A DNA stretch of 64,000 nt from Eutreptiella sp. 'Long Island Sound 2002' (GCA_964036045.1 OZ038378.1:48856001-48920000), one strand, 5' to 3'. Counted from the stretch's first letter, positions 1 through 64,000 are shown. The notes: generated by a model from the sequence alone, not told the origin. Translations and numbers: made by a program.

Positions 1-499
1 CAGCCCGATGACCAGGGAGAACCACCGGGCAGTCCTCCTCGCCCGCACGACCCACCTCCCCTTTTTCTTCGGCTTGTTTCTGGGGGACGCTGAGGTGGCC
101 ATTGGGATGGTCCGTGGGGACGGTTTTCTTGCCGCAGGTATGGCGCCTGACCAGTGATGGGGCCGCGTTGCTCGTGGCTGCATGGCTGATGTTGAGGGTG
201 CGCCCTGTCCCCCGAGACCTGTGTCCCCTGGTCGAGCGGATCAGCGAGCTCCTTCCTCTGACACCGCCGGACACGTGCGGCAATGCGGCAGTGGCAAGCC
301 GCGGATCCTGGGCCGAACAGCGCTCCGCTACATCTGCCTCCTCCTCCCCCAGCTCCAGCGCCCACGCCGCCATCCACACCGAAACAACGCTGCGGGCTAC
401 CTCCCCTGCTGCGGACAGGGCTGCGGAGACTCCAGCAGCATCGAGGGCCGTCCCAAACACAATGCCTTGAAAAGAAATGGGTCGCAAACGGGCAGCGCT

Positions 500-905
500 T
501 GTAATCATTCAGGCCTTTACTCATCCACAGGCCTGATCTTCATATACAGCAGATGCGGCGTGCGCAGTGACAGCGAAGTCGCGCCAGGATTCTATTGTTA
601 ATCTGTGTTTTGGGATCGCTTTTAATCGTGCTCTTTATTATCGCATTGATTAGATAATGACGATCTGTGGCTCATCAGTCTGTGGTACTGCTTGAGCTAT
701 CATGCGAGGTTTTGTCTTGCCATGTTTTAGACCTTGCACCAGTTGATCATGTTTATGAACAAACAGTGTCCGGGACTGTTTGTGACTGTGGACAATCGCA
801 GGTCATTTCTGTTCTTGATTTCAATGTTGAGTTTGGAGTGAGCCCATAAATCTCCAACAAGGTAAAGCCCATGGACTACCAACGGCAATCAGAAGACCAA
901 TTATA
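500..905 (+). repeat. 5' LTR (406 bp)
   Basis: Starts TGTAAT and ends ATTATA (near-perfect inverted ends); aligns along its length with 12906-13361. Confidence 0.9.
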
Positions 906-914
906 TGGTAGCGG
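906..914 (+). promoter_or_regulatory. Primer-binding site, probably tRNA-iMet type
   Basis: TGGTAGCGG immediately after the LTR; TGG-T-A fits the complement of CCA, A73 and U72 of an initiator tRNA; absent after the 3' LTR. Confidence 0.65.
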
Positions 915-3900
915 TTTTGGTGATATGATCCATGCACAAAAAGAGTACAATGAAGTTGGGTTTCATGAACCACATGGTCGCCCAATGAAAGTGGTATATG
1001 AAAGTGACCAATTTGAGAGCATGCATGAAGGTTCGAATCTCGATGATTGGGATGATGATTCCGCGGATCCACTCGACTTTCAAAAGTGCAAGAGAATTAG
1101 TTACGGGTCCGCCATGGAGGATGACACACTACATCCCGTTTGAGAGTAACTGTAACAACACGATGGATGATCTTCAAACCAAGGTGAAAGTGTTGGAGGC
1201 CTTGACTCAACAATTGATTCAACATGGCCCACAAGCACAAGATGTTCATGATTTAGGACAAAGACGACTAAAAGTTGAACTACGAGTGAATAAACTTCGC
1301 AAGCAAATTATACTTCTCAAAATGTCGCACGAGGAGATCTCTAAGGATGTGGGGTTGCTCATGGAGTTCATTAGAGATTTCATTGGACATGAACAATCCG
1401 GCCTCACATCACTTAAGGACACCATGGACATGATTCGACAAGTCGACGTTCGCCTTCGCGAAATTGATCAACACGTTGCACAGGTACAAGACAATGCCAC
1501 ACAAATCACGCGCGTGGCCATGGTAGTGGACGATATGGTCCAAGGAATTCAATAATATGGCTCCGTTGTAGAGCCCAATCCAAGGGCTTTTGATCTCTTT
1601 TAAGGATTGGTTTCAAAGGGCGAATTTCAATTTTTTCGCAACAAAGTGAGTGTATTGGAACAATTCGATACTCAACAATCTAAAGTGTTGTATGATTCAT
1701 ACATGCAAAATGTGCACCCTCGTTTGCAGACTATTGAGAATGATTTCATTGGTAGAGGTGAATATTTGCAAGCTTTGAGATCGGTTAAGGAGGAAACCGA
1801 TCGGTTGCAACTCGAGATTAATCATTATGATGTGGTGAACGATCATAATCAAGGCATTTTGGCCAAAGGTCTTGAGGAGTTGCGGGGTAATTTGCAAGAC
1901 CTCACTGGGGTACATCAATCGGATGTTTCAACTTTCAGGGTTGAGCTTGAACAATGTCATCATGCTATTGGCGAGATGCAACGTGCTAGTGCATCATATG
2001 TGTCACACGTGTCGTCTCAACAATTGGGTAATAGGGTTCACACCATTGACCATCAACTTCGTGAACCTTTTGTGACGGTTAAAGCATTTCAAAAATTCAC
2101 GACGGATTTTGTGTCCATGCAGGGCATACTCCGGGTGTTTGAAGAATCAATGAAGCAAATTCAAATGACCGCCAATGGCAATCCGCCACCGAATCCTTCC
2201 TTGGTTGCATTTGAAGGTAACATTTCTGAATTGTCATTGCGTTTGGATGGCCTTGCGTCCGAAATTTTGAGTTTGCATCATTCTTTGAGTGCTTTTGATT
2301 CTCGGTTGTCATCGTTTTCTTCTCGGTTTGATGAGGTGGAGTCATTTATTGCTCCTCTTCCCCAGGCCGTTGCAGCAATCGGACGGCAATCGAAGGAGTT
2401 TCAAATTCGTTTAGAAAAGGTGGAGCAAGGTGTGCTTGCTACTTTCTCACCAAAGACGGACTCACAAGTTAAGGCCATGTTGGATGAGCTTCGCGCGGCT
2501 ACTTGCAAAGTGTCAACATCATTTTTCTATTTCTTTTGAAGAGTGTCACACACGGTTTGAGCTTGAGCTACAGGAAAAACACACACAAACAAGACACAAT
2601 TTGTTATTTCCATACGTGACGTGCATGCTAACCTCACACGTGAATATAATCGAGGTGTTTCGAAGGTTACCAAACATTTGAATTCTCGTTGTGAAGCGTT
2701 GACGAACCACAACGAGAATCTCGAACGCAAGATTGCATCGCTTGAGGCTTCTATTCCTGGTTGGATAGAGAAAATGGTTTCGACATTCAAAGCCTCTCAT
2801 GAAGCGATGCAAAAGGAAATTGCGAATGTTGAGGGGACGATGTCTCAAGAGGTAGCACGAGCCGTGGATGCAATGCTGCCGCCTCCTCCCCCACCAGATC
2901 CTTCTGCTTCACATTTGTTTGTTATGCAACAAGTGGAAAAGGTTGAGTCACGTGTAAACACACTCGAGTCACTTGAGCCAGTGACTACGGCGCTAAGACG
3001 AATAGACGCCATTGAGGAGCGTTTTGGGTCGAGGGCCATTGATCCTACATTTTCCAAGCGTGTGCATGAAATGGAGACGCGTGTAGCGGAACATGCGTCA
3101 TTTGCCAAACTCGTGTTACAAGGAATTAAGAACATTGATCAACGTTCCCTCACCTCTTCCACCTCTCACACGAAGCCTGAGGTCGAAGCCGTTGGTTAAG
3201 GCTTTGAAAGCCGCATGTTGAATTTTTTCCAACGGGTGGAACATGACATAGATAGGAACCGTGAGGAAGTCGCGACCGGAGTTAAAGGGTGTTCCGAGCG
3301 TATCTCGTCCTTTGAGGGTTTTGTGAAGTCTCCTCGCATGGTGCAAGGTATAGGCTTGGAGGACTATCGTAAGGACCTTGAGGCGGTAGAGAACCACGCC
3401 GTGTGCTCGGTGGCTACGGTTGCGGATTCCGTGCACGGCCGAATGGATCGCCCCCGGGAGGGTTGCAGGGAGCTTCATGCCGAGCCGAATGCCATGCATT
3501 CTTTGAGTCATTCTAGCCAAGCACCACTGGGGCATGGGCATTCAACTGTGTCGGAAGCTCAAATAAATCTGAGAGCTGGTTCAAAATCTGATTATGTGCC
3601 AACTAACAAGGATCATATACCTTCCAGTGGTGAAGCCATGGAAATGGGCACTGAGTCCCAAACTGCCAAAACACCCACACCCACCGCTAATGTGTGTACA
3701 ATTACCCCATTAGCGACCCCGCCCCCCACGCGCACTACATTGCTTTCTACTTCTAGTGGCTTGAAAATTACTTCTGATCAGCCAGCCACCCCAACGCTGC
3801 CGATGACAGTCCACTCAGAATTGTTGCATTGGCTTTTCAATCCTTCGGGTTGGCTTAAGCCTTTGCGTGCATTGACACCTTCTCTTCTTTTGATTTTAAT

Positions 3901-5283
3901 CAATTGCTGCCCAGTGGCATCGCTGATGGAATGGCATTTCATGAGGTTTGACCACCTCAAGATGAATTTGAGGTCAGGGTGCCAGAACCCGGGAAAGCCC
4001 AGTCGGGGAGAGGTGTTTTTGGTAAATCCCCTGTTTCGTGGTTAGACCCAGATGTGTTGGAAACCCTTCAAAATCATTATAGGGTTCCGGTATGGAGACC
4101 GGACCTAGGGCAGTGTTATCCGGATTGGGAGACCTTGTTTTTGGTTTCGTACTATGGTAAGGGATGCCATTTTGATTTGGAAAATCAGTTTGGTTTGTTG
4201 CTTTCTAGTCAGCACACAAAGAGACAGTCCACGTTGGCTCGGCAGTTACGTGATGAGCGACTCTGCTTGATGGATCTTTTTCTGCTTATTCACTCCTATG
4301 GCATCAGAATCTCCAATCCTTATAGCCCCAGTACAGTTTTCACCAGTCTCGGCGGAAAGGGCAATCTAACAGGAGACGTCGGTCCAGATGAATGGTACGA
4401 TTTTTTTGCGTGGTTTTTACACCACGGTCGGAGGGTTACAGGCAAAGTTCCCATGTGGCAAGCCCATTCTGTCCTCCCCTCTGCCGGGGTTGCATACGCC
4501 AAGGGGAAATCGGCAGACAACCCATGGTACTCCATTAAGCAAGATCTCCTCCAGGGACAAACCTCTAGAGGTAATGTTCCTTATACGTACTGCAATACGC
4601 ATTGCAATCCCCAGAGGGGCGGACAGTACAAGCCGTCTCTGATTCCGGTTGACGTAGAGAAAGAGGATATGAGGGTGATCGTTCTCGCTCACGATGGCGT
4701 GACCGTGACCCGTAGGGGGATAAACGTGAGCGAGGTCATGGGGATTTGCGTGACCGTGACTGTTATGGAGGTTCGTGTGACCGTGACTGTTATACGGATA
4801 AGGGCTCACGCGGTAGTAGTGGTAGTCGTAGTGGGGACCGACATAAACGTGCTAGTGAGCATGGTCGTAGGGAAGACCGTCGACGCGATGGGTCTAATTA
4901 GCGTGATTATCGGCGAGGATCAGATGGGGAGGGTAGTAAAAGCTCCCGCAGTAGCTGGGGTAGTAACAGTGTCCGTAGTACTAGGTCTGAATCTGATCCT
5001 TCGAGATCGCATGGACGTGATTTTTCTCGCAACGAAAAACAGACAGGTTACCGTGGCAACTCTTGCCGCAAAGATCGAGTAGACAAGTCAGGATACCGAG
5101 ACCGCGATTCATGAAGAGGACGCAACCGCCATCGCAGACTCGACCGTGACCGAGACAGGTATTCCAATACATCAGCATCATCACGGGCCTACAGGACGTT
5201 CAGCGTCCAGTGGTCGTCACGATAAAACGCGACGGGACCGCTGGACAGAACGCAAGCGCACGCCAACAGAGGAGGATGTAGTT

Positions 5284-5325
5284 TGTTTTCGGTGTGGTGG
5301 TGTGGGTCACAGAGCACAGGACTGT
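5284..5325 (+). other. CCHC zinc knuckle (nucleocapsid)
   Basis: CFRCGGVGHRAQDC = C-x2-C-x4-H-x4-C. Confidence 0.92.
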
Positions 5326-5629
5326 CCCACTTTCAGAGACCATAAAAAGGCGCGCGCGATACAGGCAACGACGGAATCCCCCCAGCCAGAATTACAGGTC
5401 CAGGTCCAGCAAGAGAGGAGAAGTCCATAGGGACTTGGTCGGCAGAATAGCGCTCCTTCTGCTGAGACCAAGCGTAACGCTGAGACCGCCGTGGTAAGGT
5501 GGGTCAAGCTGCCAAAGACATGGGAGACAGTTGATCCGGAAGCATTTGTATGTGTATTGAATTTTTCGGATCTCTTTGTTGAGGAGCGTCACCCTATAAA
5601 TCCGCCCAGCAATCATAATTGTGGGCACA

Positions 5630-5990
5630 GGGAACTTGTCTTTGAGTGCCTGGTGCAGTTTTCAGCTCATCTGAAACTGCAGGACCTGAAGAATTTTGTT
5701 CCGGCTGATATTGGTTGCCAGATTTTAGCTGTGGGGAGTGCTTCGTTGTTTCCTAAGGAGAGTTCGGTCGGCGCCCCCTGACCATTGCTGCTGCTCGGTG
5801 CGGGTAAATCTCTCATCCAGGGAGGAGATAAGGGCGTGCATGTAACCCTACATGTGCCTGTAATGGGCAGATAGGGTATTGCAGTTCTGAAATGTCCAAA
5901 CATGTTCGTGCATATTGCTGAAGTGGGGCCCAAAATCCTGATTGGCTCTCCATTCTTGTTCCACTACAGGTTGGCTTTTGTTCCCACTAA
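5630..5990 (+). pseudogene. Retropepsin-like aspartic protease, degenerate
   Basis: FVPADIGCQILAV resembles the D-[ST]-G-A active site; ILIGSPFL resembles the C-terminal ILG.DFL motif; located after the CCHC knuckle; frameshifted. Confidence 0.6.
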
Positions 5991-6286
5991 ACATTTTTGA
6001 ATCCCAATGGAGGATATGAAGTTTTTGAGAGCCTCCAGGGCTTATCCGGGCTCCAGATCACAGAATGCCCGTATTGTCATCAGCATTTTGAAGCGTACAG
6101 GACAGGCACGTCGAGTTTCAGGACGTATACGTTTCTCTGACCCTGTGATCACTTCAGTGTGGTGTTTTGTTTGTAATCCGGAACAACCACCTGATGATGG
6201 TGGGCGCTGTGTGCATTCACAGGCAGCGCATATTACGTCATCCATGCGCATTGCATGTGAGGGTGCGGTTTTGCTCGGCTGCGCTT

Positions 6287-6691
6287 AAGGTGCGCCGCCT
6301 ATCAGATCGGGGATTTTTACCAAAAAGAGCCACCCCAGGGTCTGCAGATATGATGTCAGGGCACCACAGGATGTTGTAATCCCTACAGATACTGTTGTTA
6401 AGGTGCCTCTGGATATTGCTGTAGAGGTACCTGAGGGTTCATATGCTCGTTTGGCAACTTGCAGCAGTTTACCCGCCAAGCGTGTGCATATTGTGGGTGG
6501 TGTGATTGACCCTGACTACCGCGGGAACATCACTGCAGGGTTTGAAAATCAGGGTGTTTTGTGAATTCCGCATTCGCCGCAGTGACACAATTGCTCAAAT
6601 TGTGCTTGAAAATATTGTTACGCCCCCTGTCGTGGAAACAGAGGAGTTGTCTGAGACAAGTAGATGCGCTGAGGGTTTTGGCAGCACTGGG
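6287..6691 (+). pseudogene. dut: Trimeric dUTPase domain, frameshifted
   Basis: LPKRATPGSA[G]YDVRAP (motif 1), ARLATCSSL (motif 2), GGVIDPDYRGNI (motif 3), DTIAQIV (motif 4), RCAEGFGSTG (motif 5), all in order. Confidence 0.93.
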
Positions 6692-7710
6692 TCAGGGTCT
6701 CAGGACACATTTCTTCTTCAGAAAAATTTTGACAATCAAACTAATCTATCAGACATACACACACCAAAACACACACACATGCATGATACTGTTGTGGGAT
6801 CTGATTCTTTGATGAATAGTCTGATTGGTGTGTTGTGTACCCTTTGCAACCTCTTCGCTACAAAATCTGGAAGTGGAGTCCCAGTAACTGGAAGTGGAAT
6901 CCCAGTGTCCGTAAGTCCTGAATGTGGAAGCTCAGGAACCGGAAGTAGAAACGCGGAATCCAGCAGTCTTAAGAGTATAAAATCAGGCACCGGAAGTGGA
7001 ATCTCGGTTGCAAATGACCCTCGATGTGGAACGCCAGGCCCTGGACGTGGAATCCCAGGTAACCAGGCACGAAGTGGATACCCGGATCTACACACGGTGT
7101 TACAACCGTTTACGGGACTAGAGGTACCCAATAACCTTGAACAGGTCAATACGGCATTTAAGGATTCGTTACAGGGACGTGAGGTCCCGCTTACACAGAT
7201 GGGGATTTTTTCGTAGGTGTTGAACATGGTTCACCGGGTGGTACGGGGGTTGTGTACTCCAAGGTTCACCCTCTTTCTACATCTACAAATACACTATCAC
7301 CTGTACAAGACGATTCCCACGCAAACTGTGTGTTGAGTGCTGTGTTGGATGTTGATGATGTAATATATGATGAAGAACACACTGTTTTTTGGTCAGCTCT
7401 GGAGGACCAGACAGTCAATTCTGACCCTCCCCCCCCCCTTCTGTGAGTCTTACGCCCCTGATCATTTTATTGCAGGGTGGAGTATCAGAGAACCACTGAT
7501 TATTGAAAGTCTTCGGTGCTGAAGCAACAGGCATTGCCCCCCAGTGATGCGAAGTGATTTGAACATGGCCTTGCGGCTATGCATTTACTGACCACAGACA
7601 GGGCCATTGACCCCTCGTTTCCCCCTAAGAAAAACATTTTTCACTTGTCTTCTCTCTCTGATGTTGCCCGTCGTCAGGCCATCATCAGAAGCAAGAAGTC
7701 AATACCTCGG

Positions 7711-8110
7711 GGTCAATACCGAGTTCGATCATCAGTCATCAACAAGGTAAGTGCTTGGATGCTTCACACAGGACAGCCCATTAGCGTGGGAGTATATGCC
7801 AAACGTTGTTTGCAGTTTTTTGGACGTGGGTGGTGTTCCAGTGTAGATGCTCTAAATCAATCATGCAATGATGAAATATTATGGTTGCACCCTTCCCCAT
7901 CTCAGTGGTTACAGGCAGTTCTCAAGATGGTTTCTGATGCTTGTAAGGGCATTGCAGTGGTGCCTGTGGTTAAATCACAGCCGTGGTGGTGGTTGATTGG
8001 AGAAGTTGCGGTTGATTGGGTCGGGTTGCCCAAGGGTCACCCACTTTTCGTTGATTCTGACGGGCGCATACGCCGAACATGCTGCCCATACCGAATTGTC
8101 TACTCTGATG
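7711..8110 (+). pseudogene. DIRS-type (Dam-like) DNA N6-adenine methyltransferase domain
   Basis: In ORF 7579-8421: DALNQSCNDEILWLHPSPSQWLQAVLKMVSDACKGIAVVPVVKSQPWW follows the DIRS MT pattern DA[FL].Q.W....W..PP...V..K.......VVP.W..QPW; catalytic motif IV appears degenerate (HPSP). Confidence 0.75.
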
Positions 8111-8739
8111 CTGTGGGACACCCACAGTATCAGAGTGAACACGTTAAGGCTACATGTCCCCGGGTGGATGCACAGGGTCACCCGCTGGGTGATCGCTCCG
8201 ATGATTGGGATCCTTTGCCCAGAGATGTTTTGCATTCCGAGCCTGGTTCTAGAGGGCTCGCAGCACAGGCTGAAAATGTACAGGCTGGAAATGTACAGGT
8301 CACAGAATCCTGTGATCTGTTTACTCTCAGTGATTCAGCTTTGCCTCGGCATGAGGGAAGGCCTGGCCGTCGGACAATGCAAAAAAAACTTTGCACTGCC
8401 ATGCCGTTGACTGAGGTTTGATTGTGTATTAGATTGACTATTCAGGTTTGTCTGATACCCCCCCTGAGCCTGTGTTACACGATCCTGTCACTGGATCAGA
8501 AAATGCCATTTCCGATGAGCAGTACTCATCGGATGACGATGTTGGGTTTAGGGGAAGGGGTATGTGTGTATGTAATGACGACATTTCTCGTAGCATTTTT
8601 TCAGTGGTTCAGGCTGATAAGGAGTTTCCAGAGTGTCAGGATTTGCGTGATGCAATCCTTGACGAGTTTGAAAGATCGGTGTTCACGCGGAAGACCTTCA
8701 AAGAGGTCAACAATGCAAACCGAGGGCTGTATGCCCGAG

Positions 8740-9610
8740 TGAACCTTGAGCTGATCCAAGGTGCGGTGGGACATAGCTGTAAAGCTATCCGCACGGTAGG
8801 GGTACGTGAACAAATTTTATATGAAAAAATTAAAGAGTTCGAGAATCAGGGATTTCTGCGGCCTCTGGGCGCGGATAAAAACTCTGATTGGGTGTCAAGA
8901 GCGTTCTCCGTACCGAAGCCAAATCGCAAGTGGCGGCTTGTCATTGACTAACGGTCCCTGAATACTCAGTTAAAGGGTATAAATTTTCCCCTCCCCGTGA
9001 TTGTGGATGAGTTGGCGCGTCAGGTGGGGAATTCTGTTTTTTGTTTGGTGGATCAGGGGGATGGGCTTCACCAGATGCATCTGGAACCCTCCTGCTGTCA
9101 CCTGACGGCGTTCATCACCCCTTTTGGGGTATACGAGTGGTTGGTGTTGCCCATGGGAGTTAAAGTTGGGCAACAGGTGTTTCAGCGTCTAGTGCAGTGG
9201 GTTTTGCGTACATGTCCACATGGTGGACCATACATTGATGTCGTGCTGACTGGCAGGGAGATCCACAACGGCCCCGCACCAGTTCCTGTGGTCTTGGCCG
9301 GTTTTTGGACAGCCAAGCATATCAGGACGAAGATGCTGCGCAGTTTCTGCAGCCTTGTTTTTCCCCGCCCCCTGTATTGCCTGATGGCTCTCGAAATCCT
9401 GAAATGGCCACCCCCTACTTTTATGATTTTCCTGAGAGTCCTTCCCAGCGTGATCTTTTACACTTTCACTACTTGTGTCTTCTGGAGGTCCTCAAAGCCT
9501 TTGCGCAGGCTGACCTCAGTGCTAAACCATCCAAGTGTTTTTTGCTCATGGAGCAGGTACAGTATGTAGGGCATGTGTTGTGTAATGGCAAGCGCTTTCC
9601 CAGTATGAGG
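8740..9610 (+). pseudogene. pol: Ty3/gypsy reverse transcriptase
   Basis: WVSRAFSVPKPNRKWRLVID*RSLN, FPLPVI, TAFITPFGVYEWLVLPMGV, PYIDVVL (YxDD with D>V), KPSKC..EQVQYVGHVL; one stop and frameshifts. Confidence 0.95.
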
Positions 9611-9929
9611 CGCTCCGTGAATGGAAACAGGGCCAGATCACAATGGCCAAAGCCTTGAAGGGCTTTCTTGGCTTGGCCAATTGGTACAGTATGTACATAA
9701 AAAATTATGCCCAGCATGCGGCCCCCCTCATGGAGGCCTTGAATGGTAAGTGTTTGTATGAAGAGCGTGGGGGAAGTCCTGATATGGATGGTAATGGGTT
9801 GCCTGTAAAGTTGAGAAAGCGTTTACGCCTCACCCCCAAACAAGCTGAAATTCAGTGGAATCCAGAGATGGTTAAGGGTTTTGAGTCTATCAAGAACAGT
9901 TTCAATACACGTGTTGCCTTGTATTTGCC

Positions 9930-10355
9930 TAAGCCAGGAGCCAGGTGGAGGTTGTCCACAGACGCCTCTGACTACACCATCGGGGGATCGCTCGAACAGG
10001 AGCAGGAAGATGGCAATTGGCATCCAGTGACATTTTTTTCGCGTAAATTGCAGGGCAGTAAGACAGGTAAACATAGGGATAAGGGTATATGACAATTGGG
10101 GTCGACTGTACGTGAGAAGGGAAAGTACGCTGTAGTGTGTTGTCTCCTGGAATTCCAGTCCTTGATTGGACATCAGGAGGTGTTAGTGCGCACTGACCAC
10201 AGTAGTATTGTACAGTGGTATAAGGAGGATTTATGTACTGTATCAGGACCTTTAGGGCGACTCGGTCGGTGGCACGAATTTTTGAGTCGTTTCAATTTAG
10301 TAATTGAGTATCACAAAGGGGAGCATAACGAGGCGCCTGATGCCCTATCCCGTTG
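9930..10355 (+). pseudogene. Ty3/gypsy RNase H
   Basis: LSTDASDYTIGGSLEQ..HPVTFFSRKL, VLVRTDHSSI, GRWHEFLSRFNLVIEYHKGEHNEAPDALSR. Confidence 0.95.
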
Positions 10356-10799
10356 GGCCTATCCTGCGGGATTGGCACAGGATGTGTCTTTCTCACGGGT
10401 CACAGACAGACATGAAGGGCTGGAGTCAGTGTGAGGAAGCTGAACGGGTCCGTTCACAGAAAATGTTGAGGGATACATACCCCGAGGCCTTTGGACCCTG
10501 CAGCACCTCCACAGTCAGTTTTGCAGATCAATCTGAAGCACGTGACGTGCTTCTGCAGGTCGGGGCACAGGAGGAGATTGGTTCACTTTATTCAGCTTCA
10601 GACAATTTAAACTCCTCCACTTCGGGTACATACATGGATGCAGATGGTGTTCATTCGTTTTTGCATGACTCAGCATTGGTATCCAGAGTTCAGGGCAAGC
10701 CCAGTCGTCCAATGAGGCGCGCCTGTCGCCAGGAGGAATAAGCTTTTGAGAATTCATGATCGGCGTACCAAGGAAATTTTGGCTGAGCACCCCCCCAGA

Positions 10800-10940
10800 A
10801 ATTTGAGCCTGGGGACCGTGTATGGCTGCGTGTGCATCGGAAGCCCGGGGATAGTAAGCTGAGTTGGCTCTGGGTTGGTAAGTGTGGGACGGTACCGCAT
10901 TGCCGGACCGTATGGCGAACAGGAGGTAGAGGCGTTGAGG
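10800..10940 (+). pseudogene. Integrase C-terminal GPY/F-like segment (HHCC and DDE core not found upstream)
   Basis: FEPGDRVWLRVHRKPGDSKLSWLWVG resembles F..GD.VWL..KL...W.GP. Confidence 0.7.
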
Positions 10941-11019
10941 TTGAGGCCCTATCACCCCCCTCTCACACATGGACCCCCCCCCTTACATTACTATTTGGAC
11001 AAGGTGACTTTGGTGGATG

Positions 11020-11200
11020 ATGAGAAATTCATCATCGAGTACATTGACAAGCATAGGGAGATTGTCAATACAGGACGGCGGCACAAAATTTTACAATGGA
11101 GGGTTAAATAGAAAGCTTTTCCGAAGAAGGAGTGGCATGATGCGTCTGAATTTTTGCATTCCATTCCGGATGATTGGTTGGAGTATACCAGGAAGCACGA
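11020..11200 (+). pseudogene. Chromodomain
   Basis: FIIEYIDKHR...LQWRVK*KAFPKKEWHDASEFL..DWLEY; VK*K corresponds to VKWK with TGG>TAG. Confidence 0.8.
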
Positions 11201-11505
11201 CATCCATGTTGGCATTAAAGATGTCAAATCGGTGTTCCTGAGTTGGCGTATCCAGCGTTTGTCCTCCCCCTCTTCATGCTGATTTTTATCGCTTGCAGGT
11301 GGAATTCAATCAAAGAATTCGATGAATTGGACATGGGTGGTCTGCAGATGACGACACTGCAGGTCTGCAGACTCCAGGGTCTGTTGCTGTCAGTTCTGCC
11401 AGCTCCTCTTTTCCGACAGGCTTTTCAGGTACAGTGACAGTGACAGTGGTAGTGACATGACTCAAGGTCTGGGATTTTTTTTCCCCTCTCTCCCCCAGGT
11501 GGCAG

Positions 11506-11640
11506 ATGGCAGCAGTACAGGACTGCTCTGGGACATTAGCAGTCAGGTTGGCTATGGGACGTCAGCAGTCAAGTCCGCTCTGGTACGTCAGCAGTCAAGC
11601 CTGCAATGGGACGGCAGCAGTCAAGTGTGCTCTGGGTTGC
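11506..11640 (+). repeat. Degenerate ~26-bp tandem repeat in the element's 3' region
   Basis: About 5 units built around CAGCAGTCA[AG]G. Confidence 0.6.
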
Positions 11641-12465
11641 CAGCTCTGCCCCCCCCCCCCTCTCAGTGACATGTCATTTGTTGGTTATTGCTTGTAATCC
11701 ATTTTGCTGCGCTATCCTAATCTTCCAGTGACAGTATCAAGACCCATCGCAGCAGGTGTACTAAGACCAGGTGACAGATGCCAGGCCACAACCATTTTTT
11801 TCTCGAAATGGATACGGACCTCACCGAATTTATAACTTTGACGTAAGTTTGTTGGTATGTATAACCTAAGGTACACCGAGGGTTTCCAGACAAGGATGCA
11901 TACCAGTGTACGAATCTAATTGGAACCCTCTGTGGTAGTAAGCTACTGCAGTTTTGCAGTGGAGGCGCTGACAGTGCTCGCACAGCTGGCACTGCTCAGC
12001 CCTCCCCTATGCCGGGTCCCTTAAAAGAAAGCCGGAACGGGTCCATAGGGCGGTGGGTATTTTTCTGAGTCTGATATTATTTTTCGGCATATTGTGCTAC
12101 TGTAGAATCCTTTCCTGCCTCCCCCCCCTTCTCATGTGTACCAGTCATTGCATGGTTCATTTTTCTAATTTTTCTACCCACGCTTGGCAAGTGGGCCCTT
12201 CCTTTGCGGATGTGGGAGTTCAACATCGCTAGATTTTCTTCCCCTCTCTCTCTCCTGTTTGTTGTCGCCATTCTCTCCCTCTCCATCCTCTGTATTCACT
12301 GTTTGCAGGATGTGGATGAAGCAATGCTGCGCAATGAATAGAGTGGGGTAATTTTTAACAGGGCTTGCCCAGGTCGTTTTAAGGTAGTCGATTGGCAAGG
12401 CAGGATTGCCGGACTGTACAATTACTCTGTGTTGACGGTGCCTTCCATGTTCCTGCAGTGCAATT

Positions 12466-12588
12466 CCAGTCAGGACCAGTCCAGTCAGGACAGTCAGGAC
12501 AGTCAGACAGTCAGGACAGACAGTCAGGGCAGTCAGGACAGTCAGGACGGACAGTCAGGACAGTCAGGACACTCAGGACAGTCAGGAT
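12466..12588 (+). repeat. (CAGTCAGGA)n 9-bp tandem array
   Basis: Over 10 imperfect copies of cagtcagga. Confidence 0.9.
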
Positions 12589-12895
12589 GTTGTGCATTTT
12601 CTTGCTGCTGTTACATTAGATTAGTGCCACGTTGTAGGTAGCATTTTTCTTCTGTCGTGGGTCCGTGGTCATGTTGTATTTGACCGGTTGATTAGGCAGG
12701 ATTCAAGTGTGTTCTGATGACAGCTGTTTTCCTGTGTGACAGTTTTGACTGTCAGCCCCCCCCCCCCTCTGGCAGTTTGTACTCCAATGCTGAATGTTTT
12801 GGTGCCTTTTTGTGTTACTTATTGCTACTTTTGTGGTGCTACATTGCCTTTCTCAGCCATTGGTCACTCTGTTTTACAGAGGTGTCAAATGTCTT

Positions 12896-12905
12896 GGGAA
12901 GGGAG
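12896..12905 (+). promoter_or_regulatory. Polypurine tract
   Basis: GGGAAGGGAG directly before the TG of the 3' LTR. Confidence 0.85.
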
Positions 12906-13361
12906 TGTGATGATTAAGGCCTTTACTCATTCACAGGCCTGACCTTCATATACAGCAGATGCGGAGCGCGCAGTGACAGCGAAGTCGCGCCAGGATTCTA
13001 TTGTTAATCTGTGTTTTAGGATCGCTTTTAATCGTGCTCTATATTATCGCATTGATTAGATAATGACGATCTGGGGTTCATCAGTCTGTGATACTGCTTG
13101 AGCTATCATGCGAGGTTCTGTCTTGCCATGTTTTAGACCTTGCACGATTTGATCGTGTTTATGAACTAAGATTCCATTGAACGAACAGTGTCCGGGACTG
13201 TTTGTGAATGTGGACGATCGCAGGTCATTTCTGTTGTCTTGTTGGTGCTGGTGCCTTTGGGATTGTATTCTTGATTTCAATATTGATTTTGGACCGAGCC
13301 CATAAATCTGCAACAAGGTAAAGCCCATGGAATACCAACGGCAATCAGAAGACCAGTTATA
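12906..13361 (+). repeat. 3' LTR (456 bp)
   Basis: Matches 500-905 with scattered substitutions plus two extra segments (+16 and +34 nt); TGTGAT...GTTATA; followed by the TSD CGCT. Confidence 0.9.
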
Positions 13362-14299
13362 CGCTGAAGTGCCCACCAGCACCGCAGCACCAAACAGCCA
13401 CCACTAGCGCACCCCAACGAAGCACAAACGCAACAGCCAAGCAGCTACCACCACGATGGGGAACGCCACAGGGGAGGTTCTAAGCAGAACGGGGGCGGAA
13501 GCAGCCCCCAACACAGTCAGCTAGCCCAATAGGCCTCCCGGCACCGTAACGGCCATAGCGGCGCCCGCCCTCGCTGAGCGTCTGGAGCTGAAGCCCACAC
13601 GCCGTGACTTATCAGCCGTAAAAACTACGCGCCAGACTGCAGCAGGGTGCAGGACGGCGGCAGCACACCCACAGGGGCCAACGCTACCCCAGACTCTGGC
13701 TGGGCTGTGCTGCAAACGCCCGACACAAACTGCGAGACCGGCCGCTGCGACGCCTTGCAACGAGGTGGACACAGTGGCCGACTCCGAGGGTCACAAGCCG
13801 CTCATGCCAAGGAATCCTGGGACCGACCAGGAGGCACCACCGAAGGACAATGGTACCAGAGTGTCCTTGCCACCGGCGAAAACACTGAGGGGACAACCCG
13901 CCTAAGACACGCCTGCCAAGACCACAGAAACGGGGGAAGAGCAGGGCCAGAAGATAGCCACTGCCCACAACAGGCTACAGTGGTTACCCTTTTTGACACA
14001 GGGCAACCTTTCAAGCCCGGCCAAGGCTCCTCACTCAATGCCATGACGGGTCCGGGTTGATGTTCATCGAAGGACAGGTGCAATATTTACAGACTGGGAC
14101 AGCTTACACCCATGCTGGACCTGTTCGGAAGTTTGTCGTTGGGTCAGGACTCTGGTTCTCTGATGAGGGAAGGCTCACGGAGAGGGGGGAGGGGATCGTA
14201 ACTGTTTGGGGGGGCAGAAAATGAAGAAAGAGGTGATTCTTTGGGTTACATCTGGCGGGTAACTTGGGCTTCTGACGGCTTCTGACGGCTTCTGACGGC

Positions 14300-16810
14300 T
14301 AAGCTTGTGACCGTAGAGGAACCACAGAGAGTGCTGGCACGCTCGGAGGCCAGGCCAGCAACAGCAGCGGGTCTCGAAGCCAATCAGGCGTCGCCTGCGG
14401 CCTCTCCACAGACAAAGGGTGCCACAGACGAACCGCCCCACCCGCAGTCCAGAAATCCACAGCCCGGCAACACACTGTCTGTAAGTGGCCGTGCGCGGAC
14501 GCCAGGAGGCGACCGAGCGCTCAACGCCCCATGGAGGCACAGAACGCGGCCAACGCCGACCGCGGGACACAGCAGGGGGTGGCAACACCGCAACACTCAC
14601 CATTGCACCCACCAGCAACGCCGTTCCAGAGTGCGACGGCCAGGAAGCCACAGGGAACACGGACAACCGGGAACTCTACGGCGACACGGCACCCGCGGAA
14701 GTCGACGCAAAGAACCAACTCCGAGGACATGAAGCCGAGACAGCAGCGAGCAACCTTACAACATCCTGCAACGAACCCACTGCCCACGCCCATCAAGGCA
14801 GCCAACGGCCAAGCGCCCCTACGACGACAAGTCCTTCGAGGTCGTCATGGCATTACGTCAGGACGGAGGTCCCACGGGGGGTCCACCACCTCGTCCAACA
14901 CTGACAGCAAGCCACTAGGCACCACACCGAACCTCCTGCACTGCCGAAGACTCTCCCGGCAACCGCACCTCAGCAGCGCCGGCAGCTCATTTCCAGCCAG
15001 ACAATGCAGCCCTGAGTGCATCCCTGGGAGTGTCAGGCACCCACCGCGCCACCGTCACGAGTGGAAGAATTGGGAATGAAGAGCGCTCACAGACAAGGCG
15101 CCTGCCCCAACGGGCGTCCCCCCTACCCGCCACTCCTAGGCAAGAGACCAAGGGCCGGCGACCAACGCTTGCGCTGAAGGGCTCGCCGAGCAGGTACCCC
15201 CGCGGCCATCTCCGCTCAGCGGGCAAGAGAAACTGGACTACGCACGGTCTGAAGAGAACGCCCGTCGCCGCAGCGCGGAGGCAGAACACGGAGATGCTCG
15301 CAACGCGGACCCATGTATCGGCCAGATTACCGACAACCACCAGCTCACCCTCGGGCTCAGGACCTAATGGATGCTTGGGAAGGACGAAGACATCGCAAAC
15401 AGAAACTGCACCATGGCAGAAGTATTGTTGAGCTTTTGCCGGGGTCGCAAGCTGCCCCGCCATCAATGCAAAACCTGGGCCATTGGCGCTATGGGCCCTC
15501 CCCTCTCATCGCGCACATGGGAAATGGCAGTCTGGACAACCTGCCGGATTATCGATGACCCGACCCTGGGTAACGAGTACAAAGCGCTGTGCGCTCACGC
15601 CGTGCACTCCCAATTCCAAGCCCTGTCACAGAAACGCAGGAAGGCGTCCCTGTCAGGCCACGGCAACCTAGTGGCGCTGTGTTCCCTTTTCTTTTGACAG
15701 GTGGGTTATTAGGGCATCAGATATCTCCCTCACCGACACCCAGTAGTGTGTGTAGGTGTTGGAGTCAGCAAGCCGGACTGATGTACATGAGGCAACTCTG
15801 GACACTCATCACCCCTGGAACCGGCTGTCTTCAGATGACCTTATCAATATGTGGGCCTCCACCAACCGGCCCAGGGGCGGATGGGGTTCCCGCGTTTCAG
15901 CTGGGCGCAGGCCCCTGATGCCCCACCCCCCGAACGCAGCCCAACGTGAGTCGCAAGAGGCAAAGACGGGGTTGCAACACAGCTCAGCATCCTGGCACAT
16001 GACTTGACACTGACGTTTTGGAGTGGGAACACAGAACAGCCCCGCAGAGAGGACGCAACCTTAGAGAAATGGTTCACAGGTATATCACGGGGCCAGACAC
16101 GCTGCATTGGGGAAGACCGGACCGCAACACCCCCAGCAACGTCCTCCTGGTCATTCTGGACGCCGTCCACTATTTTCACCTGAGGATCTGCGAACGTCCA
16201 AAGGACCAGCGCTGCGACCTGGAGTCTGTGAAATACATGAGCCCCAGAGCCACGTCCCTACCAGTGAGGCCCACCACCTTGTCTCTGGATCAGCCCGACC
16301 CCCTGACAACCATTGTGTCCGGGCCAGTCGGCAATTGCTGCCCGGGGCACAACCTCTACTGCCCGGAGTGGGCCGAAGCATGTTGTATCAACGCCAGGCC
16401 ATTGAACGCGGAATGGAGATTCCACATGGACGGCCGGGAAGAAGCGGAAGCCATCCCACCCCAGGAGCTGGGGCATCATCCCACAACGCCAAATGTGTGC
16501 CCAATCTTCTTGTTCCACCAGATCAGGGTACTGGCAAGGGAACAACTCCCCACAATCTACCACCAGACACAAGCACGAGCCGCATATGCAGCACTCATGA
16601 CGGAGATGTTCAGCGCCCTCCGTAGTGCCCCGGTCCCGCTCGCCAACCTGCCAGAGCCTCAACCGCAGGCAACCCCGGATAGTGGCGTAAACGCCGTTAG
16701 ACCTCTTCGATTGAGGATCATAGTACCCGCCACCACAAAACAGATTCCTGACCATCACAGAAACAGACCCTGGATCCCAACGAGGTGCATCACTGATGAA
16801 GAGCAATAAA
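14300..16810 (+). pseudogene. Decayed GC-rich LINE-like ORF fragment with a Ulp1/C48-like cysteine-protease domain (~15820-16560)
   Basis: RLSSDDLINMW, LLVILDAVHYFHLRI (His), PPQE...PNVCPIFL (Gln/Cys) in Ulp1 order; same motif series at 21960-22870. Confidence 0.5.
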
Positions 16811-17369
16811 GAAGGTCTGTAGTACCGGACCCTGCCATTGTGCGGGCGCTACTACTATTTTTGATTTTGTCACCTCCTTACCCGTGACCCCCATTGTCCT
16901 TGATGTCACCAAAGCTTCCATGCCTTCCAAGTTCCCTTTTCCAAATTCCAAACATATCCCGCGGGCACACCCAATGGCAACCGCTGACAATAAAATCCAA
17001 ATAGTCGTCCACAAATTCAAATGGGCTTGAGACCATCAATACATGGAAGTCATGGTGAGGGGAACAAATAATGACAATCTCGGGCAAAGAGAAGCAGAAG
17101 AGAAGTACAGCTGAAGCCCTACAATAGGATATCCGAGTATCGAAGACGATGTTGCATCCCAAATCCAGGAATCCATTCATATACCGTGCACACTCAAGTT
17201 ATGCGTGTCATCATGAACATACATCGACACCATGCTAGCACAATCTCTATACAATGGCTTAAAAAAACACATTGCCTCATGGAGGATCATGCATGACACA
17301 ACGACCGAAATACAGTCTATTAAGTGCATGGCAAAACACAAGGAAAAGCATATACAAAATAATGGCATC

Positions 17370-17910
17370 ATTGGGTTCCCGATAAAACTTGGGCACACAT
17401 GGCCCATCTTCACCCTTGCCGACAAGGCGGTAAAATGGGATAAGCAACATTGGTTCGAAAAATGAGAAATGTTCTCGCTGTGGATCAAGCTTGACACCAT
17501 GGCCTCCATGAACACCCTGACCACATACATGACTTGTCAAACCCTCATGACTCACCAATCTGCACAATTGAATAACGTGCAATGATGATCACTAAATACC
17601 AATCAGGAGGGTTATCTCACGGCAATGGCAAACACTACCTATCACCTGGCATGTGTGACCCATATATCATCATGAAGGCAATGCCCTGGTACTTCATACC
17701 AGACGCCGGGTGCCTATCACTCCGCAATAACATACACAATTGCCAGCAAGTATATAATCTTGGCAGGTTTACTTGCTGCCTGCAACCAAGACATCCAGAA
17801 GAGCCAGCCAACCAAACGTCACATGCTTAGTGTATGCTACATACAAACTGCTGGGCTCCGTGCGGTTACAGTGACGCGAACCAAGTACATTAAAAAAGAC
17901 GCCGACAGAC
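17370..17910 (+). pseudogene. Possible Helitron-like Rep (HUH) remnant
   Basis: In order across frameshifts: LGHTWPIFTLADKAVKW (motif 1-like), TKYQSGGLSHG (cf. EFQ.RGLPH.H), YNLAGLLAACNQDIQ and TKYIKKDAD (cf. KYI.KG.D); spacing imperfect; no helicase seen. Confidence 0.42.
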
Positions 17911-19499
17911 AACATATGTCTCATGCCCTCACTACCCATCATGTGGTGCCTCATTGCTTTGGACCCGATAGCATAGGCATACACAAATTAATGTAGCATA
18001 TCTACATGTGGGTGTAACATCGAACCGATTCAACGCATGCTACTTGGAGAGTGATTGGGTAAGAAGATGCCCCAGGTCGCATGTATGTAGAGGTCTAGAC
18101 CGGACCAGCAGAGTGGGTGCACAAAGAGAGATATCCCGGGTCCAATGAGAGCACATCCATGGTGAACTTGTCCCATCCCAAGGAGAAGTAGTCCTGCCTT
18201 GGAGAGATATGGTCCCGCCCCAGTCCAGGTCTTGAGAATGATGGTCCCGCCCCAATCCATGCCACCAGAGAGAGAGCCACACCCATCCATGCCCTAGGAG
18301 AGAGAGCCTAACCAATCCGTGCCGAAAGAGACATAACCTCACGGAAATCCAATCCAGAGAGCATGCATATGGAGTAAGAGTTTCGGCTAACCATGACCAA
18401 GGAGAGCATTCATGCTGAAGCGGTAGGTGAAGAGCTCTTGCTTTTGGCTCCTGATTGCCCAAATACTGTGAGGCTCCCGTGTTTTGACGCTTTGATTCAC
18501 TTCCCAAAGTTCATTGGTACGGCTCTTGAAGCTGGGCAAAATGGTTAATGAAATCCCTGATGTTCCGCAAACTCTCGTGAGATTTGACAAAATCCGAAAT
18601 CCCTTCTTTCTCCGGACGTACGAGCGCCGCCAGCGGTGCCTCAACCCTACTCCTGGTCATCCTGCAAGGCACTGAGCAATATACAAGGCACACTGAAGTC
18701 ATTTCTGTGTCTGTCGCCCCAAAGGGTTCTCCATGTCCACTGCTTGGCTTAAGTCATCGTAGGACCCTTGCATGGCTTCATACATGACACAATCTGGTGT
18801 CCTGTGTACAAGAAGAGCGGAGTGTCTGGTGTCTGTGAAGCACAGATCCCATGCATGCCCGTAACTTGCGCTACACCCTTGGATGAATCTGTCTTAATTG
18901 AAATTCGTGATCCGCAATGAAACTTCATTGTAAAATCACTGCCTTTTTGCGGTCTTTGATGCCTAAGCCTCACCTGTCAATTATCGCCTGAGACAATCTG
19001 GCGCTTGGCGGCAGCGTTCGCCCTGCCTGTCCGCAGGGTCCAAGGGGCCTGCAGAGTACCTAAAGTACATTCATCCATCCCAAGAAACACCTGATGAGTG
19101 GCCTGTTCTTGCGCAATATTGGACAGCCCACGATTTCAGGTCACCCCTCTCCTCAAAAGGCTTGCTAGGCTGACGGCTGCTCTGCAAGCCGCACGAGTGG
19201 GTGTTTTCTGTGCATAGCTTCCACGCGCTGACGCCTCTGCGTGCCAGCAGTAAAAGGGTGGGTCCCCTATAAGGACGCTGAACCACTGATTGCACTTAGT
19301 GGCGCAGACACCTAAATGATTGGGTTCCACCACCAGGGACATGGCAGATTAATAATAAAATCAATGCCGGCCCGGTAAAAAAAAAACGACCCAGTGCGCT
19401 GGGGTCCCACGCTGGTCTCGCTGGACTAGCCATTCCAGAGCGTCAGCAGGGCTCCCTGACTGGTTACTTACGTAACAAACCTCTACGCACAGCATTCCG

Positions 19500-19860
19500 C
19501 AATGCGCTTGGCGCGTCCAAGCGCACAGGTGTGTGTGTGTGTGTTTGTGTGCGCGCTCCGCCTGTACCCCAACAGTCCTGGCCGAGGTGTGCGGTGTGCT
19601 TCTGTGCGCTTGCGTTCGAGTTTCGGCTGCAGCCCGCGATTCCTAGCTTGGGTGTTGGGCTGTGTGTCTTTGTGTGCGCGTTCCGGCTGTACCCCCCCAA
19701 TCCTGGCTCGGGTTTATGTTGCGTGTGTGTCTGTTCCGGTTATCCCCTCCCCCCTGTCCATCCTGGCTGGGGGTGCTGGGCTGTGTGTGTTTGTGTGCGC
19801 GCTCTGCCTGTACCCCGCCCATCCTGGCAGCGGTTTGTGGTGCCTATGTTGCATTCGGGT
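19500..19860 (+). repeat. GT-rich ~120-bp satellite (family S1)
   Basis: Repeated gtgtgtttgtgtgcgcgctccgcctgtacccc..atcctggc units; the same family occurs at 28330-29030 and inverted at 50290-51600. Confidence 0.85.
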
Positions 19861-20385
19861 GAGGCGGCCGAAGCCCGATATACCTCATCCCATCACAACC
19901 CAGGCGTGGGCCGGAACCACGCTAAGGGGAACGAGCAGCTTCTGTGACACCCTACGAGCCCCCGCTGTCTGCCCACTTCCAGCAGGTGGCCCGTTACCCC
20001 TGCGACCATGGACCCTGACCCAACCCCGAGGCAGAGTCCGTAACCACCTGTCCCGGTGTCCGCGTGCGCCTGCGCCTCGCCCCATCCCTGCGCACCCCCA
20101 CAGCGCAGGACTAGGAAGACTCCTCCAGGCCCAGCGTACCGTTAGTCCCCATGACTCCACCGCGCGCATTCATGTCCACGCCGAGGCCTACCCCCAAGCC
20201 CACGAACGCGCTTGTGCATCCTGGTGGCAGCGCTGGACCCACACGCAGCTGTCCGCCGGCCAGGGGGTCAGGCGCATCATGCCTTGTGGCGCGCGGGGTT
20301 CCTGGGGTTCTGCAGGACAGGCCGGTGTTGCTCCTGCCCGTATCTGTGCGTCGGTGTTTGCAGGCTGGCCAGGGGGTGTCCATGT

Positions 20386-21950
20386 GTGGGGGTTAGCTGG
20401 GGGTGATGTCCCACAGGCGCCTTCCTTCCCTCTGCGTCGCCTGGAGGATCCCCTACAGGCGCCTGAGGACATACGGGTGGTGCTGGGGTGCAGGGAGCTT
20501 ACGGGGCTGGAGTCCGTGTGGATGGAGCGCATCTGCCAACATGGCTTCGCATGCTCCCTGCGGCATCCATCCCCCCGCCGGCTTGAGTGGGCAGTTCTCC
20601 ATCGTCTCTTTGCAGGGCCGGAAGACCAGACCCTCGAGGGAGGTCTCTGCCCGGGCCCACGTCCGCAGCCCTAACTCCACCGGGGGTTACCTTCTGCGCC
20701 ACTGGCGGGCAACACGCCGACAACACTCTCTTCAATTACAGGCCGCCACACCCAGCAGTCCCGACCAAGGGCTGCGAAAAAATCCCCCCCCCAGCCCCAA
20801 AGCACCGCGAGCCGCCGCGGCCCACACCCGCCCTGACAAAGCCTGACCACGTCCCAGGCACCAGACTGGCCAGAGACAGGGCCCCCACCTGCCGGCCGAA
20901 TCGCCCGAGACCCGCCCCGGCCCAACGACTCCGCCCAGCATCGCCCCCCGCAGTGACCCACTCACTACCCACAACCCCATCAGGCACCGCCAACGAACAA
21001 CACGCCGGACCCCAGCGGGAAGAAGCCGCGCAAACCAGGAGGGCCCGGACACCAACGCACACGCAAACGGGCACCTGCTGTGCCCAACAGCTCCAGGCCC
21101 AAGCCCGAAGCTGTCAAATCTGCCTGACCCGCCAAAAACCGCTAACCCGCAAATCACGCTCACGGACCCCACCCGAAGCTTAACCACAACAGTCGCTGAC
21201 GAACACAAATCACGCCCCTTAGCCCCTAACCCACCAAGCCTGGCCCGGATCACAGAGGCAGAAAAGTAGTCAAAGCCCGCGCCCACAGCCATCACATCCA
21301 CGTAACCTGCCAATACCACCTGACCTGCAAGTCACGCCCACTAGTCCCGCCCGAAAAGCATAACCGAGACGCAAAGAGACACCCAGCCAAACCCACCCTA
21401 ACCGGCACAAGTGTACATCATGACTTGCGAGCCGCACCCTTGGGGCGCGACCGCCGCGAAGACACCGGTAACGCGCACAGCGAGCATATGGGGGACGTCA
21501 GCCCCAGAACAAGTTGATGCGGTTAAGAACATTCAAAAAAACGCGCACAGCGAGCAGGAACACAGCACTGCTGCACCGCTGTTCTAACTGGGCATGCCTG
21601 TGCCTGTGGTGTTTGCGCGCCCCTTTTCCGCTTTTCTAAAATAGAAATTGAAGAGAGAAGAAGAAGAAATCATCAAGCAGGGGAAAAGAACGAAGCAGGG
21701 GGGAGCAACGAAGCCACTAACAGCAGGCGCGTGCGACACACAGTGCGCCCACGGGCGAAAAAGCGCCAAGTGACCACGGACACTGCACACAGAATGCAAA
21801 GGACGCGCACACCGGTGAACTAGCGGGAAGAGGCCCTGAACACTGCACGCACGTACGCACCTAGGGCAGCAGAGGGACAGGGCGCAACAAACCCCACCCC
21901 AAGGGTCATACACACCGGGGCGACCCAGCTGACCCGCCGGGCCAGGGCAG
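20386..21950 (+). repeat. Composite repeat unit A
   Basis: Collinear with 26336-27830 and partly with 24700-25850; its LINE-3'-end module is cut off at ~21950. Confidence 0.8.
21471..21556 (+). mobile_element. 54-bp 5'-truncated retro-insertion with an A-tail and 16-bp TSD
   Basis: ACGCGCACAGCGAGCA at 21471-21486 and 21541-21556 flanks 21487-21540, which ends in a short A-run; the paralogous unit at ~27427 has a single copy (empty site). Confidence 0.8.
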
Positions 21951-21959
21951 CACCTCCGG

Positions 21960-22870
21960 GGACTCGGGGACCAGGACGTGCTGTGCCTCCGCACCTCCGG
22001 CACCACCCAGCGCATCCGGGCGACCACCCTGGTCCAGGCGGCCATCCTGGGGGAAGGCGTCCGAGACTTCCTCTTTGACGCCTTCCTCCACGTCGCCCGA
22101 CACGACCGCCCCCCATGCGCCACCCCAGACGGCAAGAGCCCGCCCCCCACGGGGAGCCGGATCTGCGTGCCCCCCATCGACTGGGGGCGACACCTCGTCG
22201 GACACCCCGTGCCGGAGCGGGACAGCACCCAGGGCCGCACCCGCTACCGCGAGCCCAACATGGCCCACCCCCCACCCAGCGCCACCCCCGACAACACCAA
22301 AGAGTGGGAGCGGGAGACATGGGTAGCCCGGATGGACTCCCTGAGCAACTTCCGGACGTCCCCACCCCCGACGACCGGCAGCCAACCCCCTCCACGTACA
22401 TGACTCTCATGTACAATCCACCCTACTACTGCACCCTCTCCACCACCCACTACCACGCACCAACTGACCGCTGGGTGGTGCACGTCACCGACTCTCTCCT
22501 CCCCGCTGACTACGCCCCCCCCCCCCAAACAACCCGGGCCTCGACACGTACGCGAGGGGGGACGACCCGGACGACCCCCACATCTGGGGCACGTGTGAAC
22601 GCAAATGCCTGGACACGCTGCTCTCCATCCGCAGCAGCAGCCAGGCCTTTGTAGGGTGATGTATTGCCTCGCCAAGTGGATCCAACGGACCTGGGGGATC
22701 CCCACGGACCGGTGGGTGTGGGTGGTCACGCTACGCCCCCAGCAGAGGGAAGCCCCCCAAAACCGCAGGGGACCCACCCCCGCACGCCCCACCACCCTAC
22801 AGCTCTGCCCATACATGGTGGCAGCCCGCCTCATGGCGCTGCTGTGGCCAGGCTCAGACACCCCCACCCA
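21960..22870 (+). pseudogene. Ulp1/C48-like cysteine protease ORF fragment, frameshifted
   Basis: LGEGVRDFLFDAFL; NPPYYCTL (TAC may derive from CAC His); WVVHVTDSLL (Asp); PQQ...LQLCPYM (Gln/Cys). Confidence 0.55.
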
Positions 22871-23799
22871 AAACTGACCCGGCCTCACAGAGGAGGACAT
22901 GCCCGGCATCCAGCGATGCTTCTTCTGCACCCTCGACTACCTCCAGGAAACACACCCGCAGGTCCTGGAGCAGATATGGCCACCCCCCTGGGTAACCCAC
23001 GTGCCCGCGCAGCCGAGACAACGCGGCCACACCAGCAGCAGCACGCACGGGTCACCAGGGAAAACGCGCGCACACGCCCGGTGCCCGAACCCGCACCCTC
23101 GTTCTCGCTACTTGCAGGACCCAGCATTCTACGCCCGCCCCCGAAGCCCAGGGCCCTCCGCCGTCTCCCACAGCCGTCTCCTCCGCCTCCGACTCCACAA
23201 CCTCCACCACCACGACTACCTCATCCACCACCTCCACCACGTCCTCATCCAGCACTCCACCCCCCAGGCCGCGGGGAACACCTCCCAAACAGGCCCCCAA
23301 ACCCGCCCCCACCGCGAGCAACCCCGCTGCCGCCAAGGCCCACGCCCCGACGAGGCCCACACCGGCTACCCAGCCGAAACCCAAGACCGCCGCCAAACAG
23401 CCACCTAAACTCGTCAGCGCACCAAGACCGCAACCCGCAGCCAAGCCCAATCCGAAGTCCACACCCGGCGCCACGACGGGAGCGCGAGCCCGACCCCCCG
23501 AGGACGTCCTCTATGACATTCGGCCCCAGCCGTCCCAGGCCCGGAGGCAACAGCGCCCAGCACGGCGCCCCCCCACCGTCAACGACGCCGCCGCCACCAC
23601 CTTCATAGCGGAGCGCGCCGCGGCCGGAGCACGACGCACCTCGTCCCGCCACCTCTGAAAGCCCGCACCCCAGGCCCCCAGACCGCCACTGACCAGGCCA
23701 GAACGACGCCAGGGTCCGCCAGCAGCGTCCCCGCCCCCCTACCAACCCTCGATGACAGCCCACATACAGCGCATGCCCCGCTACCGCCGCCGCCGCGAG

Positions 23800-26333
23800 T
23801 CCCCGCCCAACCCCGAGGCGGAGACCGTGCGCGCACACCCGCGGGTCAACATCCTCTCGCGCCCCGACTCACCGCGCACCCCCACGGTACAGGTCTACGA
23901 GGAACCCCCCGGGCCCGCCACCGCCACCGGTCCCCACGACCCCGTCACACCCACCCAGGCCCACTCCTCCGCCCAAGACCGCGGCCCCTGCCCAGGGACA
24001 GTGGTGGCAGCGCTGGACCCACATGCAGCTCTGGGAGCTGCGAAAGTGGGCCCGGGGAGAGCCCTCCCTCGAGGGCCTGGTCCACCGGCCCCGCAAGGGG
24101 TCGGTGGAGAACTGCCGCCTCCGGCCAGCGGGGGGGTGGATGCTGCAGGCCGCATGGGAAGCCATGCTGACCAATGTGCTCCACCCCCTGGGAGTCCACC
24201 CCCGCAAACTCCCCGCGCCCCAGGACCACCCGCATGTCCTGAGGCGCCTGCGGGAGACCCTCTGGGAGACACAGCGAGACGGCATCCACCTGTGGGACAT
24301 CACCCAAAGCCCAGCCCCGCACACACACACCCCCTCGCTACCCACAAGCGTCAGCGCACCGACACCGGCGGCACCCACAGCACCGCAGGAGCCCTGCGCA
24401 CCACACAACAACGGGCGTCGGACCCCCGGGCCAGCGGCGCCGCCACCTAACCCCGTTACCCAGCAAACCTGCACTATGGGGCGCCACGCCAGGCCCCGCC
24501 CAGAAGTCACCAAAGAAACCGGACGCTGAAGGACGCCAACGCACACGACAACGGGCACCACTACGCCCAAAGGCACCGAACCCAGGCCCGCTACCGTCGC
24601 AACCGCCTAACCAAGCCAAAACCCAAACACAAATCAAACCTGAGCCACACCCCGAAACCGCTAACCCTTGACTCCTAACCAGGCCCGCCGAGGGAACAAC
24701 GTAACCACAGCCGACACCCACAGCCCACACAGCCGCCTAACCAGCCAGCTCGGGAAGCAAAGAGACATCTAACCAAACCCACCCTGGCCCATGCCCGTGT
24801 ACATCACGACACGCGAGCCGCACCCCTGGGGCGCGACCGCCGCCACAGCACCGACGACACACGCCAGAGGACACAACACTATTGCACCGCCGCACCAGCT
24901 GCCCGTGCCCGTGCCTGCAGTGTACGCGCGCCCCTGTTTTTCTTTTTTTTCCATCAAAAAAAAACAAAAAAAAACGGAAAATAAGGGGGGGGAGGAAGAG
25001 GAACACAACCACCAATGGCACACGCGCACCGCACACAGCGCGCACACCGGTGAACGGGCGCCAGGAGGGCCAGGACACCGCACACGCGCGTGCACCGAGG
25101 GCGAACAAGGGGACGAGACACCATGGCCTGGCACACCGGTGAACAAGAGCCAAGAGGCCCGGGACACCGCGCACGCAAAGCAACACACCGAGCGGGCGCA
25201 CCGGTGAACAGGAGCCAAGTGGCCCAGGACACCGCACACGCAACACAACAAACCGAGCGGGCACACCGGTGAGCGGGGGCCAAGGGGCCCAGGACGCCAC
25301 ACACACACCACAACACACCGAGCGGACACACTGGTGAACAGGAGCCAAGTAGCCCAGGACACCGCAGACACAACAAAACAAACTGCGTGGGCACACCGGT
25401 GAACAGGTGCCAAGTGGCCCAGGACACCGCACACGCAACACAACACCCCGGGCGGGTACATCGGTGAACAGGAGCCAAGTGGCCCAGGACACCGCACACG
25501 CAAAGCAACACACCGAGCGGGCGCACCGGTGAACAGGAGCCAAGTGGCCCGGGACACCGCACACGCAACACGACACACCCAGCGGGCGCACCGGTGAACG
25601 GGAGCCAAGTGGCCCAGGACACCGCACACGCAACACAACACACTGAGCGAGCACACCGGTGAACAGGAGCCAAGTGGCCCAGGACACCGCCGACGCAACA
25701 CAGCAGACCGCGCGGGCACACCGGTGAACAGGAGCCAAGCGGCACAGGACACTGCACACACGTAGGGCGGCCGAGGGACAGGAAAGAACCAACACCCCAT
25801 GGGTCGGACGCACTGGGGCAACCCAGCCGACCCACCGGGCCAGTGGCAGGAGCGGTACTCCAAGGCCACTGGTCCGAGCCCGGCCAGGCTGCATCGGGAA
25901 CCATGGCAAACGTCACCCGGAGCCATGGAAGCAACCGGTGACAGGCGAGCCGGTACACAGTCCAGGAGGGGGTTGCCTGCCAAGCAGAGTGGCCCCGCAA
26001 CTCAAGCCACAAGGGTGAGGCGGTCGTACCGTAGACTAGCGGGAGCAATACCCCTTGTGGTGAGAGATACTCCACACGGCTGGGCAGCCCCCAGAGCTGC
26101 GCCGAAAGGAGGGGGCATGTGGCCCTACCCATGGACACATGTGGGGACACCCTCCCACCTGGGACACATGGACCGGGCGGCTGCGACAATGCCTTCCCAA
26201 GCACATGCGGAAGCGGCTCAAGAGGCACCTGACATAGGGCAGTGAGAGGGACAGGACGTCCCCTTGGTAAGACCTTCTTCCTGCAATGTCAAAGGAGGCA
26301 TCCCGAGCTCCCGAAGATACCTACCTACCTACC
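23800..26333 (+). repeat. Composite repeat unit B ending in a LINE-like 3' end and (CCTA)n tail
   Basis: Modules shared with 19990-20672, 21340-21950 and 27310-28318; ends gaagataCCTACCTACCTACC. Confidence 0.75.
25040..25780 (+). repeat. 65-bp minisatellite, about 11 copies
   Basis: Unit starts at 25261, 25326, 25391, 25456, 25521, 25586, 25651, 25716; core caccggtgaacaggagccaagtggcccaggacaccgc. Confidence 0.92.
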
Positions 26334-26335
26334 TT

Positions 26336-28318
26336 TCCATGTGTGGGAGTGAGCTGGGGGTGATGTCCCACAGGCGCCTTCCTTCCCTCCGCGTCGCCTG
26401 CTAGATCCCCTACAGGCGCCTGAGGACATACGGGTGGTGCTGGGGTGCAGGGAGCTTACGGGGCTGGAGTCCCTGTGGATGGAGCGCATCTGCCAACATG
26501 GCTTCGCATGCCTCCTTGCAGCATCCATCCCCCCGCCTACTTGAATGGACAGTTCTCCGTCGTCTCTTTGCAGGGCCGGAGGACGAGACCCTCGAGAGAG
26601 GTCTCTGCCCGGGCCCACGTCTGCAGCCCTAACTCCACGGGTGTTACCTTCTGCGCCACAGGCGGGCAACACGCCGACAACACTCTCTTCGAACACAGGC
26701 CGCCACACCCAGCAGTCCCAACCAAGGGCTGCGAATCAATCCCCCCCCCGGGCCCAAAGCACCGCAAGCCGCTGCAGCCCACACCCGCCCTGACAAAGCC
26801 TGACCACGTCCCAGGCACCAGACTGGCCAGAGACAGGGCCCCCACCTGCCGGCCGAAGTGCCCGAGACCCGCCCCGGCCCAACGACTCCCTCAAGCATTG
26901 CCCCCGCAGTGACCCACTCACTACCCACTACCCCGTCAGGCACCGCCAACGAACAACACGCCGGACCCCACCGGGAAGAAGCCGCGCAAACCAGGAGGGC
27001 CCGGACACCAACGCACACGCAAACGGGCACCTGCTGTGCCCAACAGCTCCAGTCCCAAGCCCGAAGCTGTCAAATCTGCCTGACCCGCCAAAAACCGCAA
27101 ACCCGCAAATCACGCTCATGGACCCCACCCGAAGCTTAACCACAACAGAAGCTGACGAACACAAATCACGCCCCTTAGCCCCTAACCCCCCAAGCCTGGC
27201 CCGGATCACAGAGGCAGAAAAGTAGTCAAAGCCCGCGCCCACAGCCATCACATCCACGTAACCTGCCAATACCACCTGACCTGCAAGTCACGCCCACTAG
27301 TCCCGCCCGAAAGCATAACCGAGACGCAAAGAGACACCCAGCCAAACCCACCTTAACCGGCACAAGTGTACATCATGACGTGCGAGCCGCACCCTTGGGG
27401 CGCGACCGCCGAGGAGACACCGGTAACGCGCACAGCGAGCAGGAACACAGCACTGCTGCACCGCCGTTCTAACTGGGCATGCCTGTGCCTGTGGTGTTTG
27501 CGCGCCCCTTTTCCGCTTTTCTAAAAAGGAAATTGAAGAGAGAAGAAGAAGAAATCATCAAGCAGGGGAAAAGGATGAAGCAGGGGGGAGCAACAAAGCC
27601 ACTAACAGCAGGCGCGTGCGACACACAGTGCGCACACGGGTGAAAAAGCGCCAAGTGCCCACGGACACTGCACACAGAATGCAAAGGACGCGCACACCGG
27701 TGAACCAGCGGGGAGAGGCCCTGAACACTGCACGCACGTACGCACCCAGGGCAGCAGAGGGACAGGGCGCAAGAAACCCCACCCCAAGGGTCAGACACAC
27801 TGGGGCGACCCAGCTGACCAGCCGGGCCAGTAGCTGGAGCAGCACTCCAAGGCCACTGGTCTGGGCCCGGTCGGGGTGCATCGGGGACCATGGCAAACGT
27901 CAGCTGGAGCCATGGCAACAACCCGTGACAGGTGAGCTGCCACACAGCGCAGGAGGGGGTCCCCTGCCAAGCAGCGGGGCCGCGCAACTCGACCCACAGG
28001 TATGACGCAAGCGTTTCGTAGATTCGCGGGAGGAATGCCCCCAGTAGTGAGAGATACTCCCACTGCTGGGCAGCCCCGCAGAGCTGCCGCCCGCAGGAGG
28101 GGGCATGTGACCCTACCCACGGGTACATGCCGGGACACCCTCCCTCCCAGGACACAGGGACCGGGTTGCCGCGACACTGCCTTCCCACGCATCTGCGGGA
28201 GCGGCTTAAGAGGCACCTACCCTAGGGCATTGGGAGGGACAGGACGTGCCTCTGATAAGACCATCTTCCTGCATTGCAAAAGGAGGCCTCTGGAGCTCTT
28301 GAAGATACCTACCTACCC
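26336..28318 (+). repeat. Composite repeat unit C ending in a LINE-like 3' end and (CCTA)n tail
   Basis: Collinear with unit A; 27780-28318 is homologous to 25790-26333; both encode a conserved terminal peptide (TGLPRHCLPTHLRERLKRHLP* / TGRLRQCLPKHMRKRLKRHLT*). Confidence 0.8.
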
Positions 28319-28329
28319 AGCAATTCCTG

Positions 28330-29500
28330 CGGTGTTGGGGCGTGTGTGATTGGGTGCGCGCTCCGCCCTTACCACGCCATGCCTGGCTCGGTTGTGCGGT
28401 TTCTGTGTGTGTCTGGGTTCCGTTTTCGGCTGTGCCTCGCCATTCCTAGCTGGGGTGTTGGGGTATGTGTGTTTGTGTGCGCGCTCCACCTGATTCCAAC
28501 CAATCCTGGCTGGGGTTTGTGGTGCGTGTGTTGGGCTCAGGTTTTGGCTTTCAGCCTGCCAATCCTTGCTGGGGTTTTGGGGTGTCTGTGTTTGTGTGCG
28601 CGCTCCGCCTGTACCCCTCCACTCCTGGCTGCTGTGTCCGGTGTGTGTGTGTGTGTGTTTGAGTTTTGGTTTCGGCGGCGCCCCGCTATTCCTTGCTTGG
28701 GTGTTGGGTCGTGTGTCGTTGTCTGCGTGCTCTGCCTGTTCCCCCCCTATCCCCGTTGGGATTTGTGAACTGAGCGTCTGGGTTCAGGGCTTCGCGTTCA
28801 CCCGGCCTATAAAGGCTGAGATGAAGGGGTGTGTGTGTTTGTGTTCGCGCCCCACCTGTATTCCGCCATTCCCGGCTGGAGTGCGCGCTCTGGGTGCGTG
28901 ATTTGGTTCAGGTTTCAGCTGCGCCCCACAGTTCCTGGCTTGGGTGTTGGGGGCTGTGTGTTGGTGTGCGCGTTCCGCCTGCACCCCGCCATTCCTGGTT
29001 CGGTTTTGTTTCGTGTTGGTCGGGTCTTGCCTGACACCTTCTCCCTAGCTGTGGTTCATTGCGTGTTGTGCGCGCTTCCCGGGTTTGCGGCCTCCGGTGG
29101 CCGTTGTTGCTTGGCAGCTGTCTGTGTGCCTTAGTTGTGGCCGGCAGCGTCCCGCTCTGGCGTGCGTCCTGGCCCCGCGTGGTGCGCCACGCCTCGTCAG
29201 GTCTGGTCTCTCTCGGTGCGTCGGTTGGCTTTCCCGTCGCCCTGGTGCCTCCCCCTACCAGGTGAACTCCCCCCTGGGTTTACTGGGCGGCTGCGCAGGG
29301 CACCTGGAGGCCGGCCGAGAACCTGGCTCATGGTGCCTGCAGCTGGCCCATGCCGAGGCAGGAGCGGTGGACTTGCTCCGTGTTGTACCCGTCCGGGGCC
29401 CCGCGATGAGGTTGTCCCTGGCGGGTCCCTCTGGCGTCGGTTTCGGGCTGCGTGCGCTGCGGTGTCTTGCTGTGTGTTGACTCGGTCACTCACCCGTCCT
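28330..29500 (+). repeat. S1 satellite array plus ~460-bp unique module
   Basis: ~120-bp period (gtgcgcgctcc near 28477, 28596, 28966); the whole block is homologous to the reverse complement of 49810-51600. Confidence 0.85.
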
Positions 29501-29893
29501 CCTTTCTGTACCGTCCACCTTTCGAAGGGGGATTCGGCCGCTGCACCGGGGCTGATTCTTGTGGACGCCAACACGGCCCCTTCCGGGTCGGAGGACACCA
29601 CGCCCGGGTCCTGTGCGTGTGCCCGTGTGCTCGCTCTTCTTCACTGGGTCGGGCGGGCCGGCCTCCTGGACTCCTTCTGGTGCGCCTCAGCCCTCCTGTG
29701 GCCGTTCTCGGTGCTCTCTCTGTTTGCCTGGCCCCCTCCGAGCTTTCGACGCCCTTTCTTTTTTTTCTTCCTTGCGCTCTGGCTGTGTCTCTGGCCCTGG
29801 GTGCCCTGGGCCAGGCTGCTTTTAGTTTGCCCCCCCCCCCCCGCCCCCCCGCTTTTTTTTCCGCGCCCTTCGCAGAGCCGTGCTGCCTTTGGC

Positions 29894-32028
29894 CTTGGCG
29901 CCTTTTTTTTTTTTTTTCAGGCATGGCGGTCCCCCGCCCAAGACTACACAAATCTGCTCAACTGCGAGGTTCCTCGAAGGACAGCCGCTATTTACAGCAA
30001 AACAGGGAAGTATTCAGGCATAAGGTGTCGATGACACTCTCCAAAAGGAAACCATAGGCTTAGGCCCGATCTGCTGAGTTGCTGTGGGGCTCCTACAATT
30101 GCATTTGTGTGGATAAAATCACTGAAGTTGTTTCAGTGAAAACGTAAGTTGTGCTGAGGTGAAAGGAAAAGAGGGAAGCCTAAGATGTAATGGGATTGAC
30201 TAGTTCTCTGTTGACTGAATGGTTCTGATTGGTGGACAAAATAAAGGAGGTTGATGTCGAAAAAGGGTTTGACAGGACAACATTGGGCCAATACACAGGC
30301 AGTGCACCAGAGCAGACATGCATGGGATCAATGGACGAAGTAAAACAGACAGAGTTATTCAGGTCCCTGAGTTCTCTCTTGCTGCAATTTATCCAAGTGC
30401 TTTCCCAATCTGTATTTGAATGTCCTTACCAGTAAGTTGGCCATGTCCGCTGAGTATGGGTGACGAACAGGGGCGAATGTGGTGGTAGTCCAGTCCCATG
30501 ATTCTTGAAAGACGTCAACATATTCTTCGGCTGATTGCAGTGTCCTTTCCAGTTGCTTGAGAAGTGGGGGATCTTTTAATTGGAAGTCTGATAGCGTGAC
30601 CTGAGGTGGAGAGGTCGATAGAGTAGAAGAACTCTGCAGGTGTGGTAATGCATCGGACAGAGAATCACTGTCGGTTTCTTCAGAGGAGTGTGTATCCTTA
30701 TCCTCTTCACGGCTTTGAAGTGATAAGCTTTCGTCGGCAGAGCTTTCTTTCGGCGCGTTCTCTTCAGGGACCTGGAGTGATGAGTGTTCCTCGCCGGCGT
30801 CGGCGTGCGACGTATGCGTATCTGAGGAGTGTTCTTCGATGGAGTCGGACTCGTGGTGCGCTGCGAGAGATTCTTGGTCGCTCTTGTCGTTGTAGATCCG
30901 AACTTCGGGCAGTGCATTGAATTCTGGATCGTTGCTTTCATCGAATCCTGTCGTGTGTGATGATTGAGCCGTGTTGTCTGCGAGTTGGGCTAGTGCGGGG
31001 TTGTCTGTTTGCCGCTTTGGGGCTTCTTTGCGGGATACTTGACTTTTAGAGTGGATGGTGAGTGGGTTTTCTGAACGGTCTCTGTCATTGCATAATATGC
31101 TGGCGTAACTCACGCTGGGTTCGGTGGGTCGGTGTGATACATTTTTTGATTGAAGAATTGTAGGCGGCGATGTTTTTGTTGTGCTTGATTGTTGTGCTCG
31201 GAGGCAACGTGCTTGCCGACAGGGAAGGCAACGTAGAGGGCGGTAAAGACCTTGTTTTGTGAACCAGGCGGCTTCGTCTTCCGTCAGTTGAAACATCGAA
31301 TTGCATTCCTTGCATATGTCCGGCTTGTTAGCTGGAGATTCATGCGAAGAACTGTTGAATTCACGTTTCCGGTGGCGGATTGATTGCCAGGACTCATCAG
31401 AACCTTCGCTGACCTCTGACTCAGTGTGGCGGCTTTCGCTCTCGTTGATGTCTGGTGCATCGCTTGTTGCTTGTAGGGCGCCGCTCTTCTGCTTCTCACC
31501 GGTTGGCTGTTTAGATGGAAATATATAGCTAGTATGGTCCGTTGATCCCAGTGCATGCTTGCTGTGGGCAGAGGAGATACCTGTGCTTTCTTTTTGACTT
31601 GGATTGGTAGTTTGAGTACTGGAGTGCACGGAGGTCGGAGTTATGTGATATCTTTGTGAGAAAGTAGGTGCAGGGAGATAAGGATTGTGACAGAACTGGC
31701 GGTTAGGCGATGCGGAGGGCTCTGTGCCATGGTTGAACGAGCACGTTTTTCCGTATCGACAATTTGACGAGTGTTTGCATGGAGTTTTTGCTGCAATAAT
31801 TCGGAAATTGATATAGAATTGCAATAAGGACCAGAATTGCGGTGATTTGTTAGATTCGAACAAATTATCCAGTAGCTTCACGGCGTCTTCTTCTGCGCTT
31901 TTATTTGACTGCATCCATTTCATTGTAATCGATTTTGGATGGAAATTCATTCATTGTAGCCAGATGTCGGTAAATTGTTGCAAATTGCTGTGACCATTGT
32001 TGTAGCGCGCGCGATTCTTGGCGCCTTT
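29894..32028 (-). mobile_element. Non-autonomous poly(A) retroposon, copy 1 (~2.1 kb, single ORF, no RT)
   Basis: TSD CTTGGCGCCTTT at 29894-29905 and 32017-32028; T15 at 29903-29917 (poly(A) on the minus strand); hairpin at 29925-29938; terminal motifs shared with 57552-59657. Confidence 0.88.
30355..31950 (-). CDS. 531-aa protein: CCCH zinc finger, zinc ribbon (zf-trcl-like), acidic/Ser-rich linkers and a conserved C-terminal helical domain
   Basis: Uninterrupted ATG-start ORF; CKHSSNCRYGKTCSFNH; CKECNSMFQLTEDEAAWFTKQGLYRPLRCLPCR; motifs conserved in the paralogue at 57646-59094. Confidence 0.85.
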   Translation of the reverse strand: MNFHPKSITMKWMQSNKSAEEDAVKLLDNLFESNKSPQFWSLLQFYINFRIIAAKTPCKHSSNCRYGKTCSFNHGTEPSASPNRQFCHNPYLPAPTFSQRYHITPTSVHSSTQTTNPSQKESTGISSAHSKHALGSTDHTSYIFPSKQPTGEKQKSGALQATSDAPDINESESRHTESEVSEGSDESWQSIRHRKREFNSSSHESPANKPDICKECNSMFQLTEDEAAWFTKQGLYRPLRCLPCRQARCLRAQQSSTTKTSPPTILQSKNVSHRPTEPSVSYASILCNDRDRSENPLTIHSKSQVSRKEAPKRQTDNPALAQLADNTAQSSHTTGFDESNDPEFNALPEVRIYNDKSDQESLAAHHESDSIEEHSSDTHTSHADAGEEHSSLQVPEENAPKESSADESLSLQSREEDKDTHSSEETDSDSLSDALPHLQSSSTLSTSPPQVTLSDFQLKDPPLLKQLERTLQSAEEYVDVFQESWDWTTTTFAPVRHPYSADMANLLVRTFKYRLGKHLDKLQQERTQGPE

Positions 32029-32029
32029 C

Positions 32030-33150
32030 TTGTATCATCCCCCCGCTTGTTTTTTGTTCTCCTTTGTCCTCTGCGTTGTGTTTCTCTGTGTTCTTGTGGT
32101 GTTCTGCTTGTCGCTGGCTTCCGGCCTTCGGCCCCCCCCGCCTTCTTCTTCGCTCCCGGGTTGTCTTTGGCTTCCCCTTGGCTTCTGGCGTTTGGTGCCC
32201 CGTGGTATTGGGGCCGTTTCTTTGCCAACCCTCCCCTGTTGGTTTGTTTTCTTTTTTTTTCCCTGTGGTGTGATGTTTTTCAGTGCCCTGCTGCGGTGAT
32301 GTGCTTCCTTGCTTGTCGTGGTCTGTGGGGTTGTTGTGCCTGGTGCGGTGCTGTCCTGTTGTGTTGTGTTGTGCTCTGTGCTTTGTCGGTTTTGGTTGGG
32401 CGGACTGTGACTTTCTTTGTCTCTCGTCCTTTTCTGTCTCCCTCTGTGCGGGCTCTCCCCTGTGGTGTGTGTGTGCCTGTCTGTTTTGTGGGGCCGCGCC
32501 GCGTCCTGTTTGGCTGTTAGTGTCCCGCTGTGCTGCTCTGTGTTGGTGTGTCCTCTGCCGAGTGTTGGTGAGGGGTTGTAGTCCTAGGCACTGTGCTGTG
32601 TGCGCTGTATGGTTGTGTAGCCCCTCCCCCCTCCCGTTGTGGTGCTCGGTGTTTTGCGGTGTCCTCTGTCTTGTTGTGTGGCGCCCTGCCCTGTGGTGTG
32701 GTCCGCTTGGCGTCTTGCTTGGTGTTGTGTTGTGCTGCGCTCGCCTCCTTTTGGTCCCCTGCTGTCCCGCGTTGTTGTTTGCTGCTCTTTTCTTTTTTCT
32801 GTGCGATGTTCCGCGTGTCGTGCTGCCTGGTGCGGTGCTGCCCCGTGTTGCTGTGCGCTGTGAACGGTGCTGTGCTTGCGTTCTGCTGTGGTTCTAGCTC
32901 CGTGCTCTCCGGCGTCTTGTTGGGATGTGTCTTGTTGTGTTTTTTTTGTTGTGTTTTGCTGTCGTACGTTGTTGTGTGCTGTGCCACTTTTTTCGATGTT
33001 GATTCTTGCCTTTTTGTGGTGCTCCTGGCTGTTTCTGTCTGTGTGGTGCCCCGCCGTGGTGTGTCTTGCTGTGTTGCCTGGCTATGTCGCGGTTTCTGCT
33101 GCGCTGGGCCATTTGGTGCTTTGTTTTGCCGTTTTGTGCCCGGAAGGATG
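32030..33150 (+). repeat. TG-rich low-complexity / simple-repeat tract
   Basis: Degenerate gtgct, gtgtt and ttgt repeats; similar tracts at 49570-49800 and 52080-52340. Confidence 0.75.
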
Positions 33151-33151
33151 G

Positions 33152-33348
33152 CTGTAGACCTGTATACCACTGTACACCTTGTACCATGATAGTAACTGTA
33201 TACGAACCTGTATGCTCGGTATACACTGTAGACTGTATACCGTACACGTTTTTTGACTGTATACTTATGGTATACGGAGATTGTATACCTGTAGACCTGT
33301 AGACCTGTATACCTGTATACCTCTATAGTCATAGTCATAGTCATGACC
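33152..33348 (+). repeat. CTGTA[GT]AC 8-mer array followed by (TAGTCA)3
   Basis: Many ctgtagac/ctgtatac units; same family at 48695-48782 and 49425-49570. Confidence 0.8.
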
Positions 33349-33349
33349 A

Positions 33350-33990
33350 CTTATCATGCTGTCTACTGGAGTTACCGGGTATCTCGCGCCGACAGGTGGT
33401 TCCTGCCCTGCTCGATCCCGTGGGTCGGAGGGCTGTCTGACGTGGCCCACAGCATGACAGACGACCCAGAGGACCAGAGATACCTGCCAACCAGGCTTTG
33501 GGGGCAGTGGCAACTGCAAAGCCTTAGCATTAGCAACGGCAACGGACGTTGGCCCGTCTGTTCGCTGGGGGTAAAGGGGCAAGGCACAGCAACACAGCAG
33601 CAGGGCAACAAACCGAAAGCAAGGGCGTCTCCTACGGCCGCAAAGCAGCAACCAAGGTACAAAGCAGCACACATGCGGCGAAGCAAGAGCAGACCCCTCG
33701 TTGGTTGTGCACTCCCGCCACTATGGAGACGACCACCACCCGTGACCCCACGTAACCCACTGCCAGCATGCAATAACCCGTAGACGCATAGCCAGGATTT
33801 CTGGGAGGCTCCAGCCTAGCCTGGCCCTCAGCCTTCATCGCCTGCATGTCCCCATAATGTACGCCGTCGACCCACCGCACCAGTCCCCTAGTATAGTGCC
33901 CAACCATGGTAGCAGCTCCACCTTCTCCGCGGCCCTGAGCTGCACCCACACCCCGAATTTTCTACCCTGCCGGCACTCCACGTCAGGGGC
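33350..33990 (-). mobile_element. Probable LINE 3'-region remnant
   Basis: GC-rich, codon-like minus-strand sequence next to a short tandem-repeat tail; no diagnostic motif. Confidence 0.3.
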
Positions 33991-34296
33991 TGTAATGGGA
34001 CACGGTGTAAAGATCGCTAACGCGATGGGTCGCACATGCGCAGCGGGTACGTGCAGATGCGTAACAGGGAGCACAGCGATATGAAATAGACAATCAGAAA
34101 TAATCTAGGTATTTTGCAGTGCATATGTAAATTTTATTGTTATACAGAGAACGGGATGACATTACGTTTTGGGACAGTCTTCTGTTGTGTTCGCTGAGGG
34201 ATACTAAGAGGATGCAAGGAGTTCAACAATTTGAGTGATTTTGAAAAAGCATTGCAGGATACCGCAAATCAATAACAGAGGATCAGTACCATTACA
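33991..34296 (+). repeat. 5' LTR (306 bp)
   Basis: TGTAATGG...CCATTACA. Confidence 0.92.
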
Positions 34297-34307
34297 ATCC
34301 CGTTCTC
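34297..34307 (+). promoter_or_regulatory. Self-priming (Tf1/sushi-type) primer-binding site
   Basis: ATCCCGTTCTC directly after the LTR is the exact reverse complement of GAGAACGGGAT at 34147-34157 inside the LTR; it does not start with TGG. Confidence 0.75.
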
Positions 34308-34341
34308 GAAAAATTCAAAAATCGCTGTGGAGAATTTTGGT

Positions 34342-34818
34342 ATGTCTGCTATGCAAAGGGCGCCGTCGTCAAGGAGACCGTCATCCAATGGGGACAACGG
34401 CTTGTGTGAGAGCGATCTGCCCAGTTCGGCGTCCATGGCAACATGTGAGGGCTTGACGGACGCCAAGGAGATGATCAGCCGATTACTTGAGGCGGCGCGC
34501 GCCCAGCACGCTGAGGAGCTGCGTACAGAGCGAAGACACGCTGACAAGGCCTGCAAGGGTCTTCATCGCAAAATAAGGATTCTTACCGCGCGTATGCAGC
34601 AGCGTCAACAGGATGACCGAGTACGCTTCGAAGCCGCTGAAACGAAGGTCGCTGAGCAGAGCGCAAGGATAGTTTTGTTGGAACGACGTTTGGCGGCCAG
34701 GGATGATGCGAACGCCGTCTTGCGGAATCGTGTGGAAACTTTGTTGACGGCGGTAAAAGAGACTGGAGCCAAGGAGAGCGCCACAATGCGGCGTCAGGGT
34801 GACGCTGAACAAGGGTGA
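34342..34818 (+). CDS. 158-aa coiled-coil protein (Gag-like or unknown); in-frame GTG at 34327
   Basis: Only substantial ORF in the element; starts ~45 nt after the LTR; heptad-rich (EAARAQHAEELR..LERRLAARDD). Confidence 0.6.
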   Translation: MSAMQRAPSSRRPSSNGDNGLCESDLPSSASMATCEGLTDAKEMISRLLEAARAQHAEELRTERRHADKACKGLHRKIRILTARMQQRQQDDRVRFEAAETKVAEQSARIVLLERRLAARDDANAVLRNRVETLLTAVKETGAKESATMRRQGDAEQG

Positions 34819-37074
34819 ACGGTGCAGTGCGTAAGTCGAAGCAACCAGAGAAGTAATGTAGGTAAATTTACGAGTGCGTTGTATATTTTTCTACTTGTTG
34901 TGACCGCGTTGCGCCTCGCTTCGTAACTTAGTATTTTAGAACTGCTGCTTTGCGTTTTGTCTTCTGCCCTGCCTTGCAGGTGGACGCAAAGAGCAGCAGC
35001 CACGACACGACACATGAGTATGGTGAGCAACGAAAAACACATTTTCGGTGTGTTGTTTTTTGCACGCCTGCTTGGTGTTTCTTTTTGGTGAGAATTTTTT
35101 TGTCTCTTTTCTTTGTCTTTCTTTTCTTTTTTAACTATTTTTGGACTGGTTGTCTGCCTGCCTCCTTTGGGCAAAGACACGACCCTTATTTCATTTTTGA
35201 TTTTCACTTTGTATTTCAATTATTAGGGGTGCGGCCTTCCATGGTGAGTTGGTAGATGTTTCTGGGTTTCTATTTCTACATTTCAGGATGGGTGCTATTT
35301 TTCTGTTCCCTGCCTTCGGCGGCTGCTGCCCATCGTGGGCGACGATTAGAGGTACGGTAAACCCCCTACTGTCTAAGGAGCGTGAGGCTCGGAACCCCCA
35401 AACCCTAGGGTGTGCGCGTGATGCGCTTGGAGGTGTGTGAGGCACCCCGCCCGCGCTGCGTGATGCGGCGATTTCTTTTTGTGTGGCGTGCGAAGCGCCC
35501 AGTCCTTGGGGTTGCGCGATGCTTCCCCCGGACACCCCTCCCTGTGAATGGTTATTTTTTCTGGGGTGATTTTTCTCTCCGGAGTGGTGCGTGTGTTTCG
35601 CCCCGCTCCCTGGCCGTGGCACGAGATGCACAGGGCCTGGTCTGAGGTATATAGTTGCTGTGGGTCAGTGAGCAGGGAATGTATGCCCGCTTTTGTATCA
35701 TATCTTTTGTGACCCTGTGTGTGTTCATATCAGTTGTGTCATGAGTTGTGAGTTTTCCTTGTTGTTTGTGTTTCAGTATACTTTTACTTCTTACTTTAAT
35801 TCTTTTACATTTCAAAATATTTTGTCTGTGTTGGTCTTTGGCTTTTTTTTTTGCAAGTATGTGTGTGCATTTGTGCGTGCGCCAGGTGTGGCAAAGCGTT
35901 GGCGCAGGTTTGCGCAGTCCAGCTTGATTAGTTTTTGTTATAGATTTCACAAATACGGTTACACGTTTGACAGCAGGATACAATGATAAGAATATTTCAG
36001 GCTGCGTTTCCGTAGACTTTCGTTTGCGTTTTTATGCATCGTACGCATTGGCATAGTTGTCGTTTGCGTGTGTGTATTTTCTAACCTCTGTGCGCTCATG
36101 CAGGTCAGGAAGGAGATCAGTAACAGAAGATCGTATGGGAATACGGTCGTAGGAGGCGACACAGGTGTAGTGCTGTGTTTGTGTGGTGGTGACACTGTTG
36201 CGATTTTTTATTTGATAGTCGTGTTTGTCTGTTTTGGTACAGACGGCGCACTGAAGGCGCGACGGCACCGGAGCGAACAGCAGCAACGCACTTCAGGTGT
36301 GTTTCTGCTACGCTGTGTCGTCGTCGCTGCGCGAGCGGTTGCGTTGCATCGCTTTTTCTGCGCTTTCCGTTGTTTTTATGTGCATGTCTTGGGTTTCTGT
36401 TTTGCTTCTGCAGCCAGCAAGTGGAGAGTATCACAGGGTCCTGAATTCGGGGCAGGACCAGAGAAGATCATCGGAGTGTCCTGAACTCGGGGCAGGACAA
36501 GCGATTGAAGTGAATTGAAGATGAAATTTAAAACAGTATAGGTTAATTGGATTTCTGTACATTATTACAGGTTTGCATTTTTTCCAACATTTAGCAGTAC
36601 AAAGGAACGCAAAACTCCACTTGCTGTATGTGCTGCAGGGCAGGCAGGGATGCATTTTTGTAAAATATTCTAACCTTTTCAGGCAGGCAGAAAATTGTTA
36701 CAGATTTTCTGACATCCCCCCCCCCCCCGCCTCCGCTGCACAAGGTCTAGTGCAGTGCGATGCCTGCTTAGCCATTGCTGCAGGCAGTTAGCTGTTTGTA
36801 GGCAGGTTAGTATTGTAGGGTTGCTGTGCAACTTAGGCCACCCACATTTCTACCCCCACACCCACTCTAACCAGCTTGTAGGGCTGCAGTGCACTCTTGC
36901 ACTGCAGCACACCACAGTAAATTTTTTTTGGGGTGTGTGTTTGACTTTTTTTGTTTGACACCCTGCTCTGGGCTGTCTACAGCAGCTCAACCCCCCCCCC
37001 ACAATAGTGTAAAGATCTGAGTGTCTATTTTCCTTAGTCAGCCATTTGCTGAGGTAAACCCCAGCAAATAGCTT

Positions 37075-37084
37075 GGGAAGGGAG
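37075..37084 (+). promoter_or_regulatory. Polypurine tract
   Basis: GGGAAGGGAG directly before the TG of the 3' LTR; identical to 12896-12905. Confidence 0.85.
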
Positions 37085-37390
37085 TGTAATGGGACACGGT
37101 GTAAAGATCGCTAACGCGATGGGTCGCGCATGCGCAGCTAGTACGTGCAGATGTGTAACAGGGAGCACAGCGATATGAAATAGACAATCAGAAATAATCT
37201 AGGTATTTTGCAGTGCATATGTAAATTTTATTGTTATACAGAGAACGGGATGACATTACGTTTTGGGACAGTCTTCTGTTGTGTTCGCTGAGGGATACTA
37301 AGAGGATGCAAGGAGTTCAACAATTTGAGTGATTTTGAAAAAGCATTGCAGGATACCGCAAATCAATAACAGAGGATCAGTACCATTACA
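37085..37390 (+). repeat. 3' LTR (306 bp), followed by an 18-nt copy of the 5' internal start (37391-37408)
   Basis: Near-identical to 33991-34296; ATCCCGTTCTCGAAAAAT follows both LTRs. Confidence 0.92.
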
Positions 37391-40300
37391 ATCCCGTTCT
37401 CGAAAAATAGTACCCTATCAGCTTCAAGGCATCCGCTTGCCCACGTATAATATAACAAGAGGGTCTACACGGGGGGACGCCGGCCGCCCCGCGACAGGAG
37501 TGGCGCAACCTGTGAGGTTTTGCTGGCTGGGATTCAGGCTGGTGGGTGCCGTAGCTTATTTATCGACCCCCTGTAGGGGTACCCACCAGAGGCTGACCCA
37601 GGCCGTCCACCTCATCTGGCTCACATACGTTGCCCTAGCGCCCACCCTTGACCGTTACCTGCACTGATTGGCCAGCTCCCGTGGTTGCGCCTCTTCCGCC
37701 ACAGCAGCGGCCAGGGCACAGGTTCGGGCTCCACTGACGACGTGTTGAGCCTACCTATAGCATTGGCCCGCGCGTCCGCGCCCGGACCACTCTGCATGTC
37801 GCCTCTAGCGGACCACACAGGCGCCCCCCAGGAGTAAGTCGCTGCAGTGGAGACTAACTAGATTACACGCATATAGAGGGGACCACATACTCAGTGCTAC
37901 GCCGCCGCGCAGTACCGCTGTCGCTATGCCGATGCCACCTGCGAGCCGCCAGTGCACGCACCACCGCAACCGCAAGGCCATGGTCAGACGTTTAGACTAT
38001 GTACATGCCCTCAGGCACGGCCCCTCTAGTTTGTTAACGGGGCCGAGGGACTCCCCTGCAATCCCCCTGAGTTGTCAAAGGGGTCAGGGGGACACCCCAG
38101 TACCGCCATGCGACTCCGCGTTGTCCCCACTGTGCGGCTCGCCAGTACCGCCGCGTATCCCCTGTACTCCCACCATACGGACCCCAATACCGCCGTGCAT
38201 ACCCCCGTGACGCCAGTACACCGTCACCTGCAACTCCGCGTACCCCTCATGAAAGCATCTCCCAGACCGCCAGGCCATCCCAAATACGCCCACTATACGG
38301 TCCACCTGATAATCACGCCGTCGCTATTCTCTTTGCACTCTTCGCCGCTTCCGGGGCTTGCAGGCTGCTCCCGCAACCCCGTGCAAAGCGCTCAGGGGGT
38401 GTCGCAACGCATGCACCGCAGCGCCGGAGGCGATGTCGCTTGCCCCCACACAAACCTGTGAGCCCCCGGAGTATCCCGAGCAACTACCCCCATAACTGCC
38501 GTAGCCAGGTTGCCAGTAGACACCCCGGTGTCATGGGAATACCCTACAGGGGTTTGGGCCTTATTACCCTGGTCGGGACGACCCATGACACCTCACTGTT
38601 GTATGCGGCGACCCAGGGGCAGGCAGGTGAAGCAGCCCTGTCCGACCCTCATGCACGGGGGCATTACGGCTCACCATCAGGCCGGCACGACGTGTCACAT
38701 CGCGTTGGCCGTCATACGCCGCCTGCCTTTACCGCACAATCAGGCCATGAGGGCACTGCTTCTCAGGCGCCACCCCATCCGCTGCGTCCAGCATAGGGAC
38801 GGTGGCAAGAGCACCCACATTTCCCATACCCCGTCAAATTGCATTACCCCCGGCCCCTACCGCGCCGTCACCATTTCCTCCGTGATGCCACAACCAAGGA
38901 ACACAGGAGTCGCCCTCCAGAGCCGCCGACCACAGCAGCAGGATTAGGGCTGCCGTCGGCGCATCGGGGCATCCCAATCCTTCCACCCGGACGCTCTTCA
39001 GGTTACCCTGGATTGCCTTCCAGGCACTTGATGACATCTGTCCAGAGTGCCGCAGCGCCCACCTCGCCTTAGGCCACCCCCTACCGGCACGCTCCCGACA
39101 CGTCCCGCATAGTGGGGCGGGGGCACATTGATGAACCTGAACCGACCTCGTCCCTCTGCACCCGTGGCATTCCTGTGGCAGCACAGACCGTGAAGAAACG
39201 CGGCTACCATCACAACACTGCGACCACAGGTCCTGCCACACATCACGCTTCTTGGAGACAGACCAAACCACCTGCCAGCGCGCGTGCATTGGCACAGCTG
39301 AGCAGGTCGCGCCTCGCTTCATCCCACCTGGACACCGGGCGGAGTATCGGCTGTCCGCTGGACCCCACCAATAGGCTCCTAAGCAGCCGGGGCCACAGCG
39401 CAACTTTGGGGCTGCGTGTGCCATGCTTCAGGAGCTCCAAACTATATTCCCGCATGATCTGCCCGATGACATCCACCCCGTTCAGCCGCTGGCCCCTGGC
39501 GGACGCGAGAAGCAAGCGTTGTCCTCCTGCCGGAGCCTCAACGACCGCCGTTAGGCCCAGGGTATCGAGGGTGTGATGGGCATTGGCACGCACTTGGTCG
39601 TCTTCTTCAGGCAGAGAGAACATCACCACCGTGACGTTGCCCTGCGCCTTGTTGCCCTGCATTCCTGCCAGTTGCTTGGAACCAACCAACACAGCCATGG
39701 ACGGCCGCTCCGTGACCGCTAGAATGGCTCATTGTAGCTGGCCGTCATACAGCCACAACGTCCCAACGTTGAGCACGACAGCTACCGCCAGGACTGGGAG
39801 GCTGCACAGAGGCTGTTGAAAGACCGGCAGCACCTCACGAGGCCAGCCCATGACTTTCACCACAGCCGGATGGTCTGTGTACACCTGGAGCCAGGGATCA
39901 CTCTGGCCGTCAGGGCCCCTCACCAAGGTACCACTCAACATGGCCCAGGACTGCGCCGATACCACGCGGCACCACTCCCTGAATGCCACGAAGTCTCGGG
40001 CCATCCAGCAACCAATCCACTGGCTGAAGGCCTGCGCCAGTGCCGCCATCCAGTGAGGGAACAAAGACATGGCCTCCTCGTGCGCGATGTACGACCTTGG
40101 CACGAACAGCGCATGCAGCGGTGCCCTCTGAAAGGTCGCCTGCAGGTCGTTGGCGAGGCCGTGGAACGGGCTCCACAGCGGACGCCGTTGGACCCTTCCT
40201 TCCGGCGGGCAGAAGGGTGTATCACCTCACAGGAACGCGTACACCGCCCTCCTTCGATCTTGCATCGGCAGCTGCATGATCTGGCTGAGCTGATGGTTCC

Positions 40301-40519
40301 TGCGGGCATTGATATCTTCCCCAACATGGACCATGACCTCCACAAAGAGCTTGGCCTTCGCAGGTTCCGGGGGATGACTCCCGCCATCAGGGATTGCGTC
40401 CATCTGCAGCCGTGCTCCCTCCACGCCAAGAACTCCACCGCCCATTCCATCAGGGGAAGCTCCGCCGTTGACCCCACCGCACGCCTGCACAGGAGTCGTG
40501 CCACGTCCTCGTCTCGTGC

Positions 40520-40574
40520 ACACAGCAAGCGCATGTGGCAAATGTCATCCTCCGCCCCCCCCACAGAAAATACA
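40520..40574 (-). other. C-terminal CCHC zinc finger of the LINE ORF
   Basis: CIFCGG..EDDICHMRLLC, with a frameshift in a G-run. Confidence 0.7.
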
Positions 40575-41239
40575 GGAGTGGGCCGGAATTGCCACATGCA
40601 TGAGCTCCTGCCTCCATAGTCGCATGACCTGCATGGTGAATAAGCGACCGTCACGTGCCCGCAGCATATTTCTGTGCGTTGGGCCGTGGTGCACAGCTCC
40701 TAGGCGCACCGCCTCAAAGGGGCTAGCCACCGGCGTGTGGGCCCTGGTGCGCGCCGCCAGCGAGCGCCCCTCCATCCCCGTGACGAGTTGAAGGGCTTGC
40801 ATGGAGGGCACAGGCGGCTCGAGCTCTCCATCATCTCCAGGCACCAAGAGGATGGCGTGCTCCTTGGGCAGGACGAGATGAACAGGCGGGGCCATTTCAC
40901 GGGCTGCGGCAGAGTCCCGCACCACAAGCGGGACTGCTGCGAAGTGCAAGTTCTGCCGCACCACCCAATGGTGTTGCCTGCCTACTCTGCGTGGTAGCCG
41001 CCGCAGCACATCCACCATCCAGCTCAGTGCGTTCTGGTTGACCAGATGCGAGGTCCGCCCCTTGATGCCACGGTACAGGGTCTCCTGCACCCTGCGTGGG
41101 TGCGCTCCAATGATGGGGGCATCCACCACGTGCACCGTGCCCGCTGACGGGGGCGTGTGCAACAGGTATGCCGCTGCGCCGATGATCTCCGCCTCCGGGA
41201 CCGTGCGTAGGTGGCACCCGTCCACGTGGGGTTCCCGTG

Positions 41240-41620
41240 GCTGGCCGCCGCCACATTGGTGGCTTCGTCTCCCTGGGGCGACGCGTCAGACGATGTGACG
41301 TTGGTCGCCACCGGTACCCAACAGTACCGGCGGGGTTACAGGCATGCCACGTCGGAGTGGAGACTCTGCGTGACGTTTCTCAGGGACGCCGCACTGGAGG
41401 CTGTGAGCTCTGGGGAGAGGACCACCTTCCGTTGATACACCGCATGTCGCCTCAAGGCCAAGTCGCATCCCAGGATTGACTGGATGGCGCCAAGGGCTGT
41501 TGTATACTCCGCTCACCACACCGTCGTGGAGCAGGAGGTTTGGTACACCACCACAGAGCCCTGTCCCCCCGCCCCGCCATCACGCAACGACGTGACGGCG
41601 ACATGCTGATCCTGTGGCAC
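41240..41620 (-). pseudogene. RNase H-like domain
   Basis: RDGGAGGQGSVVVY, SPELTA, LHSD, PQGDEATNVAA resemble the D/E/D and GNE.AD..A motifs; frameshifted. Confidence 0.5.
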
Positions 41621-42599
41621 GTTGGACATCCGAACAACCTCCGGGACCGAGCACTCATCAGCGTCCGGACGGGGCCTGCTGGCAGAAGAAAGACGATTGC
41701 CCACTCGCCGCACCCGTGTACCGCCGCGCATGCCCAGGAGAACGCGGGCCGCCTGTGCACAACGCACAGGGGTGATGGATTTATGCCGCCCCCGGCATGT
41801 GGCGTGAGCAGTGGGACAGACGCCGGATCGTCTGCTGTCGGTAACCTTCAAAGACATCCCCCTGCAGGAACAGGAGAGCCGCCAGCGGAATGAACGGCAT
41901 GGAGTGCCCCGGGTTTGCACGGTCCGATCCTTCCTCCCTGTACCCGTCCACCACATACACGCCCCCCGTAGAGGACTGCTAATTGCGTTTGCTAGCCTTC
42001 TTGCTGCGCACCAGAGAGTCAATAGACCAGGCAACTGCAGCCGGAAGACGTCGCGGAGCCCTGTGAACCACACGTGGTCCAGATGATTGGGCCCCACTCC
42101 CGCGTGTGGAAGGTGCAGGTGGTCCTCATGACACTCCTGGAGTTGGACGGCCCACTGCCCAGGTGCAGGACAGGGGAGTCCGCATGCAGGAGGTCATTTG
42201 CGGGATGAGTCAGGGACTGTACCGCTGCGTCTGTGCAGGGGGCCTGAGAGAACGCAGATGTCTCTACCCTTGAAGACGGAGGACTGGGATGCCCACTTCC
42301 GTCCCGCCCACTGCACCTGCGGCAGATGGGCGTGCACACACGAGTACACTGACGACGGCATGAGGAGTCCTATGCGCAACGTCCCGATCTCCCGGAGTAC
42401 TCTGTCCACCCACATATTGCCAGCGTGCGTGGCAAATGACGCGGAGGTCACGAGGAACTGTCCGCACACTCTGTACTGCATGTGCATGTCTCGAAGCATG
42501 GCTCGCAGCTCAGCCTGGACCGTTGTCGACCGGTGGTGCGTGGGTTGAGCCACGGTCGCTACGACGGAGTCGTGGCAGATAACCTGGACATCCGACAGC

Positions 42600-43845
42600 T
42601 GTAATCCATAACCAGACCGCACCGCCACGTTGGACAGGTCCTTGGGCAGCTTCTGGAATTGCAGAACCGCAGCCTTGATCGCAGCATTCAGCTTGACCAC
42701 TGCTTCCGCCGTGTCCGACAGGTACGGCGCCGCGTATCGCACAATGCCTCCAACCACAGCCGCCATCACCTCATGGGGTACTGACGCCGGCCCCAGCCTG
42801 TTCTTGCACCAGCCCAGCAGAGCTTCACACCGGAGTACATGTTTCTCCTTCATGGTTGCTATCCCCCTTTGATCAAGGCGTAGACCCCAGTAGGGCATCG
42901 TGCCCTTGGCGCGTAAGCACACCCGTGGGGCTGCCGCGTTCCCCGGGTTTAGGCATACCATGATCGAATGGATGCAAGCAGTATTGGCATAGGCGCACTT
43001 GCTGACGTTGAGGGACATGCCCATGTCTGTGAGGTACTGTGCAATCGCTGCCGCGTACTCCAGCAATTGCGGCAAGGAGTGCGCAATCAACAGGAGGTCA
43101 TCACAGTACGCTTGCACCAGGGGCGCCACAGCATGGCGAGCATGTCCCTGCGCCTTGTAGGCAAGGCTCCTCAGGAGAGGCTCCAAGAGGAGGAGGTAGA
43201 GCACAGCGCTCTCCGCACTGCCCTGCCGCAGGCCCCTGTGGAGCCGAATGCTCGGCGTTGGGCCGTGCGCAGTGACGATGCGCACCAGATACCCGCAGCT
43301 GAGGGTGTGGAAGAGCCTGATCAGTTCCTCGGGGACTCCCATGTGGCGCAGGAGGAGCGCCAGCGCCCCATGCGGCGATGTGTCAAATGCCTTTGACACG
43401 TCGAAGGCCAGGACCCTGTTCTCCACCCGCCAGCGCTGCAGCCTGCGCTGGGCCAGGGAAACCAGGGCAGCCATCGTGGAGCCTGGCATGGCCCCGTACT
43501 GCCAGTCCGCAGCCGATCCCTTGCGTGCCAGGACAGCCGTGAACCTCCGCATGAGGGGGTCATGAGCATCCGCATATCTTGCTGCCCCAGCTCTATTGGT
43601 ATATATTCGTCCAGGTTGCCTGTGGCCGTACCCTTGGGCATTAGCCTGATAATGGCCTCGTGCCAGGACTCTGGGACGTCCGCACCCCGCAGGACTGCCC
43701 TGTACGCGTGCACCAGGAGCCCCCGCACTAGCTCAGCCAGCTCCGCTATGAGGGCAGCCGTGACTCGGTTGGACCCCGGAGCTTTGTCGTCCGCCACGGC
43801 CTGCTTCACGGCGTCTTTGAGGTCCTGCAGGTTGTAGTCCTGCAC
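42600..43845 (-). pseudogene. Non-LTR reverse transcriptase
   Basis: KAPGSNRV, WHEAIIRLMPKG, YIPIEL, QYGAMPG, AFDVSKAFDT, GLRQGSAESAVLY, QAYCDDLLL. Confidence 0.95.
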
Positions 43846-44669
43846 CGACCTTCATTCCTCCGGCACCCCCCGAGGGATGTGGGACCCGGACCAGCCGCTC
43901 GAAGGCCAGCAGGTTCACTGGCTGCTTGGGGTACAGCGCCTCCGAGTACCTCTTGACCTCGCTGATGACGTCCGAGGCCTTCAAGAGCACTTTCTCCGAC
44001 TCCCAGCCCAGTTCACCACGTTGATGGCAACCAGTATCGCTGCCAATCGGAGCTGCAGGTGCGGCACCCTGCCCCGCCACGAGTCGTTGATGGACCCGCG
44101 TCTGCTGCTCCGGAGGAAACCCCGCAGCTCCTCCACGCGAGTCTCTAGCTGGTGGAGCTGCTGGTCTAACGCGGCGTGCAGGTCCTCCACCGTGGCAGGG
44201 GACAGGTCGGCGTCCACCTGTCGGAGGTGCTGTAGCAAGGCAGCCGATTCCAGGGAGTGGAGCCCGGCCGTTGCCGCGTCCTGTTGCCACAGCTCATGGA
44301 CGCGCCAGGCAAGGGCTTGCCTGATTTGACAGGACCTGGGCCAGATACGCCTCCGTCACCGCCTGCCCGTACGGGTACTGCGGGTCCATGCCCGACGGCA
44401 TGCGCACTCCCGTGACCCTGGACAGGTCATCGCGGAATGCGTAGAGCAGGTCGAAGACCGCTTGCGGCTCCGACGTGCCCATGGTGGCAGTGTCCTGGAC
44501 CGACGAGAGCCACGCCCGCAGCGTCCGATCCTCGCAGGCCTTCTGCAGTACCACTGCCGCCGCCTCACGAACCCCCGGGAGTCCGGGCGTATGGCATGCA
44601 GCCTGCCTTCGGGATGCGGGTAGGCCATCCAGGTGACCCTCACCTTGCCGGCCACCGCCAGGGGGATGT

Positions 44670-45241
44670 CGAGGACCACAGGGCCATGATCGGACCCCAG
44701 CGACGCAGGGGAAAGTCTAGGCGCCAGGTGCGGGCGCTCACGCGCCGCCCATGGGACCAGTGGCGAGTTCAGCAGGAAGGAGTCCAGTCGATGCCCAGCT
44801 CTCAGGAGTCTCCTGTCCTCCTCCTCTGCCGGGCCCGCCCTGTGGAACCCACACTGTTCCCACAGGGCTTGGAACCTCCTCGTGGTGGGGTGCCACGGGG
44901 ACTCCAGCCATAGGTTGAGGTCCCCTCCGAGGAGCACGGCCCTTGTGCCTCCCGCGCCTTTGGCTGCCGCGCACATGGCCACGTCAGCCCAAAAGGATGC
45001 CTTAGACGCCCGCCGACGCTGCCTGGGCATCCAGCCCCGGGAACGCATGATACCCATGGTGACGCCACTGATTCTCTGAGTGCACCACGCCCTGGGGGTC
45101 CTGCAGGCCGGTCTCCTTGAAGAGGCCCAGTATGGCACCCTCAGCCTTAATAATGCCTGCCGCCACCGCCTCACCGTCGAGCATTCCTCGGGCCACTGGT
45201 ACGCCGTCCCCCCACATCGAGCCCTGAACGTTCCAGGACAC
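44670..45241 (-). pseudogene. Apurinic-like (APE) endonuclease
   Basis: MSWNVQG, LFKETG, LLGGDLN, RLDSFL, GSDHGPV. Confidence 0.9.
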
Positions 45242-47219
45242 CGTCGCCCGGCTTTCGGAGGCGGGGCCCCTTCACGGCTGCGCCTTTGGATCAGGACCCC
45301 CTGCCGGATCTGGATCATTGAACGGGGGGGGACCAGCCGCACCCGACGCAGGCGGCTGGCAAGACGGCCCCTGTCCCCGTGGGTCACCGCTTCAGGTCGC
45401 CGTCGCCAGCTTAGACCCGACAGATGCAGCGGCTGCTCCCGCGACCCCTCCGCCCAACGTACCTGCCCCCGTGCTCCCCGTAGAAGTCGTCGCCCCACGC
45501 TGTGCCGCAGACCCAACTGCCCCATGCCGTGCCGCCGACTGCGCCGCTCCTTGCCCTCCCACAGGGCTGGCACTCCTGGGCATCGTGAGCGCTCTAGACC
45601 TCGCCTGGGCTGATGCAAAAGGCCTTGCCTGGCCTCCTGGCATAATGCCGGCCAGCATGGCGATCGCCTGGTCCCGTTCAGCTGGATCTGCCCCATCGCT
45701 CCCGCTGAAGGTGGTCCAGCAGGGCCTGGGCCGGATGTGGGCGGGCTGGTAGTGCTTGCCAGCTTTCCACGAGCAGTGACCAGCTTCATCCAGTCGAGAG
45801 GGCAGACATTGATCACCTTCGATCCACGCTGCTCCGTGGCAAGGTCGCCCCCGAAGTGCCGCAGCACGTACCGAATGTTGGCATAGCTGCCATACTGAGG
45901 CGGGGGCTCCTCTTGGGCGGCGGCTTGGGCGCTGCCTTTAAAGCCAGCCCTGCCGCAGCGGCCGGGGTGTCGCAGGCCGAACCGGCGGCACCCCTGGTGG
46001 TGGCGGCAGGTACAGCATCCCCCCCACGGGAAACTGCTCCTCCACCCAGCAGCGCCAGGCGTCCGCGAACTTGTCCCGGTCGCCCTCGACCTTCCACCTG
46101 GACGTGGAGAACGCCCGGAGCCACGTCCCCATGTTCTCTGCCATGACCAGGCGGAGGGCATCTCCTCCGCTCTGCCGGCGGAAGCGCATCGCGGCCGAGC
46201 CTACCACAGTCCCTTGGAGGTAGAGCGCTGTGCCTCCGGCGCCATTCAGAGCACGAAGGTGCAGGGCCTCCAGGTCAGAGGGGCGGACCGTGAGCACTGT
46301 GCCCTCCCCGCGATCGTACAGGCGCAGTGCCGAGGAGTGGGGTTCCAGCGCCACTACAACCCAGCACCACGCCCGCAATACACTTTGCAGCAGTGCCAGC
46401 GAGGCTGCTGGCCTGTTTCTGGAGGACTGCGCCGCCGGTGCCCTGGGGTGGGGCGCCGCCTGAGCCTGCAGCGCCCTGCACATGAAAGCTGCATGCTAAG
46501 CTTGCCACATGTTGCTCGGGGCTACAGGCCAGACGTCCTGCCCCTGGACCTTCGGCGGTCGCGTTACCTCCACGAAGACCGCCGGCGCGTGCGGCATGTC
46601 CCCAGCCGTGCACCTGTGCGCCCTGCGCACCGGGCCCCGCTCCCTGAGGCACTTCTGAACACCCTGTAGCAGGCCGTGCCCCTGGACTGCTGCCTCCTGG
46701 GCCGGCACATGGTGACGACGACCAGTTCCAGTCCCGCTGCTTCCGCCGGCACACAGGCCCAATACTCCGCCCCTTCCGACACCACCAGTCTCCCCATATC
46801 CGCCATGCCAACTGTATGGGTGGGAGGCACGCTTTCCACCTGCAGCACCCGCTTGGCGCACTCCTCCCACAGCTGGGGGGCATACATCTGCTGCTGCTGC
46901 ATCATGTCCTGCACATGCTGCAGGGATACTGTCATCAGCATGGACGCCCCCCCGTTCGCCGCCGCCGCCAGAAACAGCAGGGCATGCTGCCTGTGCGCGC
47001 CGGGCAACCCCACGTTGTGCGGGACGTCCGCCACGTCCAAGGGTGCGCGGGGCGCTGGCAGGGCATACAGCACCGCCGCGGGCAGCTCTCCCAGGGACGG
47101 CAGACGCACGATGGGCCCCATGTTCCTGTTGAGGACAACCGCTGCCACCAACCGCCTGTCCAGTTTGGACAGGAGACTGCCCGATCTCGGCACCCTGAGA
47201 AGGGTACCGAGGGCGGAGA

Positions 47220-47700
47220 TGAGGGCGCACACACCAAAGTCCTTGTCGTTGCCAGCTGGCTGCTGCACCTGTGCTGTCTGGGCCGTCACCAGCAGATGCT
47301 CTGGACCCAGCCACCCCGCCCTCTGGCCCCTGGCTGCCATGCGCATCGTCTGGATCGCCATGTCTCATCCGTGCGGCCACTGGAATGGGGCTCCCGACAC
47401 CACAGGTCGGTCCAGCGGGTCCACGGTCAACCGGTATGTCAGGGGCCAGAAGGTGGTGGGCCGTCCAGTGCTGCATGCTCGCCGTCTCCGACCGGTCAAG
47501 GTACACCGCCTCCGAGTGGCCCAGCTCGACGTACCTCGCAATGAGGAGAACAGCTGGTGTTTGGTCGTGCCCCTGGCCCTCCCAAGCCTCCCTCGGGAGC
47601 ATCACAGCGTGGGGGGCCAGGCAATGCACCACGTCGGCTGCCAGGGCGACCACGTTGTCGCTGAGCTCCAACCCATGGTCTGCGACCACCAGGAAGTGGT
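47220..47700 (-). pseudogene. Ulp1/C48-like cysteine protease domain
   Basis: LELSDNVV; LLIARYVELGHSEAVYLD (TCG is one change from TGG: GHW); VQQPAGNDKDFGVC (TTT is one change from TGT: DCGV). Confidence 0.7.
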
Positions 47701-48694
47701 GCCTGGGCGTGGAGTAGAAGCGTTCCAGGGCGCCACTCAACTCAGCTGGCGGGGGAGAGGCGTCTCCGCGGTCCCGCACCCAGGGGAGTGCGCCCGGGCG
47801 ATGCCGCCCTGCTTCTCCTCACCAGACCGCAGCCCTAAGGGTCAGCAGGTTGCGCCAGACGGCTCAAGCGATCGGATCGCCCCAGGGCTGAGGCCTTTCG
47901 GCACCCCATTTGAGGACAGCCACGAGCACATGCGTGGTCAGGGGCTCCGCCGTGAGCAGCAACATCATCCCCACGTCCGTCTCAATCAGCGTAACCTGCG
48001 GGGCAGTGAAGACGTGGCCATCGGTCTCACGGACCGCCACCCATTCCCACAAGACCGCCACCGTCTCCCAGCTGGGGTGGCTCGTCCTCCTGGGCAGGAC
48101 CACCACCGGCGAGCATGGGCTGTTGGCGGCCCATACGCGCCATTCCACCCCTACCAGACGCTCGTGGCCAGGGGGCAGGAACGCTTGGGGCCAATGGTCC
48201 GGGAGCTGGCGATGGACGACGGTCCACATATCAGCTCCGTCAGGCCGCATGAAATGGAGTCCCTCCAGGATGTCCCTTTCCACAGGACTGGGGAGGCGCG
48301 CAGTGCAAACCTCCAGTCCCTGACCCAGGCGTAGCCCTGGCCCCTCGGGATCCCCCAGCAGCAGACCTCCGGGTCCGCGGCCGCAAGGCGGACCGCCACC
48401 GCAGGAAGGTGCAGGGAGACAGTCCACGGCTGGACGGAGACGGGCTCGTGCGGGAGGTCAGCGCAGGCCGCCACAGCACTGCCATCCCTCGCCCAGTGGA
48501 GCGCCCTGTCCCAACACTGCGCCCATGTACAGGGTGCTGTTGGCAACAACCAGGACAGGTACGTCATGACCGCCCTAGCCTGCCACTAGCATGGGTCCAT
48601 GTCTGCAGGATGTGTGTGCCAGCTGCAAGCCCACCCCACGTTGGCCTCCTTGACGGCGACCATGTCCCTCTACGGGACCACCGGGAACGGGAAC

Positions 48695-48782
48695 CTCTAT
48701 ATACTAGCTGTATACTACAGGTATAAGGATCTGTAGACCGCATCTCTAGACATTTGGCTGTAGACCTGTAGACCTGTAGACC
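48695..48782 (+). repeat. CTGTA[GT]AC array
   Basis: ctgtagac three times in tandem plus scattered units. Confidence 0.7.
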
Positions 48783-49424
48783 TTGAATCCAACTCCTATA
48801 TATCACATGTATTGCGAGCACCCATGACTGGACATATGCGTCTATTGATGGATGGAGGCAAGGAATGATGGGTATATCACATATGTATGTCATGCAATAT
48901 GTTTGATATAAGCATATACTCTCCCCCGTAAATTTTCATTGAGGGAAGTTTTGCAGAGGGATGGTATTTACATACATGTAGCATACCCCAAGGCATGATA
49001 CTGGATGTCCAACCCTTTGTAAAATCATTGTTTTCCCCAATAAGACCATCTGCCAAGGGACCTTTTTGCTGGGGGGGAATGAAGAGGGTCAAACGTTTTC
49101 GCTCAGAAGGCTCCAAGAAGCGGGGAAGCTTATCGCTCTCAAACAACCGCCGGTCAAATGGTAACACAGCCGATGCAAACGTTTCGGCCGGCAGTTTGAA
49201 CCATGGTTGGCTGACTGTTGGCGGCGGCAGTGGCGGCGTATGCAGCGGACCAGGGGTGGCAATTATTGCTTGCATGTATTGTCTAAGTGTAAGAGATCAC
49301 AAGACACTGAAGGCTGAGCTACAAAAGCTGCGACAATGACATCGTGTACTTCTTAGTGCTGTGTTTTGTGCAGTGGCTTTTTGTTGTGCTTCTGCTTCTT
49401 GTTTCACAGTGCATATGTGGTACT

Positions 49425-49570
49425 TGTATACCTTCTGTAGACTCTCTGTCGACCTCTAGACCTGTCTGCCAACCTGTAGACCTCTGTAGACTATCTGTAG
49501 ACGCTGTATACCTGTATACCTGTATACCGGTACACGGCTACTATCATGCTACCACTGTAGACTCTGTAGA
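49425..49570 (+). repeat. CTGTA[GT]AC array
   Basis: About 10 ctgtagac/ctgtatac units. Confidence 0.75.
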
Positions 49571-49809
49571 CCATCCCTCTGTGAGTGCGTCGTTTTTCTG
49601 TGCTGTGTTGTTTCTGTTGCACCTCTGTCCTTGGGCGCGGTCCTGTGTTGCTGTGCTGTGCCGCTGGCGGTGTGTTGTGTTGTCCGTCCTTGTGCGCCTT
49701 GTGGTGCCTCTTGTGCCGTGCTGTGCTGTGCTGTGCTGGCATGCCTGTGCCATTTCTTCCTGTCCTCTGCTTCTTTGCCTCTCTGGCGCTGGCTGGTGCC
49801 CTTTGTTGC

Positions 49810-51600
49810 TGACTGTCCGGAAACCGGACGCGTCAGTGACCGGGTCCACACACGCAAACCACCGCAGCGCACGCAGCCGGAGACTGACGCCGGAGGGACC
49901 CGCCAGGGACAACCCCATCGTGGAGCCCCACACGAGTAGGACGCAGAGCGAGCCCACCATCCCTGCCTCGGCGGGGGCGAGTGGCAGGCAGAAATGAGCC
50001 CACTTCTCGGCTGGCCTTCACGTGCCCCGCGCAGCCGCCCAGTATATACGCCCCCGGGCTGGGGAAAGGCACCACGGCGTCCGGAAAGCCGACCAGAGCA
50101 CCGAGAGCGACCGGACCGGACGAGGCATGGTGCACCAACGCTGGGCCACGAGGCACGCCAGAGAGGCACGCCGCCGGCCACAACCAAAACACAAGGACAG
50201 TTCCCAAGCAGGGACGGCCAACGGGTGCCGCAAACCCGGGCAGCGCACACAACCCGCAACGATTTGCGGCGGAGGAACAAGGGCCAGGAAACATCGAACC
50301 AACACGCCCCAAAAACCCAGCCCAAAATCGCCGAGTACAGGCAGAAGGTGCCCAGCGACACACACACCCCAACACCCCAGCCAGGAGTGGCATGGCGCAG
50401 CCGAAACGCGAGCCCAAACACACACACCCACACCGCACAACCCAGCCAGGATTCGCGGGGCAAAGGAGAAGCGCACGCAAAAAGAGGCATAGACCCCAAC
50501 ACCCCAGCCCCGAGTGGTCTGGCGCAGCCAAAACCGGTGCCCAAGCACACACACCCAGACAGCACATCCCAGGCTTCAATGGCGGGGTACAGGAGAACAA
50601 ACACACACGAACTCCAACACCACAGCCAGGAATGGCGAGGTACAGGCAGAGGGCGGACACCGGCAGACACACCCCAACATCCGGACCTGGAGTGGTGGGG
50701 CGCAGCTGAAACCTAAGCCCAAGCACACACTCCCACACTACGCGCGCCAGCAAGGATTGGCCGTGTACAAGCAGAGCGCGCGCACAAACACACACACGAC
50801 CCAGAACCCCAGTCAGGACTGGCAGGGTGCAGTCGAGACCCGAGCCCGGGCACGCACACACACACCGCACACCCTAGCCGGGATTAGCGGGGTACACGCG
50901 GAGCACGCACACAAACACACACACACTCCAACATTCCAGCCAGCAATGGCATGGCGCAGCCCGAATCCGAGCCCAAGCACAAAAGCGCACGCCGCACAGC
51001 CCAGCCAGGAGTGGCGAAGTACAAGCGGAGCGCACACACAAAAACACAAACACCCCAACGCCCGAGCCAGGGGTGGCAGAGCGCAGCGGAAACCCGAGCC
51101 CCAGCAAACACACCCATACCGCGCACCCCAAGCAGGATACGCGGGGTACAAGCGGAGCGCGCACACCAACACACACACACCCCAACACCCGAGCCAGGAT
51201 TGGCGGGGCGCAGCCCCAACCCACGCCCAAGCACACACACCCACACCGCACACCCAGGCCAGGATTCGCGTGGTACAAGCAGAGCGCGCACACAAACACA
51301 CACAGACCCCAATACCCCAGCCATGAGTGGCGGGGCGCAGCCGAAAGCCCTGCCCAAGCACACACACCCAGGCAGCAAACCCGAGGCAGGAAAGACAGGG
51401 TACAGGCTGAGCGCACACAGACCCACACGTGCCTCGAACCCCCGCCAGGATTGGCGGGGGGCAGGCCAAAAACCGAGCCCAACCGCACACACCACAAACC
51501 GCAGCCAGGAATGGCGGGACAAAACGAAACCCGTACCCAAGCACACACACCCTAGACCCAACCCAGGAGTGGCGGGGTTAACGCGAAACCCAAACCCAAA
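49810..51600 (-). repeat. S1 satellite array (50290-51600) plus unique module (49810-50290), inverted relative to 28330-29500
   Basis: The reverse complement aligns with 29040-29500 (e.g. gttgtccctggcgggtccct) and with the S1 units. Confidence 0.85.
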
Positions 51601-52075
51601 CACAAGCGCCACACAACAGTAGGAAGCCCAGTGTCCGTAGCGCCGGCACATGGCCCGCGCCATGCAGGTGACCGGGCCAAACCCGGACCCGAGCCCGCGG
51701 GTAAGGCTGCATCCTAAAGCCTGCGCTGCTTTGGGAGTGGAGGCGGACCCCAGTACCAACAACATGCATGCATGTCTTGGGAACGGGATACGCCAGGAAG
51801 TCTGGTGAACTCCCAGGGTTCCGCCCAAGGGAGGACACCTGCACAAGCACGGGGGCACACCCTCCTGGAGTGACAAGTACGTCACACTGGCGGCGATCAG
51901 CCCTCCTGGTGCTGCCCGGGGCCACTTTGTTGGGGGCCAACAGTCAGGTCTAGCAGAATGTAAGCCGCCTCCCCTCTTCATGCGCGGGTCCTCTTCCAGT
52001 CCGTCACAGGGGCGACGCTTGGGGGAACCATAAGGCGCCTCTCCACGACTGAGTGCACCTACTTACCTACCTACC
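51600..52075 (+). mobile_element. Diverged LINE-like 3' end with a (CCTA)n tail
   Basis: Ends cacCTACTTACCTACCTACC; weak peptide similarity to 25860-26333 and 27850-28318. Confidence 0.4.
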
Positions 52076-53599
52076 TTGCTGCCTGTTGTCTCTGGGTGTT
52101 CGCTGCTGGGGCTGGCTGTCAGGTGTTGTTGCCTGGTGCTGTGTTGCGGCGTCAGTGTCCTTGGTTGGCTGCCTTGTCTGCAGCACTGTGGTGTGGTGTG
52201 GCTTGCCGCTGTGTCCTGCTCCCCTGTGCTGTGTGCTGTGCTGCTGTGTTCCCGTATGGTGCTGTGCTGTTGTGCTCTGCCGCGTTTTTTTGCTGCCGCT
52301 TGTGCTTGTTGTTTCTTTCTTCCTTACCTCGCTGACCTTCGATGAATTCGTATCATTGGTCAAACATGGTTAGCCAAGACCGTACCTCTCGTCTCACTGG
52401 TGCTCACTGGGCCGTGGCGCCAGATAGAAAAAAAAACATAAGTAAAACACAACGAAAAAACTCCCTGAATAGCTGAATTTAAAGCCAACTAGCATAGAAA
52501 ACAGGTAGGCAAAGACATGCGACGCGAAAGACGGGAAATTGTGACGGAAAATCTTTCGAGCTTAAAAAGGTGAACCTAAAGCTCTGTAAGCGCCATAATA
52601 AACCTACGAGAAAACAGCCTCCCGACTTGCGCGTAAAACTCCAAAACATTTTCCAACACGTTACGCCCCTGCACTCGCTCCCTCTCGCCCTCCTTTCTTC
52701 TCCATGTACCTTCTCCTCCCGCTTGTGCCCCACCCTCGTCGCATTTCCCCCCCATTTTTGCTGGAGGCACCAAGACTGATAAATGTCAAAAACACGATGT
52801 AAATATTCTGATCGCTTCAATTCTCAACAACGACACCACATCATCACCAACGGCGGGGAGCAAGTAAGATGACAATGGTTACACTGTCTAGCTGCTCGAG
52901 GATGTGTTGGGTTGTGTATAATTTCATTTTCAAAAACAAAAAGAAAGAAAAAGCATTGTTGCAGGTTTTGCAGGGGTTTTTGAAGACCGCCAATGGTGAG
53001 TTAGCAACCGAGGCATAATTGCATTTCTCGACCTTTAGCATGTTCACGCACTGCACATGCAAACAACATGTTTGACACACGCAGTCTCCAAAGCTTGCGC
53101 CTCTTTAATTCCATGGAAGATCACCCTCCTGTGTTCTGTGTTACAAATGCACAGCAAACAAATGATATGCCAAAGAATGAGAATTTGCTCTGTCTTGCAG
53201 ACAAATAACCGCCTTACTTTCCTGCCGCCTGTTGTGCCTATATCAGCCATCTCAACGTGGACTGCTCTTCTACTAGGGCTCCTCCAGCTTCGAGGGACTC
53301 GTCATCCCCCATACGCGTAGGCGTGGCAAACACTGAAGCAAATGCGCCCATTAAGCCTACCAATCTCTTCTTACGGGGCCTGCGGGCGTGAACGGAGGCA
53401 CCACACGAGGGTTTGGCCAGATTATAATTCCCGCCCTTCTATCATTCATCTGAGTTGCCAAGAAAGAGAAAGTCACTACCATGTCATTTGTGGGGCACTT
53501 GATCGAGGCAATGTCCCCCCTATTCTTTGGGCCGTAATGAAGACTATCAATTGACAATTTTGACTACACTTTTCAAAGTAACTAGGGGTATAACTGTAG

Positions 53600-56500
53600 C
53601 TCGCCTATGTAGTTCACCCCTACCACGCAAGTGAGCGGAGGTATCTTCATTCATGGAGGATATACCGAATTACAATAGGCACTTGTTTCGGATCCACTTT
53701 GGAGCTGTTTACTCTCTCGAGATCGTCTCGTTTCACAAAACTCGACAACCTTGCGCAGGATCTTTAAGCTGGCGAGGAAATTAAACCCGATCAACAATTT
53801 GAAGACAAAGCCCCTGTTCGAAAGATATCGAAATACCATACACAATTTCGTTCACAGCTGCTCGCATCTCCATGTTTCGTATGTGCATCTGCACAGTGCA
53901 GTGCGCAATTGCGCGTTCGCGCGCTTGCTGTGCTGCTGCTGCCCAAAGTAACACTACCCAAACCTGAGACCTGGAAGAGGTCTCACTCACGAGGGTGGGC
54001 AATGCACCTGTCAAAGTCAGGCAAACAGTGGCAGAAAACTTTTTTGTTCCCGACCTCGACATGTGCTGATTCGCATGAAGGATAATAATAGGCGAATCAT
54101 CATTCAGAGTGGTGCCATGGCACTTGTGTATCTCAAGATTCACAAGCCTGGGTCGAGTACAGAGAACACCGGTCGTCAGCGCTTACTGAAACGCCGTGTT
54201 TGACCTGGCACCGCGTCTGGTTCAAAGCTGTAGAAGCCTTGCCAGGGTGCGGCGCTACCCACAACAAGGGTGTGCGCTCGTTGAGTTACGATAAAACAAG
54301 GACACAGCCATTGAGGCCAAGTGTCCAGAAAACAGACTGTCAACAGTACTGTACATTTGTCAGAAACGACAGGACACGTGAGGCCAATCGAGCCATTACC
54401 TGGCACCATGATTGGCTCAGATTACCAGTATGAGCCCAATTGAAATTCGGACGTGTCCTTAACATTCGTGGACGTCCCTCGTTATCTCGGGACTGGCCAT
54501 CCACTTGAAGATGTCGTGTCCAGTGTAATGCCGGCGGACGTCGCTTTTGAAAGCACGCTTCTGGATTAGAGCTCGTACTCAATGAGCCTGCAATCGAAGG
54601 TTGGGGAAGGCAGGGCGTCCATCACCGAGAGTTTGGTACTCGAAAACGAACACATGTTCACAGGCAAGAGCGCGCTGTTGTCCGATACCCTATACCCAGC
54701 GTCCCAGCTCTGGTAGCGTAGAAGTCGCAGATGTTTGATTGCTCCCATACTGACTCCTTCCAAATGTCAGGCCGACAAGTGGTTTCCAAGGATTGTGCAT
54801 CGCATCGACCAGCAGTCCATGGATACTTCTTTCTTGAGCCAGAACCGGCAGTATCGATGTAGAAGAGCTGGCAGTCGTCGAGTTGACTCGCCACCAATGA
54901 CTGTCCGCAAGTGAGACCCTTCGGACAACGATGTTCGCGATGACAGTTTCGGGGCCGGGACGAAGGCCGTATCGATTGAGAATCTCGAGACTTTCTGTTC
55001 AACAATTGGCGTGATCACAACTGAGATTTTGATGCACGTACTGCCCCTCGCAGAGAGTACTGTGCAGGGCAAATGCAGTTACAAGGCTCGCCGCCGTGTC
55101 GACGATGACAGCGTCAAGAACAGATTCTCGACAGCGTAGGTTGGCTCGATGTGCGGCTTCGAAGAGGTTCTTGTTGGCATGAGAAACTTGAACATTGGCA
55201 CATCGTGGTGGTGTCGATACACGTTGTATTCGTCGGGAAGAACAGGTACTCGAGGGAGGCTGGGTGAAATTGATTATTCGCGGATGAATTTCTTGTTTTG
55301 AACTATTCTCGTTCATCGACGTACACATCGCCTCCCAAGTAAACCGGGCTGGACAAATAGTTCCTCTGTCAATTATGATCACTTAAGATGTGAGACATGA
55401 GGTACTTTGAGGTCCGCAGGCGTCGAACAAAAGGTTTACGTACCTCTGGTTAGTTGGCCGCAGGGCTGCAACGCTTTCGGCTCTCGTCATCGAAGTCGTT
55501 GTAGGTAATCTCTCCAGTTGCGAATTGATGGGTCGTCAACAGCTGAACCAAGTCAATACGCGTGCCCGGAGCAACCACATTTTAGGGGTAGGCCCAACTC
55601 GATTGGCCAAACCATGTCGTACTCCTACAACCCAACCAACAGGTCTTGTCGTCGAATTGGGGCACATTGATAGCTTTTGCTTCCAAGTCAAAAGGTGCCT
55701 CGCTGACCTGGAAGTGGTTGCTTTCAAAGGAGCAAATCTGCCTTATGGGCGTGGAAGGGTGCCCGATCTTCGAATGGCCAATCATCGACTTGACAGACCT
55801 TCGCGAGAATCGGGACAGCCCTTGAAGCTGGTGGACGCATCTTGCGCGCTGTCCGGTGACGTTAGTATCAAAAGACGCACCCAATTCCGTTGACGACATC
55901 TATCAGGTTGCCAATCAAACAGAGTTCTCGATGCATACTATTCAGGTAGACAATTCTTACCCAGTATATGCTCCTCATGGAGGCATTTGCGGCGCTGGAA
56001 GTGAATATCGTCGTTGAAATCCCTCCATGCGACGAGAGCTGATCGAAATTGATAACAGGCCGCCTCCGATCGAACAAATGATTGCTGATTCCCATTCTCG
56101 TTGGATGACGTTTTGGGGGCAGCCTACACGAGAGCGATGAAAAAAGGTGCCGTTGTGCGCCAACCATCTATATTGATGGTCTCGGATACATCGTCAAAAC
56201 GGGCTCTCGCTGTTGGTAGGAGATATGGGTGCTGCGGATTCAGCGGCTTATGCTGCAATACCGAGTCAGACGCAATGGCGAGCACATTTGTGTGAAGCTT
56301 GATATAGTATGGAGCGAGTTTATCCTCCTCATGTGTCCTTAATCGGTAGGGCGGTTTCATTCCAAATTCGCCCAGATGTTGGACTTCATCGACGGTTTCA
56401 AACTCCTTCCCGTGGCCGAGAGGTAATACAGTTGCAACAAGGATTCCGGTTGTTCGACTTCGTCAGAGCCGGGTGACTCTCCAGTCGAGTAAGGGTACTC

Positions 56501-56870
56501 TTGCTCGAAATAGTAGTCCGGCTCGTAGGTATCTGGCATATCGTAGTCGTCAGCATATGTATCGTTCTTGGCGTATGTAGTGGTTTGAGTGAATGCTTGT
56601 GTCCTCAGGATGTTGGATTCTCCTATCCCCAAGTCAGTCCACAGTCCTTCGACCCATGCTCCGTCCAATCCGAGCACTGAGCAAAATAAGAGGAACTCAG
56701 TCGTATCCCGTGTAGCAGGTGAGGTCCTCCTCCTCATGTGGGTCGACCCACGCTTCACGTGAAGCGAACCGTTCGTCTGATTCAGGGTCGGACTAATCAT
56801 CCGCCTCACAAGGGTCTGCCAGTTGCGGTCGAAGATCTCCAGCATCATCTCGGGCGCGGGCGTCCAGGTA
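53600..56870 (-). mobile_element. Highly decayed Ty3/gypsy-like internal region (gag-pro-RT-RNase H remnants)
   Basis: RNase H-like LVSETSS..VWVVLL..IAH..EMRAAV..VFRYL (53780-54000); faint RT- and protease-like stretches; many stops. Confidence 0.4.
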
Positions 56871-57551
56871 TCTTATAGCGTCTAAAGTTGATGCCGGTCG
56901 GAGGTTCCCCCTCCCAAGTTTACACGGGAATGAGCGTGTTGGCAAGGGCTTGTTCAAGTATCTCTAAGCCAGTCGTACTACCCGCCATGATCACTCAACC
57001 ACTCGGTGCTACCCCAGCAGGTGTCCCTCAGGGGGACACACCTTCGGGCTTGGAGCTCGAAGTTCCTCCTCCTCTGTCTCCTTTGCCTTGTGAACTGCCG
57101 GCATAGGCTGATGGACTGTAGCTCGGCTGGGCTGAGGTGTGATGCAACTGATCAAGTGTAGCTCGGCGGGGCTGAGGTCCAATCAAACTGATCAGCTGTA
57201 GCTTGCCTGCAACGAGATCGATTCTACTGAGGCTGATGCGGCGTTGCCGAATTCCATCTTGTTGACATCAATGAAGTCCCCCGCGGATCCTTTGAGTGGG
57301 ATCACTTCTTGCAGGAACACGTGGACAACGTCATTGGCTGTCATGTCCTTGCGAGAAGGGATGAACATACCACGCTTCAACAACCGGTAGACCACAGTCA
57401 TGGTAGCATCATGACGCCTCCTGGTTGGCGGCAGTCAAGAGACCAAAACGACAGACACGCTGTGCCATTGGGTGTCGGGCACCAGTAGGGGCCTGGCCTA
57501 TCTGGCAGTGTTGACATATTGTGACTCAGCTGCCTGGCACACGTCACAACT

Positions 57552-59657
57552 AAGGACGTAGGGCTATCACAATGGTCACAACAATTTACGACACTTCGCA
57601 ACAATTACAAGATGAGCGGATGTAAGCATTTCTCTAATCATTTCAATGGGTACATTAATTTCCGAGGCAACTGCCCCAGAAATCGCGACCATTTCCGCAG
57701 ACCTTAATCTCGTCCCACAGGAATGGAGAATTGACGTTCTTTTATTTATCAACAAGCTCATAGCGAAACACACCGCACATACCAGACTCTGTCCTTACCA
57801 GAACAACTGCCGCTTTCAAAAACACTGCTGGTACAAACACCAAGCACCAAACACTCACAACCCATATGCGCCGTCACCTCGTTTTTCTCTAAGGAACAAT
57901 GTTCAGCGCAACGGCGAATTCACGCTTCAAGGCAACAGCGACACCAAAACCACAGCGCACGATTTATCCCAGACAGGTACCCTCTTCCCTTCAGCGAGCA
58001 CAGCACCTGGACAAAGTATATATCGTTCCCACTATTCAACACCACCACCCTCCGCAGCGCCCCAAGTCAAGAAAACAAGCCGCGCAAGCGCGCCAGAGAA
58101 CAGCTCAAGATCACAATCCAATCTGATCACTGAAGCAAATGACGACGACCAGGTCATCTGCACTTCACCTACTCAAAAACCGCTTTCTGGAATATTCGCT
58201 TCGCAAGAAAACAGCACGTCAAGTGAAACAAGCTGTTCGTCTGACAAATCTGGAAGCTGGACTTCAGTTAACAATCAACGCCATCGCTTTTCGCTTCGAG
58301 CCCGCCGTCCTAGCGTCCAAGGAGAACCGAACTCTACTTGCAAAGACTGCTGCAAGAGTTTCGCACTGACAGAGGCAACAAAGAACTGGTATCTTACCCG
58401 TGACCTTCACGTACTACTTCCCTGCGAGGACTGCAGACTCAAACGCAAACAGGCAGCCGCTCAAAAGGACAAAAAACCAACACCGGCAACATTCATTCTC
58501 TATCAGTCCATCCCGCCAACAGGGAAAAAATGGGGCCACAGGCTCTACTGCCCTCGCCCACCACGCAATCTCAAACATCACCAAGTCGGCCGTTGATCCT
58601 CACAACCGTGACCAAGAGACATCTACCTCGCACCGCACAGAAACAAGCACAACGGATGCGCCAGATATGGAAGACGACCTCCAATCACAACGCTCAGGCT
58701 CTATTGGCAGCAATACACCTAAAACCGAAGCTGATGACCTAGAAGAAGGGGAAACCTCCTCATCCAGGTCTACCGCAAAACCTCATGGTCGGCGTCATTT
58801 GATGAGCACGAGTCACAGGTCCAAGATGAAACAACGAGCAATTCTTCCGCCCCTCCTTCATTGCAAGAGGACTCCAGCGACACCACCGAGTGTGACACGC
58901 CTTCAATTCAAGATTGGCACTTCAAAGACCCTCGCCTCCGTCAAAAACTTCAAACTACATTGAGCAGCCCTCATAAAGCTACTCTCTTAAGTGCTTTCGA
59001 ATATACCAATGATCAGATGAAAGAAACCATCCCGTATTCAGCCAGACATGCAGACCTACTACTTCGAAGATTCAGTTTCACTTTGCCAAAGTAAGGACGC
59101 ACCAACTTCACTGTTTTTCGTCCAGTGCTTCGCTTGCTGCAGGGTTTAGAGGTCAGAATTTTTGTACTTTTTTCCTTTTATTTTCTTTTTATTCTTCGAC
59201 CGCCATGAGCATCCAATCCCAATCAATCAAGCAATCTGCATCACTCGAACACACAGCAACCACCTCAATAAGCACTGAAACAACTTCAATGACCATAAAC
59301 CCACATTCTTTACACAACTTACATGGACAATCATTTTCACTCCTGAGCAGCAGGTCTGTTTCTGACTGAGATTTCAGGTCCCTGCAGCCAGCCACCGTGT
59401 GGCCTCCTAGAACTTTTGCAAGCCTCTGGTGCCATTAGGGCAGTGCATTGCACCTTCGACTTTTCAGGGCAGGATTTCAGATACTCAGTCTCTTCATCCT
59501 GCACTTCAGTGTTCATTTACTCTGTAAATTAGGGAAATGGCGGATTTGCATGGGAGACCCCTATGTCACTGCCACCCACCCAGCACTGAACTCAGTTTGT
59601 TACTACACTTTGGGCGGGAAACCGCCATGCACAAAAAAAAAAAAAGGATGTAGGGCT
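57552..59657 (+). mobile_element. Non-autonomous poly(A) retroposon, copy 2 (~2.1 kb)
   Basis: TSD AAGGA[C/T]GTAGGGCT at 57552-57565 and 59644-59657; A13 at 59633-59645; hairpin GGCGG-GAAA-CCGCC at 59613-59626. Confidence 0.9.
57646..59094 (+). pseudogene. CCCH + zinc-ribbon protein, paralogue of 30355-31950, with frameshifts
   Basis: CPYQNNCRFQKHCWYKH, HNPYAPSPRFS, CKDCCKSFALTEATKNWY..PCEDCR, IQDWHFKDPRL...PYSARHADLLLRRF; split across ORFs 57646-58596, 58400-58963, 58861-59094. Confidence 0.85.
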
Positions 59658-60959
59658 CCCCGTAGTGTCAAAGGTGGGAACAGACATGGTCACGTTTGAT
59701 CTAAGCCATGGTTTCAAGTACTCCTGAATGGCCGTAAAACTCGGACTCGTGGTACATTGCCACAATGGATGTCACGATCATCAGGGTACGAGAACGCGCT
59801 TGCCCACTGTTGACAGGTGGAAGAACTTACGGTCGTCAAAGGATAGTTTGGCGTCTCAGAGTTGATGTTGTGCCGTAGTGCTTCGGCTGGTGGCCTCCTA
59901 CATGTGTATTGTGCGTGGATCCTCCCGATATGCCACCGTCCACACTGCTGACGAAGTCACATCTTTGCATCGGATATGTCGGTGCACTCTGCGGTGTGTG
60001 CCCTCCAGACTCGAAGGGTACGGCGTGTTCTGGCCAACCTTGAGTAGGGGTACCGGTTGTAGAGTGCCAGTCCAATGGTGCCGACGGTGGATGAACTCCG
60101 TCAAGCTTGAGGCATATTGACGTTCTTTGCCAAACGAAACTCCAAGGCGGCGGTCCATGTCCCCTTCCGGAAGGTCATCAGGGTCAACTGACTGGTCTGG
60201 TACCTCGTTGCCAGCGTCGCCGAGGCGTGTTGCAGGTTCTTGCAGATCCTCGGTTGCCATCTCATCAATTGGCAACAGATCCAGCTCCCCCAGCTCGTCG
60301 GCTGGCTCTGTGTCGAATTGGGGCGCCGGGACAGCATCAGAGTCGGCCCCAGGATCCTTCCCCAGGTAAAGTCCACTTCGAAGCGATATGTACAGATTGT
60401 CCTATGGCTGGGACCACACCTCAGTGTGTGAGAACGTATCCTCGAGTACATGCAGAAATTTGTCAACAGGTTCTCCTTCAGAGCAAACCCAGTGTCTGAC
60501 CATGTGTACCACAAAAGGTCGCGGGCGAGTACAATTCTTGGTGTCCATCAATTGTCTCGACATCAGGCGAGAGGATGCGTCTGCTGCTGGGTACTCGAGA
60601 TCAGGCACATGACACAACATGAGGTTGTATTCTTCGATGAATTCCACCCTACGTGCTTGTCGTGGCGTCAATGGTCCAGGACACGTTTTGACATAACGAA
60701 GGCCTTCCTGGTGGCTATGTACGTGAACTTCTTGTGCTCCTCGAGGAGATAAAACCACTGCTTCAGAGCTAGCACAATAGCAAGCAGTTCCTGTTCTTGG
60801 ATGGGGTATAGAGTTTGAACAGATTGCATCTTGCGTGACATAAAGTCAATACATCGAAGATATTCTTTGTACTTCCCATGTGCACAACGTGTTGCTAGCG
60901 TAGCACATACATAATGTTTCGAAGCATCCGTGTACAGATGGTACGGCTGTCGAGGGTCG

Positions 60960-63100
60960 AGCGATGGGACACTTCATACTAGAAGACCACGGGGACAATG
61001 GGAAAGGCACGGAAGTGCAATGCACACACGCCCTGGCGCACACGCACGTCAACTACACCATCCCCACCTCAAATATGCTCGTCACATATGATGAAGCACG
61101 GAAGTCCACGTACAGACCGCAGGCCGGCACCGAAGGCACAGCGTACACGGTGTACACCTGGACACAATACGGAGACCTGCCAGCCTCCATCTGGCACCCA
61201 GACCCGTCCTGGCATCAACGCCTCCATGGGAGGCGAGTGCCCCGTGAGAGCATCAAACCCGTGGGGAGCAGCGCCACCGGCGCCCACGGCAGCCCCCCCC
61301 CCCAACATCATAAACTCCGCTCTCGCAAACACCAGGATGCCTCTCATAGACAGGGGGTGCCCCACCTCGGATGACACCACCAACCACAGAACGCGGGGCA
61401 CCATCAGAAGGGCCCTACACCACGACATTGACCGCGACCAAGCCACCTGGATCGACCAAGGGTCTGTTATCAAAAGGTGGGGGGGTGGTTGAACACCCTA
61501 AACCCCAAAAAACTGCGCAGGGTGGCAGGACTCTACATACTCTACCCCGTGCCCCACGGCACGGATGATTCCTGCCCCCACGCCCTGTTCCAGCCATTTC
61601 CCCCACAGCCCGCCCCACTCCCAGGTGTCTACCTCAACACAGTAACAGGTGCCAAAGGGGTATACCTCACGACGGGAGACACCACGGGCCAAGCCATCCC
61701 TCTCGATCAGGTGCACCACATGGCCCCGGGGCCACCACTACCCAACACCGACAAACCACGGCACCCGCTGGCAGGACGGGGCGCACGCGACCCCAGGCCA
61801 GCGGACCCAAACGCCCCAGGCCCCAACAGAGGGCTGCTACACCTCACCATGAAACACACGGCCCACCTCCTGCCAACCCTGGCGGGAGAAAAGTACTTCA
61901 TCGTGGAAGGCCTATCAGACCATGTCATCACCCTAGCAACCAACACCTCGGCAGCCACAACAGACACCTGGGACGTTGCCGTGGGGCACCCCAAGGCACG
62001 TAAGGACAGGGTGCAAGAAACAGAAGACACCCTGACACCGGACCTTGTCAACCATCTCGTGAACCTGACCAGCCCACCGGAGCAGCACAACCGGAAAACC
62101 GAAGGTCCGAAGGTCACTGATTGGACGGCCTTTATTGACAGGCCCCCAGGTGCCCCCACGGTGACATCTACATGCCACCAACACACATGGTGGGTAGCAC
62201 AATTGAACGCCACGGGCACAACGGACAGAGTCCACACATTCACACCAGAAGCGAAACCAGCGACCCCACTGGCACTCGGGGACCGTTTTAAACACTCCAC
62301 CCACCACACCAACCACCCCCGGGTGCACTGGTTGGCCCTCAAAACGGCGATGCACTGGACAGTGGATGCCCTGACCAAGGACACGGCGCTGCTCGAGACG
62401 GGGTTCACACTCACTCGCAACCTGGTAGCCTACATAAGAATGCACGGGACAGCAAAGGCGGAAATTTGGATGTCCTGGCCCATGGACACGGAACAAACCT
62501 TCAAACTTCGCACCAGCAGCCTACAAGAACACGCAAACCAATTTCAGGGTATGCAGCGAGCTGGAGAGGGGCAAGGACCGGCATACAGCATATTTCAACA
62601 CCGCAACGCACTGGAGCCGGCCCCGAAACCGGCACCAGAACAACCCCGGCCCAAGCTGAGGCCCCGTCCAGGGGGAGCGTACACCTCAGCGAGCGGGGCC
62701 AAACTGCGCAAACGGGAATCAAAAGCGGCCCCAGTGCGCTGCCGCCTGATCCGCAACCAAAGCCAAAGCCCCAAGCGTGCCCATTCTTCACGCCGGCGGA
62801 ATGTGCTGCCATGCACCCCGAGTGGCCAGACGGCGCGGAAGTACAGGGGGTGTTTGGGGCCACAATTAGGGGGCAACCGAAGCAATTTGTCTGGTTCCGG
62901 GGGAAGATACAGGGCAGACTGGCCACACCCGGCCAACATGGCAACCTGCAGCTGAAGATCAAATGGCAAGCACTCCCGAAGTGGGGCGAAAAAGCGGAGA
63001 CCTCAAACCTCGAACTCTGGGACAACAGGCAATTCTGGAGTGCCCGGTGCAGCTCCGCACACCCGCAAACCAGGTGTAATGGGCACGCATGCCCAGGCTG
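60960..63100 (+). pseudogene. GC-rich LINE-like N-terminal ORF fragment (possible degenerate Ulp1-like and Tudor-like segments)
   Basis: Long frameshifted ORFs 60964-61374, 61477-62955, 62466-63101; TLTPDLVNHLVNL..HTWWVAQL; VWFRGKIQG..LKIKW. Confidence 0.35.
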
Positions 63101-63319
63101 AGAACACGAGTCCTGTAGCTTAGGATGCGTCGGGTGTGTGCAGAAATAAAGGATTTTCCTTGCATGAAAAGTGCTGTTTTACATGCACGATACCGTGAAT
63201 TAATTGTAGATTAATACTCAGAATTATTGTGTTGTATTTTAGGACATTGAACGATCGAGACCGGACAAAGGGTTTGTCGGTCTGAGATCTGTAAGTGCTG
63301 AAATGGGCTCTTTGGAATT

Positions 63320-64000
63320 GTGCTATGCATCGTTTGCCTTACAAGACCGACACCTAAGTTTTCGTTTCCTGAGTTCTTTGAGAATTGTTACCGGTGCGCG
63401 TTACGCCAGTTGGAGTATTTTTTTCGGTGTGGTTCCGTAATGGAGTTCATGAGTCACCTTTTGGACTGGGACGACATTTTTCGTACTGATGAAGATATCC
63501 AAGAAGTTCGCCGCTTGCGACAGGTTTCATTGAGCGCTGGTGAATACGCCGAAAAATTTCCTCGTCCATGGATTCATTCAAGAAGGACAAGACTGGTATG
63601 CGTTGTTACAGGCACGTGTGAGAGCAATTCGTCAGTGCCCAAATACGCCCGGAGTTGTCCTTCAAGGAATCGAACTGTGTCAGCGCCTTCACCATGGCAG
63701 AGCTCTTGACAAATTGACGAGCGCTGAGTGGGACCACCCTGCGAAGCAATGTACCACAGTAGTCCGTGCGATGGAGAAACTCCGCAGTGGCCTTAAGGCG
63801 TATCAAGGTTCCTGTCCGCGTGCTCTGTTTGAATGGCCAGAGTATCAGCAGCAATGGAACTTGCTTGTGGACCACGCAAAAAAGGGAGACTGCAGCGGGT
63901 GTCACCAGCGAGCAGAGATTTACAAGGAGGAGGACGAACAACGAAAAGAAGAAGGAGACCAACAGGCAAAGAGCAGGCGCAAGCGTTGCGGCAGAAAGCA
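63320..64000 (+). pseudogene. gag: Ty3/gypsy Gag (Retrotrans_gag-like) running off the window end
   Basis: EVRRLRQVSLSAGEYAEKF matches L..LRQ...S..EY..KF; downstream EKLRSGLK; preceded by an AT-rich possible LTR from ~63114. Confidence 0.7.

Follow-up and report, generated by a model that had tools for sequence, protein, structure and literature searches.

The window analysed here, a stretch of 64,000 nucleotides from the euglenid alga Eutreptiella sp. 'Long Island Sound 2002' (GCA_964036045.1 OZ038378.1:48856001-48920000), harbours two related insertions, the first of which occupies positions 29903-32016 on the minus strand. This 2.1-kb element contains a single uninterrupted ORF (30355-31950, minus strand) that runs from ATG to stop and encodes a protein of 531 aa. 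A run of 15 T on the plus strand (29903-29917) represents the poly(A) tail, and the direct repeat CTTGGCGCCTTT is found at 29894-29905, next to the poly(A), and at 32017-32028, at the 5' end of the element; the same duplication was recovered by an automatic search as AAAGGCGCCAAG in element sense. Since the last three T of the repeat overlap the T-run, the target-site duplication is 9-12 bp long and the tail comprises 12-15 A, whereas the preliminary description, which gave 12 bp and 15 nt, had counted those three bases twice. A Pfam search revealed neither a reverse transcriptase (RT) nor an endonuclease, the only matches being zf_Tbcl (PF13451, E 5.7e-5) and a weak zf-CCCH.

The 5' UTR (31951-32016, minus strand) starts with a CG run (AATCGCGCGCGC), holds the head motif ACAATGGTCACAGCAA (31985-32000) and has no spliced leader. 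The 3' UTR (29918-30354, minus strand) is 437 nt long and ends in a terminal module (29918-29938, minus strand) consisting of a 5-bp GC hairpin (GGCGG-GGGA-CCGCC) followed by AUGCCUG, with a conserved box, GCGGCTGTCCTTCGAGGAACCTCGCAG, lying further upstream (29960-29992, minus strand). In some subfamilies an extra hairpin, CACTGAAACAACTTCAGTG, is located about 233 nt from the end. The proximal part of the UTR is not conserved between subfamilies (44-59% identity, the random level), while the last 75 nt are 73-93% identical among six of the eight tails compared; the remaining two subfamilies (that of the second element and that of locus L163) have diverged tails, 50-62% identical, which keep only the hairpin. 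The stem of the hairpin is retained in 13 diverse tails, although the covariation rests on only two pairs with compensatory changes, and the 102-nt tail folds no better than shuffled sequences (z = 0). No Rfam family was matched at E≤1.

The second element (57566-59645, plus strand) is a decayed member of another subfamily. It starts with the head ATCACAATGGTCACAACAA, retains ORF remnants at 57646-58593 and about 58789-59091 in one frame with a frame-shifted middle, and ends in the tail hairpin GGCGGGAAACCGCC (59613-59626) and a tail of 13 A (59633-59645). Its target-site duplication, AAGGA(C/T)GTAGGGCT, is represented by AAGGACGTAGGGCT at 57552-57565 on the 5' side and by AAGGATGTAGGGCT at 59644-59657 on the 3' side, with one mismatch, the first two A of the latter copy overlapping the tail. 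Homology between the two elements is detectable at the protein level only (26% identity, tblastn E 1e-10; family HMM E 7e-55). All motifs listed in the preliminary description are kept by the second element, but it is not intact, since two compensating frameshifts introduce five stops between about 58,594 and 58,790.

According to the AF2 model, the 531-aa protein is mostly disordered, with three confident folded modules. The first is a putative CCCH finger (31729-31779, minus strand; C58-x5-C64-x5-C70-x3-H74) preceded by a helix (aa 37-55). This spacing is conserved in most members of the family alignment and the region is modelled with a pLDDT of 80-89, yet the finger scores only 13.5 and 18.5 bits against the Pfam cut-offs of 20.5 and 29 (PF00642 / PF18345), and the local fold matches to the TIS11d, CPSF30 and MEX-5 fingers are weak and not significant. 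The finger is followed, in a disordered stretch, by the motif H88-N-P-Y91 (31678-31689, minus strand), which takes the form HNPY, HDPY, HQPY or HEPY in most family members compared and HSPY in two, the tyrosine being nearly invariant. The second folded module (31186-31338, minus strand; C213, C216, C241, C244; pLDDT 91-95) is a treble clef of the PF13451 type preceded by a W-x-S/T-V/I-basic motif, and corresponds to the zinc ribbon of the preliminary description. The window's protein scores 23.4 bits, just below the gathering cut-off of 24, whereas the protein of a 540-aa subfamily exceeds it (30.4 bits, E 3.7e-7). A search with the family profile retrieves many small PF13451-like proteins matching this segment, at about E 1e-7 to 1e-14. 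The third module is a C-terminal three-helix domain (30376-30603, minus strand; aa 450-525; pLDDT 93-97), the most constrained part of the protein. A Foldseek search against the PDB returned nothing at E≤0.001, a wide structural search (VIA) gave only generic helical-bundle matches with Z<6 for the C-terminal domain, and a feature-based search of the ESM Atlas with aa 440-531 yielded no usable hit. A word-index protein search found only two clusters, both from an assembly of the same organism.

To determine whether these insertions belong to a family, relatives were sought throughout the genome. Of 4,509 first-look candidates 82 were scored, and many copies were found to have open frames of 531, 540 or 573-723 aa. 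In 18 of 20 full-length relatives a flanking repeat of 7-18 bp was present (15 of them 9 bp or longer), each different from the others, together with a poly(A) of 7-23. Truncated copies (loci L022, L025 and L026), as well as very short ones, have duplications of their own; copies start at reference positions 143-943 and down to about 110 nt from the end, and some lie inside other transposons. The tail 18-mer occurs 1,268 times in the genome against 0-1 for the reversed control, and the head 16-mer occurs 132 times against 4 on the forward strand (0 on the reverse) for its control; sampling of the tail sites was limited to 18. On contig 1, 10 of 19 heads have the tail 1.97-2.12 kb away, one at 1.5 kb, one at 381 bp and none at 4-15 kb. 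The 381-bp head-plus-tail copy lacks the ORF, hence the latter is not strictly required in cis for a copy to insert. No RT was found downstream in any of the eight loci from six subfamilies that were inspected (among them L032, L033, L035, L161, L162 and L163), and every copy checked encodes the ORF alone. No run on record as RNA was found to hold the element; the four sequencing runs compared with it are DNA-like contigs, and the depths in one of them (run X2; about 45 in the flank, about 700 in the body and about 42,000 in the tail) give only a rough copy ratio.

The family is large, with hundreds of copies in the genome, and old, though still young-looking. At least six subfamilies, each with many open copies, share only 27-32% protein identity. 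Between the 531-aa subfamily and the subfamily with 60% identity, dN is 0.27 and dS 0.68 (dN/dS about 0.4), while for the subfamilies with 28-32% identity pN of 0.52-0.54 was obtained against pS of 0.75-0.84. In the C-terminal domain dN/dS is 0.18. Meanwhile, the only comparison possible over the treble-clef segment gave 0.76, on few sites and against a dead copy, and within the young subfamily, where substitutions were counted against a majority-rule reference of 12 ORF copies, dN/dS is 0.68, mostly reflecting neutral decay after insertion.

The search for an RT donor led to a candidate, a complete and apparently active 9.55-kb APE-RT-RNase H LINE, designated here LINE-P. Two loci (L185 and L170) together form a full-length LINE-P with a 14-bp duplication and an intact ORF2 of 1,589 aa (RVT_1 2.4e-29, RNase_H 8.6e-6), which is 33% identical over 1,551 aa to an ORF2 with an APE domain. 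Of 30 copies scored, 24 have an intact ORF2, and all four copies on contig 1 have the tail 18-mer 1.22-1.26 kb downstream. In a blastn comparison the last 35 nt of LINE-P are 94% identical to those of the first element (E 5e-10), and a 35-nt match spanning the box shows 83% identity (E 4e-4). The 5' end and the ORFs of LINE-P, however, are unrelated to those of the retroposon. At least three other unrelated non-autonomous families carry the terminal hairpin, and one of them, the L037 element, the box as well. In contrast, neither a shared tail nor a shared ORF was detected in the window's own LINE (37900-48560, with RT and APE). A 10.8-kb spliced-leader LINE (loci L038-L040) ends in A10 with a GATAG duplication, but has no box, hairpin or homologous ORF, and the LINE at locus L165 (intact 1,585-aa APE-RT-RNase H ORF2) has a poly(A) and a different GC hairpin. 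Cross-referencing of the best RVT_1 hits with the tail sites gave nothing, and an exact-pattern scan of metagenome contigs returned only chance matches, none of them followed by poly(A).

Taken together, the observation made in the preliminary description holds, apart from the overlap of repeat and tail. Its interpretation, an old and diversified family of protein-coding non-autonomous retroposons under purifying selection which supplies its own RNA-binding protein and borrows the RT of an APE-type LINE, is supported in every part that could be examined, and neither of the outcomes that it had named as contrary, few copies traceable to an intron-bearing gene or independent deletions of ORF2, was seen. 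Two refinements are needed, namely that the analogy drawn with HAL1 is only functional, and that the HNPY motif coincides with the trypanosome MKT1-recruitment motif, which suggests what the protein does. The analysis itself demonstrates the marks of target-primed reverse transcription (duplications, poly(A), frequent 5' truncation, insertion into other transposons), a layout common to the subfamilies (a CG-rich head, one ORF, and a 3' UTR ending in a box, a small GC hairpin, AUGCMU and poly(A), with the exception of the diverged tails mentioned above), purifying selection on the ORF, and the presence of the same box and terminal hairpin in LINE-P; the remainder of the model, including transcription, translation, RNA binding, MKT1 binding and mobilisation by LINE-P, is inferred. 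In this view, an ORF2 protein of the LINE-P type would recognise the shared 3' module on the retroposon RNA and copy it into the genome in trans, as stringent LINEs do for their SINEs. The element would be transcribed from its own internal promoter, because full-length copies start at one fixed base and carry no spliced leader. Its protein would act on its own RNA, to which the CCCH finger, and perhaps the treble clef, would bind, while the H-N-P-Y motif would recruit the host complex of MKT1, PBP1 and poly(A)-binding protein, stabilising the polyadenylated RNA, promoting its translation and thereby raising the supply of template and protein for retroposition. The C-terminal helical domain and other short motifs (LP-x-LQSSS, NQF-x-x-L) may contact further partners.

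We put the probability of this reading as a whole at roughly 0.7, though its parts are not equally secure. That the elements form a non-autonomous retroposon family with a selected gene is close to certain, and LINE-P or a close relative is the likely RT donor, even though the partnership rests on a shared tail only and at least two other poly(A) LINEs of this genome, the spliced-leader LINE and the L165 type, could mobilise poly(A) RNAs without it. It is somewhat more probable than not that the protein is an RNA-binding factor needed for the spread of the element itself. The involvement of MKT1 is tentative: H(N/D)PY is necessary for MKT1 binding in T. brucei and is found in many CCCH and PUF proteins (PMC3985637), and a two-exon MKT1_C match lies at one locus of this genome (C13:41.76 Mb), but a motif of four residues is short and MKT1 binding has not been shown outside kinetoplastids.

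Of the alternative explanations, mobilisation through the poly(A) tail alone by any active poly(A) LINE, as L1 does for Alu and processed pseudogenes, with the conserved tail serving in 3'-end formation, RNA stability or binding of the element's own protein, is the least improbable, though still unlikely. Several poly(A) LINE families coexist in the genome, the duplications begin with A's, which fits poly(A) annealing at a T-rich nick, and two subfamilies have diverged tails, while the thermodynamic signal of the tail is unremarkable. On the other hand, the presence of the module in LINE-P and in unrelated non-autonomous families is the classic signature of tail-dependent recognition, the module is kept while the rest of the UTR is randomised, and both the spliced-leader LINE and the L165 LINE lack it. 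It is also unlikely that the ORF is a captured host gene, that is, the mRNA of a ZC3H-type RNA-binding protein fused to a LINE tail, which either rides along or acts mainly against the host, for example by titrating MKT1 or disturbing silencing. The order of putative CCCH finger, HNPY and serine-rich region does mirror that of host ZC3H11-type proteins (PMC3985637), and the protein does not resemble known ORF1 proteins. However, no intron-bearing or single-copy parent appeared among the scored matches or in 1.84 billion representative proteins, and a spliced leader, unlike in the mRNA-derived retroposons of this genome, is absent. Long-term purifying selection across the subfamilies shows that the protein benefits the lineage of the element, which fits either a role in cis or one against the host.

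An origin of the HAL1 type, in which a LINE lost its ORF2 once long ago or repeatedly and the remaining gene is that LINE's ORF1, is very unlikely, although RT-less elements encoding only an ORF1-type protein do exist (HAL1, PMC5753468; HeT-A) and the 3' end is shared with a LINE. The family HMM finds nothing in LINE-P, the window's LINE, the spliced-leader LINE or the L165 LINE, the sense frames of LINE-P contain no CCCH, treble clef, HxPY or CCHC, and the heads differ. Moreover, no open frame among the 82 scored matches exceeds 723 aa, no head-tail pair on contig 1 lies 4-15 kb apart, and since all subfamilies share one layout, repeated independent deletions are excluded. Finally, ordinary processed retrocopies or a dispersed host gene family, which an intronless ORF with poly(A) and a duplication at a single copy would fit, are refuted for practical purposes by more than a thousand tails, 132 heads, the fixed termini, the shared LINE tail, the truncation series, the insertions within other transposable elements and the deep diversification with every subfamily multicopy; no exon-wise match was seen among the 82 scored hits, which are only part of the 4,509 candidates.

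Non-autonomous retroposons are usually either non-coding (SINEs, RIME) or crippled LINEs (HAL1), whereas here a parasite of a LINE has for a long time kept a gene of its own, which is unrelated to the genes of the LINE and looks like a host-type post-transcriptional regulator. If the protein recruits MKT1, this shows how a mobile element can plug into the mRNA-stability machinery, on which Euglenozoa rely because they regulate genes mostly after transcription, and it would extend the HNPY-MKT1 system beyond kinetoplastids. A bolder possibility, which we regard as doubtful, is that the family represents a new class of mobile element, a 'coding SINE', in which a gene unrelated to any LINE rides on a borrowed LINE tail, has been kept by selection through deep diversification, and encodes an adaptor that uses the Euglenozoa-specific H-N-P-Y motif to hijack the MKT1-PBP1-PABP complex for the element's own RNA; this would be the first case of a transposon exploiting this pathway. 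Euglenid transposons are almost undescribed, full-text searches having found no paper on euglenid non-LTR elements, and LINE-P with its several tail-sharing dependants offers a clean natural system for studying 3'-end recognition by a LINE reverse transcriptase in a protist.

With regard to its protein, the element shares with PF13451 ('probable treble clef domain') four cysteines in two CxxC pairs about 24 residues apart and the F...W/F-F/Y...G-L..P-x-R-C..C-R pattern, but that family consists mostly of small, uncharacterised, largely prokaryotic or metagenomic proteins with 1-3 repeats, and the match therefore says little about mechanism. With trypanosome ZC3H11 and other MKT1-binding RNA-binding proteins (PMC3985637) it shares the order of an N-terminal CCCH finger, which is putative in the element, followed by H(N/D)PY and a serine-rich disordered region, and the consensus (H/N)(D/E/N/Q)PY fits most family members; those proteins, however, are products of single-copy host genes with C-x8-C-x5-C-x3-H fingers and without a treble clef or C-terminal helical domain, the similarity shown being confined to the motifs. 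Among mobile elements, ingi/RIME and L1Tc/NARTc of trypanosomatids belong to the same phylum (Euglenozoa) and likewise involve non-autonomous partners of APE-RT-RNase H LINEs with poly(A) tails, but RIME and NARTc are non-coding internal-deletion derivatives that share both ends with the LINE. HeT-A of Drosophila telomeres (PMC5537684) is a non-LTR element that encodes only an RNA-binding (Gag) protein, essential for its own targeting, has no RT and is thought to use that of TART/TAHRE; its Gag, in contrast, is homologous to the Gag of its relatives and has CCHC knuckles, and the element is telomere-specific, whereas here insertion is dispersed and the protein combines a putative CCCH finger with a treble clef. 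HAL1 of mammals (PMC5753468) is also an RT-less non-LTR retroposon which encodes one protein and depends on the ORF2 protein of a LINE, yet it is an L1 that lost ORF2, with L1 ORF1p as its protein and L1 sequence at both ends, while in the present case the gene and the 5' end are unrelated to the partner. In SINE-LINE pairs with stringent recognition, such as tRNA-derived SINEs and their partner LINEs (PMC5786205 for the principle), a 3' tail is shared with an autonomous LINE, and here too only the 3'-terminal 130-170 nt (box, hairpin, short spacer and A-tail) are shared, other unrelated non-autonomous families carry the same module and many copies are 5'-truncated; unlike a SINE, which is short (<700 bp) and non-coding, the element is 2.1 kb long, has no tRNA, 7SL or 5S head, contains T-runs that would stop Pol III and carries a 531-aa gene kept by selection.

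On the minus strand of the window lies a 2.1-kb unit (element 1) with a 531-aa ORF (30355-31950) that runs from ATG to stop without interruption and is followed by a 437-nt 3' UTR and a run of 15 A (29903-29917, read as T on the plus strand). The unit is bracketed by the direct repeat CTTGGCGCCTTT (29894-29905 and 32017-32028), and since three bases of this repeat overlap the A-run, the duplication is 9-12 bp and the tail 12-15 A. A Pfam search revealed no reverse transcriptase or endonuclease, and reported only PF13451 zf_Tbcl at E 5.7e-5 and a weak zf-CCCH. The second unit (element 2; 57566-59645, plus strand) has a 14-bp duplication with one mismatch and 13 A, and is recognisably related to the first only at the protein level (26% identity, E 1e-10; family HMM E 7e-55). 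It is, however, a dead copy, as two frameshifts put five stops into the frame. With that one caveat, the preliminary description, which had reported two RT-less units sharing layout and protein motifs, was found to be correct.

Searching the 2.28-Gb genome with the 531-aa protein gave 4,509 first-look candidates, of which 82 were scored. About 20 copies are 93-96% identical, most of them with open 531-aa frames, whereas other groups sit at about 60%, at about 30% (many open 540-aa frames) and at about 27% (573-723 aa). Twenty full-length relatives share the same first and last bases, and 18 of them have a flanking repeat of 7-18 bp, each different (15 of them 9 bp or longer), together with a poly(A) of 7-23. 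Copies truncated at the 5' end also have duplications of their own. The tail 18-mer GGCGGGRRACCGCCATGC occurs 1,268 times in the genome, against 0-1 for the reversed control, while the head 16-mer occurs 132 times, against 4 on the forward strand (0 on the reverse) for the control. Hence, most copies are 5'-truncated, as expected for LINE-type reverse transcription. Read depth yielded only rough copy ratios.

A profile search of 1.84 billion representative proteins found about 25 further family members. All those checked come from one ENA assembly, which is evidently derived from the same organism, because one ORF is identical to a genomic copy. Three of these subfamilies (28% identical to the protein of the window) were examined at the DNA level, and each again consists of head, ORF, UTR, tail and poly(A), with its own duplication and no RT. 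In one ENA contig (L161), the CCCH retroposon lies next to an uninterrupted 478-aa eEF1A-type ORF with GTP_EFTU domains (5356-6792, minus strand) and a tyrosine-recombinase ORF (Phage_integrase; 1808-3283, minus strand). On contig 1 of the genome (G000:C1), 10 of 19 heads have the tail 1.97-2.12 kb downstream, one at 1.5 kb and one at 381 bp, and none has it 4-15 kb away, so that an autonomous version with these termini does not seem to exist. The head and tail motifs lying only 381 bp apart on the same strand (G000:C1:99373844-99374240) probably represent an ORF-less mini derivative of the CCCH retroposon.

Within the young subfamily dN/dS is 0.68, which mostly reflects neutral decay after insertion. 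Between the 531-aa subfamily and the 60% subfamily, dN is 0.27 and dS 0.68, giving a ratio of 0.40, while at 28-32% identity synonymous sites are saturated (pS 0.75-0.84) and pN is 0.52-0.54. By region, the ratio is 0.18 in the C-terminal domain and 0.41 in the disordered middle; the treble-clef segment has 0.76, though on few sites and against a dead copy. The keeping of 440-720-aa frames open in every subfamily over this depth of divergence is itself strong evidence that the protein matters to the element.

The last 75 nt before the poly(A) are 73-93% identical between subfamilies whose proximal 3' UTRs align at the random level only (44-59%). The tail consists of a box (GCGGCTGTCCTTCGAGGAACCTCGCAG), a spacer, a 5-bp GC hairpin with a 4-nt loop, and then AUGCMU and the A-tail. 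The stem is kept in all 13 diverse tails compared, and two pairs show compensatory changes, yet the evidence for structure is modest, since the stem is short and the 102-nt tail folds no better than shuffled sequences. A second conserved 3'-UTR hairpin, CACTG(A/T)AACAACTTCAGTG, is found in the window at 30135-30154 (minus strand) and at equivalent places in element 2 and in the family loci L035, L028 and L162, about 230-370 nt from the end in five subfamilies; it is absent from three other subfamilies and from the LINE described below. Two other retroposon-like, GC-rich 3' ends in the window, at 13990-14090 (minus strand) and 52330-52437 (plus strand), carry a related box (TG[TA]CCTTCGATGAA) about 60-90 nt before a short A-run, and the ORFs upstream of them have no Pfam match. 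Full-length copies of the CCCH retroposon start with a CG run followed by ACAATGGTCACARCAA. They carry no spliced leader, unlike several LINEs of this genome, one of which, a 10.8-kb element (segments L038-L040; G000:C1:178756000-178785999, minus strand), starts exactly with a euglenid-type spliced leader (ACTTTCTGAGTGTCAATTTTTTTCG), ends in A10 and is flanked by GATAG. The lack of a leader suggests an internal promoter, although this is an inference from sequence alone.

To search for the RT donor, 18 of the 1,268 tail sites, all without a head, were sampled. About nine were 3' ends of CCCH retroposons, many of them only 100-150 nt long and each with its own duplication, four belonged to a different element with a longer 3' UTR, four to a family of about 210 nt, and one was a short copy headed by a leader-like sequence. 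Extension of one of the four with a longer 3' UTR (segments L185 and L170; G000:C1:13626903-13636450) revealed a full-length 9.55-kb LINE, designated LINE-P, with a 14-bp duplication, a 1.2-kb 3' UTR and an intact 1,589-aa ORF2 of the APE-RT-RNase H type containing RVT_1 (2.4e-29) and RNase H (8.6e-6). This ORF2 is 33% identical over 1,551 residues to the ORF2 of another LINE, which has an APE domain. The last 35 nt of LINE-P are 94% identical to element 1 (E 5e-10) and the box is 83% identical (E 4e-4), whereas its head, its 5' ORFs and the rest of its 3' UTR are unrelated. The family HMM finds nothing in LINE-P, and its sense frames contain no CCCH, treble clef, HxPY or CCHC; the 5' ORF region of this copy is split over several frames and has no Pfam match. 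The genome holds at least 30 copies at 95-96% protein identity, 24 of them with an intact ORF2, and, judging from these intact frames alone, the LINE is probably active. All four copies on contig 1 have the tail 18-mer 1.22-1.26 kb downstream of ORF2, and at one tail site (L179; G000:C1:98693683-98695412) three tail motifs spaced 856 bp apart form a tandem array of LINE-P 3' ends together with their flank. This is the kind of evidence on which SINE-LINE partnerships are assigned. It makes LINE-P, or a close relative, the likely source of the reverse transcriptase, and also shows that the retroposon is not a HAL1-like deletion derivative.

Other elements share the tail as well. A non-coding poly(A) element, present in the loci L037 (4093-4858, minus strand; about 765 bp, bounded by an 11-bp duplication) and L022 (300-1045, minus strand; a copy sharing its tail), ends in the same box and a covarying hairpin (GGGGG-GCAA-CCCCC, then ATGCATC), and only its last 100 nt or so resemble LINE-P (77%). 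A third tail-sharing family is represented by the tail sites L178 and L180 (G000:C1:75666595-75667855 and 116932660-116933920), and also by L176 and L183; L178 and L180 share about 210 nt at 93% identity and end in the hairpin with a GGGGAA loop plus ATGCATC and poly(A), and very short truncated copies have their own duplications. Finally, the tail site L167 (G000:C1:5511490-5512750, minus strand) contains a retroposed copy of about 110 nt that begins with a spliced-leader-like sequence (...CTATTTTTTTCG), ends in the same terminal hairpin and is flanked by a duplication.

AlphaFold2 modelling with the family alignment predicts three confident small modules in an otherwise disordered chain (53% of residues below pLDDT 50), namely a helix plus a C-x5-C-x5-C-x3-H finger (aa 37-77), the treble clef (aa 205-255) and a three-helix C-terminal domain (aa 450-525). 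In fold searches the finger gave only weak, short matches to the TIS11d, CPSF30 and MEX-5 fingers, and the C-terminal domain had no informative match. The treble clef is a genuine relative of PF13451, but this is a family with no known function. A weak tblastn match (E 0.03, 42% over 26 aa) of the treble-clef segment of the 540-aa subfamily lies in the window at 49665-49742 (minus strand), in a GC-rich region full of overlapping ORFs. Meanwhile, a 329-aa protein from another organism (P0088, encoded by L166, a 2.2-kb contig of NCBI GCA_006365095.1) combines a CCCH-like finger with two PF13451 treble clefs, and may be a cellular relative of the domain pairing.

Several short motifs are conserved in the disordered parts of the protein. 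H-x-P-Y lies 10-20 residues after the finger and is present in most members, with a nearly invariant tyrosine; W-x-T/S-V followed by basic residues precedes the treble clef, LP-x-LQSSS precedes the C-terminal domain, and NQF-x-x-L occurs in several subfamilies. H(N/D)PY is the motif by which T. brucei ZC3H11 and many other CCCH and PUF proteins bind MKT1; a PY-to-AA change abolishes the interaction, the derived consensus is (H/N)(D/E/N/Q)PY, and MKT1 with PBP1 and LSM12 stabilises the bound mRNA (PMC3985637). ZC3H11 has the same order of finger, HNPY and serine-rich region, and one MKT1_C locus with two exon matches above the cut-off is present in this genome.

The preliminary description had inferred an old, diversified family of protein-coding, non-autonomous retroposons that is kept under purifying selection, supplies its own RNA-binding protein and borrows the RT of an APE-LINE, and this interpretation is supported, the RNA-binding role being predicted only. 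What the sequences show directly is the marks of retroposition, the common layout without an RT, the long retention of the ORF and the 3' end shared with LINE-P, whereas expression, the transcription start, RNA binding, MKT1 binding and mobilisation by LINE-P are all inferred. In this view, the protein of the retroposon would bind RNA, presumably its own by cis preference, and would then recruit the host MKT1 complex, which would protect and translate the poly(A) RNA that the enzyme of LINE-P later copies. The recruitment of the MKT1 complex remains tentative, and we give it about one chance in three.

A full-text literature search, which did not extend to Repbase, found no description of euglenid non-LTR elements. 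Within Euglenozoa, the known non-autonomous partners of LINEs, RIME and NARTc, are non-coding. Functionally, the element as inferred here combines two known ideas, the tail parasitism of SINEs and the arrangement of HAL1 and HeT-A, in which an RNA-binding protein of the element's own is used together with a borrowed RT. It is nevertheless neither a SINE, from which it differs in its size, in the absence of a Pol III head and in being coding, nor a HAL1, since it does not have the ORF1 and both termini of the parent LINE.
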